Below, one piece after another: positions 1 through 38,624 of a DNA stretch of 38,624 nucleotides. Location of the stretch: the IMG/VR virus record IMGVR_UViG_3300027513_000007; one strand, 5' to 3'. Both the position numbers and the translations under genes were made by a program. This DNA comes from a virus. Positions within the stretch are counted from its first letter, which is position 1. Each line of letters begins with the position of its first letter. The notes beneath the pieces were generated by a model. The model ran no database searches. It was not told where the DNA came from and saw nothing but the letters and a program-made list of their open reading frames with translations.

Positions 1-127
1 ACCTTTCGCAGGACACGGAAACAAAAGGTAATAAGAAGTCAAAAACTGACTTTGCAACAAGCAGAACAGCTAGGCGAGCAAATAAGAAGTTCTATCCTGG
101 TTCAAATATTAGAAGGCACAGGCAAAA
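1..127. repeat. Terminal direct repeat copy A (exact duplicate of 38498..38624); most likely a circular-contig overlap
   Basis: Read directly: bases 1-127 equal bases 38498-38624 with no mismatch. 127 nt is a standard maximum de Bruijn k-mer, and an ORF reads through the junction in frame. Confidence 0.9.
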
Positions 128-249
128 GGGACCGTAGGACGGTAATAGTGGACGACCAATCGGTCTTAGTCAAGCCTGAGTCAAGTAAAATGTATTCGGT
201 AAGTTTTGTGATAAGCTATACGGACGACTATCCATCCCAGCACGTATGA
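1..249 (+). CDS. 3' part of the junction-spanning gene that starts at 38321; hypothetical tail-module protein, 141 aa when circularised
   Basis: Frame 1 is open from base 1 to TGA at 247-249 and is in frame with ATG 38321 across the overlap. ATGA overlap with the next gene at 246. Confidence 0.7.
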   Translation, partial: TFRRTRKQKVIRSQKLTLQQAEQLGEQIRSSILVQILEGTGKRDRRTVIVDDQSVLVKPESSKMYSVSFVISYTDDYPSQHV

Positions 250-2414
250 TGATAAAAGTGGGAAACGAGTATTTAGATTTCAATGAATTGGTTGAAACGG
301 AGAAGCAAGTGAAGCTATTGGAAGACCTGTCCACAAGTGACGGGGATTTCTCTTACTCCTTCGACCTCTCAAAGACGATAAATAATACCCGGATATTAAA
401 TAACCCACTACCGGATAATATTTCAAAAGAAGTATATCAGAAGATCCCCGCCAGCTTACTAACAGATTCAGGGGAGGAAACATTCAAAGGCTATCTGAGG
501 GTTGAGAAGATAAACGTAAATTATGAATGTTCTTTCTTTGCAGGGAATAACAACTGGTTCGGGCTTCTTTCCGGGAAATTAAGAGATATTGACTGGAGTG
601 ATTACGACATCGACCAGACGGAAATAACCCTATCCAACGCGCTGTTCAATACCTCCGGGGTGGTGTTTCCTTTAATTGATAATGGGTTATTGGCCTACCG
701 TGGGAATGCACTATTAAAAGTGGAGGACTTTGTAGGGGCACTTTACACCAAAGACATCGTAAACAGGGTATTCGCTTTACAAGGGATTAAAGTTCAGGGG
801 GAGCTATTAAACGACGCTGACTATTTAGCTTCTGTCGTTGTCAATAACCCCAAAAGTCAGGAGAATATCGACGCGGCTTCTTCTTATGTGGAGCAAAGCA
901 CGTTGATTGCCCGACCTGGGGAAAACGTTGAGTATCCGGTTGTATTTCAGAATGATTCAGTGTTTCCTTTTTTTGATGGCTCTTTGAATCCATTTAGTTT
1001 AGTCACCAATAGCTGGACGGCCCCCTTTAAAACGATGATTCATATTGAATTGTCGTTTGTGCCTTCAATTGTTGATGCCTCATACAGCCAGCGGATCTAC
1101 ATCTACATAAACGGGGTTTTTACTTTTGTCGATATCGGTCTTTCAGTAGGGGGGCTTTATAACTCAGCTACCGCAGGGGACCAGGAAAACTTTGTACTGG
1201 ACAGGACATTTTTAGTCGATCAGGGGGACGTTTTGACGTGGACCACTGAATGGCAGCAGTCCGTAGGATCAACACAGAATGACGTCGTTTCAGGATGGGT
1301 TAAAATAACCCCTGTATTTATTTATAAGGCATTTGGGGCTGCGATGGTCCCCGACTGGACGCAGGGAGAATTTATATCTGAGATAATAAAGCAGTTCAAC
1401 GCTATCCCCACTTATGACGCGGCCAATAAGACGTTAACACTGAATCTATTTGAGAAGATTCAAAGCCATGATCCTGTGGACCTTTCTGAATACATCTCGG
1501 CGGTAGAAGTTGATTATGCAGAGTTTGTTTCTGACTATGGCAAGAAGTCTTTTTTGTCACACATAGAAACCGAAGAAGAAGAAGAATTTAGACGGATGCC
1601 GCTGGATAAAAGGACTTACGACAAAGGGCAGATAGATATTGATAATGACTTTTTAGGGGATGAGGTGGATATAATTGAAAGTGAATTCTCCTCCCCGATA
1701 ACGTATATAAACCCTGTCTTCCAAATGAGCATAGAGAAGACCAACCTTGTAGAATTTGACCAGCAGTTTAACATGGAGTTTACAGCGGTTACCGATTCGG
1801 CGGGACGGGCAAGATTTGCTATCGCTGACGATAGATTTCAACTGTCGGACATGGTCAGGGTTACCGATTCAACTAATATCAGTTATAACGGTGACTATAT
1901 GGTGATTACGTTTGGGGCTGGGTATATAGAACTGGAGGGATTAGCATTTGACACGAACGCTACCGGAAGTCTGGCTAAAATGAACTTCGTTTATGGAGAT
2001 TCGGACCAGGTATATTTACTGCATCATGTTCCATTATACACCGTTTCTAAGTTCTCAGGGCTTACACAGATACAGGTTGAAAATACGGACTACTCCACAC
2101 TAGCTCCGGCATTTTATAATTTAATTCCTACGAATAGACAGATAGACAGGGACTTTCCGTTTTCGATGGCGTTTGCCGAAGGTGACCAGTTGTCGGTGAC
2201 TGAACGGTATTTCAGATTAGTTTCAATGGTATTAAACGACCCTGTAAAACTACTTTCTGTTGCGCATTTGCCCTATGCTATTTATCAGTCGCTGGACTTT
2301 TTAAGACCGATTACAATTAAGACGCAGGAGACACAGAACCAATACTATTTGAATAAGATATCAGGATATAAAGAGAGCTATTTGCCTTGTGAAATTCAAC
2401 TGATTAAACTCTAA
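246..2414 (+). CDS. Large virion structural protein (tail/baseplate-like), 722 aa
   Basis: Long ORF coupled by overlap on both sides and sitting immediately upstream of the tape-measure-like gene. No enzymatic motif recognised. Confidence 0.55.
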   Translation: MMIKVGNEYLDFNELVETEKQVKLLEDLSTSDGDFSYSFDLSKTINNTRILNNPLPDNISKEVYQKIPASLLTDSGEETFKGYLRVEKINVNYECSFFAGNNNWFGLLSGKLRDIDWSDYDIDQTEITLSNALFNTSGVVFPLIDNGLLAYRGNALLKVEDFVGALYTKDIVNRVFALQGIKVQGELLNDADYLASVVVNNPKSQENIDAASSYVEQSTLIARPGENVEYPVVFQNDSVFPFFDGSLNPFSLVTNSWTAPFKTMIHIELSFVPSIVDASYSQRIYIYINGVFTFVDIGLSVGGLYNSATAGDQENFVLDRTFLVDQGDVLTWTTEWQQSVGSTQNDVVSGWVKITPVFIYKAFGAAMVPDWTQGEFISEIIKQFNAIPTYDAANKTLTLNLFEKIQSHDPVDLSEYISAVEVDYAEFVSDYGKKSFLSHIETEEEEEFRRMPLDKRTYDKGQIDIDNDFLGDEVDIIESEFSSPITYINPVFQMSIEKTNLVEFDQQFNMEFTAVTDSAGRARFAIADDRFQLSDMVRVTDSTNISYNGDYMVITFGAGYIELEGLAFDTNATGSLAKMNFVYGDSDQVYLLHHVPLYTVSKFSGLTQIQVENTDYSTLAPAFYNLIPTNRQIDRDFPFSMAFAEGDQLSVTERYFRLVSMVLNDPVKLLSVAHLPYAIYQSLDFLRPITIKTQETQNQYYLNKISGYKESYLPCEIQLIKL

Positions 2415-4270
2415 TGGCAGACAGGGAAGAAACCATAATTCTAGATGTAGATGTCGACGTCGAAGACTCGGTAGAGTCAATAAACGACTTAACAGCGGCC
2501 AATAAAGAACTGCGGAAGGAACGGAACGCTTTGAATCTTCAGAGTGAGCAGGGAAAGAAACGGGCGCAGGAAATCAACGCTTTAATAGACCAGAACACAT
2601 CCAAGATAAAAGAGAATGTTTCCGCTATTGAGAAACAGAAGATAAACATCGGTAATTATAAAAGTGCATTAGACGGGGTTCATCCGGCTTTGGGGAAAGT
2701 GGGGGAAGGGTTGGAGTCGGGGGCTGCCGGGCTTAAAGCTATGACGCTTCAGGCGTTACGTTTCATCGCTACCCCAATAGGGGCCATACTTGCAGCACTG
2801 GTAGCCATATTCACCGTCTTAAAGGCTGCGATATCTTCCAACAATGAAGTATTAGACAAGTTTGAGAACATCACGAATGCTATCGGGGTAATACTTGATG
2901 TGGTCGTCGCCCGTGTTGGTAAACTCGGTGAAGCCTTAATAGCTTTAGTATCCGGGGACTTTGACAAAGCGGCGGATCTGACAGCGGCCGCATTCTCAGG
3001 GCTTGCCGAAGAAATAGCCAATGCAGTCACACAAGGGCAGTTGTATTTGGATTTATCACGTGAACTGGAAGACAGCCAACGGGCATTAAGAATTGAAACC
3101 GCACGAACAGAGAATGAGATTAAACGTCTGGTAGTTGCTTCCAAGAATAGAAATCTAAGCCTTGATGAACAGGAGGAAATGCTTCGAAAGGCACTAGCGT
3201 TAGAGGAAGAATTAGTAGACAAACGGGCAGAGAATGCGCAAAAGGATTTAGTACTCACAGCCAAACGGCTCGCATTAGAAAGGTCTTTAAGTCAAACGGC
3301 GGAAGAAACGTTTGATCAGTTTTTAGATCGGTTGGTGACTGGTGGTAAATTAGCTGATGAAGGAGTAGATGAAATAGTTGATAAAATTGAAGCCTTAGAA
3401 CAGGCGCGCGGATCTTCACTTGCTTTTCAGGAGAAGTTAGAAAACAACTTAGCCACCATCCAAGAGAAACGGACTAAGATACTTGAAGACCAAGCTAAAG
3501 CATTGGCCGAACAAGAAGCCCAATTAAGAGCAACACAACGTGCAGCCAACCAAATAGAGCCAACGACAGAAGATCCATTAGTAGGGGCTTTCCAGACACA
3601 GGCCACAATAATCACCGATATAAATGATCGGATGAACACCGACCTTGCTAAACGGAATGAAGCCTTCAGGGCAGAAGAAGCCAAAAGAGTAGAAGCCGGG
3701 GCACAAATGGCGGTATTAGTTGAACGGCAAAAGGTTGATGCAATCAGCAATTTAACCGGGGCACTTGCAGATGTATTGCATGAGGATACCGCAGGATATA
3801 AGATTCTAGCCTCCGCTGAGGCATTGATGAATACTTATTTAGCCGCTACTGCTGCCTATGCTTCAGGTGCTAAGATTAACCCCGTATTCGGTGCTATATC
3901 TGCGGCGGCTGCCGTAGTAGCTGGACTTGCCAACGTAGCTAGGATAAATTCAATAGAATTCGCTGAAGGAGGTTATACCGGGGACGGTGCAAAGATGCAG
4001 CCCGCCGGAATTGTTCACGCTGGCGAGGTGGTGTGGTCACAGAAAGACGTAGCTAAAGTAGGGGGGCCATTAGCAGCCAATGCCATGCGTCCGACTTTCA
4101 GAGGGTACCAGGATGGTGGGGTAGTTACCAGTTCTCTGACCGCACCCATAACGGCACAACTAGAGATGGCCAACATCATAAAAAATATGCCTTCTCCTGT
4201 GGTGGAGGTAGTTGAAATAAACAAAGTTCAGCGGGCGGTAGCAGTAAAACAAAAAATATCAAGACGATGA
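2414..4270 (+). CDS. Tape-measure-like protein, 618 aa
   Basis: Long Glu/Lys/Ala-rich coiled-coil regions and Ala/Gly-rich hydrophobic segments. The C-terminal motif GGYTGDG...AGIVHAGEVVWSQ is typical of tape measure or internal virion proteins. Confidence 0.65.
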   Translation: MADREETIILDVDVDVEDSVESINDLTAANKELRKERNALNLQSEQGKKRAQEINALIDQNTSKIKENVSAIEKQKINIGNYKSALDGVHPALGKVGEGLESGAAGLKAMTLQALRFIATPIGAILAALVAIFTVLKAAISSNNEVLDKFENITNAIGVILDVVVARVGKLGEALIALVSGDFDKAADLTAAAFSGLAEEIANAVTQGQLYLDLSRELEDSQRALRIETARTENEIKRLVVASKNRNLSLDEQEEMLRKALALEEELVDKRAENAQKDLVLTAKRLALERSLSQTAEETFDQFLDRLVTGGKLADEGVDEIVDKIEALEQARGSSLAFQEKLENNLATIQEKRTKILEDQAKALAEQEAQLRATQRAANQIEPTTEDPLVGAFQTQATIITDINDRMNTDLAKRNEAFRAEEAKRVEAGAQMAVLVERQKVDAISNLTGALADVLHEDTAGYKILASAEALMNTYLAATAAYASGAKINPVFGAISAAAAVVAGLANVARINSIEFAEGGYTGDGAKMQPAGIVHAGEVVWSQKDVAKVGGPLAANAMRPTFRGYQDGGVVTSSLTAPITAQLEMANIIKNMPSPVVEVVEINKVQRAVAVKQKISRR

Positions 4271-4488
4271 ATCTAGCGGAAAAGTATGGGATTTCCCCGG
4301 AGGTAGTCAAGCAAATGATAAAGGACGGGTGGTTACCCTGTTCATTAACAAAGTACGAAGAAGTGATAGCCGTTTATGAGAAGAACATTATTACAGGGAT
4401 GCCCAGATTACAAGCGATAACCAATACATCTATGGCCACCAAAACCCCTGAGCGGACGGTATATTCCATCATCAAAAAGTTTCATTAA
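4267..4488 (+). CDS. Small protein, possible helix-turn-helix, 73 aa
   Basis: ATGA overlap with the upstream stop. The C-terminal TKTPERTVYSIIKKF segment resembles an HTH recognition helix. Weak call. Confidence 0.4.
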   Translation: MNLAEKYGISPEVVKQMIKDGWLPCSLTKYEEVIAVYEKNIITGMPRLQAITNTSMATKTPERTVYSIIKKFH

Positions 4489-4546
4489 GTAGTATTGCAA
4501 TTTTAGTTGCAACCTTTTTAAGTGCTTTAGACTCATTTTTGCCTTC

Positions 4547-5653
4547 GTGACGGGCAATATTTATATCTACGGTGAGGTCGGCAAGCAAGTAACCTTAGAC
4601 TCGGTTCTAAAAAACATCGACCCCAAATATTCAGATTACATTGTCCACATCCACTCCCCAGGGGGTGAAGTATTCGAAGGATACGCGATCTATAACGCTA
4701 TCAAGAATACAGGAAAAAACATTACCGTCCATGTTGAAGGTACGTGCGCTTCGATAGCCACTTTAATAGCCGCAGCAGGGGACAAAATTATAATGAATCT
4801 CAAATCCTCATGGATGATTCATAGCCCGAGGGTACGCACCGAAGGGACATCAAAAGACTTACGCAACGCTGCCGGACAGCTCGATAGGATCGAGACGCAA
4901 TTAATTGATTCATGGGTAGGAAGAACATCTTTAACACGGGAGCAACTGGTTGAAATGTACGATAGGGAAACCCTATTAGGACCAGAGGAAGCGGTGCAGT
5001 TGGGATTTGCGGATGAAATACAGGAAGTTCTAAAAGCCGTAGCATCAGCAGACTTTAAAAAATATAACACAATGGAAAACACCAGTACCATTATGGCCGC
5101 TATAGATAGACTCACCAAAACGGTGACTAATCTATTCAAGCCTAAGAACATGACCGATACCCTTGCCGATGGACGCCAGATAATGGTAGAATCTGAAGAT
5201 GGGGATTGGACCGGAAAGCGGGTCACTCTTGTAGACGGAACCCCTTTAGAGAACGGTAATTATACTCTTGAAGGCGGACGGGTAATATCTGTCGCTGACG
5301 GGGCTATCGCAACAGTAACAGAACCAGAAGCAATACAAGCACCAAAACCGGAAGATATGGAACTTAAAGAAAAACTTGCGGCCGCAGAAGCTCGCATTAA
5401 AGAACTTGAAAGCGCCGTACAAGCGCAGACCGACACGGCCACAAAAGCCGAAGCAAAAGCTAAGTCTTTTGAAAACAAACTCCACACTGAGCTAAAATCA
5501 GTGCAGGATGAACTTAACAAGATTAAGAATACCACCGTAGGCGATGACTCCGCACCAGCCAAAGCAACGCAAGAAGCCAACCGCCCTGCGATTGTTGACC
5601 CTATGGCCGCATGGTACAAGAAAAATGTTCTCGACACCCGTAACACCGACTAA
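4547..5653 (+). CDS. ClpP-family (S14) prohead protease fused to a coiled-coil scaffold-like C-terminal domain, 368 aa
   Basis: Motifs IHSPGGEV, GTCASIATLIAAAGD (catalytic Ser) and WMIHSP (His). The C-terminal 100 aa are Ala/Glu/Lys coiled coil. GTG start. Confidence 0.85.
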   Translation: MTGNIYIYGEVGKQVTLDSVLKNIDPKYSDYIVHIHSPGGEVFEGYAIYNAIKNTGKNITVHVEGTCASIATLIAAAGDKIIMNLKSSWMIHSPRVRTEGTSKDLRNAAGQLDRIETQLIDSWVGRTSLTREQLVEMYDRETLLGPEEAVQLGFADEIQEVLKAVASADFKKYNTMENTSTIMAAIDRLTKTVTNLFKPKNMTDTLADGRQIMVESEDGDWTGKRVTLVDGTPLENGNYTLEGGRVISVADGAIATVTEPEAIQAPKPEDMELKEKLAAAEARIKELESAVQAQTDTATKAEAKAKSFENKLHTELKSVQDELNKIKNTTVGDDSAPAKATQEANRPAIVDPMAAWYKKNVLDTRNTD

Positions 5654-5654
5654 G

Positions 5655-6701
5655 ATGACAATGCAATTCAAACCAGTAGCGTCAATGTACACACCGGAAT
5701 TGACCTACACTTATCCCGGTAAACTGAATACTGAGCTTATTAAGCCTATTCATATTGACATCCCGGCACTTACGGATCTATTCAGAATTATCCAGGGTGT
5801 ACGATGTGGTGAATATCTGCACTTGATACAACCCCTGACTTCTGTACTTACAAAGTCCACGGGTGATTGTAACCCTACCTACACACAGTCTGGATCTATC
5901 ACAGATCGTCCGTTGACCACTGGTAATTATGTGATTAACCTTGAATGGTGCGAGGAAGAATTTAACGCGGTATGTACGGCTCTCACTGAGAAGTATACCA
6001 GCATGGGTGTGGATGGCTACGAACTACAGGCCAACCTTCAGGCTATTATATTTGAACAGGTTATTGAGACTGCGAAACGCGATCTTCTGAAGTTGGTGTT
6101 TCTTTCTGACAACACCTACCCCGCTAGCTCTATTTGGAGCGCAATTGACGGTGTTTTCGTGAAGTTCTTCGACGCGGCTACTAACTATTGCGTGGAGCCT
6201 GTTTACAACTTCTCCGCTGCTCAGAAACTGCACAATTCTATTTTGAACGCTGACCAGGCAAGAGACATTTTGAAACTGTTGTTCACCAACGCCAATATTA
6301 GACTTAAATCACTCCCTGCTTCTCAGAAGTCATTCTGGGTATCACAGTCGATGTGGGAAAACTACTACACGTCAGTACTTGACAACTGCTGCAATGAAGG
6401 TAGCTGGCAAGCCGGCCAGGATGGTATCGGAACCCTGAAATACAGGGGTATCGAATTGCTTCCTTTGCCTATCATTGACGATGCGTTAGAGAATGATTCT
6501 ACCAACCCGTTCTATGATGAAATACGTCACTTTGCGGTGTACACTACAAGGGATAACCATTACCTGGGAGTGGAACGGAGTTCAGACCTTAACAACTTGA
6601 CTTCTTGCTTTGATTGCCGGACGAACTCTAACCTTATCAAAGGCAAAATGAGATTCGGATATAACTTTGCACAGTGTGATTTGATCGCTTGGGCTAAATA
6701 A
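5655..6701 (+). CDS. Major capsid protein (HK97-fold type inferred), 348 aa
   Basis: ATG sits 1 nt after the protease stop, in the position directly after the protease-scaffold gene. The size is right for a capsid protein. The track ORF start at 5544 is only an upstream open extension. Confidence 0.7.
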   Translation: MTMQFKPVASMYTPELTYTYPGKLNTELIKPIHIDIPALTDLFRIIQGVRCGEYLHLIQPLTSVLTKSTGDCNPTYTQSGSITDRPLTTGNYVINLEWCEEEFNAVCTALTEKYTSMGVDGYELQANLQAIIFEQVIETAKRDLLKLVFLSDNTYPASSIWSAIDGVFVKFFDAATNYCVEPVYNFSAAQKLHNSILNADQARDILKLLFTNANIRLKSLPASQKSFWVSQSMWENYYTSVLDNCCNEGSWQAGQDGIGTLKYRGIELLPLPIIDDALENDSTNPFYDEIRHFAVYTTRDNHYLGVERSSDLNNLTSCFDCRTNSNLIKGKMRFGYNFAQCDLIAWAK

Positions 6702-6707
6702 AAAGCT

Positions 6708-7262
6708 ATGCCAGTACTATGCGGAATAGGCAGCGGGATTGATTTCGACTGCCTTTCAAAACGAAAGATATCGGGTGTAAAAAAGGTATGGCTCTTTAAC
6801 ATGGACCAGCTTTCAAGCCCGATAGACCCCTCAGGAACGGGATACGTCACAGGACTGAACTTCACCGGATATGATGGACTGTACCTGTTCGATGCGGGTA
6901 AGTTCTCTCATTCGGCAGACAGCCCGATAAACGTACAAGCGGATTCCGGAGCGGTATCTTTTCTTCAGAATGTGATTCTCAGACTGGTGGTAGATACGCC
7001 TACTGAACTTTCGACGCTGGCGGACTTGCTGGTTTCGACTGTGGGGGCCATTGTGCTCACAAACAATAACGAGTTCCGGATATACGGAGCGCAAAACGGA
7101 CTAACGGCCAGCGAAGGCAACGTATCTCCTACGGGCCGGGCTCAGGGAGAAGACACAGCCACTACGGTGACATTGATAGGTGAAGAAGGGCTTCCTTATA
7201 GAATGTTGCTTAACACTGACTATGCGACTACGTTGGCTTTGGTACAGGCTTACGAATTCTAA
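6708..7262 (+). CDS. Structural protein, probable major tail (tube) protein, 184 aa
   Basis: Follows the capsid gene and is followed by a strong intrinsic terminator, an arrangement expected for highly expressed genes. The beta-rich sequence resembles tail tube proteins of Bacteroidota siphophages by eye. Confidence 0.4.
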   Translation: MPVLCGIGSGIDFDCLSKRKISGVKKVWLFNMDQLSSPIDPSGTGYVTGLNFTGYDGLYLFDAGKFSHSADSPINVQADSGAVSFLQNVILRLVVDTPTELSTLADLLVSTVGAIVLTNNNEFRIYGAQNGLTASEGNVSPTGRAQGEDTATTVTLIGEEGLPYRMLLNTDYATTLALVQAYEF

Positions 7263-7286
7263 CCTAAACCGAACCTTTAAATAAAG

Positions 7287-7312
7287 AAGCCTCTTCACCG
7301 GGGCTTTTTTGT
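7287..7312 (+). terminator. Rho-independent terminator
   Basis: The sequence aagcctc/ttcacc/ggggctt forms a 7-bp stem (one G-U pair) with a 6-nt loop, followed by TTTTTTGTTG. Confidence 0.7.
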
Positions 7313-7341
7313 TGCTTAATTTAAATTAAAACTTAAATTTG
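7308..7341 (+). promoter_or_regulatory. Candidate Bacteroidota-type promoter (TTTG ... TAAATTTG)
   Basis: Exact TAnnTTTG match (TAAATTTG, 7334-7341) lies 22 nt after a TTTG at 7308-7311. It ends 3 nt before ATG 7345, implying a near-leaderless mRNA. Confidence 0.35.
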
Positions 7342-7344
7342 GCT

Positions 7345-7518
7345 ATGACACGACAAGAAATTAAGGCTGCCTTAAAGACCAGAGGCATCTTTGATACTAA
7401 TTCGAAAGACCAACTCTGGCAGCAAGCCTTCCAATTATACTATCAGGAAACAAAACAGAAGTTATCTATTAGCTGTGGCTCTTGTTTCAACCGTGTCCGT
7501 AATTGGCTACAGGCATGA
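7345..7518 (+). CDS. Small hypothetical protein, 57 aa (below the ORF-track cutoff)
   Basis: ATG directly after the promoter-like box. Its stop overlaps the next ATG as ATGA. Contains a CGSC motif. Confidence 0.5.
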   Translation: MTRQEIKAALKTRGIFDTNSKDQLWQQAFQLYYQETKQKLSISCGSCFNRVRNWLQA

Positions 7519-7712
7519 ATACATTAGAGACACTTACCGAAGATTTAGACAAAGAAAAGGATTATTGCATTATAGCTATTAGGTTCTTAGAAGGTTGCCC
7601 CGGATTAGAGCCTGATAAATATCCAGAACAAAGAATTGAACAATATTTTGATAGACTTAATGTGTTGGCTATTGAAAGGGCTCGTCGGTTGAAAAATATC
7701 TTTGGTTTATGA
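7515..7712 (+). CDS. Hypothetical protein, 65 aa
   Basis: ATG at 7515 gives ATGA coupling with the upstream ORF. The track's TTG start at 7503 is less likely. ATGA overlap with the next gene. Confidence 0.55.
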   Translation: MNTLETLTEDLDKEKDYCIIAIRFLEGCPGLEPDKYPEQRIEQYFDRLNVLAIERARRLKNIFGL

Positions 7713-8344
7713 TGCACCAGATTTATTACAAGCCTGAACAGAAGACTAAGCTATATCCATTTGCAACACCTTACTATAACGAAGGGCTTACTATCTTCTT
7801 CGAGAATAAACCCATTGAAGCCATTGTAAACAGTGCAGACGGCCCAACTATAGCGGTAGCAAGCTGGAAATTATCACAGAAATTAAGAAGACATCAGCCT
7901 TTAACTAATGAACGGTTAGAATCTGACTACCAGGTGCTGAGTTTTACCCGGAATTCGTGGCGACACAACATGATGGCGATGTCAAACCAGTGGCATCCTG
8001 GATTTATGAAGACAATTACGCTCTTGTGGGAGAAATTAGGGCTAAAAATGCCCGGAGAAGCGAAACAACCTATCTACCAGAACCATTATTCCGCGAAAAG
8101 TGACATTTACAAGCGGTATGTTAACGAATTCCTGTCGCCGGCGATGGAATTAATTGAAAAAGACGAAGAATTGCACAGTTTAATGGTTGTACCGTCACGT
8201 TATGGGTCATTGTCACGGGAAGCGGACCTGAAAAGTGTAAAAGAGAAGCTAGGCATGACGGATTACCCGTTATGCCCTTTCATTTTAGAACGTTGTCCTT
8301 CATTGTGGTTCACTATTCACCGGATCCCCGTCACCTACCTATGA
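7709..8344 (+). CDS. Hypothetical protein, first large gene of the glyco-island, 211 aa
   Basis: Translationally coupled to the neighbouring glycosyltransferase. No motif recognised. Confidence 0.6.
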   Translation: MMHQIYYKPEQKTKLYPFATPYYNEGLTIFFENKPIEAIVNSADGPTIAVASWKLSQKLRRHQPLTNERLESDYQVLSFTRNSWRHNMMAMSNQWHPGFMKTITLLWEKLGLKMPGEAKQPIYQNHYSAKSDIYKRYVNEFLSPAMELIEKDEELHSLMVVPSRYGSLSREADLKSVKEKLGMTDYPLCPFILERCPSLWFTIHRIPVTYL

Positions 8345-8976
8345 TTTCATTAATACATCCAAGCAGGGGAAGACCAGAACAGGCACTAAAGGCTACTCGT
8401 GATTGGTCGTTTGCTGCTGGTTCATCGGACTTTGAACACATTTTAAGCCTTGATGATGGTGATACGGAATACTATAAGTATATAATGTATTTCGCGCCAA
8501 GTGAGATTGTAAAAGGTCCTAACAATTCAGTAGTTGAGGCAACAAATAGAGCTGCTATGGTTGCTGATGGTGACATTCTAATTTATATGTCAGACGATTT
8601 TAAGTGCCCTGAAAACTGGATTGAATTAGTCACTAAGGAATTTGCAAAGTATTCAGGCCCAACACTTATAAAGGTTGACGACTGTCTACAAAAGTTTCAC
8701 GTTCCTGTGCTGACTATCCCAATAATGAACCGTGAGCTTTATAATAAACTCGGATACTTCTTTCATCCTGACTATAAGTCTATGTTCTGTGATGAACATC
8801 TATATTGGAAGACTATGCAGTTAGGGGCCTTGAAGTTTGCACCACATTTGAAATTCGAACACTGCCACGTATCAGTAGGCAAAGCCCCGGACGATGAAAC
8901 CTATCGGAGAAGCGCAGCAAATTGGGAACAAGGAAAGGCGATGTTTGCCAAACATAAACGGGCGGGATTTCCATGA
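8341..8976 (+). CDS. Glycosyltransferase (GT-A-like), 211 aa
   Basis: N-terminal LIHPSRGRPEQA, GDILIYMSDDF (DxD-like) and VDD..IPIM.R pattern typical of small phage/LPS GT-A enzymes. ATGA-coupled start at 8341. Confidence 0.65.
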   Translation: MISLIHPSRGRPEQALKATRDWSFAAGSSDFEHILSLDDGDTEYYKYIMYFAPSEIVKGPNNSVVEATNRAAMVADGDILIYMSDDFKCPENWIELVTKEFAKYSGPTLIKVDDCLQKFHVPVLTIPIMNRELYNKLGYFFHPDYKSMFCDEHLYWKTMQLGALKFAPHLKFEHCHVSVGKAPDDETYRRSAANWEQGKAMFAKHKRAGFP

Positions 8977-9554
8977 GTTCACTGGCGATATTGATATGTA
9001 CTTTACCGGAACGGTTCGAAAAGTTGAAGCGGTTGAAGAACATTTTAGAACCCCAGGTGGAACGGTTCAAAGACAGGGTTTCTATTCACTACCATGACGG
9101 AGGGAGTTCGCTACCAACAGGCACAAAACGGAATTTACTAATAGAAAACAGTTCCTCCGATTACTTCTGCTTTGCCGATGACGATGACTTAGTTTCCGCT
9201 TTCTATGTTTCTGAAATAGTTAAAGCAATGGACCAGAACCCGGACGTGATTACTTTCTGTGGGTACATTACAACGAACGGGGCCAACCGGGTAAACTGGG
9301 AGATTAAACTAGGCAATGAATATGTTGAACGGAACGGGATGTACTATCGATGGCCCAACCATTTAGCGGTGATGAAACGGGAGCGGGTCAGACACGTAAA
9401 GTTTCCGGCTGTATGGCAGATGGAGGACTTTCGATGGTCGGAAGAAATAGCACGGAGGAAACTACTAAAAACGGAGGTTCACATTCCGTTGGAATTGTAC
9501 CACTATGACTGTATTCCAAAAACAAAAAGAGTAAATGAAAGAAGACTTCGATAA
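8973..9554 (+). CDS. Glycosyltransferase family 2-like, 193 aa
   Basis: LAILICTLPER N-terminus and TGTKRNLLIENSSSDYFCFADDDD (GT-A DxD). Confidence 0.75.
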   Translation: MSSLAILICTLPERFEKLKRLKNILEPQVERFKDRVSIHYHDGGSSLPTGTKRNLLIENSSSDYFCFADDDDLVSAFYVSEIVKAMDQNPDVITFCGYITTNGANRVNWEIKLGNEYVERNGMYYRWPNHLAVMKRERVRHVKFPAVWQMEDFRWSEEIARRKLLKTEVHIPLELYHYDCIPKTKRVNERRLR

Positions 9555-10149
9555 ATCATTTTTTCAGACCGCATGGGGGGAGGAAGGGTACTTAGAACCC
9601 TTCAGCTACGGAGTCGGTATTGATACCGTGTGTGAGGTTGGGTTAATGCCGTTCCTGTCACCACATAAGGACGCTTTGGAAATTGGTCCAGGGGGAGGGA
9701 CGTTCACACAACGGATGATAGGCCAATTCAATCACTTGACGGTGATGGATGTCATTAGAAAGCCTAAAGCATTTGATGCCTATGAGAACTTCACCTATAT
9801 CGAATTATCAGATAAGAACTTTGACTGTCCTGTCGATGCCTATTCAATGGACTTTTGTTTCAGCTATAATGTCTTCTGCCACTTATCAAATGAGGCTTTA
9901 AGTAAGTATTTGAGGGGCATAAACAAAGCATTGAAGTTCGGTGGGGACTTTGTGTTTATGCTTTCAAACTACCGGCATACCAGTCAGTTCGGTAAAGGGT
10001 ATTCACTCGGAGACTTCTTACCAATGGGTCATTTTTATCAGGATCTACGGACACTGGATTTGATTGTTGATTATAATGAATGGGAGGTAATTAATAACAA
10101 TCTACTCCCAGACCACAGGGATATAGTATGTCACCTACGAAAGATATGA
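9535..10149 (+). CDS. Class I SAM-dependent methyltransferase, 204 aa
   Basis: Motif I is ALEIGPGGGTFT. The acidic post-I residue is in LTVMDV. MDFCFSYNVFCHL resembles motif IV. Confidence 0.7.
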   Translation: MKEDFDKSFFQTAWGEEGYLEPFSYGVGIDTVCEVGLMPFLSPHKDALEIGPGGGTFTQRMIGQFNHLTVMDVIRKPKAFDAYENFTYIELSDKNFDCPVDAYSMDFCFSYNVFCHLSNEALSKYLRGINKALKFGGDFVFMLSNYRHTSQFGKGYSLGDFLPMGHFYQDLRTLDLIVDYNEWEVINNNLLPDHRDIVCHLRKI

Positions 10150-10784
10150 TAGCTTCTATCCTCATCCCGACAATGCCTGGAAGATTGGAAAAGTTTACCA
10201 ATCTGTTCAACGAACTACATCGGCAATTGGCCTATATGCAAACTTTTCACCCAACACTGGGACAGATTGAAATAGTAATAGACGATTCAAAACGGTTTTT
10301 AGATGGGGGACTTTCTATAGGAAAGAAACGGGAGGCATTAGTACAGCGTGCAGAAGGTAAATATTGTTGGTTTCTGGATGACGATGAAACGATAGCGCCG
10401 AACTACCTTGAAACATTGGTAAGACTTTGTTGCAGGAATGAAGATGTATGCACATTCCGGGCCATAGGAAAATTTGATAACTATTGGGCGGTCTATGATA
10501 TGTCGTTATTTAACACATGGAATGAACCCTCCACACCTGATAAAACAGTAGTTCGCCAGCCGTGGCATCAGTGTCCGGTTAAGACTGAGTATGCTAAATT
10601 ATATTCATTTCCTGATACGTCCTATGGAGAGGACTGGGAATGGATGGAGCAAGTCTTAAAGCATTGCAAGTCAGAAGCCCACACGGACGCTATTTTACTT
10701 CAATACAATCACGGAAAACATTCAGAAGCAGATAAAATAACTAACCATGTACAGTCAGAATCAGGAGGAGAAACACATTCTTGA
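10146..10784 (+). CDS. Glycosyltransferase family 2-like, 212 aa
   Basis: ILIPTMPGR N-terminus and SIGKKREALVQRAEGKYCWFLDDDE (DxD). Paralogous in pattern to 8973. ATGA-coupled start at 10146. Confidence 0.75.
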   Translation: MIASILIPTMPGRLEKFTNLFNELHRQLAYMQTFHPTLGQIEIVIDDSKRFLDGGLSIGKKREALVQRAEGKYCWFLDDDETIAPNYLETLVRLCCRNEDVCTFRAIGKFDNYWAVYDMSLFNTWNEPSTPDKTVVRQPWHQCPVKTEYAKLYSFPDTSYGEDWEWMEQVLKHCKSEAHTDAILLQYNHGKHSEADKITNHVQSESGGETHS

Positions 10785-11352
10785 ATACTTCGGATATCAT
10801 GTAGGTACCTTCATCGATGTAGGTTGCAATGATTGCGAAACGTTCTCCAATACCAGGGCTTTGGCGCTCAGGGGATGGAAAGGGATACTATTGGATTGCA
10901 GTCCAACGGCTATTGATCGCTGTAAGAAACTATACAACGGACACAAGGGCATTTATATTTACGACTATGCGATTTCATCTCACAATGGCAAAGCGATTCT
11001 ACAGGAATCCGGGCCGTTATGTACTCCTTCCGATATTGGGTTGGTTAGTACTTTCCATCAACACGAGAAGGCCAGATTTGATAGGAAGGTTAAATATGAA
11101 CCTATTGAAGTTAAAACGTTCAAATGGAAGACCGCATTGAATAGGTGGAAGATAAAAGAGTTTGACTGCATTTCTTTAGACGTTGAAGGGGATGAGCTTA
11201 ACATTCTACCAGATATGGACCTATCCAAAACTAGATTAATCTGTATTGAGTGGAACGGGAAACCTGAACTAAAGGAAGCCTATGAGAAATATTTATCAGG
11301 TTTCAGTATAATTTATACGTCAGCCGAAAACATCGTTTATGCCAGAATTTGA
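10747..11352 (+). CDS. FkbM-family methyltransferase, 201 aa
   Basis: N-terminal SQNQEEKHILEYF (the SQxGED-type start of FkbM proteins), FIDVGCNDCETFSNT, and GWKGILLDCSP. Confidence 0.7.
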   Translation: MYSQNQEEKHILEYFGYHVGTFIDVGCNDCETFSNTRALALRGWKGILLDCSPTAIDRCKKLYNGHKGIYIYDYAISSHNGKAILQESGPLCTPSDIGLVSTFHQHEKARFDRKVKYEPIEVKTFKWKTALNRWKIKEFDCISLDVEGDELNILPDMDLSKTRLICIEWNGKPELKEAYEKYLSGFSIIYTSAENIVYARI

Positions 11353-11917
11353 CATTAGTCTTTATGACGAGGACTTCTTCGAATGGCACGTAACACATGC
11401 TAGAAAGTATTCTATACGCACGATGGACTGGTACATTATTAATTACCATCCTAAAAGCGTTATAGACTTTGGATGTGGGATAGGTAGCTATTTAGAATGC
11501 GCTTACGACTATGATATTAAGATTAAAGGCTATGAGATTTCGTGGGAAGCAGTCAGCCACACCCCAGAACGCATACGGCCATACATTGAATACAGGGACT
11601 GCACCGAGCCAATAAACGCGGGGATATTCGATACGGTTATTTCTTTTGAAACCGCGGAACACATTGAACCGGAAGGGACTAACCAATTCATTTTGAACCT
11701 TGTAAACGCTACCGGTAAAACGTTACTATTCACAGCAGCCCCTTTAGGGCAGGGGGGAACAGGGCACATCAACTGCCGGCCTAAAGAGTTCTGGATAATG
11801 GAGTTAAGTGACCTCCTGATTTACAATGACGTTTTAACCGGGGAGATATCAGAGGCATGGGAGAAACTTGGAGCCCCGTGGTATATCGTTAAAAATCTAA
11901 TGGTGTTCAGCCGATGA
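11339..11917 (+). CDS. Class I SAM-dependent methyltransferase, 192 aa
   Basis: Motif I is VIDFGCGIGSYLE. DTVISFETAEHIEPEG is typical of the Methyltransf_11/23 type. Confidence 0.7.
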   Translation: MPEFDISLYDEDFFEWHVTHARKYSIRTMDWYIINYHPKSVIDFGCGIGSYLECAYDYDIKIKGYEISWEAVSHTPERIRPYIEYRDCTEPINAGIFDTVISFETAEHIEPEGTNQFILNLVNATGKTLLFTAAPLGQGGTGHINCRPKEFWIMELSDLLIYNDVLTGEISEAWEKLGAPWYIVKNLMVFSR

Positions 11918-12543
11918 TAATTGTCAACTTCTCCACAAAAGGCTACGGGATGTTGCAACGCAGACTGCGTCATTCGTTAGCGGGTCACAGAAGTATAATG
12001 TTCAGCAACTATGGGCAGATTGATAGCCCAACACAACAGGAAAGCCCCTATCAGTTTAAGATACATTCCATAGAAAGGGCATTTCTTCAGGATGATATCG
12101 TTTTATGGTGTGATTCATCACTGTTTCTGGTTGGAAACCTACATATCATCGACAATCTTATAAAACAGGATGGCTATTTTATGGAGGAGGCGGGGCATTG
12201 GGTAGGGTCATGGACAAATGAGTTTACAAAGGATTATTTTAAGATGACAGAGGAAGAACTCGCGGTCCCTGGGGGGATATTCATGTTTACCGCTGGGTGC
12301 TTGGGATTGAACAGACAGAATCAGACAGCTATGGAATGGTTCAGACAGTGGAAGGAGGCGGCGCTTGCGGGATGCTTTAAAGGTCATTGGCACGATCACC
12401 GACACGACATGACCTGTGGTTCGATAATAGCCCAACGGCTGGGAATGAAGTACCAACGGGGAGGTAAGTACCTTGCTTATGTGGGGCCAGACTACCCCAA
12501 ACCGGAGCCGGGTGTTGTATTTAAGTTAAAAGGATACTTATGA
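11914..12543 (+). CDS. Possible nucleotide-sugar transferase-like protein, 209 aa
   Basis: The Y-x-F-K...DDIVLWCDSS pattern resembles GT-A nucleotide-diphospho-sugar transferases. ATGA-coupled at both ends. Weak call. Confidence 0.35.
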   Translation: MIIVNFSTKGYGMLQRRLRHSLAGHRSIMFSNYGQIDSPTQQESPYQFKIHSIERAFLQDDIVLWCDSSLFLVGNLHIIDNLIKQDGYFMEEAGHWVGSWTNEFTKDYFKMTEEELAVPGGIFMFTAGCLGLNRQNQTAMEWFRQWKEAALAGCFKGHWHDHRHDMTCGSIIAQRLGMKYQRGGKYLAYVGPDYPKPEPGVVFKLKGYL

Positions 12544-12734
12544 GAATTCTACTGGCGTGGTGGTTCTGGTTTACCAACAGAAACGATGAAGTCGCCAGAC
12601 AGCGACTAAAAATATGTTCTACGTGTGAAAAAATGAAATGGGGGATATGCAAAGTTTGTGGCTGTCCATTGCAAACTAAAGCGAGATTGTTAGATGAAAT
12701 ATGTCCGCATCCGGATGGAAACAAGTGGAATTAA
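12540..12734 (+). CDS. Small Cys-rich zinc-ribbon-like protein with hydrophobic N-terminus, 64 aa
   Basis: CSTC..x10..CKVCGC..x15..C pattern. Last gene before the terminator. Confidence 0.5.
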   Translation: MRILLAWWFWFTNRNDEVARQRLKICSTCEKMKWGICKVCGCPLQTKARLLDEICPHPDGNKWN

Positions 12735-12770
12735 AAGGGGGCCAATCGCCAACAAGCCCCCTTTAATATT
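12734..12770 (+). terminator. Rho-independent terminator
   Basis: aaagggggc (12734-12742) pairs with gcccccttt (12756-12764), giving a 9-bp GC-rich stem followed by a T-rich aatatttt tail. Confidence 0.6.
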
Positions 12771-12831
12771 TTCGCCGGACTTATTGGTTTTACCGACGCG
12801 AAGTAAATATAACAATTTAAATGCCATTTAA

Positions 12832-13584
12832 GTGAAGTTATGCGCTATTTACAACGTATGGGCCGATTGGGATATTTTAGAATATTCGCTTAAAAACATA
12901 GAGCCGCTTGTCGACGGAGTCATTATAGTCGGCTCCACTAAGAGCAACTTTGGGGAATATTATCCAATACCTGAGAATTTCCGCGACAGGGTAGCCATAC
13001 GTGAACCACAGTTTAAAACAGCCCGCGAAAGTGAGACAGACAAGCGTAATTTCGGATTAGACTTAGCACGGTGGGCAGGGTTCACCCACTTCCTAACTAT
13101 CGACGCTGACGAATTCTACGACCCTGAAAAATTCATCTTAGCTAAAAAATTAGTTGACGACACTGGACTTATTGGGCTGGTTTGTACCTGTACCACTTAC
13201 TTTAAAAGCCCTACTTTAACGATTGGATTGGATGTGACGCTGGTTCCCTTCATACACGAACTTACCCCGACTATTAAACACACCTTCAACAGAAACTATC
13301 CCTATGCGTGGAACGGGACTCAGATTCGGATAGACCCTACCCGGAGTTTGAATATTGATGATGGGGTATTTATGGTTGATATTACCATGCATCACATGTC
13401 ATGGGTACGAGCAGACATCAAACGTAAAATCAGGAACTCCACGGCAAAAGCGAATTTAGATCGATCTACCATATTGGAAGATTTGGCCAATGCAAAGCCG
13501 GGTTACTACTGTCGTTTTTACCAAAAGACACTGATAGAATGTGAAAACCGGTTTAATATTAAGTTAGACGAAAGCCAATCCTAA
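12832..13584 (+). CDS. Probable glycosyltransferase (GT-A-like), 250 aa
   Basis: AIYNVWADWDILEYSLKNI N-terminus and LTIDADEFY (DxD). GTG start; no in-frame ATG is available. Confidence 0.45.
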   Translation: MKLCAIYNVWADWDILEYSLKNIEPLVDGVIIVGSTKSNFGEYYPIPENFRDRVAIREPQFKTARESETDKRNFGLDLARWAGFTHFLTIDADEFYDPEKFILAKKLVDDTGLIGLVCTCTTYFKSPTLTIGLDVTLVPFIHELTPTIKHTFNRNYPYAWNGTQIRIDPTRSLNIDDGVFMVDITMHHMSWVRADIKRKIRNSTAKANLDRSTILEDLANAKPGYYCRFYQKTLIECENRFNIKLDESQS

Positions 13585-14022
13585 TTTACCTCTATGTATT
13601 TTATGATGATCATACTTTAATCCTCTGGCCTTCATTGCTTCGGCACCGTTATCATAATAGATACCAGTTAAAAGGTCGAGACATAGTTTTGACCTACACG
13701 TGTATTTCATCAGTTTTCGGTATGCATGTATCCTATTCTCGGAAGTAGTGGCCCATTCCAAATTTTCGACTCGGTTATCAGTTTTAATGCCGTTTTTGTG
13801 GTTTATTTCCGGCTTATTTTCTGGATTGGCTATAAATGTGAGTCCGATGAGCCTATGAACTGATGGCCATTTTCTAATATCATTAACTGATAAACACACA
13901 GATTGATATCCACACTTATCAATTGATAATTTAAGTTTTTTGATGGTAGTGCCTCTGTGGCTGTAGATATTACCCTGATCATCAGCAGAGTAAAGACCCT
14001 CATAACTTGGAATTGGCTTCAT
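13564..14022 (-). CDS. HNH homing endonuclease (NUMOD4 + HNH_3 type), 152 aa
   Basis: The N-terminal motif is PIPSYEGLYSADDQGNIYS (NUMOD4-like). The HNH core is HRLIGLTFIANPENKPEINHKNGIKTDNRVENLEW. It is the only antisense gene in the late block. Confidence 0.85.
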   Translation of the reverse strand: MKPIPSYEGLYSADDQGNIYSHRGTTIKKLKLSIDKCGYQSVCLSVNDIRKWPSVHRLIGLTFIANPENKPEINHKNGIKTDNRVENLEWATTSENRIHAYRKLMKYTCRSKLCLDLLTGIYYDNGAEAMKARGLKYDHHKIHRGKLGLAFV

Positions 14023-14104
14023 ATTTTAAAGATAGATTTTATTGCAAAATTAACAGCAATCTAGCTATAGAGATTATACACATCTTTGTTACGTTCCCAC
14101 ACGC

Positions 14105-15736
14105 GTGGCAGAACTGAAATATCCCGGAGGTATGGACGTAAAGAAAATCACTGAGCCTTTATACAAGATTTATAACTTCGTAGTAAGGGAATTTGCCTAC
14201 ACTCAACAGGTAGAAATGTCCGGTCAATATCTCCCCTTCGGGCCGGATGATATGTTCCCCAATAAATTAGCTGCCTTAGTTCAAGGTTCACCCACCGCGA
14301 CCGCGTGTTTATCTACAATGGTAGACTTTGTGACGGGGGAGGGATTTAACAAAGGCATAGGACTTGAAAATCTTGTTATTAACAATCAAGGCTTAAAGTT
14401 ATTTCGATATCACTCCATACAATCGGATTCATTGGTCCATAACTGGGGTGTTGCTTCCATAGTGAAGTACAACCAGGCGGGGGAGATTACCCAGATATTT
14501 GATATTCCTTTTGCTTACTGCCGACTAGGGAAACCTGATGACAGAGGTATAATTTCTAAGATACTTTACAATCCCTATTTCGGGACGGGGCTTTACAACA
14601 GAGCGCAGACGGTAGAATATGACGTCTACAATCCAACCGCGGCCACCGTTCAGATGGGACTGGATAAGAAATGGAAAGGACAGATAAATTGGCTTGGCAT
14701 TAAAGACCAGAAACATCCGTTTTACCCTATACCTGACTATTATTCTGCTTCCCACTGGATGAATGTAGAGAAGAACGCGGCCGTTTACTTCGATACAAAC
14801 TTAGAGAACGGGTTCCTTCAGTCTATGGTCCTTAAAATGGTGGGCGACCCTAACGACGTTTCCGGCAAGAAGGATGGCAACGATGAGGATATTACCAAAG
14901 GGAAGTTACTGGATGAAATGTTAACCCACGACTTTTCAGGTCCAAAGCGGGCGCATAAGATAATGACCCTGTGGGGAAACAACAAAGAAGAATGGCCCGA
15001 GCTTGCAGCTTTCCCTACAAATGCGAATTCAGATTTATATCGCGTCCAGGATGAACAGGCCACCCGGAAGATAAGCATAGCTACCAAAGTCCCCGCTATT
15101 CTAGCCAATGTAAACGACGCTAATAACTTCGGGGGGGAGCAGATTCGCCCAGCGGTGAAATTAATGCAGCAACGCGCCAAACGGCCACAGGATTTGTTGA
15201 TAGACTATTACTCGGATATGTTGAAACGGTTCATTAATCCTGTCACCGTTCCGATAAAAATAGTCCCTTATAACCCGTTCCCAGAATTAGAGAGCATAGA
15301 TCCGCAAGTGTGGGGCGTAATGACGCTGGAAGAACAACGGAAATGGACACAAGACCACACAGAAATAGAATTAACGCTTACTACCCCTCAAACACCGGCT
15401 GCACCTGTCGAAAACAGGTTTGTGAACCTACATTTTGACTCTTATCCGGCGGGAGCGAAGGCAAATGCTAAACGGGCGGTAGAATGGGAGGAAAAAATGC
15501 AAACTTTCTGTCAACCGAAGAAGGGAAGGATGTTGACAGACCAGATTTTGAACGGAATTCCACTGGGACCGAAGGAAATCAAGCGTTTATCACGGTATTT
15601 AAGTAAAAATACTATACACAAAGACAAACCTTATGGCGAAAGCTGCGAGGCGGTGATGTATGACGCGTGGGGAGGGTCTGAAATGATGGTTTGGGCTAAC
15701 GAAAAAGTAAAAGAGTTAAATGGCAAAGCTGATTAA
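14105..15736 (+). CDS. Portal protein (probable), 543 aa
   Basis: The size, its position before connector-like genes, and an overall resemblance to Bacteroidota-phage portal proteins by eye. GTG start. The C-terminal ~110 aa look like an appended module (ANAKRAVEWEE...WGGSEMMVWA). Confidence 0.55.
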   Translation: MAELKYPGGMDVKKITEPLYKIYNFVVREFAYTQQVEMSGQYLPFGPDDMFPNKLAALVQGSPTATACLSTMVDFVTGEGFNKGIGLENLVINNQGLKLFRYHSIQSDSLVHNWGVASIVKYNQAGEITQIFDIPFAYCRLGKPDDRGIISKILYNPYFGTGLYNRAQTVEYDVYNPTAATVQMGLDKKWKGQINWLGIKDQKHPFYPIPDYYSASHWMNVEKNAAVYFDTNLENGFLQSMVLKMVGDPNDVSGKKDGNDEDITKGKLLDEMLTHDFSGPKRAHKIMTLWGNNKEEWPELAAFPTNANSDLYRVQDEQATRKISIATKVPAILANVNDANNFGGEQIRPAVKLMQQRAKRPQDLLIDYYSDMLKRFINPVTVPIKIVPYNPFPELESIDPQVWGVMTLEEQRKWTQDHTEIELTLTTPQTPAAPVENRFVNLHFDSYPAGAKANAKRAVEWEEKMQTFCQPKKGRMLTDQILNGIPLGPKEIKRLSRYLSKNTIHKDKPYGESCEAVMYDAWGGSEMMVWANEKVKELNGKAD

Positions 15737-16247
15737 CTACCAATATCTCCGGGTCGAGGCTGACATTTCACAAAATGTCAAAGACCTTGAACTGGACAAC
15801 CCCATTAAGCGGTCTGAAGAGATGCTGGCTATGCTTATAGGTGACGCTTTATACGCTGAATTGGTGTCAGAGAACCCCAATTTTACAGGGGGGAACATTA
15901 CGCTCATGCCCTACGTGAAAAAGTTCTTAGCGTGGCAGGCCTATCAGTTCTGGTTGCCAAAGGCCAACTTTAAAACGCACAATTCGGGACTAAGAGTCCA
16001 TGAAGAGGAGAACAGCCGGGCGGCAAGTTCAGAAGAGATGGCCAATTTAATCCGTGACGCTAAGATGTGGTGCCAGACGCAAAAGGATAAGCTAGTACAG
16101 TACTTAGAGAATAACTGTGATGGGTATCCGCTGTACAACTGTCAGTGTAACGATACTTCTAAAACGGGGACGGGCTTTCATATTACTTCGGTAGGTAATC
16201 ATCCGACAGGGTGCGGGTGTAATTCATGCAGACATGGACATTCATAA
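15720..16247 (+). CDS. Head-tail connector-like protein with Cys-rich C-terminus, 175 aa
   Basis: Position directly after the portal. C-terminal CQCN...GCGCNSCRHGH cluster. Confidence 0.4.
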   Translation: MAKLINYQYLRVEADISQNVKDLELDNPIKRSEEMLAMLIGDALYAELVSENPNFTGGNITLMPYVKKFLAWQAYQFWLPKANFKTHNSGLRVHEEENSRAASSEEMANLIRDAKMWCQTQKDKLVQYLENNCDGYPLYNCQCNDTSKTGTGFHITSVGNHPTGCGCNSCRHGHS

Positions 16248-16587
16248 CGAATTCATAGCCAATAAGAAAGACCTTGTGTTTTATGCAGGGAAAGCGATAC
16301 TTAACAAAGTACACGCCTTCTTTGATATTAATGGGGATGCGTGGGACTTTTCAGCCGCTATTGGGTTCACGTTTACCATCTGGCAGGAGCGGGAGGGGGG
16401 ATTAGAGATGATTGCATGGACGTCTCCTGGTAACCTTCCTCAGACAACTTCGACTAATGAGATAACATTGAATGCACTGGCAACGGACACAGATATTGAA
16501 TTAGGAAAGTATTACTATGAAATGGAATATTTAGTGTCCGGGGGTTACTCAGTTTTAATTGCTTATGGTGAAGCTAAGTTTATATGA
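16234..16587 (+). CDS. Hypothetical virion-module protein, 117 aa
   Basis: Overlap-coupled ORF in the structural block. Confidence 0.55.
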   Translation: MDIHNEFIANKKDLVFYAGKAILNKVHAFFDINGDAWDFSAAIGFTFTIWQEREGGLEMIAWTSPGNLPQTTSTNEITLNALATDTDIELGKYYYEMEYLVSGGYSVLIAYGEAKFI

Positions 16588-16820
16588 ACTTCACCTTAAA
16601 TGATAATGCTGTAAACTTTGAGTTAGAGGATAGAAAGGATTTTGAACTGGGGGAAGATAGACTAAGTTTCAAACTCAATGCGATCACGGAGGTGCCGGAA
16701 GCTTCGGGATGTTTCAGATTACTGGAAGACGGTTTTTTCAGGCTCTTGGAAGACGGGGACGTCAGGGTATTAGAACAATGTGATCAGGGATTTGACTACA
16801 CACTTGATTTTACTTTATGA
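16584..16820 (+). CDS. Small acidic protein with tandem RLLEDG repeats, 78 aa
   Basis: ATGA coupling. Contains FRLLEDGFFRLLEDGDVRVLE (16713-16775). Confidence 0.55.
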   Translation: MNFTLNDNAVNFELEDRKDFELGEDRLSFKLNAITEVPEASGCFRLLEDGFFRLLEDGDVRVLEQCDQGFDYTLDFTL

Positions 16821-17365
16821 TAACCTATAACGATAAAGTTCAGTTCGAATCTAATCCTCTTCCTGAGGTAAATAAATGGAGTGCAGATGACGCCAATCAG
16901 GTTAAAGGTCAAGTCAATACGACTATAAATGATTTAAATAGTGCTATAAGTAATTTGAATACAGCTATTACCAATTTAACGAATTTAACCGCAGTTGTTA
17001 ATTTGAAGATGACCATCCCGGTGATGCAGTCTTATGTTCCTGTTCATACTGGATGCTCATTGGACCCTACACTATTGGTCGCGAATTATATACAGTTGGG
17101 AAGATTATGTATTATCAATGTGAATTTCAGTGCATTTGGAACAAGTAACGCAACTACAAAAACGATAACATTACCGGTGGCGGCAGCATCAGTGCAACCA
17201 TTTATAATTACAGGTTTTGTTGGTGCTGGGGGTCCTGAGGTGATAAAAGTATCTACGAGGGTAAATAGTATCATTGCAGATGTTTATAGGAATGTTGCGG
17301 AAGCAAATTGGCCTGTATCAGGAAACTATTTACCGATATTGAATTTTGCTTACATAACGATCTGA
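16817..17365 (+). CDS. Tail fibre / receptor-binding-like protein, 182 aa
   Basis: Asn/Leu-rich coiled-coil heptads (NTTINDLNSAISNLNTAITNLTNL) followed by a beta-rich C-terminal domain. Confidence 0.45.
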   Translation: MITYNDKVQFESNPLPEVNKWSADDANQVKGQVNTTINDLNSAISNLNTAITNLTNLTAVVNLKMTIPVMQSYVPVHTGCSLDPTLLVANYIQLGRLCIINVNFSAFGTSNATTKTITLPVAAASVQPFIITGFVGAGGPEVIKVSTRVNSIIADVYRNVAEANWPVSGNYLPILNFAYITI

Positions 17366-17367
17366 CG

Positions 17368-17799
17368 ATGTCAAACAAGAAAATTACCGAACTCCCAGCC
17401 GCCGGTGCGTTAACAGGCGCAGAACTTGTGGAGACTGTTCAAGGTGGAATAAATGTTCAAACTACATCCGGTGGAGTATCTGATCCTGATACTACCGCCG
17501 TAGCTTTGGTGGACGATGCCTCTATGGCAATGACCGGTCAAAAACATACATTATCTACATCTTCTGCAACCCGAACTTTTACGATTACTTATACTGGTGA
17601 CGATATAACATTGGTAATTACGTTAAGTGCCGCTACCTCAACGCTTACTTTTCCAGCCACTTCGCTTTGTGTTTCAGAGGGGGTGGCTTCAGGGGATAAC
17701 ACGTGTCCATTAGCGGGGGTCTCCGGAGACAAGTATGTAATAGCAATTAAAAAGGTAGGCAGTGCCTACTATGTGGTGTGTAAAAACTTCGGACAATGA
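17368..17799 (+). CDS. Tail fibre-associated protein, 143 aa
   Basis: The N-terminal KITELPAAGALTGAELVETVQGG motif is common at the N-termini of phage fibre proteins. Start moved to ATG 17368. Confidence 0.5.
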   Translation: MSNKKITELPAAGALTGAELVETVQGGINVQTTSGGVSDPDTTAVALVDDASMAMTGQKHTLSTSSATRTFTITYTGDDITLVITLSAATSTLTFPATSLCVSEGVASGDNTCPLAGVSGDKYVIAIKKVGSAYYVVCKNFGQ

Positions 17800-17987
17800 G
17801 TTGGTTCCATGCTATGTTAACGGCTGGTTCTCAATTTAATCCTGGTGGTGGAACGGATTATTATGTTTCAGAATCAGGGACTGGCAGTGGTTTAAGTGCA
17901 GCGACACCTATGAGTCCAGCCAGCTTTCTTTTAGTTGTGTTGGTTGATGCCGACAGAGTTTTCTTTTTAGAAGGAGATGAATTTTAA
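17796..17987 (+). CDS. Short ORF encoding an isolated beta-helix N-cap (possible gene remnant), 63 aa
   Basis: TDYYVSESGTGSGLSAATP...ADRVFFLEGDEF matches the N-terminal cap of pectate-lyase-fold proteins, but it ends at TAA 3 nt before the next ATG. Confidence 0.4.
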   Translation: MSWFHAMLTAGSQFNPGGGTDYYVSESGTGSGLSAATPMSPASFLLVVLVDADRVFFLEGDEF

Positions 17988-17990
17988 TTT

Positions 17991-20609
17991 ATGAATAACG
18001 ATATCATTGAATATAGCATACCATCTTTTAAAGAACTTTCTAAAAAGTGGGAAGCGCCAAGAATCAGGATTAAAAAGCTACTTCCTGATCTGACTATTTA
18101 TCCATCACGATGGACCTATTTAGTCTCAAACGAGAAACGACCGCACACAATTACGTTAGAAGAGTTCAGGAAGAAGAAACTCAAAGCCGGAGATAAAGTT
18201 TATTTTGAGCGTGGACAGATTTACAATTGGGCTGAATACGATGTAATTACAGACGATAACACATTCGGTTCGTTTGGCTCTGGCGCTGATCCTATATTTT
18301 ACGGATCTGATTCATACATCGCAGCAACATGGACATCTGAAACCGGAGGATATTATTCGACCCCGCTTGCTACTGCTCCATTATGGGTTGCAATTAACGG
18401 TGAATGCGCAAGGCAAGGGGAGACGGATTGGATTCCGACAATTACGAATTCAACTTCGAATACTATTGCCGGTGCTCCGGCAACATTGAATGCTTTTAAT
18501 TCTGTGATGTTGTTGGCTAATAATACCAAGCTAAGGATGAAAGAGTTTTTTTTCAGACTTTCTTATGAGCATTTAGTTACGGGATATAACACAGGGACCG
18601 GTTTAATGAATATTGGAGCCGGTGGTGTTGTGGGAGGTGTGCAGGGAATGCCTTTTAAACTATACGGGCAAAAGCAATTTGCAACCTTGGAGGGTGATTG
18701 GTGGTATGATGATCCAAATAATAAACTGTGGATTAAAACGGTAGCAACTCCATCGGGAACAGACATTCGGGTAATAACAGAAAATTATGCTTTTAAAGTT
18801 AACGGGGCAAGTAACGCAACCTTTGAAAATATAGACTTCACACAGTATTATAACACAGCGATCGACGCACCGGATGCGCCAAACATCACAGTTAATAACG
18901 TAGATGTACACGACAACCGTACAAACGCGTTCATGTTCTACGGTAATAATACAACGTTTACGTTATCAAATTTTGCACTTGAGCGAATAGGACTTAATGC
19001 AATTCACATCGGGGCTGTTTCTGGTGGTTCAATAACTGACGGTACAATTGAACATACGGGCAAACAGGATAATATAGGATGGCCTCATGATACCTATTGG
19101 ATTAAAACTGGTGGTGTCCCTATCTGTTGTTTCTGGGATTCCGGGGAGTCTGTAACGCAACCTGATAACGTAGATATTGACTCTGTTGTAATGTCCAATG
19201 CAGGATATATAGGAGTACTTTTTATTGGGGATAACCACAGTGCAACAGAATGTATAGTCCATGACTTTTGTGAAAAGTGGAACGATGGCGGGGGATTCTA
19301 CACAATTCACAGAAACACGTTAGGCACATCAACTAAGAATATAACATTTACGAGATGTCATGCTTATAATGGCATTGGCTCTATAGAGGGCATAACACCT
19401 GATGCGCTACTATTTAGCCATGCAGAAGGTTTTTATATTGACAACGGTAGTGAGTTAGTAACTATAGACGAGTGTGTAGCTTATAACAATTCGGAATTTG
19501 GAATACTGTGCAACTGGGATACTCAGAAAACGACTATTACAGACTGTATTGTTTATGGCAATTTAAATTCAGGGGTGTGCTTCAGAGAGGATACAGCTGG
19601 GGGGTCTTCTCCCGTATTTCCAAATAATGATGGCAATATATTCACAGGTAATATTATTACTGCGTCTGATTTAAATTACTGCGTTGAAATCATTAGCTTC
19701 AATGGTAGCACTACTTATAACCCTTTCTCTGATTCTGGTGATTCGGATAATAATAAATATGTAAGACCGTACGGAAGCTCTGTAAATGCTTCACGGTCTA
19801 CCCAGCTAGGAACCCAAACGCCGTATGCCATTGCAGCATGGCGTACCCGTATTGCTGATGACGCGTCTAGTACGGAGCGTTATGAGTCAACCTATAGGTA
19901 TAAAAATCCTCTTAAAACCAGGGCTGAGGAAGTCAGGATAGCAACCAATGAAACATCCTCTACGACAACATTCAACGGTACAGGTTACCACAGCATAACA
20001 GGATCAGCACTTGGAAGCAGTGAAAATATTGCAGCGTTTAGTGCTGTTGTTTATTTGGTTGATACGTGGCCGGTTCCAGATTATTTATTCGATGATTTTG
20101 TAGCTGCAAACGGAACAGCTATCGCAGGACGTACCCCGCCAGTAGGGCCTATCCCCGTAATTGACGCGGGAACACATACGATACAATCTCAAGAAATGGT
20201 GTCCAGTGTTGGTGGGGTTGTTAATTGGGATATAGCTCAATCAAATTTCGATTTTACTGTAAGAACAAGGTGTACAACTACACTAGCGGGGTCTGGTAGT
20301 GGACTTGGAACATATTTCAGGCGTGTGAATGATAACAACAGAATGGTTATCAGTTTTTCGACTACATCGATAACGTTATATGAGTTTAATAACAGTGCAT
20401 CTGTTACAAATACCTGGGTAGTTTCCCGGACGTTTGGTAACAATGACACTTATTTCATTTCGGTTCGTGCAAACGGTACGAGCGTTAAAATATGGGTAAA
20501 TAATATTTTACAGATTGACATCACAACATCTTACACGACAGCTGGGAAGGTCGGTATATTAGGCGCGACAGGTAGGGCTACGGATTATGTTTTAGCAGAA
20601 TCATTATGA
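17991..20609 (+). CDS. Tailspike/fibre with right-handed beta-helix (depolymerase-like) and C-terminal lectin/LamG-like domain, 872 aa
   Basis: The cap motif is KAGDKVYFERGQIY...FGSFGSGADPIFYG. Repeated N-x-[TS]-[IFV] rungs are present (ITVNNVDVHDN, ITFTRCHAYN, ITDCIVYGN). The C-terminal 180 aa are a beta-sandwich-like domain. Confidence 0.7.
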   Translation: MNNDIIEYSIPSFKELSKKWEAPRIRIKKLLPDLTIYPSRWTYLVSNEKRPHTITLEEFRKKKLKAGDKVYFERGQIYNWAEYDVITDDNTFGSFGSGADPIFYGSDSYIAATWTSETGGYYSTPLATAPLWVAINGECARQGETDWIPTITNSTSNTIAGAPATLNAFNSVMLLANNTKLRMKEFFFRLSYEHLVTGYNTGTGLMNIGAGGVVGGVQGMPFKLYGQKQFATLEGDWWYDDPNNKLWIKTVATPSGTDIRVITENYAFKVNGASNATFENIDFTQYYNTAIDAPDAPNITVNNVDVHDNRTNAFMFYGNNTTFTLSNFALERIGLNAIHIGAVSGGSITDGTIEHTGKQDNIGWPHDTYWIKTGGVPICCFWDSGESVTQPDNVDIDSVVMSNAGYIGVLFIGDNHSATECIVHDFCEKWNDGGGFYTIHRNTLGTSTKNITFTRCHAYNGIGSIEGITPDALLFSHAEGFYIDNGSELVTIDECVAYNNSEFGILCNWDTQKTTITDCIVYGNLNSGVCFREDTAGGSSPVFPNNDGNIFTGNIITASDLNYCVEIISFNGSTTYNPFSDSGDSDNNKYVRPYGSSVNASRSTQLGTQTPYAIAAWRTRIADDASSTERYESTYRYKNPLKTRAEEVRIATNETSSTTTFNGTGYHSITGSALGSSENIAAFSAVVYLVDTWPVPDYLFDDFVAANGTAIAGRTPPVGPIPVIDAGTHTIQSQEMVSSVGGVVNWDIAQSNFDFTVRTRCTTTLAGSGSGLGTYFRRVNDNNRMVISFSTTSITLYEFNNSASVTNTWVVSRTFGNNDTYFISVRANGTSVKIWVNNILQIDITTSYTTAGKVGILGATGRATDYVLAESL

Positions 20610-22504
20610 GGTGGATAGTTAAAAAGATAATGAGATTGATTTATAAAATATATAGAGGATGGCATACACCAAAATATTATATAAAAATACTTCTATTTAT
20701 TTTGTTATCGTTGCCATGCATAGCACAGGACTCACTACACATCGAAGAGCTTGGGGTATACGTGAAGACCACTGAAACGCCTCCACCGATCCCAGTGGAT
20801 TCTTTCCTGACCATTGATAATGCAACCAAAGGTATTCAAGGATATCAGCACAACTACACAGGTAACTGGAGTGAAGGAACAAGCGCCAACTGGTATGCTA
20901 CCACGCTTACCTATACCGCCAATGGCGCTGTGACCTTCCGTTTCAATGGAACAAAGATCGAGTGGTACACCGAGAAAGGACCGACTCATGGTAAAGCGGC
21001 GGTTTCAATTGACGGAGGATCAGAAACTATCATCGACCTGTATGCCGCCGCATTTGCTCAGAAAGTGAAAGTGTTTGAGCGTGTTACCACGCAGGATATT
21101 CACACCATAAAATTACGCTCTACCGGCACGAAGAATCCAGCGAGTAGCAACACGTACTTGCTAACGGACTTCTTCAAAATCAAAGACCCGGGGTTCGTCC
21201 CTGATACTGTCCCCCCCATTCCTCCGCCAGTCACCGGAGATATTATTGTATCGCCCGGACAAAGTATCAAGGCTGCTGTAGAATCAGCGACATCCGGCAA
21301 AGTCGTAAGTCTGCTGGAAGGAACCTACAACGAGAATCTGATAAACGTTCCTGTCGGAGTATCAATTGTTGGCGCTGGTAAACTGAAGACTATTATCAAC
21401 TTCACCGGAAGTATGCCACAACAATCCGAAACAGCGATGTTTCAACTTAAAGGAGGATCACTGGTACGTATTATGCCGATGACTATGGGTGTTACTGGCA
21501 TCATGCTACTGGTTCTATTATGGTTGATAGCCAACTACGGACCGTGGACATCGCGGGTCAAATTAATAGTAACAGCAGTTATCGTAGTCATCATAATCGG
21601 AATTATTATCTACATCCTGAGTCCTCAACCTTCACAACACGCCGCAGGGAATCAAACCATATCCGGCTTCACCATCAATGGTAAGTTCCAGTGTAACGGT
21701 GGGATCATGGTAGATGGTCGCGACAACGTCAAGATTCTGGACGTCAAAGTTCAGGAGACAACCTATTTCGGTGTATGGCTGAAGAACACCGCCAACAGTG
21801 AGTTTGCCAATAGTGACCTGTTCAACTCTAGTTGGGCTTCTGTTGGATGGGTCACGGGCGAACTCTGTGTACACAACATCACTAACACTATGATCCACCA
21901 TAACTTCTTTAAGACTACACGCAATGATAAAGGATATGGCATTAAAGGTCTTTGGCCGGATGGAACGGTAACTAATTCAAAGTTCTATAATAACAAGTTT
22001 GAGCTAACGCACTTTAGTTTATGGAACAATGGGTCAGCGCCAAACATCGACATCGAATTACACAATACTTTCTATAACGGTATTGAAATCTACGAGAATG
22101 ACTTTTCAGTGATGGGCTTATCATTAGCATCGCATAGACCAACTAAAGGCGGCAGGACCATTGTACGCAACAATCGTTTTGTATGGTGTTCAACCGCTCA
22201 CATTGAACTGGTCTGCTCAAACATAACCATTGGCCCGGGTAACGTGTTCTCAGGCGCGCCGATGCTGACAGCGAATTTTCAGCCTAATGGAAAGTGGACG
22301 GACATTATCGTAACCGGTAACACCTTCACCAGCAACGGCGCTAATCCAAGCTGGGGAGGAACGCATTTAATAGGGGCGAATGGGATGGACATGACCATTA
22401 CTAACAACGTCTACAATAATTTGGGGGGGTATACCTTTGTCAAGCACATGGGAGCGCCTGCGAATAGTGTGGTAGTGGACACAGGAAACACCAAGAACCA
22501 ATGA
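20606..22504 (+). CDS. Signal-peptide protein with a CBM-like domain and a beta-helix interrupted by a two-TM hairpin, 632 aa
   Basis: The N-terminal segment KILLFILLSLPCIAQ looks like a signal peptide. The CBM-like domain carries HGKAAVSIDGGS...TGTKNPASS. The cap is IIVSPGQSIKAAVESATSGKVVSLLEGTY. Beta-helix rungs lie downstream, and a hydrophobic insert occupies 21461-21646. Confidence 0.65.
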   Translation: MRWIVKKIMRLIYKIYRGWHTPKYYIKILLFILLSLPCIAQDSLHIEELGVYVKTTETPPPIPVDSFLTIDNATKGIQGYQHNYTGNWSEGTSANWYATTLTYTANGAVTFRFNGTKIEWYTEKGPTHGKAAVSIDGGSETIIDLYAAAFAQKVKVFERVTTQDIHTIKLRSTGTKNPASSNTYLLTDFFKIKDPGFVPDTVPPIPPPVTGDIIVSPGQSIKAAVESATSGKVVSLLEGTYNENLINVPVGVSIVGAGKLKTIINFTGSMPQQSETAMFQLKGGSLVRIMPMTMGVTGIMLLVLLWLIANYGPWTSRVKLIVTAVIVVIIIGIIIYILSPQPSQHAAGNQTISGFTINGKFQCNGGIMVDGRDNVKILDVKVQETTYFGVWLKNTANSEFANSDLFNSSWASVGWVTGELCVHNITNTMIHHNFFKTTRNDKGYGIKGLWPDGTVTNSKFYNNKFELTHFSLWNNGSAPNIDIELHNTFYNGIEIYENDFSVMGLSLASHRPTKGGRTIVRNNRFVWCSTAHIELVCSNITIGPGNVFSGAPMLTANFQPNGKWTDIIVTGNTFTSNGANPSWGGTHLIGANGMDMTITNNVYNNLGGYTFVKHMGAPANSVVVDTGNTKNQ

Positions 22505-23202
22505 AAACACTTCTATTACTTTTCGGAGTTCTTGTCGGACTGCCAGCTTTGGCTCAGACATACAAGATTGGCGAAATCACCAAATTATGGACGCCAAAGC
22601 ACATTCAGGTAACTGATGGCTTAACATTCAAGTATAAACTTTATAACGGCTTGGATACGGCCTATCGGTATACCATTGGTGCTAATTCTGATACATTCGA
22701 CGTGACAATCACCTTTAAGCAACGATTGCCACCAGCTAAGCCTGACGTTGTTACTATAATCGACGACTACCCAACAGCCCCAGCACAAACTTATCTCCCA
22801 GCCACACGCCTAGCTGATAACGTCTACAGCACAAACGCATGGGCGCACATGAAAGGTCAAACGTGGAACGCGCTTCACTATGAAAACACCGTATCGTTTG
22901 TGGAAGGGATACCGGTAGGTGCTTACGTTGAATTGACTTGCACTTGCTATAAGGTTGAATGGTGGGGGGAAAGACGAAACAATCATGGAATAGTTTCAAT
23001 TACCACAGACGGCGGATCGATAGCGAACGTGGATACATACGGAACTAATTCAGACAACCCTTCAACATTGCTGTGGCAAAGTGCATCAGCACCAGTTAAT
23101 GGTACGCATAAATTCCGAGTAACTTATACAGGAACAAAAAATCCGGCGTCAACTTCATTTAGCATTGTTCACGACAAATGGGTTATTTACACTAAGCAAT
23201 AA
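22501..23202 (+). CDS. Secreted CBM-like protein, paralogous to the domain in 20606, 233 aa
   Basis: Signal peptide MKTLLLLFGVLVGLPALAQ. It shares the KVEWW..HG.VS.DGGS..VD.Y...TGTKNPAS pattern with the preceding gene. Confidence 0.6.
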   Translation: MKTLLLLFGVLVGLPALAQTYKIGEITKLWTPKHIQVTDGLTFKYKLYNGLDTAYRYTIGANSDTFDVTITFKQRLPPAKPDVVTIIDDYPTAPAQTYLPATRLADNVYSTNAWAHMKGQTWNALHYENTVSFVEGIPVGAYVELTCTCYKVEWWGERRNNHGIVSITTDGGSIANVDTYGTNSDNPSTLLWQSASAPVNGTHKFRVTYTGTKNPASTSFSIVHDKWVIYTKQ

Positions 23203-23408
23203 TGAGACCTATAGGATATTACCATATTAAGATCCAACAATGGAAAGATAGAGATACACGCATAGATGACAAATGGTCTATTGGTTATTGGGATGGAAAG
23301 TGTTTTGAAGAGTTCAACGAAATGTACTATGAAAATGAATTAGTTGAGATAGACGAAAGAAGAATAGTAAGAGAGGAAACAATAACCATTTACACTAAGC
23401 TGCTATGA
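23202..23408 (+). CDS. Hypothetical protein, 68 aa, no TM segment
   Basis: TAATG junction with the upstream gene. Confidence 0.5.
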   Translation: MRPIGYYHIKIQQWKDRDTRIDDKWSIGYWDGKCFEEFNEMYYENELVEIDERRIVREETITIYTKLL

Positions 23409-23617
23409 TGGAGTGGAAGAGAGAGGAACGAGCACCAGCATGGAACACATGGCCTTCAGCACACAACGCGGAAGGATGGAAGCAAAGAAAACAAGATGTA
23501 CTAGACTACTACATAAACCTTGTAATCAGATTTAAACGGCGTGAACGTTGGCAACTGTTGAAGGCTGATTTAAGCGCAAAAGAGAAACTACATGAAGTTC
23601 CTGTTAGTCAAAGATAG
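23405..23617 (+). CDS. Hypothetical basic protein, 70 aa, no TM segment
   Basis: ATGA-coupled ORF. Confidence 0.5.
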   Translation: MMEWKREERAPAWNTWPSAHNAEGWKQRKQDVLDYYINLVIRFKRRERWQLLKADLSAKEKLHEVPVSQR

Positions 23618-24152
23618 CGTTGTGTTAACCGAACATATTACCCCGGTAATTGAACGGCTGGACCCTTTTTTTAAGGCGGCCAATTTAACGGCCTACGTGA
23701 CCTCAGGGCTACGCAGACCAGAGGACCAGTTACGTATCATCCGAAATGAATTAAACCGCCGGGGGCTATCTGGAGACTTCCAGCAGGGCTTTGACGACAT
23801 CGGCGACAGGATTCAGTATGAAGGACAGGAAGTATACGCATGGCAGCCGGCGTGGAGTAAGTTACTTTCTGTTGGTTTTGTTGTTAACCCTCCATATCCG
23901 GCTGTCGCTTTAATGGACTATTTCAGACCTGGGAGTCAGGAGAACCGAAAGGGAAAGATGATAGGGGACAGCCCCCATATCAGGGGGACAGCTTTCGATA
24001 TTGGGGGAGGCAAAGACGGGATTACCAATGAAGCCCAGGTAATAGAAAAGGCTATGGGGAAGGTGAAAGGGCTGAAAGGGTATTTGATTGAAAGAAATAA
24101 TAATGCGATCCATGTAGACTGTCAGCCGATTGACATGGAAGACTTCAAATGA
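23592..24152 (+). CDS. Endolysin, zinc peptidase M15 family (VanY / L-Ala-D-Glu peptidase type), 186 aa
   Basis: Motifs TSGLRRPEDQ, SPHIRGTAFDIGG and NNAIHVD give the H-D-H zinc-ligand arrangement of the M15 family. Confidence 0.8.
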   Translation: MKFLLVKDSVVLTEHITPVIERLDPFFKAANLTAYVTSGLRRPEDQLRIIRNELNRRGLSGDFQQGFDDIGDRIQYEGQEVYAWQPAWSKLLSVGFVVNPPYPAVALMDYFRPGSQENRKGKMIGDSPHIRGTAFDIGGGKDGITNEAQVIEKAMGKVKGLKGYLIERNNNAIHVDCQPIDMEDFK

Positions 24153-24385
24153 AAGTGCTTGTTATACTGCTGTTGATGTCCTGTTCAACGATGCGACAAC
24201 GGACGGTGGTGGTCTCAGTATATGATTATCCTATGCAGTTAGATTCAGTGAAGATCCCTGCGGATTCGGTGGTACACTACCGTCAGGAAATACGAAAGCA
24301 GGAGAACAAAAAGAACTTCTGGAAGGGTGCTACCATTACTCTATTCTTGTTCATCCTGCTGGAGATATTTGTTAATACGAACTAA
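24149..24385 (+). CDS. Unimolecular spanin-like protein (N-terminal lipobox plus C-terminal TM helix), 78 aa
   Basis: ATGA overlap with the endolysin stop. The lipobox is LLLMSC and the C-terminal TM helix is GATITLFLFILLEIFV. This is the architecture of T1 gp11-type u-spanins. Confidence 0.6.
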   Translation: MKVLVILLLMSCSTMRQRTVVVSVYDYPMQLDSVKIPADSVVHYRQEIRKQENKKNFWKGATITLFLFILLEIFVNTN

Positions 24386-24642
24386 TTTTCGTCACGTTTG
24401 AATTTATCCTGACCACCGAATTTATAGATCCCCCCGTCTGTCCATTCAAGTTTGGTATCGTAGATTGACTTTTCTACGTTGAATGTAACACCTAACCAGA
24501 AAGCGGAGTTTTCAGTTGTGCCAGACACATAGGCGTGAAGTATTTCTGGTTCGTCTGTTTCGTGAAACTGTACTTCGTGGCTATGAAGAATGCAAGCCTT
24601 TTGTAGCGCATCCTTATCTCTTTTGTCAATAGTTAATTTCAT
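24382..24642 (-). CDS. Hypothetical protein, 86 aa
   Basis: Last gene of the leftward block. ATGA-coupled to the upstream micro-ORF. Confidence 0.6.
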   Translation of the reverse strand: MKLTIDKRDKDALQKACILHSHEVQFHETDEPEILHAYVSGTTENSAFWLGVTFNVEKSIYDTKLEWTDGGIYKFGGQDKFKRDEN

Positions 24643-24734
24643 AGTGATAGGGCTAAAAGGATTAAGATAAAGATAAGAGCGGCCATTGGCATGGCTAATT
24701 TTTCAGAGAGGTTTTGCTGTGGGTTATGTTTCAT
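24639..24734 (-). CDS. Micro-ORF, single TM helix, 31 aa
   Basis: Hand-translated: MKHNPQQNLSEKLAMPMAALIFILILLALSL. Its stop overlaps the downstream ATG as ATGA. Confidence 0.35.
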   Translation of the reverse strand: MKHNPQQNLSEKLAMPMAALIFILILLALSL

Positions 24735-24745
24735 AGTTTAAAAAG

Positions 24746-24937
24746 TTATCTGTGCCAGTAAGCCTGACGGTTATAATTGGTTTTTTTGATTGGTAACTGA
24801 TTGTAGGTAGGGCATCCACCACCCCAGCCTGGAGTAAAGTAGGTGTGTTTCCCTGATGCGGTGTGGCGGTCCTGCTGCCAATAGGCTCCGCTACAGGATG
24901 ACAACAGGACTAAAAGGATAAGGCTAGTCGTTCTCAT
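24746..24937 (-). CDS. Small lipoprotein, 63 aa
   Basis: Start moved to MRTTSLILLVLLSSCSG (lipobox LLSSC). The track's longer start overlaps the upstream gene extensively. Confidence 0.5.
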   Translation of the reverse strand: MRTTSLILLVLLSSCSGAYWQQDRHTASGKHTYFTPGWGGGCPTYNQLPIKKTNYNRQAYWHR

Positions 24938-25142
24938 TGTAGCGGGTGTTAAGTCTGGAAGCCATTTCATCGTAGAACTCAATTTCGTGGCATCTGTTGC
25001 GCCATTCCTCCGAACCAATCTTTACCACTCCGTCGAGGAGAAGTTGCCCCAGAGCGTCCTCAGCGTTTGATTTAAGGCGGTTGTAGTCGCGTTCCTCTTT
25101 TTTGAACTGATGGCCGTACCATCCTTCGAATTGGTTTTTCAT
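24924..25142 (-). CDS. Hypothetical protein, 72 aa
   Basis: ATGA-coupled ORF in the leftward block. Confidence 0.55.
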   Translation of the reverse strand: MKNQFEGWYGHQFKKEERDYNRLKSNAEDALGQLLLDGVVKIGSEEWRNRCHEIEFYDEMASRLNTRYNEND

Positions 25143-25324
25143 ACTATTTCACCGTTTTGTAGTTTGTCTTCGCAATGCCTGTCGAAAGCCGCTTCGTTGT
25201 CGTTGTCTTCAAGTTCGGCTATCTTCTTTCTGAGTTCATCCCAACCGCCGAACCAGTGGGCAGCTTCTTTTATTTCGTGTTCAAATTCGGCGGTAATTTT
25301 TTCAGTGTTTGTTAATGGGCTCAT
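25139..25324 (-). CDS. Hypothetical acidic protein, 61 aa
   Basis: ATGA-coupled ORF in the leftward block. Confidence 0.55.
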   Translation of the reverse strand: MSPLTNTEKITAEFEHEIKEAAHWFGGWDELRKKIAELEDNDNEAAFDRHCEDKLQNGEIV

Positions 25325-25464
25325 GACTGTAGTGTTTGAAGTGTTGCGGCAATAGCTGCCATTTCGATAAACCGTTTGGTGGACTGACCTTTGATTTCGG
25401 CTGCTTTTATAAGCTGTTTGATTTCGGATGGCGTGAACTCCACGCGCTTACTTTTCTTTGCCAT
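25321..25464 (-). CDS. Small ribbon-helix-helix-like protein, 47 aa
   Basis: The start at MAKKSKRVEFTPSEIKQLIKAAEIKGQSTKRFIEMAAI follows the usual RHH pattern of a basic beta-strand followed by two helices. The track's longer start overlaps the upstream gene. Confidence 0.45.
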   Translation of the reverse strand: MAKKSKRVEFTPSEIKQLIKAAEIKGQSTKRFIEMAAIAATLQTLQS

Positions 25465-25468
25465 TGGA

Positions 25469-25702
25469 TTAACCTTTGATAACTGGTACGCCATCAATAC
25501 GGGGCAGACAAGCAATAATATTTTCCTGGTGTTCACCCTTTACATAGCAGGCTCCAAAGCGTCTAAATGGGTGTGCTAGTGGGTTCTCTTTTACATAGTA
25601 AACGCCACCAGTAAGACGGCCTGAGATAAAGTCCGGGTCAATGGATTGAAAACGTTTCATTTTTTCAATCGCTGCGCTTGGTGTTTTTGCTTCGTGGTTC
25701 AT
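25469..25702 (-). CDS. Hypothetical protein, 77 aa
   Basis: First gene of the leftward sub-block. The MNHEAKTPS start is preferred over the upstream MYRPRIF extension. Confidence 0.5.
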   Translation of the reverse strand: MNHEAKTPSAAIEKMKRFQSIDPDFISGRLTGGVYYVKENPLAHPFRRFGACYVKGEHQENIIACLPRIDGVPVIKG

Positions 25703-25861
25703 ATCTTGTTGTAATTGATATGTAAATATACGTGGTCTGTACATATTATGTACATAAATGTAAGAAAAGAATAGAAAGGTTTGAAATTAGCCTGAATTTG
25801 CCTATTGTATTTTAAAGCCTATGTAAGGTTTAGCTAAAAAAGAAGGTTTTTTGATAGTCAT

Positions 25862-25869
25862 TAAATTTG
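25862..25869 (+). promoter_or_regulatory. Candidate Bacteroidota -7 promoter box TAAATTTG
   Basis: Exact TAnnTTTG match 14 nt upstream of ATG 25884, in a 139-bp divergent AT-rich intergenic region. Confidence 0.35.
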
Positions 25870-25883
25870 CCTAACTTCATTGC

Positions 25884-26069
25884 ATGAGCCTACTTGTAAT
25901 CATCCTGGTTATCGTCTTCGCAGGCCTGATTCTGTGGCTGGTGGAGAAATATATTCCAATGGACCCCGGACTTAAAACACTGTTACGGGTGGTGGTGATA
26001 GCTATTGTCATCTGGATATTACTTCGTGAATTAGGAGTGCTGCACTATCTTTCAACTGTTAAGATTTAG
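25884..26069 (+). CDS. Small two-TM membrane protein, 61 aa
   Basis: Two hydrophobic helices, LLVIILVIVFAGLILWLV and LLRVVVIAIVIWILL, separated by EKYIPMDPGLK. It is the only rightward gene inside the leftward early region. Confidence 0.6.
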   Translation: MSLLVIILVIVFAGLILWLVEKYIPMDPGLKTLLRVVVIAIVIWILLRELGVLHYLSTVKI

Positions 26070-26071
26070 TT

Positions 26072-26317
26072 TCATTTGGCTTCGTGTTTGGAGAGACAAA
26101 AATGAATTCTTTCTTGTGTTATCGGTAGAAGGAATAACTCTTTTTCTAATTGTTTTAGCATTGAAACGAGTTCCGCTTTGTCGGCCTGAAGTTCATCTAT
26201 CCATTTCTTCAAATGTAAATCGCTTTGCTTCAGTCGCTCATTCTCTGTCTTGAGCGCAGCGAGTTCATCCAATAGCTTTTGATTGATTTCGATATTAACG
26301 TTTTCTACTGTAGCCAT
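26072..26317 (-). CDS. Coiled-coil protein, 81 aa
   Basis: Heptad-rich sequence (LLDELAALKTENERLKQSDLHLKKWIDELQADKAELVSMLKQLEKE). Confidence 0.55.
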   Translation of the reverse strand: MATVENVNIEINQKLLDELAALKTENERLKQSDLHLKKWIDELQADKAELVSMLKQLEKELFLLPITQERIHFCLSKHEAK

Positions 26318-26325
26318 ATCTCTGT

Positions 26326-26535
26326 TTAGTTAAAGACCTTAATATATTTTGGTGCAAGTGAATATGTATGTTTGCCATGACGTACAATAGCCCGTCCGCC
26401 TTTGGTTATTCTTTCCAGAAACAATGGATACTCGTTTGCATCGTCATATAGAAATTTTCTCAGATCCCAGTTTATGGCAATGTCGCCACTGTTTAAAATC
26501 CTTACACGTTTGCCGATGTCATCTATTGAAATCAT
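26326..26535 (-). CDS. Hypothetical protein, 69 aa
   Basis: ORF in the leftward operon, tightly spaced with its neighbours. Confidence 0.55.
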   Translation of the reverse strand: MISIDDIGKRVRILNSGDIAINWDLRKFLYDDANEYPLFLERITKGGRAIVRHGKHTYSLAPKYIKVFN

Positions 26536-26538
26536 AAG

Positions 26539-27114
26539 TTAAAGACCTAAAGGGTTATCTATTTTCTCGAACTTGGCCAAATACGCTTGTACTTCATCGT
26601 CCATTGCATCAGGATAGGCGTCACGAAAATACTTAACACGGCATCTTCTAACCATTTCTACGTGTGCTAAATAGGCCGTTCTCTTTTCCATCTCCGTAGG
26701 TTCACGTATCTCCACAGGCTTAGGCCGCCAGTCACCATTTTCTATTAATTCACGGCTACTGATAGGTGCTGTTTTCATGGCTGGTAACTTAGCTAAGGCA
26801 TCCATCCATTCCTGTAGTCGTTTGGCTCTGGCTTCTCCTGTCAATGGTGGTTTCTCGTCTTTCTTTGGCTCCTCTTTCGGCAGATACCACGGCTTACGAA
26901 CCTTGTCAGGAGTTACTTTACACAGCTTGTTAAACACGTGCTGACGGTGGAATTTAAGAGGCGTCTGTGCGAACTCTAAACTGTCTGTCATTCCATTGGT
27001 ATAGACTTTTAAGGCTACATCTTTGAAGGTTTCAGGCTTATGGTTCATGCCAGCTTGTTCAAACCATCGTTCATCGCTTGTTAATTCTTTGTACCAATCA
27101 TCGAAGTTCTTCAT
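26539..27114 (-). CDS. Hypothetical protein, 191 aa
   Basis: Start set at MKNFDDWYK, where the ATG overlaps the upstream stop as ATGA. Confidence 0.6.
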   Translation of the reverse strand: MKNFDDWYKELTSDERWFEQAGMNHKPETFKDVALKVYTNGMTDSLEFAQTPLKFHRQHVFNKLCKVTPDKVRKPWYLPKEEPKKDEKPPLTGEARAKRLQEWMDALAKLPAMKTAPISSRELIENGDWRPKPVEIREPTEMEKRTAYLAHVEMVRRCRVKYFRDAYPDAMDDEVQAYLAKFEKIDNPLGL

Positions 27115-27809
27115 AGTAGTTCCGACTTTATTAATGACCACAGAACACCATTCATAGACCTAAGCGTAATTAATGCGCTTGTTTTGTCGCTTATGAATTT
27201 AGCTACAGTTGACTTGTAAACCTTGTCCGCTTCGGCAAATGTTTCATAGCGTGCGAACTTCCTGGAGTCATAATTGCCATTTTTCAGATAGCATACATCT
27301 ACTTCATGCAGTTTTGATAGTTGCTTTGTTGCTTCTGCCGGAGTTAATAAATTCAGCTTAATCCAAAATTCATTTATTTTATGCGTCCTGTCTTCATCGA
27401 TGTAGTCTAATACGCCACGTTCCCTGCAATCACCTTCGTTTACAACTTCATAAAATTTGAAAGGAGGTTTACCTTTTTGTGTTTCTACTATAAACATCCT
27501 GCTTCCCAATCGGCGAGACATTAAAAACTGTGCCCATGTAGATCCACCTTTTTTGCATTGTAGTGCTTCGGCTAATCTTGGCGAACCGGATACTTTTAAA
27601 TCGAATACTGCCGTAAAAACACAGCCAGAATAAGGCGTCCGGTATTCTACAAATGTTTCATCTTCATTGGCTAACTGTTTTAATGAACCATTGTCAATAC
27701 CAATCATTGAATCAATATCAGTAAAGCAAATAGAAGGAGGTAGTTTGCGATGGGCTTCGCCAAATTCTGTGCCTTTACCATTCAGGCGGGGTCGTACTTC
27801 ATTGTTCAT
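27111..27809 (-). CDS. Hypothetical protein, 232 aa (weak PD-(D/E)xK-like pattern)
   Basis: CFTDID ... VEYR ... AVFDLK could be a nuclease-type D...(D/E)xK arrangement. This is not verifiable by eye. Confidence 0.55.
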   Translation of the reverse strand: MNNEVRPRLNGKGTEFGEAHRKLPPSICFTDIDSMIGIDNGSLKQLANEDETFVEYRTPYSGCVFTAVFDLKVSGSPRLAEALQCKKGGSTWAQFLMSRRLGSRMFIVETQKGKPPFKFYEVVNEGDCRERGVLDYIDEDRTHKINEFWIKLNLLTPAEATKQLSKLHEVDVCYLKNGNYDSRKFARYETFAEADKVYKSTVAKFISDKTSALITLRSMNGVLWSLIKSELL

Positions 27810-28863
27810 TTAACCTTGCTTTTGATATGTTGACATTTTCAATATTCATTTCAATACCATCAAAAAAACATCCATGCCTTAGTGCTGCTATTCCTGTAGT
27901 ACCAGCACCGCAGAACGGATCTAAAATGCTTTGACCAGGAAGACACATCTTAGAAATAATATCATACATACCGCTTATTGATTGACCCCATTTATGAAAG
28001 TCTTTGTCGTTTCCGTCGCTTTTAAAAACGTCACCGAATATTTTTCCTTTATATTCTCCCTTTCGGAAGATCAACAAGGGTTTCCAAGTTGTATTTACAT
28101 TCACTTGGCGTAATGGTGTTGGCTGTCCAGGCGTTAGATAACAAGCGGTCCAGTAGTATTGAATGTTCCTTGACATTATTTCATAGATTTCATCCAAATA
28201 AGATTGGCCACTCATTACAATTAAAAGCCCGCCATCTTTTAACCATAGTTTTGAATAAATTGCAAGGTCTTCAAACAATGGTAGAAACTCTTTAGGATAC
28301 GGAGGATCAGTGATTACAAAGTCGTACTGCTTCTGCTGTTTCCACGTCCTGAAATCAGAATGATATACTTTCCATCTTTCACTAATTGGTATTGATGCAC
28401 CAGCCTTTGCAATGTCTGCGCGTGCTTCATTGCGTTTACCTTCACTTACTTTCTTTTGCGCTTCAAATAAGGTGTGAACACCGTCCTTTACCTTTTCTAA
28501 CTGGTCATCTGGTAGCGATGCAATGTCCTGAGCGAGTTTGCTGGTTTTTTTATCCAAACCAATTTCAGCAAGTGTTGGTATACTGCTCGGCGGTTCCATT
28601 TTAGTACCACCGATATCTCTACCGTTGGCTCGTACACCTTGATTCTTAGGCATATCTTTTAACATTCTTCCAAGTTGTGCTAATGCTTCAACTTTTATTG
28701 AAGTAGCAAACCGTATAGATTCTTCACCAAGCTGTTGACGTTTTGCAAATATTTCAGCGGCGGCAGCAACGTCTAATACTTTTTTTGTTTCCTGAATTGT
28801 CTTTGCTTCGGCTAGTGCGTTTCTTGCTGAACCAAGTTTTACTAAGACTGCATCATTTATCAT
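27799..28863 (-). CDS. DNA methyltransferase, beta-class N6-adenine/N4-cytosine (N6_N4_Mtase type) with a ~170-aa N-terminal extension, 354 aa
   Basis: Motif IV is VITDPPYP. It lies upstream of motif I, ILDPFCGAGTTGIAA. The WGQS... segment precedes motif I, as in HP(T/W)QKP-type enzymes. Confidence 0.85.
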   Translation of the reverse strand: MINDAVLVKLGSARNALAEAKTIQETKKVLDVAAAAEIFAKRQQLGEESIRFATSIKVEALAQLGRMLKDMPKNQGVRANGRDIGGTKMEPPSSIPTLAEIGLDKKTSKLAQDIASLPDDQLEKVKDGVHTLFEAQKKVSEGKRNEARADIAKAGASIPISERWKVYHSDFRTWKQQKQYDFVITDPPYPKEFLPLFEDLAIYSKLWLKDGGLLIVMSGQSYLDEIYEIMSRNIQYYWTACYLTPGQPTPLRQVNVNTTWKPLLIFRKGEYKGKIFGDVFKSDGNDKDFHKWGQSISGMYDIISKMCLPGQSILDPFCGAGTTGIAALRHGCFFDGIEMNIENVNISKARLNEQ

Positions 28864-29217
28864 AAGTGAAAGTTAAAGTGTCAATTTGCAAGGGACAGAA
28901 ACGGCTGGTAAGTAGGTCGGCAAAGCAAGTCTACCCCCTACCCCCAAGGAAGCAGACTATGCTGGCCTTTGCATTGGGTGCAGTATCCGTATGTATAAGT
29001 TTCGGCTGATGGTAGGCAGTCTCGCAAGTCTAAAACCTGTTCACATCATTTAACAGCTTGAATCCATCCCCCTTGTTATCAGGTAATGCCAGCTATCTGC
29101 CCACGCTGTAAAATAAAAATGCCCTAGTCATTGTGGCCTACTAACTCCACGCCGACTAAGGCAAAAATTTCCTCTTTCAGAAAACTGACTCAAAGTTAGT
29201 AGGCTGTCGTTTCATTT

Positions 29218-29225
29218 CAAACTTA
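29218..29225 (-). promoter_or_regulatory. Candidate leftward -7 promoter box TAAGTTTG
   Basis: Exact TAnnTTTG on the minus strand. The DnaA boxes lie about 20-45 nt upstream of it, and the hairpin plus T-run lie downstream. Confidence 0.25.
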
Positions 29226-29243
29226 AATATTTACTTCCAAAAG

Positions 29244-29263
29244 TTATCCACATTTTATCCACA
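29244..29263 (+). promoter_or_regulatory. Two perfect tandem DnaA boxes (TTATCCACA x2, 11-bp register)
   Basis: ttatccaca at 29244-29252 and 29255-29263, forming part of an 11-bp direct repeat ttatccacatt x2. Confidence 0.7.
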
Positions 29264-29278
29264 TTCGGTGCACAAAGG

Positions 29279-29464
29279 TTAAAAGGCATATTCTAAACAT
29301 TTATTGTGCTGGTACCTACCCATAGCCACAGAAACGCACTGTTTGCATTTGCCGCGCCTGAAACTGTAGACCCGTAATACCCCGGCTTTTGTCACATAGC
29401 GCCTTAAAACGCCTGGAAATGCTTCCTCCGGCTTTTGTTTATGGCAGTGCGTACATTCTTTCAT
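29279..29464 (-). CDS. Small zinc-ribbon protein, 61 aa
   Basis: CTHC ... CKQC pairs. ATGA-coupled to the upstream methyltransferase. Confidence 0.55.
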   Translation of the reverse strand: MKECTHCHKQKPEEAFPGVLRRYVTKAGVLRVYSFRRGKCKQCVSVAMGRYQHNKCLEYAF

Positions 29465-30099
29465 GCAGGAAATAGTTTTAATTGGCTTTTGTGCTGGTTA
29501 AACCGTTTTACCGAAGCATCGAAATAGTCTTTATCTAGTTCATACCCCCAGAACTCAAAGCCCATGTCAAAGGCCGCTATTCGGCTGGAGCCGCTTCCTA
29601 AATGGGTGTCAAGTATCTTGTCCCCTTCCTTGGCGTAGTTCTTTAAAAGCCATTTATAGAGCTTTACAGGCTTTTGGGTGGGGTGTATTGTTTCTCCCGG
29701 CTCTACAAGAAGTTCGACGCGGTTAATAACCTTCCTTCTGATAGGGCTATTAAATGATGTATAAGCCAGTTCCGCGTCCGCTTGATCTATATTTTGTCCC
29801 TTATCCCATATTAACCAACATGCAGAAGGAAACAGACAATCAACAAAATAATTAGCACCCCAAATGATTTGATTTTTAGAAACCCTTCTTAGTTCAATGA
29901 AATATTCAATATCAGGTCTATTGTCATCCCATCCCTTTTCTTCAAATCCCTTATGCCCACCGTGTGAACTTGTACTTTTGGGTTTCCCACTTCTACCTAT
30001 ACCGTATGGTGGATCTACTATTGCAAGATCAAAATATCCATCTTCAAAAGCGCTCATACCTTGCATACAGTCACAGTTAAACACTTGTGTCTTATCCAT
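29461..30099 (-). CDS. DNA methyltransferase, beta-class N6-adenine/N4-cytosine (N6_N4_Mtase type), 212 aa
   Basis: IVDPPYGIG (motif IV), HPTQKPVKLYKWLL and ILDTHLGSGSSRIAA (motif I) occur in the beta-class order. Confidence 0.9.
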   Translation of the reverse strand: MDKTQVFNCDCMQGMSAFEDGYFDLAIVDPPYGIGRSGKPKSTSSHGGHKGFEEKGWDDNRPDIEYFIELRRVSKNQIIWGANYFVDCLFPSACWLIWDKGQNIDQADAELAYTSFNSPIRRKVINRVELLVEPGETIHPTQKPVKLYKWLLKNYAKEGDKILDTHLGSGSSRIAAFDMGFEFWGYELDKDYFDASVKRFNQHKSQLKLFPA

Positions 30100-30217
30100 A
30101 AACTATCCTGCAAAAGCTATAAAGTAAAATACAGGTAAGAATAAAAGCTACCATAGTAGAAGCCATCAGGCTCCAAATGTGCAACCATCGGCTGTCAATT
30201 CTTTTCATGCTTTTCAT
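30092..30217 (-). CDS. Micro-ORF, single TM helix, 41 aa
   Basis: Hand-translated: MKSMKRIDSRWLHIWSLMASTMVAFILTCILLYSFCRIVYG. The ATG overlaps the upstream stop (ATGA) and the stop overlaps the methyltransferase start. Confidence 0.4.
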   Translation of the reverse strand: MKSMKRIDSRWLHIWSLMASTMVAFILTCILLYSFCRIVYG

Positions 30218-30585
30218 TGTGTTAGTTGGTCTAAGTGTTCTTTCAATTCTGTAATATGCTTTTCCATCTTAAAAGCGTAGTAGCTTTCAAATGTCTTATG
30301 CCCTTCTTTGTCCAGTTCCCAAATTCTATACAATACAGCCCGCTGTCTTTGGCTTTTGGTTTTCCCCGGCATATCCACATCCGCCTGGTCAACCATGTCC
30401 ATAACCGCCTGTGATACGGTTTCTTTCTGCGAAATGTACACCGCACAGACTTTGTTCTGCATGGTCAGCAGTTCGCCGGCTTTAGACTGCGACATCTCCT
30501 GGCAGCCTATGGTAATTTTCAATGTACCATCGCGGCGGGTGCCAACGCTTTCCACCTGTGCGGCAAGTAATAACCCGTCCATCAT
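30214..30585 (-). CDS. Hypothetical protein, 123 aa
   Basis: ATGA-coupled ORF in the early block. Confidence 0.6.
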   Translation of the reverse strand: MMDGLLLAAQVESVGTRRDGTLKITIGCQEMSQSKAGELLTMQNKVCAVYISQKETVSQAVMDMVDQADVDMPGKTKSQRQRAVLYRIWELDKEGHKTFESYYAFKMEKHITELKEHLDQLTQ

Positions 30586-31058
30586 TTGATGAATACTTTA
30601 AGCCCTGACGTGGATTTCTTTGTCGGTGGCATAATTAGTGTCACTTCCCCGGTGCTTCTATCCAGAAGGTCAATAGGCCCCGTTAAAGCCCGTAGAAATG
30701 CCTCTGTTGCTTTGCGTCCTTCAGCGGCAGTCTTTTCAGCTACAGAGAATTGTTCCCAGTCAGGATGCCCACATTTTGAATAGTCGTAAACAGTTGCTAG
30801 TTCCGCCTTTTCAATCTCATTCCCCATAAACTCAAACTTCCGTTCGGGATATTTCTCCGCTTCATTCAATAGATTTTCTTGTATCTTTTCAGTGATAATC
30901 TTAAAGGCTTTTTCCATACCTCTAATTTGAACCAGCAGCCACAGCGGGTTTTCACCGTCATATTTCACCGACTGAACCACACGGTTAGCAAATTTATTAA
31001 CCTGATCTGCCGTTGATGGCATTAGGTGTATTACACTGTTTGGGGTCATGTCATCCAT
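30582..31058 (-). CDS. Hypothetical protein, 158 aa
   Basis: ORF in the early block. Confidence 0.6.
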   Translation of the reverse strand: MDDMTPNSVIHLMPSTADQVNKFANRVVQSVKYDGENPLWLLVQIRGMEKAFKIITEKIQENLLNEAEKYPERKFEFMGNEIEKAELATVYDYSKCGHPDWEQFSVAEKTAAEGRKATEAFLRALTGPIDLLDRSTGEVTLIMPPTKKSTSGLKVFIK

Positions 31059-31062
31059 AGTG

Positions 31063-31371
31063 TTATGATTTAAATACTTCTTTAGGTGTAAACCATTTAT
31101 CTTTCATGAAGTGGCCAATGGAATAAACGCCTGAGTGATTTGATTTAACGCGAATGGTTTTACCTTTGACCTTATCCCAATCATCCACTTCAAGGACCTC
31201 AAAAATCCTCTGCACCCAAGTGGATAAATTTCTACGGACATCATAACCCCCAAATGCCTGAGCCGTTCCTCCGTAATCCAAGCCAATCCACAGCGTCAAA
31301 ATTCCGTGGTCTTCGATTTCTATTTTAGTATAGCTGATTAAAGCGTTTTTAACTTCGTATTCGTCTTTCAT
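31063..31371 (-). CDS. Hypothetical protein, 102 aa
   Basis: ATGA-coupled ORF in the early block. Confidence 0.6.
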   Translation of the reverse strand: MKDEYEVKNALISYTKIEIEDHGILTLWIGLDYGGTAQAFGGYDVRRNLSTWVQRIFEVLEVDDWDKVKGKTIRVKSNHSGVYSIGHFMKDKWFTPKEVFKS

Positions 31372-31757
31372 AGTTTAGAAATCATTTCTCCGTAGATAAT
31401 ATCAAAGGTGGCTGGCAGTGCTTTCATTTCTACTTTACCGGCTACTACTAAATCTTTAGCGTAGGCCATCGCAAAGGAGATCATCTGAATACGTGGCTCA
31501 ATCTGTGGCCGTCCTGCGGCTTTAAATGGCTGTTCCGTCTGTGGCAAGGTAATTTTGAAATAGGTCTTTCCGGTCTTCCCTTCTTTCTGTTCAATCTGGT
31601 ATTCAGCGTCTTGGCCTACCACGAACTTGGTCTGGTCAGGAGATTTAGTACTATAGAAACCTTTATCACCATTTGCAAATTCAATAGAGAAACTACTGTT
31701 TCCGTATGAATCTGTCTTGTCGAATTTTGTCACCTTAGTGACCATTGCTTTTTTCAT
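31368..31757 (-). CDS. Hypothetical protein, possibly with an OB-fold-like N-terminal half, 129 aa
   Basis: First gene of the leftward early operon. The beta-rich N-terminal half is only suggestive. Confidence 0.55.
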   Translation of the reverse strand: MKKAMVTKVTKFDKTDSYGNSSFSIEFANGDKGFYSTKSPDQTKFVVGQDAEYQIEQKEGKTGKTYFKITLPQTEQPFKAAGRPQIEPRIQMISFAMAYAKDLVVAGKVEMKALPATFDIIYGEMISKL

Positions 31758-31882
31758 TTCCGTTTATCGGTTATTGTTCAGCAATACTACGAACGCATAA
31801 TATTCTATGCAAGCCTTTTGTAAAATATATTTTGATAATTTCTTTTGCACGTTAAAATATTTCTTTGTTGTTTTACACCGTT

Positions 31883-32041
31883 ATGATGACAGTAGCAGAA
31901 TTTGCCAGTAAAAAAGGGGTGCCGCTTCAAACGGTATATTCCTGGATTTACAGAGGGAAAACCGAGAAGAACGGATTTAAGGTTGTTCAAATCGGCAGTA
32001 TGAAGTTGATTCAAGAACTCTCAAAAAAGAAAGTTGCATGA
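31883..32041 (+). CDS. Small helix-turn-helix DNA-binding protein (excisionase/MerR-like HTH), 52 aa
   Basis: Hand-translated MMTVAEFASKKGVPLQTVYSWIYRGK..., the classic short HTH pattern. Its stop overlaps the next ATG as ATGA. Below the track cutoff. Confidence 0.6.
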   Translation: MMTVAEFASKKGVPLQTVYSWIYRGKTEKNGFKVVQIGSMKLIQELSKKKVA

Positions 32042-32316
32042 TGTATCAAAAGATTAGACCCCGTTCAGTAAAGCGTTTAAAGCAGGAGCGGCAGTATATT
32101 AGGCTGAAGAATTTTTATTTGTACCATCATCCTGGTTGTGAGATTGAAGGGTGCATGGCTCCAGCAACTGAGATTCACCATAAAATGGGGCGCACAGGTG
32201 ATTTGTTAACAGATACAAGGTATTTTCTTGGAGTTTGTCGTCCTCATCATAACTACATAGAATCCAATCCAGCAGAAGCCAAAGAGCATGGATATTCATT
32301 AACACGAACGATATGA
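32038..32316 (+). CDS. HNH endonuclease (terminase-associated type), 92 aa
   Basis: CEIEGC...EIHHKMGR...GVCRPHHNYIE gives the CxxC, HH, and C..HH arrangement. It lies just upstream of the terminase genes. Confidence 0.75.
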   Translation: MMYQKIRPRSVKRLKQERQYIRLKNFYLYHHPGCEIEGCMAPATEIHHKMGRTGDLLTDTRYFLGVCRPHHNYIESNPAEAKEHGYSLTRTI

Positions 32317-32507
32317 ATGACATAGAAACCAAAAAGTTACCAAAACATATGCAAGCCGCTCTAAACCAGCTAACTAAGCAAGTAGAATGGTTCGAACGGA
32401 AACGCACCAAGCTTCAGGACGAAGTCACTTCAAAAGAGAAGGAAATAGACGAGCTTTCTACCTCCATAGAATACCTCTCTGAACAGATAATTAAACTAAA
32501 AGGCTAA
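32313..32507 (+). CDS. Coiled-coil protein, 64 aa
   Basis: ATGA-coupled ORF with heptad-rich sequence. Confidence 0.55.
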   Translation: MNDIETKKLPKHMQAALNQLTKQVEWFERKRTKLQDEVTSKEKEIDELSTSIEYLSEQIIKLKG

Positions 32508-32515
32508 CTTTGATT

Positions 32516-32869
32516 ATGGCAGAAGGAAACGAAGAATACGTGAATGGACGCGCCAGTCATCAGTTTCAACCTGGCAACACCGCAGCCAAAGGACGTGGCC
32601 AAAACAAGGTTTCAACGAAGGTTAAAGAATCAATTGTTAACTTCTTAGAGGCCAATGTGGACAAGATACAAGCGGATTTTGATACTCTTAAAGCCAAAGA
32701 CCGTTTACAGTTCATTGCTGAAATTCTGCCCTATGCAGCCCCTAAATTAGCTTCAATACAACACGAAGGAGAAGTCCATGCCGGAATCACAATCAGATTT
32801 GATGACTCAAGAGATTACGTATACCCTTCCGAAGATAAAAGTAATACAGGAATCCCGGAAAGCGTTTAA
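32516..32869 (+). CDS. terS: Terminase small subunit (probable), 117 aa
   Basis: The FQPGNTAAKGRG motif near the N-terminus is typical of small-terminase-like proteins, and the gene sits directly before TerL. ATG 32516 is preferred to the TTG at 32510. Confidence 0.55.
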   Translation: MAEGNEEYVNGRASHQFQPGNTAAKGRGQNKVSTKVKESIVNFLEANVDKIQADFDTLKAKDRLQFIAEILPYAAPKLASIQHEGEVHAGITIRFDDSRDYVYPSEDKSNTGIPESV

Positions 32870-33971
32870 TTCCGGATATCGTATTATCGTAAATCAAGGG
32901 GGAACCCGTTCAGGCAAGACGTTCAGCCTGGTGGAGTATATGATACTTTTGGCCCTGACAGGGAAGTACAGTATTTCGGTTTGTTCAGTAGCCTTTCCTC
33001 ATTTACGGAAGGGAGCCATGAGGGACTGGCGCAAGATAATGGAGGACTTCAAACTCTACAATCCTGCCAACCACATGAAGACAGAACAGCTTTACACCTA
33101 TCCAACAGGTAGCTACATTGAATTTTTCAGTGTTGACAATCAGTTGAAGGTACGAGGCCCGGGACGGGATATATTATTCATTAACGAAGCCAACATAATT
33201 CAATATGAAACCTTCAGACAGTTACTATTACGTACCAAACGGGCCATTTTCATCGATTATAACCCGGCTGATGAGTTTCACTGGATTTATGACAAAGTTT
33301 TAACTAGACCAGATTGTTACTTTATAAAATCCACCTACAATGACAACCCCTTCATCCCCAAAGAGCAAAGGTCAGAAATCGAAAGCTACAAAGACGCAGA
33401 TCCGAACTTTTGGAGAATTTACGGCGAAGGAGAAAGAGGGCATTCTGAAGGCATTATCTTCACTCATTGGCAACCATTCAGCGCAGAAATTCCAGGCCAG
33501 ATTGGATATGGACTTGACTTTGGGTATAATAACCCTACAGCTTTATGCCGAGTTGTCCAATTTGCTGGCGGTTTACAGGTCACAGAAGAATTCTACCAGT
33601 CAAAAGTGACAAATACCGAACTAATAGAGGTTTTAAAGCAGCTAGTCAGCCCCTACGACCCTATTTACTGCGATGCAGCGGAGCCGGCACGAATAGAAGA
33701 GATAAAACGGGCAGGATTCAAGGCAATAGCAGCAAATAAGGACGTAAAAGCGGGGATAGACTTCATTAAATCACGGAAACTGTTCATCCACCAGGGGTCA
33801 GTGAACTTACTTAAAGAAATTAAGTCGTATAAATTCAAAGTGAACAAAAACAAGGTAGGAAACACCCCGGAGGAACCTTTAAAACTAAACGACCACGCTA
33901 TGGATGCCATGAGATACGCCGCGATATCATTCAAGAAGAAGAAAACAGCACTAAACATCAGTTTCAAATGA
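32802..33971 (+). CDS. terL: Terminase large subunit (PBSX/Terminase_3-like), 389 aa
   Basis: Walker A is NQGGTRSGKTFS, the Walker B-like motif is ILFINEAN, and the C-terminal nuclease region carries LNDHAMDAMRY. The start is ATG 32802 or 32778, and either overlaps terS out of frame. Confidence 0.85.
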   Translation: MTQEITYTLPKIKVIQESRKAFNSGYRIIVNQGGTRSGKTFSLVEYMILLALTGKYSISVCSVAFPHLRKGAMRDWRKIMEDFKLYNPANHMKTEQLYTYPTGSYIEFFSVDNQLKVRGPGRDILFINEANIIQYETFRQLLLRTKRAIFIDYNPADEFHWIYDKVLTRPDCYFIKSTYNDNPFIPKEQRSEIESYKDADPNFWRIYGEGERGHSEGIIFTHWQPFSAEIPGQIGYGLDFGYNNPTALCRVVQFAGGLQVTEEFYQSKVTNTELIEVLKQLVSPYDPIYCDAAEPARIEEIKRAGFKAIAANKDVKAGIDFIKSRKLFIHQGSVNLLKEIKSYKFKVNKNKVGNTPEEPLKLNDHAMDAMRYAAISFKKKKTALNISFK

Positions 33972-34192
33972 CAAACAAGATATTCAGGTGGTTTATATTG
34001 ATGGCGCTTTTCATCTGGTTCTTAACAAGTTGCACAGAAGAAATAGGGCCATGTCACGATTCAGAAGTTCAGTGCAAGAAGCTTTTAGAACTGAGTAAAC
34101 AGACTACCGGGGTCGAAAGCCAAAATTACTACCAGCATTACTTATCGGAGAAGCATTTCCTTGAGAACTGTTACAAGATAAACGGCAGATAA
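33968..34192 (+). CDS. Small lipoprotein, 74 aa
   Basis: ATGA overlap with the TerL stop. Lipobox FLTSC follows a hydrophobic segment. Four further Cys residues. Confidence 0.55.
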   Translation: MTNKIFRWFILMALFIWFLTSCTEEIGPCHDSEVQCKKLLELSKQTTGVESQNYYQHYLSEKHFLENCYKINGR

Positions 34193-34240
34193 ATAAGTAT
34201 TATAACTCTAATACTTTATCTTAGAGGAATAAGACTAACT

Positions 34241-34654
34241 ATGTTAAAGGTTAAATATTGCGGAGTGTATGTAATCGAAGTTGGTAAATTAAATAAGGTT
34301 TATGTCGGTTCAAGTCTTAATGCTGACAACAGAATATATCAACACAGAAGTGTTTTAAAATGCCAGAAGTGCCAGAATGAGGAAATGCAGGACGATTGGA
34401 ATTTGCACTATGACCATTTCGTTTTTAGTAAGGTTTGTGAAGCTGATGTATCCAATTTAAGAGCGAAGGAAACGGAGATTTGCCGAGAATATCTTTCCAA
34501 AGGATGGAGTTTATATAATAAGGTTATAAGCGTAGAAACTAACATAATGAATATCCCTAAAGAATATATCCCACTTGTCAAGAAGCTAATAAATGCAATT
34601 GAAAGGAAAAAGATATTACCGTGGGTCATTGAAAACCAACTAGATAACCTATGA
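34241..34654 (+). CDS. GIY-YIG nuclease (free-standing homing-endonuclease-like, catalytic domain only), 137 aa
   Basis: The core motifs are GVYVIEVGKLNKVYVGSS, NADNRIYQH and LRAKETEICREYL...LYN. These parallel the I-TevI catalytic core (GIY, YIG, R, H, E, N). Confidence 0.75.
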   Translation: MLKVKYCGVYVIEVGKLNKVYVGSSLNADNRIYQHRSVLKCQKCQNEEMQDDWNLHYDHFVFSKVCEADVSNLRAKETEICREYLSKGWSLYNKVISVETNIMNIPKEYIPLVKKLINAIERKKILPWVIENQLDNL

Positions 34655-34806
34655 TTATTGTGAATATACCACCAAGTTCGTACAGGGGAACCGGAGGAAA
34701 CGGCTGGGATTTTATAAAGTCGTTTTTAGTTACAGTAACAGTGACTCTGATAACATTTTTCACCGGTTACGGGATATATTCATTTATTAACGACTTCATT
34801 CTGTGA
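34651..34806 (+). CDS. Micro-ORF, single TM helix, 51 aa
   Basis: Hand-translated MIIVNIPPSSYRGTGGNGWDFIKSFLVTVTVTLITFFTGYGIYSFINDFIL. ATGA-coupled upstream and GTGA-coupled downstream. Confidence 0.4.
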   Translation: MIIVNIPPSSYRGTGGNGWDFIKSFLVTVTVTLITFFTGYGIYSFINDFIL

Positions 34807-35444
34807 TAACCTTTAAGATACTCGGCAAAAGATACCCTCTCCCCACCCGCTGGGAAGACATCACCTACACGCAATACTTGTTTCATTTGTACCGCAGGAC
34901 GATGGCTGAAAAAATCTCCTGCTTTACAGGGGTTCCGCGTGAAACGTTAGAATCAAAGGACATCAAAGGACTTGAAAGGATTAGCCTTTCGTTAGCCTTC
35001 ATGACCATCAGCCCAAAGTTTGAACGGACACCAATGGTAGGGAAATACGTTCTCCCGGCAGATATCACCATTCAAAGTTTGGGACAGTTCGAAGACCTTC
35101 GTGGCCTGTTGAAGAAACTACCACAAAAGAAGATGGATGACTTTGAGATTGAAGACCATGAGAAGACAGCCGACCTGTACTTAACAGCCTGTGCCATCTA
35201 CCTACAGAAAGTAAAAGACGGTAACTACGACTATACCAAAGTAGCCGCCGTGAAGGAAGAACTAAAGTCTTACCCATGCACCGAAGTAATCGGAACGGGT
35301 GCTTTTTTTTTGTACAGGCAATTGAATATATCACCACCTTTAATGACTCGCTTCCTGATTCCTCTTCTACGCCTGAAGAAGTTAATTCAGGGCTTACCAG
35401 GTTATCAGAAGACTTTGGATTTTTTGCTACCCTCACGCAAATAA
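34803..35444 (+). CDS. Tail-module protein, zero-frame product (tail assembly chaperone G-like by architecture), 213 aa
   Basis: GTG start overlapping the upstream stop. Contains the T9 slippery run at 35303-35311. Confidence 0.55.
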   Translation: MITFKILGKRYPLPTRWEDITYTQYLFHLYRRTMAEKISCFTGVPRETLESKDIKGLERISLSLAFMTISPKFERTPMVGKYVLPADITIQSLGQFEDLRGLLKKLPQKKMDDFEIEDHEKTADLYLTACAIYLQKVKDGNYDYTKVAAVKEELKSYPCTEVIGTGAFFLYRQLNISPPLMTRFLIPLLRLKKLIQGLPGYQKTLDFLLPSRK

Positions 35445-35581
35445 CCGGCGGTGTTCCTTCCGAAATGGAGAAGGTTTGCAACGATTGGTCCGCTAGAGAA
35501 TTCTATCATTTAGTTCGATATCGTTCGTTTGAATCCCAAGCACAACGGCGATATGCTGAGTTAATGGCACACAGAAAGTAA
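35303..35581 (+). CDS. -1 frame extension continuing from the T9 run (GT-like fusion C-terminus, about 92 codons)
   Basis: The -1 frame is open from 35276 to 35581 and looks protein-like (…VQAIEYITTFNDSLPDSSSTPEEV…RRYAELMAHRK). It fills what would otherwise be a 160-nt gap before the next gene. Confidence 0.5.
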   Translation, partial: FFFVQAIEYITTFNDSLPDSSSTPEEVNSGLTRLSEDFGFFATLTQITGGVPSEMEKVCNDWSAREFYHLVRYRSFESQAQRRYAELMAHRK

Positions 35582-35603
35582 GAATTTATTTTATATTGGG
35601 CGC

Positions 35604-36095
35604 GTGTCCCACCGCTCCGTCGTTCAGCTAATCCACGATACCGTTAGTTCACTATCGGATGGGATACAATTCGGCTACGGACAGCGAACAGACTTCAACC
35701 AAATTCTAAGTAAGCCTGACCTTTGGGCGTGGCTACTTCCGCTCACAGCGAACCCTCAATTTACAGTCAACGATGTGGAGATGTACCAAAAGCGGTGGAA
35801 CTGTATTATACTGTTCTGTCGTATCGTGCAATCAGGGGACACGGAGATTGAACAGAAACCGGTACTAGACGACCTTGACGAATTAGTCGATAAGTTCATC
35901 CACCGGCTAAATGAATTCTACCTGAGCCAAATAGACACCGTTGGGCCTGTTACACTTTCAAACTTTCAACAGACTCCATTCTTCAAAAAGGATGCGGATA
36001 TTTTTACAGGATGGTTTGTGACCTTCCAAATGGTGACCCCTGACGATTTCGACTATTGTACTCCTGAAAATGTAGAATTATACAATGGTAATTGA
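35604..36095 (+). CDS. Hypothetical head-tail joining / tail completion-like protein, 163 aa
   Basis: Position and size only. GTG start. Confidence 0.45.
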   Translation: MSHRSVVQLIHDTVSSLSDGIQFGYGQRTDFNQILSKPDLWAWLLPLTANPQFTVNDVEMYQKRWNCIILFCRIVQSGDTEIEQKPVLDDLDELVDKFIHRLNEFYLSQIDTVGPVTLSNFQQTPFFKKDADIFTGWFVTFQMVTPDDFDYCTPENVELYNGN

Positions 36096-36552
36096 GATCC
36101 TACAACAGAACGGGATTCAATTAATAAACGACATCCGGGCGAACATGGGCTCGGCGGGGCAGAATGCCACCTTTGAAACCTCCAATAGTCTACGAATAGA
36201 AGTAACCCAGTCCGGCAATAACTTTAAGCTTCAATTGTTCGGCAGGGCTTTCTTTATGACAGTGGAAACGGGACGAAGACCCACCCCGAACAAGAAACCT
36301 TCACGAGCCATGATTGAAAGAATTACCTCATGGGTAGAGGCTAGGGGGATTGACATATCAGCCGTGTGGGCTATTGCTACCAAGATTCAGCAGCGTGGGA
36401 CCAGGCTTTGGCTGGAGGGAGGACGGACGGACATCGTACAACCCGCAATAGAGGACTTTGTAAACAACACTTCGAAGGATTTAATGGATGCAGTAGCCGA
36501 CCAATTTATAAATGAATGGAAGTCGTTAAAAACCCGACAGGGCATAAGATAA
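36085..36552 (+). CDS. HK97 gp10-like neck/tail-completion protein (tentative), 155 aa
   Basis: The N-terminal pattern (…LINDIRANM…TFETSNSLRIEV…) resembles gp10-family proteins by eye. Confidence 0.4.
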   Translation: MVIEILQQNGIQLINDIRANMGSAGQNATFETSNSLRIEVTQSGNNFKLQLFGRAFFMTVETGRRPTPNKKPSRAMIERITSWVEARGIDISAVWAIATKIQQRGTRLWLEGGRTDIVQPAIEDFVNNTSKDLMDAVADQFINEWKSLKTRQGIR

Positions 36553-38324
36553 TAGACCAAAGTATTGCCGCTGCAATTACTGACAGTGGCGGGGATGCTT
36601 TAGTTACACTGGCCTACCACGGGCTGGGAACGGGGGACTATGTTTATATAACTTCAGACATTGACGAATATAATGGCTTCTGGTATGTGACCTCAATTAA
36701 TACGGACACATTTAAGATAGCTGAATACGCCACCGCGGATTTCGTTAGTTATTACCAGGATGCAGACATCGAATATTACCAGACCAATTCACACGAATGG
36801 AATAGTATATTCCTGCCGATAATTTATAAGATTTCAAATGACAAATGGCCTGTAAATACCGTAGACACAGCGCGGACTATTTCAAGTTTTAGCAATGATA
36901 ACGGGTATTCGGATTTGACTTTATCGGGAGACATCGGAAGTGTGGATGCCTATAGGTTAGAATTCGTTAAAATATCAGATGCAACCGATGAAGACTTAAA
37001 CGGGGTATGGCAGATTGTTGAGGTGATTAGCCAATCTAATATCGTGATCGATTTGCCCTACTCTGTTTCTAATAGCTTCTCCGGGGCTTCTATTCAGTAT
37101 TATTACAACTCTTATCAGGTTAAAGTAAAGATTTACTCTGGACTGAACGCATTGCACCCGTGGACCACTCATAAACCTTACGAAGAAGTGGGTATTTTAT
37201 CTCTAACTCCGGATGAGAACAACATTGTAATGTTTTCGGTGAACGACTACATCAAAAAGATGATAGCGGTCAAGAACAATTTAACGCTGTTTTCTTTGCC
37301 TCTAAACCTGGATGCTTTTACGGCGTTCTTCATTCAGTTCGCCGAATCTTACGATGAATCCGATAACTATTCACTTTCTACGTTAGAAACTGCCTACGAA
37401 ACGGACGACTTCGAAGGCTATGCGGTAGCGGGCAAACTTCCTTTTAAAAACATATATTCAGGGGCCTATTCGGACTACGTTTATACGGATGGTTCACCGG
37501 CTTATTGGCTGACATTGTTCCCTGAATTGCTGGCCGTTGAAGACAAGTACTTCGACATTTCCTTTATTAAAAACATACCGGGGCTGTTCTGGGTTATCAT
37601 TGAAAAGTATGTTCAGGACTACTTAACAGCCACAGAAACAATAATTTATACCGATCAGGGTCTGGGGGTCTATAGAATTCCAATAGTTCCGGATGCTCAA
37701 TACGATAGGTTTTGTGTTAAAATCTATACTCCGGGTCAGGCGGCTGTTCCGGGGGTGACGTCAGCTATCACACTACCAGCACTATCATTGTGGGCTTCTG
37801 ATCCCGGCTCAGGGGATGAAGTATGGACCACAGGGGCCACACCTTCAATTAACTTGCCCGGAAGTATTATAGACCCTTCAGACTCAGAATTTCTATTTGC
37901 TGCCTATGCTTTTATTCCGGGGTATGACTATACTATTACCATAGGATATACGGTTTCTTATAACTCCGGATCTTCCAACCCCCGCACGGCTCGGATATCA
38001 ATATTTGACGATTCAATGAATGTGCAGTTCACAACCACAGACTCAGGGCCTATAAGCCCCGGAGGGTCGGATACTGTAGCCATTACTTTTACAGCTACCA
38101 TGTTCACCACAAGGGTAGGGGTTAAATATACCTCCGGTTCAGACATAGATTTGCAGATTGACACACGAGCCGGAACGGAAACAACCCCGGCAACGCCTGA
38201 AGTAGACGCCGCCTACTTGACAGAAGAGATTTGCATAAACATCATTGACGCCTGCGACACACAGTCGGCGGTACCAGAAGACATAAGATTATTGGAAGAT
38301 GGCGATTATAGATTACTGGAATGA
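36516..38324 (+). CDS. Large tail/baseplate structural protein ending in an RLLEDGDYRLLE motif, 602 aa
   Basis: Long ORF in the tail module. The C-terminal EDIRLLEDGDYRLLE matches the repeat in ORF 16584. Confidence 0.55.
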   Translation: MEVVKNPTGHKIIDQSIAAAITDSGGDALVTLAYHGLGTGDYVYITSDIDEYNGFWYVTSINTDTFKIAEYATADFVSYYQDADIEYYQTNSHEWNSIFLPIIYKISNDKWPVNTVDTARTISSFSNDNGYSDLTLSGDIGSVDAYRLEFVKISDATDEDLNGVWQIVEVISQSNIVIDLPYSVSNSFSGASIQYYYNSYQVKVKIYSGLNALHPWTTHKPYEEVGILSLTPDENNIVMFSVNDYIKKMIAVKNNLTLFSLPLNLDAFTAFFIQFAESYDESDNYSLSTLETAYETDDFEGYAVAGKLPFKNIYSGAYSDYVYTDGSPAYWLTLFPELLAVEDKYFDISFIKNIPGLFWVIIEKYVQDYLTATETIIYTDQGLGVYRIPIVPDAQYDRFCVKIYTPGQAAVPGVTSAITLPALSLWASDPGSGDEVWTTGATPSINLPGSIIDPSDSEFLFAAYAFIPGYDYTITIGYTVSYNSGSSNPRTARISIFDDSMNVQFTTTDSGPISPGGSDTVAITFTATMFTTRVGVKYTSGSDIDLQIDTRAGTETTPATPEVDAAYLTEEICINIIDACDTQSAVPEDIRLLEDGDYRLLE

Positions 38325-38624
38325 GAGAATTTCTATACATATCGTGGCTTAATTACTTGGGAGGGTTCGACTACTGGTTATTCACCGGTTATAAAGACCA
38401 CAACATTGAAGTTATTGAAACGGGGGAGACTACTAAAAACGTGTTTCCGGGATGGCCGAAGTCTTATGATACGTTCGCAGATACCATCCGGAAACAGACC
38501 TTTCGCAGGACACGGAAACAAAAGGTAATAAGAAGTCAAAAACTGACTTTGCAACAAGCAGAACAGCTAGGCGAGCAAATAAGAAGTTCTATCCTGGTTC
38601 AAATATTAGAAGGCACAGGCAAAA
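38321..38624 (+). CDS. 5' part of the junction-spanning gene (continues at base 128 of the circular map, ending at 249)
   Basis: ATG 38321 overlaps the upstream TGA (ATGA). The frame is open to the end of the window and is in frame with 1..249. Confidence 0.7.
   Translation, partial: MREFLYISWLNYLGGFDYWLFTGYKDHNIEVIETGETTKNVFPGWPKSYDTFADTIRKQTFRRTRKQKVIRSQKLTLQQAEQLGEQIRSSILVQILEGTGK
38498..38624. repeat. Terminal direct repeat copy B (identical to 1..127)
   Basis: Exact 127-nt identity with the start of the window. Confidence 0.9.

Follow-up and report, generated by a model that had tools for sequence, protein, structure and literature searches.

Our analysis shows that an uncultured phage carries, within its head module, an island of genes for six GT-A-type glycosyltransferases (GTs) and three SAM methyltransferases (MTs), all of them soluble. 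With somewhat better than even odds (roughly 0.55), these enzymes work in the cytoplasm to build, step by step, a short O-methylated oligosaccharide on one or more virion proteins of the phage itself. The window, i.e. the whole stretch of DNA analysed, has 38,624 nucleotides, and its 127-bp terminal repeat indicates a closed assembly, with a genome of 38,497 bp. The host is likely a member of Bacteroidota. The island occupies 6.25 kb or 16% of the genome, close to the 15 percent originally estimated, and has a G+C content of 42.4% against 42.7% in the remainder. The features are as follows.

4547-5653, + strand: head maturation protease, upstream flank (phrog_94, E 3e-55)
5655-6701, + strand: putative major capsid protein, following the protease (phrog_38780, function unknown, E 1e-8)
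6708-7262, + strand: o6708, conserved 184-aa protein, candidate virion protein and candidate acceptor (phrog_19091, function unknown)
7280-7313, + strand: terminator 1, intrinsic, after the capsid/o6708 genes (hairpin scan, folding)
7334-7341, + strand: TAAATTTG, a fit to the -7 promoter consensus of Bacteroidota, TAnnTTTG (motif match)
7345-13584, + strand: island block, overlap-coupled ORFs and then o12832
7345-7518, + strand: o7339, small conserved 57-aa protein (invariant W, F, C-G-x-C, W)
7515-7712, + strand: 65-aa ORF within a 190-bp window-specific insertion (7519-7708)
7709-8344, + strand: o7709, GT-A-like, resembling WbbM (AF2 model and Foldseek)
8341-8976, + strand: o8341, GT2 glycosyltransferase, SDD motif (PF00535; phrog_14945)
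8973-9554, + strand: o8973, GT2 glycosyltransferase, DDDD motif (PF00535; phrog_14775; phrog_8858)
9535-10149, + strand: o9535, class I SAM methyltransferase, Methyltransf_11 (Pfam)
10128-10784, + strand: o10128, GT2 glycosyltransferase, DDDE motif, paralogue of o8973 (PF00535, 33.2 bits)
10747-11352, + strand: o10747, FkbM-family methyltransferase, Methyltransf_21 (PF05050, 39.1 bits, cut-off 22.7)
11339-11917, + strand: o11339, class I SAM methyltransferase, Methyltransf_23 (Pfam)
11914-12543, + strand: o11914, GT8-like GT-A glycosyltransferase, LWxDxS and HRHD motifs (family alignments, fusions)
12540-12734, + strand: o12540, DUF6171 Cys-rich zinc-ribbon-like protein (PF19668, 28.6 bits; phrog_13558)
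12734-12764, + strand: possible terminator 2, a weak hairpin (9-bp stem, 13-nt loop, poor T-run)
12832-13584, + strand: o12832, GT-A glycosyltransferase, invariant D91-x-D93 (AF2 model and Foldseek)
13564-14022, - strand: HNH homing endonuclease (phrog_59, E 2e-37)
14105-15736, + strand: portal protein, downstream flank (phrog_11226, E 8e-45)

On the whole, the fold and family calls of the original prediction for the GT/MT island prove right and even understated by the Pfam, PHROG and Foldseek evidence, and every motif it quoted is found in the translations. Its 10 ORFs between the hairpins are actually 11 (7345 to 12734), with an overlap of 4-38 nt at every junction, and the further GT-like gene that it placed after the operon is o12832. 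The three GTs regarded as clear (8341, 8973 and 10128) all score above the Pfam GT2 gathering threshold, and the PHROGs concur. Among them, o8341 reaches 25.8 bits for PF00535 (cut-off 23.3) and E 6e-21 for phrog_14945, and weakly matches gp109 of mycobacteriophage Che8. For o8973 (phrog_14775, E 2e-29), tblastn against 50,697 phage records finds matches in 63, all of them actinophage GTs, with about 30% identity across more than 90% of the length. Over its full length the protein is homologous to the GT domain at the N-terminus of gp108 of Che8 and gp16 of Omega (blastp E 5e-24 and 8e-21). The same holds for o10128, which matches Che8 gp108 with E 3e-15 and o8973 with 28% identity. The two genes called weakly GT-like are GT-A-type as well, o11914 by its fusions and motifs and o12832 by its model. 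Alone, the o11914 protein has no Pfam match; its family of 998 representatives includes natural fusions to FkbM, TylF, Methyltransf_24 and GT2, and the member P0367 gives a sub-threshold GT8 match across the o11914-like domain. Likewise o12832, with 1010 homologues, has no Pfam match, and its AF2 model (pLDDT 93.7) finds SunS/ThuS as the best PDB structures by Foldseek (E 3e-9), followed by WrtF, TarS and SpsA. One of the three ORFs listed as unknowns, o7709, is in fact predicted to be GT-A-type: it has neither a Pfam or PHROG match nor the classical DxD motif, and its AF2 model (pLDDT 92) best matches WbbM (6u4b, E 6e-4, prob 0.99), in a domain that we take to be DUF4422/GT111, and next ArnC and GtrB.

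The three proposed SAM methyltransferases are borne out by Pfam, each in a family of its own, and so is the Cys-rich zinc-ribbon ORF, as DUF6171. Neither o7339 nor the 65-aa ORF has a Pfam match. In a Kyte-Doolittle scan of the island enzymes all 19-residue windows are at or below 1.4, so TM segments are not seen, as had been stated, although this absence alone does not exclude lipid-linked acceptors. Also in agreement with the prediction, genes for Wzx/Wzy, NDP-sugar synthesis or hydroxymethylases are not found when all ORFs of 100 aa or longer are scanned with PHROG and Pfam, many of these ORFs having no match at all.

Of the two terminators said to bracket the operon, the upstream one stands: terminator 1 folds at -16.9 kcal/mol (z = -4.75), and a hairpin with T-run lies 3' of the o6708 homologue in 11/11 relatives, with unrelated stem sequences. 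The downstream one is doubtful (z = -1.77), being kept only in the near-identical L008; at its position other hairpins occur in L016 and L020, and none in five other relatives. Since terminator 2 is weak and not conserved, the two-sided bracketing is only half solid. Just 3' of terminator 1, TAAATTTG ends 3 nt upstream of the first ATG of the island, and the consensus is perfect at the same place in L008, L020, L021, L024 and L027, with one mismatch in others. As TAnnTTTG is not enriched genome-wide, its reading as a Bacteroidota-type -7 box is suggestive only.

The predicted location of the island between the capsid genes and the portal is correct and conserved. When the neighbourhood comparison proposed as a check was run, the island was found between capsid/o6708 and portal in all relatives long enough to judge, with portal identity down to 37%. 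The block is passed on vertically and marks the entire clade. The clade has no cultured members, and the capsid and o6708 identities are putative, assigned by position only. The capsid protein, whose start was set near 5655 from the relatives' starts MKENQ/MTKSN, has no match in PDB or isolated phages. Present in all relatives (41-99% identical), o6708 has no match in Pfam, PDB or isolated phages, leaving its earlier designation as tail tube unsupported. Within the island, o7339 opens the operon in all relatives, o7709 is a core gene found in all of them, a homologue of o10747 occurs wherever the fetched locus covers that part, and o12832 lies directly 5' of the portal, or of a pre-portal HNH insertion, in the nine relatives for which both genes were fetched. 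Other positions vary. The slot of o9535 holds a TylF-type sugar O-methyltransferase in L014, L017, L021, L025 and L026; o11339 is present only in L008, L016 and L021, and o12540 in L008, L016, L017, L026 and L027; the 65-aa ORF is absent from L004, L005 and L008, the last being the nearest relative. The HNH gene does not belong to the pathway; it lies inside a 556-bp insertion (13484-14039) whose site is empty in L008; HNH genes are located elsewhere in the island in L011, L013, L014, L015 and L020.

The comparison with L008 is informative on variation. Capsid and portal are 99.6% and 99% identical, while o8341, the island gene with the strongest mosaicism, is only 57% identical between neighbours of 94-98%, and the FkbM gene o10747 and o11339 are 79% and 73% identical. 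Individual GT and MT genes are exchanged between close, even near-identical, phages, and such mosaicism amid near-identical capsid and portal is the pattern expected of an exposed, selected structure. In addition, two unrelated elements carry a module of o8341-like, o8973-like and o11914-like GTs next to their terminase or portal genes. The first, a 38.9-kb contig of a Bacteroidetes MAG (L028), has the order TerS, TerL, three GTs and FkbM; in the second, of a Planctomycetaceae MAG (L030), a T4-type portal precedes fused GTs, a GT8-like gene, Methyltransf_23 and TylF, and no FkbM homologue was found in its module.

The original prediction left the choice between glycosylation of virion proteins and modification of a host glycan. 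The former is now better supported by the actinophage homologues, the similar gene placement in Corndog and Omega, and the recurrent module. The acceptor may be the capsid protein, o6708 or some other protein of the virion. Under such a scheme terminator 1 would limit transcription running on from the highly expressed capsid genes, and the -7 box would restart it downstream, so that the enzymes would be made late and in catalytic amounts; as the phage lacks nucleotide-sugar genes, they would draw on the NDP-sugars and SAM of the host. One GT, which we guess to be o12832 because its nearest solved folds are peptide glycosyltransferases, would put the first sugar onto a structural protein, at one of its side chains, the remaining GTs would lengthen the chain, and the methyltransferases would O-methylate or cap the sugars. 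Cassette swaps (Methyltransf_11 versus TylF in one slot, divergent o8341 alleles) would then alter the glycan between strains. Against virion glycosylation count the facts that soluble GT-A enzymes also make lipid-linked polysaccharides, that the highly conserved capsid C-terminus in the alignment of relatives has no Ser/Thr-rich or other obvious glycosylation tail, and that a GT25 homologue is missing.

That the infecting phage remodels a glycan of the host envelope (LPS, O-antigen or capsule) is rather unlikely. The substrates would be undecaprenyl-linked or already exported sugars, and the benefit may be a block of superinfection or progeny kept off debris. GT2, GT8-like, GT111-like and FkbM/TylF enzymes are indeed typical of O-antigen and capsule loci, the best solved structure for o7709 is the O-antigen enzyme WbbM, distant o11914-like genes are found within ordinary cellular polysaccharide clusters, and peripheral GTs can work on lipid carriers without a TM segment. 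However, the ORFs of 100 aa or longer, searched with PHROG/Pfam, include no flippase or polymerase and no GtrA/GtrB-type or other membrane component, and nine enzymes far exceed the known serotype-conversion modules of phages. Neither is an integrase matched by PHROG among these ORFs, suggesting that the phage is lytic and would profit little from such remodelling. The genes are moreover fixed in the head module, universal in this seemingly lytic clade, and their module recurs beside terminase/portal genes in the two unrelated elements.

A free or peptide-linked glycoconjugate outside the virion is improbable, for example o7339 modified by the SunS-like GT, or a methylated oligosaccharide acting against host defence or signalling. 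The idea draws on the glycocin S-glycosyltransferases SunS and ThuS as nearest solved folds of o12832 and on the small, conserved, Cys-containing o7339, the first gene of the operon in every relative. Yet o7339 has two Cys only and lies at the opposite end of the island from o12832, leader peptide, transporter and thiol-disulfide genes are not found, and o12832 is a GT-A domain only, with TM-scores to SunS of only about 0.5, while generic phage GT-A proteins in BFVD (Fringe-like and GT17-like, TMq 0.72) match it better. Finally, glycosylation and methylation of the phage DNA as hypermodification against restriction is very improbable, for although GTs that act on DNA are familiar from phages and the genome has two DNA methyltransferases (27799-28863 and 29461-30099), PHROG/Pfam detect no dNMP hydroxymethylase, thymidylate-synthase-like, DNA polymerase or other hypermodification gene, the FkbM, TylF and Methyltransf_11 enzymes and the GT-MT fusions indicate sugar O-methylation, six GTs are excessive for decorating DNA, and the location is the head module rather than the replication genes.

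Among known systems, bacterial O-antigen and capsule loci share the enzyme families (e.g. WbbM-type GT111 and FkbM-family MTs) and the cassette-like mosaic variation between close strains, whereas the island lies in a phage head module and lacks genes for an initiating phosphoglycosyl transferase, a flippase, a polymerase, an ABC transporter or NDP-sugars. SunS and ThuS resemble o12832 as GT2-type GT-A enzymes acting on a cytoplasmic polypeptide. Their chains have 333-421 residues and carry an additional C-terminal substrate-binding domain, which o12832 with its 250 aa would lack, and the island has neither a precursor peptide nor a transporter or immunity gene. In chlorovirus PBCV-1, virus-encoded soluble GTs of the cytosol and a sugar O-methyltransferase build the methylated glycan of the major capsid protein independently of the host machinery, and A064R is a GT-GT-methyltransferase protein, as natural GT-MT fusions exist in the o11914 family. 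PBCV-1, a giant virus of eukaryotes, has N-linked glycans, and it is compared here by description.

The closest counterparts are the virion glycosylation cassettes of mycobacteriophages: Che8 gp108-110, Corndog gp35-38 and probably Omega gp16/17/23. Their glycans are reportedly located at protein C-termini, while the capsid C-terminus here gives no hint of an acceptor tail. According to papers citing Freeman et al. 2023 (Cell Host Microbe), capsid and tail tube in Che8 and Corndog virions are glycosylated by the phages' own GTs (PMC11256854, PMC11600133, PMC12363180, PMC10877033), and the GT25 enzymes Che8 gp110 and Corndog gp38 are called essential for capsid glycosylation (PMC12363180). No island protein is a homologue of these two, and glycosylation here is predicted from the genes. 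Soluble phage-encoded GT2 enzymes are in all cases paired with sugar O-methyltransferases: Che8 gp108 combines GT2 with TylF/Methyltransf_24, Corndog gp35 is TylF and Omega gp17 Methyltransf_24, and TylF-type MTs, as in Che8 and Corndog, occur in the island of relatives. The GT domains of Che8 gp108 and Omega gp16 are homologous to o8973 and o10128, although about 30% identity does not fix the acceptor specificity. Corndog and Omega also keep these genes in the head module, in the orders portal, MT, three GTs, two more genes, capsid, and capsid, GT, MT, later another GT before the connector, respectively; the Che8 GT genes lie at the genome end, so the linkage to head genes is not universal. 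The phage studied here differs in its probably Gram-negative host phylum, its unrelated structural genes and its larger set of enzymes (six GTs, three MTs) where the mycobacteriophages have three or four, the extra ones being WbbM-like, GT8-like and SunS-like GTs and the FkbM and Methyltransf_11/23 MTs. In line with the original remark that no such system was characterised in Bacteroidota phages, the literature searched, with incomplete coverage, gave no description outside actinobacteriophages. Since the nearest isolated-phage counterparts of the island are virion-glycosylation enzymes of mycobacteriophages, a sugar coating of the virion may be commoner among phages than reported.

The first and last 127 bases of the window are identical (an exact direct repeat, 1-127 = 38498-38624), so the genome is closed, either circular or terminally redundant, with a unique length of 38,497 bp and a GC content of 42.7%. 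A common assembler k-mer size is also 127, and the repeat is probably an assembly overlap rather than a true DTR. The genes around the island of glycosyltransferases (GTs) and methyltransferases (MTs), together with the terminase, are as follows.

2414-4270, plus strand: 618-aa protein with a tape-measure-like C-terminus
4547-5653, plus strand: head maturation protease (phrog_94, E 3e-55)
from about 5655 (true start, taken from the relatives' starts), plus strand: putative major capsid protein
6708-7262, plus strand: conserved 184-aa protein (o6708), between capsid and island
13564-14022, minus strand: HNH endonuclease
14105-15736, plus strand: portal (phrog_11226, E 8e-45)
32778-33971: large terminase

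The order of tape-measure-like gene, protease, capsid, island and portal is unusual. The C-terminal ~120-150 residues of the 2414-4270 protein match the ends of tape-measure PHROGs, as do those of a protein in an unrelated element (L028:10765-13725); the gene lies upstream of the protease in the window but downstream of the GT module in L028, and both products are candidates for a tape measure or ejection protein. A probable tailspike or depolymerase is encoded at 17991-20609: this 872-aa protein contains a right-handed beta-helix region (PF13229), and in that role it would point to a polysaccharide as the host receptor. The leftward-transcribed early region has two DNA methyltransferase genes on the minus strand (27799-28863 and 29461-30099; phrog_67 and related), and a GIY-YIG endonuclease is also encoded outside the island. 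In PHROG scans of ORFs of at least 100 aa, many of which match nothing, no integrase, DNA polymerase, nucleotide-sugar gene, Wzx/Wzy or hydroxymethylase was matched, in agreement with the original prediction for the last three. Isolated phages gave no tblastn match to the capsid or o6708, whose profiles also found nothing meaningful among PDB sequences, and megablast of the island against 50,697 phage records gave no match.

On the whole, the island consists of six GTs and three MTs as predicted enzymes. Three GT2 and three MT genes score above their Pfam thresholds, PHROGs agree with the Pfam family calls for the island genes, and all the motifs quoted in the original prediction are found in the translations. 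The GT2 genes (PF00535, gathering cut-off 23.3 bits) are o8341, o8973 and o10128, ORFs being named by position, with scores of 25.8, 29.6 and 33.2 bits and the DxD-type motifs YMSDDF, FADDDD and FLDDDE, respectively; S84-D85-D86 is invariant in the o8341 alignment. The MTs are o9535 (Methyltransf_11, 31.3 bits against a cut-off of 21.2, with GPGGG), o11339 (Methyltransf_23, 29.9 against 27, with GCGIG) and the gene at 10747 (FkbM, PF05050, 39.1 against 22.7). The island also encodes two small Cys-containing proteins, o7339 and o12540, the latter being DUF6171 by Pfam. None of its proteins has a TM-compatible hydrophobic stretch, as had been stated for the enzymes.

The remaining three GTs were listed originally as two weak GT-like genes (o11914 and o12832) and one unknown (o7709), and all three are now read as GTs. 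From its AF2 model (pLDDT 93.7), o12832 is predicted to be a GT-A fold glycosyltransferase. The model has 174 PDB matches at E <= 1e-3, and among the 50 listed all are glycosyltransferases except the nucleotidyltransferase 2cu2; the best solved-structure neighbours are SunS and ThuS (glycocin peptide glycosyltransferases), followed by WrtF, TarS and SpsA, and the best viral ones are Fringe-like and GT17-like phage proteins. D91-x-D93 is invariant in the alignment. Metagenomes hold 1010 homologues at E <= 0.001, the best 120 of which are ~60-93% identical, with several on contigs of ~40 kb. Among deposited phage genomes the only matches are the Prevotella Lak megaphages, with homologues 29-30% identical in all 15 records (e.g. 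MK250025.1:334901-335455). For o7709, which has neither a Pfam match nor an invariant DxD in its alignment, the model (pLDDT 92) has a sole match at E < 1e-3, the O-antigen enzyme WbbM (6u4b, TMq 0.46), with ArnC and GtrB next; the modelled fold is GT-A-like, and assignment to the GT111/DUF4422 family is putative. The third gene, o11914, has no Pfam match of its own and belongs to a family of 998 representatives at 50% identity, with members naturally fused to FkbM, TylF, Methyltransf_24/rhamnosyl-O-MT or GT2 domains. In one fused homologue (P0367) a sub-threshold GT8 match (PF01501, 20.1 bits against 24.3) covers the o11914 domain, and D67-x-S69 and H162-R-H164 are conserved in the alignments. 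We read o11914 as a putative GT8-like enzyme working with sugar O-methyltransferases. Tblastn of o11914 against isolated phages gave no match, hhalign of o11914 against o12832 was negative, and the profiles of o7709, o11914 and o12832 found nothing meaningful among PDB sequences.

The original prediction described a 10-ORF, overlap-coupled operon bracketed by two terminators. The coupling holds, since all junctions overlap by 4-38 nt, and the count is corrected to 11 ORFs (7345-12734). As for the terminators, the upstream one is retained: it folds at -16.9 kcal/mol (z = -4.75), and a hairpin with a T-run lies 3' of the o6708 homologue in 11 of 11 relatives with unrelated stem sequences, which is good evidence of function. 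The downstream hairpin is weak (z = -1.77) and conserved only in the near-identical relative L008, so the bracketing is well supported on one side only. After the upstream terminator, and 3 nt before the first island ATG, comes TAAATTTG, which fits TAnnTTTG, the Bacteroidota -7 consensus; a copy at the same position, perfect or with one mismatch, is found in several relatives. Genome-wide the motif shows no excess (33 matches, 36 expected), and only its post-terminator position is used here. As to the host, the closest isolated-phage matches of the terminase are Bacteroides and Phocaeicola phages (35%), and those of the portal are Bacteroides, Cellulophaga and Tenacibaculum phages (20-25%). 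Together with the Prevotella Lak matches of o12832 and the TAnnTTTG box, these make a Bacteroidota host likely. Neither a prophage nor a host genome was found when GTDB was scanned with the capsid alignment.

Capsid-anchored IMG/VR searches gave more than 20 related contigs, and an NCBI metagenome one further relative. In all contigs whose length allows a judgement, capsid/o6708 and portal flank the island and its gene order is kept, down to 37% portal identity, which bears out its predicted position. The core genes are o7339, o7709, o8341, o8973, the FkbM gene, o11914 and o12832, while o9535, o11339, o12540 and sometimes o10128 are variable; the Methyltransf_11 slot of o9535 is occupied by an unrelated TylF-type O-methyltransferase in five relatives (L014, L017, L021, L025 and L026). 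Relative to L008, amino-acid identity is 99.6% for the capsid and 99% for the portal, 57% for o8341, 79% for the FkbM gene and 73% for o11339, and the genes flanking these in the island are 92-99% identical. The allele classes of o8341 do not track capsid relatedness. Recent horizontal gain of the whole island is rejected, since the island matches the genome in GC and occurs across the entire clade. With the clade-wide order, genome-like GC and uneven identities, we regard the island as old, vertically inherited and internally mosaic, and mosaicism of this kind, as judged from sequence, would fit a surface structure on which diversifying selection acts.

Several smaller differences are seen among the relatives. 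A 190-bp insertion (7519-7708) with a 65-aa ORF (7515-7712) is absent from L004, L005 and L008, where o7339 and o7709 abut directly. The HNH gene lies in a 556-bp insertion (13484-14039) between the last GT and the portal, overlapping the 3' end of o12832 by 21 nt; it is missing from this site in L008, and HNH genes occur at other island positions in L011, L013, L014, L015 and L020. With HNH genes at differing sites across relatives, the island is a homing-endonuclease hotspot. In the 42-kb relative L020, the FkbM and o11914 genes are separated by an inserted IS1595-like transposase (zinc ribbon and DDE-type ORF, 310 aa; recognised by eye in the sequence) together with three small ORFs (L020:15679-16611). 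A 97-aa protein with several hydrophobic segments and CxxCM is found between o11914 and o12832 in some relatives (L013:8246-8539, L014:7635-7928 and L025:18109-18402). Its place corresponds roughly to that of the soluble DUF6171 protein in the window, of which it might be a counterpart with a membrane anchor; alternatively, its gene might be holin-like and unrelated. In L024 the variable slot holds an additional o11914-like (GT8-like) paralogue, divergent and 238 aa long (L024:6165-6881), showing that GT number varies within the clade.

Scanning GTDB with the o11914 family brought up two unrelated elements that carry related modules. The 38.9-kb contig L028, from a Bacteroidetes MAG, has in order TerS, TerL, a 178-aa ORF, o8341-like, o8973-like and o11914-like GTs, a 189-aa ORF, FkbM, another GT and the large tape-measure-like protein. 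The Planctomycetaceae MAG contig L030 opens with an intein-containing protein; a T4-type portal and a 252-aa ORF come next, then a 752-aa protein in which o8341-like and o8973-like GTs are fused, an o11914-like GT, an MptE/Maf-like protein, Methyltransf_23 and TylF. No FkbM homologue was found in it. Upstream of the L030 portal, L030:1-3150 probably encodes a terminase interrupted by an intein; its product exceeds 1,049 aa and includes both an intein splicing domain and a LAGLIDADG endonuclease. More distant o11914-like genes have ordinary cellular neighbourhoods, among them a polysaccharide cluster of Phycisphaera. This makes the enzyme family a general one, and the linkage to head genes belongs to the module.

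We favour the reading that the island carries out cytoplasmic, stepwise glycosylation and O-methylation of a virion protein, with a probability of about 0.55. Host nucleotide sugars and SAM would supply the enzymes, and the island would form its own late transcription unit, set apart from the highly expressed capsid genes upstream by the conserved terminator. The confidence is no higher because the island has no homologue of the GT25 enzyme of the mycobacteriophages, and because GT2 homology at 30% identity leaves the acceptor type unfixed. Mycobacteriophage glycosylation sites are reportedly on a C-terminal tail, and the capsid C-terminus here has no such tail, which lowers the confidence likewise. 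Remodelling of host LPS or CPS fits the enzyme families, yet we consider it unlikely, given that membrane or export components were not found, no integrase was detected in the PHROG scans, the enzymes are too many and the genes are linked to the head module. The Gtr modules of serotype conversion (GtrA/GtrB/GtrV), with a membrane flippase, a TM bactoprenol-linked GT and an integral-membrane GT in temperate phages, differ from the island in both its lack of TM segments and the undetected integrase. A glycoconjugate outside the virion, for example a small protein carrying sugars, is more improbable still. Although SunS and ThuS act in glycocin synthesis, o12832 matches their GT-A domain only and not the C-terminal peptide-binding domain; and unlike at glycocin loci, a precursor peptide with leader, a peptidase-ABC exporter and thiol-disulfide oxidoreductases were not found in the window. 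DNA glycosylation is very improbable, with no hydroxymethylase or replication genes found, and T-even base glycosylation employs a 5-hm-pyrimidine hydroxymethylase and DNA GTs, families that do not appear among the scanned ORFs, although some small ORFs carry no annotation.

The enzyme families of the island are ordinary, and phage-encoded virion glycosylation is already known for actinobacteriophages. What is new is how large the cassette is and what it contains, its fixed head-module place in an abundant uncultured clade outside Actinomycetota (about 1,000 o12832 homologues at E <= 0.001 in the protein collection), its mosaic diversification, the absence of the initiating enzyme type reported for Che8 and Corndog, and a GT2+GT2+GT8-like module recurring beside packaging or head genes in unrelated phages. 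To our knowledge, phage-particle glycosylation has been shown only for actinobacteriophages; the founding mycobacteriophage paper reportedly found little sign of it elsewhere, and literature searches for virion glycosylation outside actinophages gave nothing relevant. To this the clade adds a conserved nine-enzyme island in the head module, partly homologous to the mycobacteriophage enzymes and varying in a cassette-like manner. If the virions are glycosylated, capsid glycan coats would be a cross-phylum feature of phage biology, with possible effects on how stable the particles are, on their binding to mucus or decoys, on their recognition by the immune system of animal hosts and on evasion of host defence; the variable GT/MT slots would be a natural source of sugar methyltransferases and of soluble glycosyltransferases that act on proteins, and the missing GT25 homologue would predict a new initiating enzyme, for which o12832 is the candidate. 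As a tentative proposal, which we put somewhat below even odds, a portable GT2 + GT2 + GT8-like cassette with FkbM/TylF O-MTs may have spread over unrelated tailed phages of Bacteroidota, Planctomycetota and, in reduced form, Actinomycetota, giving strain-variable methylated capsid glycan coats. Virion glycosylation would then be a general diversifying trait, a phage glyco-serotype, rather than a mycobacteriophage curiosity, with this clade as its most elaborate known version and an initiating enzyme unrelated to the Che8/Corndog GT25.

The closest known systems are those of the mycobacteriophages. As described in papers citing Freeman et al. 2023 (PMC11256854, PMC11600133, PMC12363180, PMC10877033), Che8 and Corndog use their own enzymes to glycosylate proteins of the capsid and tail tube, and in the account of one of them a GT25-type enzyme is essential for capsid glycosylation (PMC12363180). 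Che8 gp110 and Corndog gp38 are such GT25 proteins. The island differs here, as Pfam GT25 matches none of its proteins, and hhalign gave negative results for Che8 gp110 with each of the profiles of o7709, o11914 and o12832. In further comparisons, o12832 gave a suggestive DADE alignment with Omega gp23 (E 0.03, probability 1.7%) and a negative result with Corndog gp36. Other features are shared. Against the 50,697 phage records, o8973 matches only 63 actinobacteriophage records, at ~30% identity over >90% of its length, including Che8 gp108, Omega gp16 and many Gordonia phage GTs. Both o8973 and o10128 are homologous to the N-terminal GT domain of Omega gp16/Che8 gp108 (blastp, E 5e-24 to 3e-15), and o8341 matches Che8 gp109 weakly. 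Sugar O-MTs accompany the GTs in both cases: Che8 gp108 is a fusion of GT2 and TylF/Methyltransf_24 and Corndog gp35 is TylF-type, and the island has three MTs, with TylF in the relatives' slot. Finally, Corndog has an MT and three GTs between portal and capsid, and in Omega the capsid gene is followed directly by a GT and an MT, with a further GT ahead of the connector, a head-module placement of the same kind as that of the island.

What the first reader, a model, noticed from the sequence alone, without database searches (positions are those of the whole stretch)
21451..21684. In-frame two-TM hairpin inserted into a beta-helix protein, with a second open frame over the same stretch
ORF 20606-22504 reads as signal peptide, then CBM-like domain, then beta-helix cap (…TIINFTGSMPQQSETAMFQLKGGS). 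It is then interrupted at 21461-21646 by about 62 residues that look like two TM helices joined by a short turn. These residues are MPMTMGVTGIMLLVLLWLIANYGPWTSRVKLIVTAVIVVIIIGIIIYILSPQP. The canonical beta-helix resumes afterwards (GNQTISGFTINGKFQCNGGIMVDG…). In related cap regions these two flanks are normally separated by only a few residues. Over exactly this stretch the -1/+2 frame is also stop-free for 77 codons (21451-21681). That frame is bounded by TAA at 21448-21450 and TAA at 21682-21684. There are three possible explanations. It could be a genuine membrane-hairpin insertion that anchors a polysaccharide-active enzyme; this is notable because no holin gene sits next to the endolysin. 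It could be a compensated double frameshift. Or it could be a small inserted element.
Basis: partly seen in the sequence, partly recalled or inferred. Interest (0 to 1): 0.6.

Follow-up and report, generated by a model that had tools for sequence, protein, structure and literature searches.

The report
Membrane hairpin spliced into phage glycanase
An uncultured soil phage, probably of Bacteroidota, makes a secreted sugar-chain-cutting enzyme with two membrane-spanning helices built into one of its loops; the insert is real, conserved and under selection, most likely pins the enzyme to the host's inner membrane, and appears to derive from a widespread small bacterial membrane protein.

Summary
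ORF 20606-22504 (632 aa) carries about 59-62 strongly hydrophobic residues (aa 286-347, nt 21461-21646). They sit where 14+ homologues have only a short 3-residue turn.

The insert is genuine and translated in the main frame:
- The same insertion, at the same site, occurs in 9 other contigs whose proteins are 62-93% identical.
- It shows in-frame indels and dN/dS of 0.08-0.11.
- AlphaFold2 models two 23-residue helices (289-311, 316-338) between neighbouring beta-strands.

The "second open frame" is a by-product of NUN codons. It is interrupted in 7 of 9 relatives, and chance gives it a probability of about 0.1. The double-frameshift and recent mobile-element readings are rejected.

The N-terminal signal peptide follows the Bacteroidota "Q-rule" and the inter-helix loop is basic. 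The hairpin should therefore tether the enzyme to the inner membrane with both flanking domains in the periplasm. Close relatives instead carry a C-terminal TM anchor.

The hairpin resembles the Thivi_2564 small-membrane-protein family. Profile-profile comparison gives probability 92% and P 7e-7, with 0 of 419 layout-preserving shuffles reaching the score. It still scores below that family's curated cut-off. The phage also has a free-standing Thivi_2564 gene at 25884-26069.

A holin role is not supported. This is a new variant of a known kind, of moderate interest. The scan has noted hairpins nested in other soluble proteins on other DNA, but not in this family.

The parts
20606..22504 (+). 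Gene for the 632-aa exported beta-helix protein (P0001). It overlaps the upstream 872-aa beta-helix gene and the downstream 233-aa gene by ATGA.
   Evidence: homologues; AF2
20606..20725 (+). Sec signal peptide (aa 1-40). It has a long basic n-region and hydrophobic core 27-37. The predicted cleavage ..CIA|QD.. leaves an N-terminal Gln (Bacteroidota Q-rule).
   Evidence: Sequence. Every signal-bearing homologue has Gln right after a small residue. Q-rule: PMC5837995, PMC10653852.
20801..21184 (+). CBM-like beta-sandwich domain (aa ~66-193). It is followed by a Pro-rich linker.
   Evidence: AF2 strands 67-193. Weak CE2_N hit. The same module is repeated up to 14 times in giant proteins.
21236..21460 (+). 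N-terminal cap and first strands of the beta-helix (aa 211-285), ending ..FQLKGGS.
21461..21646 (+). The inserted two-helix transmembrane hairpin with its short linkers (aa 286-347; net insertion about aa 286-344).
   Evidence: Absent from 14+ homologues and present in 10 contigs. dN/dS 0.08-0.11. AF2 helices.
21485..21532 (+). TM1 hydrophobic core (aa 294-309; AF2 helix 289-311). It ends in the L-W-L-I motif.
21533..21562 (+). Short basic loop N-Y-G-P-W-T-S-R-V-K (aa 310-319), predicted cytoplasmic.
   Evidence: The loop (counted with the residue on each side of it) carries 2-4 Lys/Arg in every variant, the outer flanks 0-2.
21563..21619 (+). TM2 hydrophobic core (aa 320-338; AF2 helix 316-338), mean hydropathy 3.38.
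21647..22501 (+). Body of the right-handed beta-helix (aa 348-632), starting at the invariant G-N-Q.
   Evidence: Pfam Beta_helix 24.5 bits. Foldseek hits to GH87 glucanases, AlgE epimerases, PL6 lyases and phage tailspikes.
21451..21684 (+). Stop-free +2 frame (77 codons) bounded by TAA on both sides. It is not a gene.
   Evidence: no family hit
25884..26069 (+). Free-standing 61-aa Thivi_2564-family two-TM gene in the same phage. It is the closest known relative of the insert and is conserved in sister phages.
   Evidence: NF041949 48.6 bits against a cut-off of 33. 56 and 47.7 bits in relatives.

Best explanation
The segment is a genuine, translated, selectively maintained insertion. It places a two-helix transmembrane hairpin into the short turn between the N-terminal cap and the first coil of a right-handed beta-helix glycan-active enzyme. 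The enzyme is encoded in the late operon of a tailed phage, probably of Bacteroidota.

Proposed mechanism (inferred):
- The N-terminal Sec signal peptide sends the CBM-like domain and the helix cap across the inner membrane.
- TM1 acts as a stop-transfer sequence, and the short basic loop stays in the cytoplasm.
- TM2 re-initiates translocation, so the rest of the beta-helix also reaches the periplasm.
- After signal-peptide cleavage the enzyme is an N-out/C-out inner-membrane protein. Its catalytic helix sits directly on the periplasmic face of the membrane.

Most likely role (inferred, not shown): the enzyme cuts or modifies nascent envelope polysaccharide late in infection. That would serve receptor destruction, exclusion, or easier release of progeny.

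Origin: the hairpin most likely derives from a Thivi_2564-type small membrane protein. The predicted N-out/C-out topology of that family fits insertion into an exported protein.
For: Shown:
- The insert sits at the identical site in proteins of 62-93% identity from 10 contigs, and is absent from 14+ others.
- dN/dS is 0.08-0.11 at dS of about 1, and indels are in frame.
- AF2 gives two 23-residue helices (block-mean pLDDT 80-89) between adjacent strands.
- Hydropathy is 2.3-3.4 in all variants, with a Lys/Arg-rich loop.
- The hairpin sequence diverges 10-17 times faster in dN than its flanks but stays hydrophobic, as expected of a passive anchor. L012 vs L021: dN 0.88 in the insert, 0.052 after it. 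Window vs L010: 0.575 against 0.05-0.07.
- Every full-length hairpin-bearing member has a Q-rule signal peptide, and the eight signal-less full-length members have no TM.
- Close relatives P0017 and P0020 carry a C-terminal TM plus a basic tail instead. That is an independent anchoring solution.
- The fold matches glycan-active beta-helices.

Origin:
- hhalign of the insert profile against 84 Thivi_2564 sequences from 80 bacterial genomes gives probability 92%, P 6.6e-7 and 43 gapless columns.
- The null from shuffling columns within TM1, loop and TM2 has mean 13.7, sd 3.0 and maximum 27.2, against an observed 36.6 (0 of 419).
- The reciprocal HMM search ranks Thivi proteins as the best non-self hits.

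Precedents:
- VexL, a periplasmic beta-helix lyase, degrades capsule during export (PMC6003464).
- Porphyromonas gingivalis phages encode proteins with Q-rule signal peptides (PMC10367356).
Against: - No TM or signal-peptide predictor (DeepTMHMM, SignalP) was available. Topology rests on hydropathy, the positive-inside rule and AF2.
- No expression, localisation or activity data exist, and the host and substrate are unknown.
- The charge bias of the loop is modest (+2 to +4, against 0 to +2 in the flanks).
- The insert scores only 13.5-15.9 bits against the curated Thivi_2564 model (cut-off 33). Two insert variants (L010, L021 types) show little or no similarity. Convergence of short hydrophobic hairpins is therefore not excluded.
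- The gene lies in the tail-fibre module, so a virion role cannot be ruled out from sequence.
Confidence: 0.7

Rival explanations
1. Holin-like or lysis-timing module. The embedded hairpin forms or nucleates membrane lesions, or releases the enzyme on depolarisation. It would supply the holin function missing next to the endolysin.
For: - No holin lies beside the putative M15 endolysin and u-spanin at 23592-24385 (weak M15 hits).
- The gene is in the same late operon, 1.1 kb upstream.
- In relatives, a separate family of ~65-aa 2-TM ORFs with basic C-termini lies directly beside the beta-helix gene. In L021 and L010 it also lies beside a spanin-like ORF.
- One such ORF hits a holin PHROG weakly, E 0.005.
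- P0013 has one of these ORFs fused to its C-terminus, E 7e-11.
Against: - Insert-bearing relatives L006, L010, L012 and L021 keep the separate small 2-TM gene, so the insert does not replace it.
- The window has a free 2-TM gene at 25884-26069.
- The insert resembles Thivi_2564, a family found mostly in bacterial chromosomes across phyla. It does not resemble the holin-like small-ORF family (hhalign probability 0.5%).
- The hairpin has no free charged tail, and TM2 is far too hydrophobic for a SAR-type release.
- The sequence drifts very fast.
Confidence: 0.12
2. Virion-associated device. The protein is a tail spike or fibre assembled on the particle. The hydrophobic hairpin would be an oligomerisation element or a membrane-penetrating element used at infection, not an inner-membrane anchor.
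For: - The gene is translationally coupled (ATGA) to the 872-aa beta-helix tailspike-like gene in the structural module.
- Signal-less homologues, probably virion proteins, share an almost identical beta-helix body. P0005 is 90% identical.
- The fold resembles tailspikes.
Against: - A cleavable Q-rule signal peptide is present in every full-length hairpin-bearing member. This is hard to reconcile with cytoplasmic virion assembly.
- Helices of hydropathy 2.5-3.4 would aggregate in the cytoplasm.
- The N-terminus has no virion-adaptor domain. It is a CBM-like module instead.
Confidence: 0.1
3. Artefact or junk. The segment would be a compensated pair of frameshift errors, or a recently inserted selfish element that happens to stay in frame.
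For: - The +2 frame is open for 77 codons in the window and in L007.
- A weak 12-nt direct repeat (10 of 12 matches) lies around the insert.
Against: - Ten contigs from several metagenomes keep the main frame.
- The +2 frame has stops in 7 of 9 relatives.
- dN/dS is about 0.1 in the main frame.
- The chance that the +2 frame stays open, given this protein, is 0.11.
- The +2 product has no family hit.
- There is no GC or skew anomaly, no convincing terminal repeats and no Rfam family.
- The insert is shared by proteins only 62% identical, so it is old.
Confidence: 0.02

Closest known systems
Thivi_2564 family small membrane proteins (NCBIfam NF041949; Pfam PF28077; PHROG 23151)
   Same: - Two TM helices are joined by a short Pro-containing basic loop.
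- The motif L-W-L-[IV]-x-x-Y-x-P ... [KR]-[IV]-K-x-I-[VL] is shared.
- Profile-profile alignment is gapless over 43 columns (probability 92%).
- The predicted topology is N-out/C-out.
- A bona fide member is encoded in the same phage at 25884-26069.
   Different: - Family members are free-standing proteins of 55-65 aa, mostly in bacterial chromosomes of many phyla. Here the unit is embedded in a 632-aa enzyme.
- The insert scores 15.9 bits against a cut-off of 33.
- The L010- and L021-type inserts have lost the similarity.
- The family's function is unknown, and no paper mentions it.
Periplasmic or secreted bacterial beta-helix glycan enzymes with a tailspike-like fold, e.g. VexL (Vi-antigen lyase, PMC6003464) and WceF (PMC7949094)
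   Same: - A signal peptide precedes a right-handed parallel beta-helix.
- They act on envelope polysaccharide from inside the envelope. VexL degrades capsule in the periplasm during export.
   Different: - Those enzymes are soluble, host-encoded and have no TM segment.
- This one is phage-encoded, carries a CBM-like N-domain and is predicted to be tethered by an internal hairpin.
- No sequence similarity beyond the fold was shown.
Phage tailspike depolymerases (e.g. CBA120 TSP3 5w6f, Sf6 TSP 2vbk, HK620 TSP)
   Same: - The fold is the same (Foldseek E 1e-6 to 1e-4).
- The gene lies in the tail-fibre module, next to another beta-helix gene.
- The beta-helix body is exchanged by recombination with signal-less forms (P0005).
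   Different: - Tailspikes have N-terminal particle-binding domains, no signal peptide and no TM helices, and are assembled in the cytoplasm.
GH87 alpha-1,3-glucanase catalytic units (6k0q, 7c7d), the best structural matches
   Same: - A CBM-like beta-sandwich is followed by a right-handed beta-helix (Foldseek E 5e-10).
   Different: - Sequence identity is only 12-13% and TM-scores are 0.3-0.46.
- Catalytic residues were not compared, and these proteins have no membrane segment.
Class II holins / pinholins
   Same: - Both have two TM helices of similar length, and both are encoded by a phage late operon.
   Different: - Holins are small free proteins, typically N-in/C-in with a charged cytoplasmic tail, and lie in the lysis cassette.
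- This hairpin is embedded and predicted N-out/C-out. It has no tail and lies three genes away from the endolysin.

Membership tests
Right-handed parallel beta-helix glycan-active enzymes (Pfam Beta_helix PF13229 / pectate-lyase fold) | Sequence match to PF13229 above the gathering score | tested here: inconclusive
   24.5 bits against a cut-off of 25.9, E 2.3e-5, aa 348-499. Many homologues carry a precomputed PF13229 hit.
Right-handed parallel beta-helix glycan-active enzymes (Pfam Beta_helix PF13229 / pectate-lyase fold) | Predicted fold is a right-handed beta-helix similar to solved members | tested here: met
   The AF2 model has pLDDT above 90 over aa 348-632. Foldseek PDB hits reach E 5e-10 for GH87, with AlgE4/6, PL6 lyases and tailspikes also matched.
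Right-handed parallel beta-helix glycan-active enzymes (Pfam Beta_helix PF13229 / pectate-lyase fold) | Catalytic acidic or basic residues and glycan-cleaving activity | not tested
   No close characterised relative exists. Invariant columns are listed but were not mapped to an active site.
Thivi_2564 family membrane protein (NF041949) | Score at or above the curated cut-off (33 bits) | tested here: not met
   The insert scores 15.9 bits, E 0.01. Relatives score 13.5-15.6 bits. The free gene at 25884-26069 scores 48.6 bits.
Thivi_2564 family membrane protein (NF041949) | Two TM helices with the conserved LWLxNxYIPMD...IKxILN core, detectable by profile comparison beyond compositional layout | tested here: met
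   hhalign gives probability 92%, P 6.6e-7 and score 36.6 over 43 gapless columns. The segment-preserving shuffle null has a maximum of 27.2 (0 of 419). The motif is only partly kept (LWLIANYGPW..RVKLIV).
Thivi_2564 family membrane protein (NF041949) | Free-standing protein of about 50-65 aa | tested here: not met
   The unit is embedded at aa 286-347 of a 632-aa protein.
Holin (class II / pinholin type) | Small free protein with a charged C-terminal cytoplasmic tail, encoded next to the endolysin | tested here: not met
   The hairpin is embedded and has no tail. The gene ends 1.1 kb before the putative endolysin, with three genes between them.
Holin (class II / pinholin type) | Triggered lethal permeabilisation of the membrane | not testable with these tools
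   This needs expression assays.
Sec/SPI substrates of Bacteroidota (Q-rule signal peptides) | n-h-c signal peptide with Gln at +1 after a small residue | tested here: met
   The window has ..LPCIA|QD. All signal-bearing homologues and the 233-aa neighbour show A/G/C followed by Q. The rule is described in PMC5837995. Actual cleavage is not testable here.
SAR (signal-arrest-release) anchored lysis enzymes | N-terminal, weakly hydrophobic Gly/Ala/Ser-rich TM domain able to leave the bilayer | tested here: not met
   The hairpin is internal, and TM2 has mean hydropathy 3.38, built almost wholly of Ile/Val/Leu.
Compensated double frameshift / overlapping gene in the +2 frame | The alternative frame is conserved and open in relatives, and the main frame is not under selection | tested here: not met
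   The +2 frame has stops in 7 of 9 relatives. Main-frame dN/dS is 0.08-0.11. Chance openness is 0.11.

The most novel reading that the evidence does not exclude
This clade of Bacteroidota phages has a previously undescribed late function: a Sec-exported, inner-membrane-tethered tailspike-type glycanase. It would attack the host's envelope polysaccharide from the periplasmic side, either destroying the phage's own receptor or opening the glycan layer for release. The tether has evolved repeatedly: by in-frame capture of a Thivi_2564 mini-protein into a loop of the beta-helix, by a C-terminal TM anchor, and possibly by fusion with a neighbouring holin-like 2-TM gene. This would be a natural case of a free small membrane protein being domesticated as an internal anchor inside a folded soluble domain. 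It would also give the first functional handle on the uncharacterised Thivi_2564 family.
Probability: 0.25. Interest if true: 0.7.

Novelty: new variant of a known kind. Interest (0 to 1): 0.5.

Why it matters
Phage depolymerases are usually viewed as virion spikes or soluble enzymes. A signal-peptide-bearing form tethered in the inner membrane implies that some phages attack or remodel host surface glycans from inside the envelope during late infection. That bears on receptor destruction, superinfection exclusion and release.

The case also shows how a beta-helix can tolerate a whole transmembrane hairpin in one turn. It shows how a free mini-protein may be captured as a domain. This is useful both for annotation, since such inserts look like frameshifts or chimeras, and for engineering membrane-tethered enzymes.

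It also links the widespread, unstudied Thivi_2564 family to a testable role as an N-out/C-out hairpin.

Tried and rejected
- Double frameshift: rejected on comparative grounds.
- Functional +2 ORF: no family hit, broken in relatives.
- Internal translation start driven by the AGGAGG at 21451-21456: the Gly codons vary freely among relatives (GGG GGG, GGT GGA, GGC GGA, GGT GGT), and L010 has no Met at the start of the insert.
- Recent mobile element or RNA element: no GC or skew change, only weak chance-level repeats, no Rfam family in 20500-26500.
- Relation of the insert to the second small 2-TM ORF family next to the beta-helix genes of relatives: hhalign probability 0.5%.
- Search for free-standing proteins similar to the insert in the 5.8-billion-protein set: no candidate shared enough words.
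- ESM Atlas look-up: only generic TM hairpins of transporters, kinases and the like by structure, nothing by features.
- PHROGs: no informative hit for the insert. The Thivi gene falls in PHROG 23151, of unknown function.
- Literature: no paper mentions Thivi_2564. Two searches for membrane-anchored or TM-bearing tailspikes or depolymerases found no precedent.
- Cap-region tree: too short to resolve whether the insertion had a single origin.
Read pile-ups and expression could therefore not be checked.
Full report
OBSERVATION
ORF 20606-22504 (+) encodes 632 aa. Its parts, in order:
- a signal-like N-terminus
- a beta-sandwich domain
- a Pro-rich linker
- the start of a beta-helix ending ..FQLKGGS (aa 285)
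- a very hydrophobic stretch (aa 286-347, nt 21461-21646)
- the invariant G-N-Q-T-I-S-G that begins the helix body

Kyte-Doolittle 19-residue windows peak at about 2.0 and 3.38. The +2 frame 21451-21681 is open for 77 codons between two TAA codons. There is no GC or skew anomaly across the stretch.

IS IT REAL?
A word-indexed search of 5.8 billion proteins gave 40 homologues. In the alignment, P0003, P0004, P0006, P0007, P0008 and P0009 are 62-92% identical to the window protein. They carry a hydrophobic insertion at exactly the same site. Fourteen others join the flanks by K-S-G-S-x-x-x-G-N-Q.

DNA loci were fetched from IMG/VR and JGI metagenomes. They yielded ten insert-bearing genes and six insert-less ones.

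Codon-level comparison gave these results:
- In the insert, dN/dS is 0.078-0.111 at dS of about 1 (window vs L006, L007, L008). The flanks give 0.03-0.06.
- Length differences are in frame.
- The +2 frame has stops in L006, L008, L009, L010, L011, L012 and L021.

Why the +2 frame is open in the window:
- 52% of insert codons have T at position 2, against 30% gene-wide.
- That base becomes the third base in the +2 frame, where a stop needs A or G.
- Re-drawing synonymous codons for the same protein leaves the frame open in 10.6% of trials.
- By contrast, only 1 of 555 windows of that length is open in the +2 frame of the real gene.

The double-frameshift reading and the overlapping-gene reading are therefore rejected.

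STRUCTURE
AlphaFold2 with a 44-sequence alignment (mean pLDDT 84) places two 23-residue helices (289-311 and 316-338, block-mean pLDDT 80-89). They lie between strand 279-282 and strand 346-358. These two strands are sequence neighbours in insert-less relatives. The rest is a CBM-like sandwich (aa ~66-193) and a confident beta-helix.

Foldseek against the PDB returns generic glycan-active beta-helices:
- GH87 alpha-1,3-glucanases (E 5e-10)
- AlgE mannuronan epimerases
- PL6 lyases
- CBA120, Sf6 and HK620 tailspikes

The ESM Atlas structural neighbours of aa 290-342 are TM hairpins of transporters, kinases and small membrane proteins.

CONTEXT
The window is a tailed phage. It has a tape measure gene (2414-4270), a head protease, a portal (14105-15736) and a large terminase (32778-33971). 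The gene order in this region is:
- an 872-aa signal-less beta-helix gene, with which our gene is ATGA-coupled
- our gene
- a 233-aa signal-bearing CBM-like paralogue
- two small genes
- a putative M15 endolysin (only weak Pfam hits, E 0.018 and 0.071)
- a u-spanin-like gene

The named database relatives come from Chryseolinea and Cyclobacteriaceae MAGs.

Every signal-bearing family member, and the 233-aa neighbour, has Gln immediately after a small residue at the end of the hydrophobic core. This is the Bacteroidota 'Q-rule' for signal peptidase I substrates (PMC5837995, PMC10653852). Q-rule signal peptides have been noted on P. gingivalis phage proteins (PMC10367356).

TOPOLOGY AND LIKELY MECHANISM (inferred)
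With a cleavable signal peptide, an even number of TM helices keeps both flanking domains on the same (periplasmic) side. Counting the basic residue that directly abuts the loop on either side, the inter-helix loop carries 2-4 Lys/Arg in all ten variants. The outer flanks carry 0-2. This fits a cytoplasmic loop.

The hairpin's sequence is poorly conserved but always hydrophobic:
- L012 vs L021: insert dN 0.88, against 0.052 in the following helix body.
- Window vs L010: 0.575, against 0.05-0.07.

This is the pattern of a passive membrane anchor, or of repeated replacement by recombination.

Membrane tethering recurs in the family:
- P0017 and P0020 end in a single TM followed by a Lys/Arg tail, a type I anchor.
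- P0013 ends in a two-TM unit.
- None of the eight signal-less full-length members has any TM.

In the tree of the post-insert helix body, the insert-bearers form one clade (SH-aLRT 86). The exception is P0005, an insert-less and signal-less protein whose helix body is about 90% identical to the window's. It indicates recombination with a breakpoint some 25 residues after the hairpin.

I therefore read the protein as an N-out/C-out inner-membrane-tethered periplasmic glycanase made late in infection. Its biological purpose is inference only. Candidates are cutting nascent envelope glycan at the periplasmic face, destroying the phage's receptor, or easing release. The closest functional analogy is the periplasmic beta-helix lyase VexL, which degrades capsule during export (PMC6003464).

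ORIGIN OF THE HAIRPIN
The window has a free 61-aa two-TM gene at 25884-26069. It is a clear Thivi_2564-family member (NF041949, 48.6 bits, cut-off 33). It is conserved in the sister phages (56 and 47.7 bits).

Scores of the insert against Thivi_2564:
- Against the curated model, only 13.5-15.9 bits.
- hhalign against five Thivi sequences: probability 75%, score 28.5. None of 503 shuffles of columns within TM1, loop and TM2 reached it.
- hhalign against 84 Thivi sequences from 80 bacterial genomes of many phyla: probability 92%, P 6.6e-7, score 36.6, 43 gapless columns. The null has mean 13.7, sd 3.0 and maximum 27.2 (0 of 419).

How the signal varies among insert types:
- It persists in the distant L012/P0006/P0004 subgroup (75%).
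- It is weak in the L021 type (15%).
- It is absent in the L010 type (1%).

The reciprocal search with an insert HMM over all 5,400 ORFs and proteins held ranks Thivi proteins first among non-self hits.

The shared non-hydrophobic positions are W, Y and P in the loop, plus [KR]-[IV]-K. I put ancient in-frame capture of, or common descent with, a Thivi_2564-like unit at about 70%. By the curated threshold the insert is not a family member.

Free Thivi proteins have an uncharged N-terminus and a Lys-rich loop, so they are predicted N-out/C-out. That is exactly the topology an insertion into an exported protein needs (inference).

THE HOLIN QUESTION
Relatives carry a different ~65-aa two-TM ORF family with basic C-termini, directly beside the beta-helix gene:
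- Upstream of the gene in L006, L014/15, L017, L018 and L019.
- Downstream of the gene in L010, L012/13 and L021. In L010 and L021 it is followed by a spanin-like ORF.
- One member hits a holin PHROG weakly (E 0.005).
- P0013's C-terminal extension is a fused copy (E 7e-11). This is a single sequence, so loss of a stop codon or an assembly error is possible.

These ORFs, and the Thivi gene in the window, are better holin candidates than the insert. They coexist with the insert in L006, L010, L012 and L021. The insert is unrelated to them (probability 0.5%). I give the holin reading 12%.

LIMITS
- No TM or signal predictor, raw reads, expression data or host were available.
- Literature searches found no description of Thivi_2564 and none of a TM-bearing tailspike-type enzyme. 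The library is incomplete.
- The scan's earlier notes record TM hairpins nested in other soluble proteins on other DNA (LivG ATPase, a baseplate wedge protein, a helicase). The general phenomenon therefore recurs, but this family was not among them.

VERDICT
The feature is real, selected and explained in outline. It is a new architectural variant of a known enzyme kind, with a plausible and testable origin from a small membrane protein. Interest 0.5.

Noticed in passing
window 25884-26069 (+): An unannotated-looking 61-aa two-TM gene is a clear Thivi_2564-family member (48.6 bits, cut-off 33). It lies on the + strand between minus-strand ORFs and is conserved in sister phages. It is the only free two-TM protein in the window, and so a candidate for the missing holin.
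   Followed up: partly
L001:9527-9724, L010:9832-10026, L021:3543-3746, L018:4750-4941, L019:7669-7860 (all +): A second family of ~65-aa two-TM ORFs (ME-x-L..LLIY..VF..YYL ... VK.I.L..FLIL..SLFFG, with a basic C-terminus) sits directly next to the beta-helix gene in many related phages, whether or not that gene has the insert. In L021 and L010 a lipobox+TM (spanin-like) ORF follows it. The topology is holin-like, and there is one weak holin PHROG hit. The family is absent from the window.
   Followed up: partly
protein P0013, aa 562-617: A relative has the small two-TM ORF fused in frame to the C-terminus of the beta-helix protein, 13 codons after the usual end (E 7e-11). This is a single sequence, so it may be a true fusion, a lost stop codon or an assembly error.
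   Followed up: partly
protein P0005 vs window 21720-22501: An insert-less, signal-less homologue shares a beta-helix body about 90% identical to the window's, but has a different N-terminal half. The recombination breakpoint lies about 25 residues downstream of the hairpin, so exported and non-exported forms exchange the same catalytic body.
   Followed up: partly
window 20850-21184 (aa ~83-192): The CBM-like N-terminal module matches repeated modules in very large proteins, up to 14 matched stretches in a 5,149-aa protein (P0050). The exhaustive search gave 4,399 hits at E<=1e-3.
   Followed up: no
window 23592-24152 (+): The gene earlier called an M15 endolysin has only sub-threshold support: Peptidase_M15_3 at E 0.018 and VanY at E 0.071. 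It has no PHROG hit and no PDB sequence match.
   Followed up: partly
L010:8760-8960 and L021:2480-2690 (insert regions) vs their flanks: The hairpin diverges 10-17 times faster in dN than the adjoining beta-helix (e.g. L012 vs L021: 33% against 93% identity). This suggests either very relaxed sequence constraint or cassette-like replacement of the hairpin.
   Followed up: partly
window 7709-12543 (+): There is a run of eight consecutive ORFs of about 190-235 aa between the head genes and the portal. An earlier follow-up read this stretch as a glycosyl/methyl-transferase island. It was not examined here.
   Followed up: no
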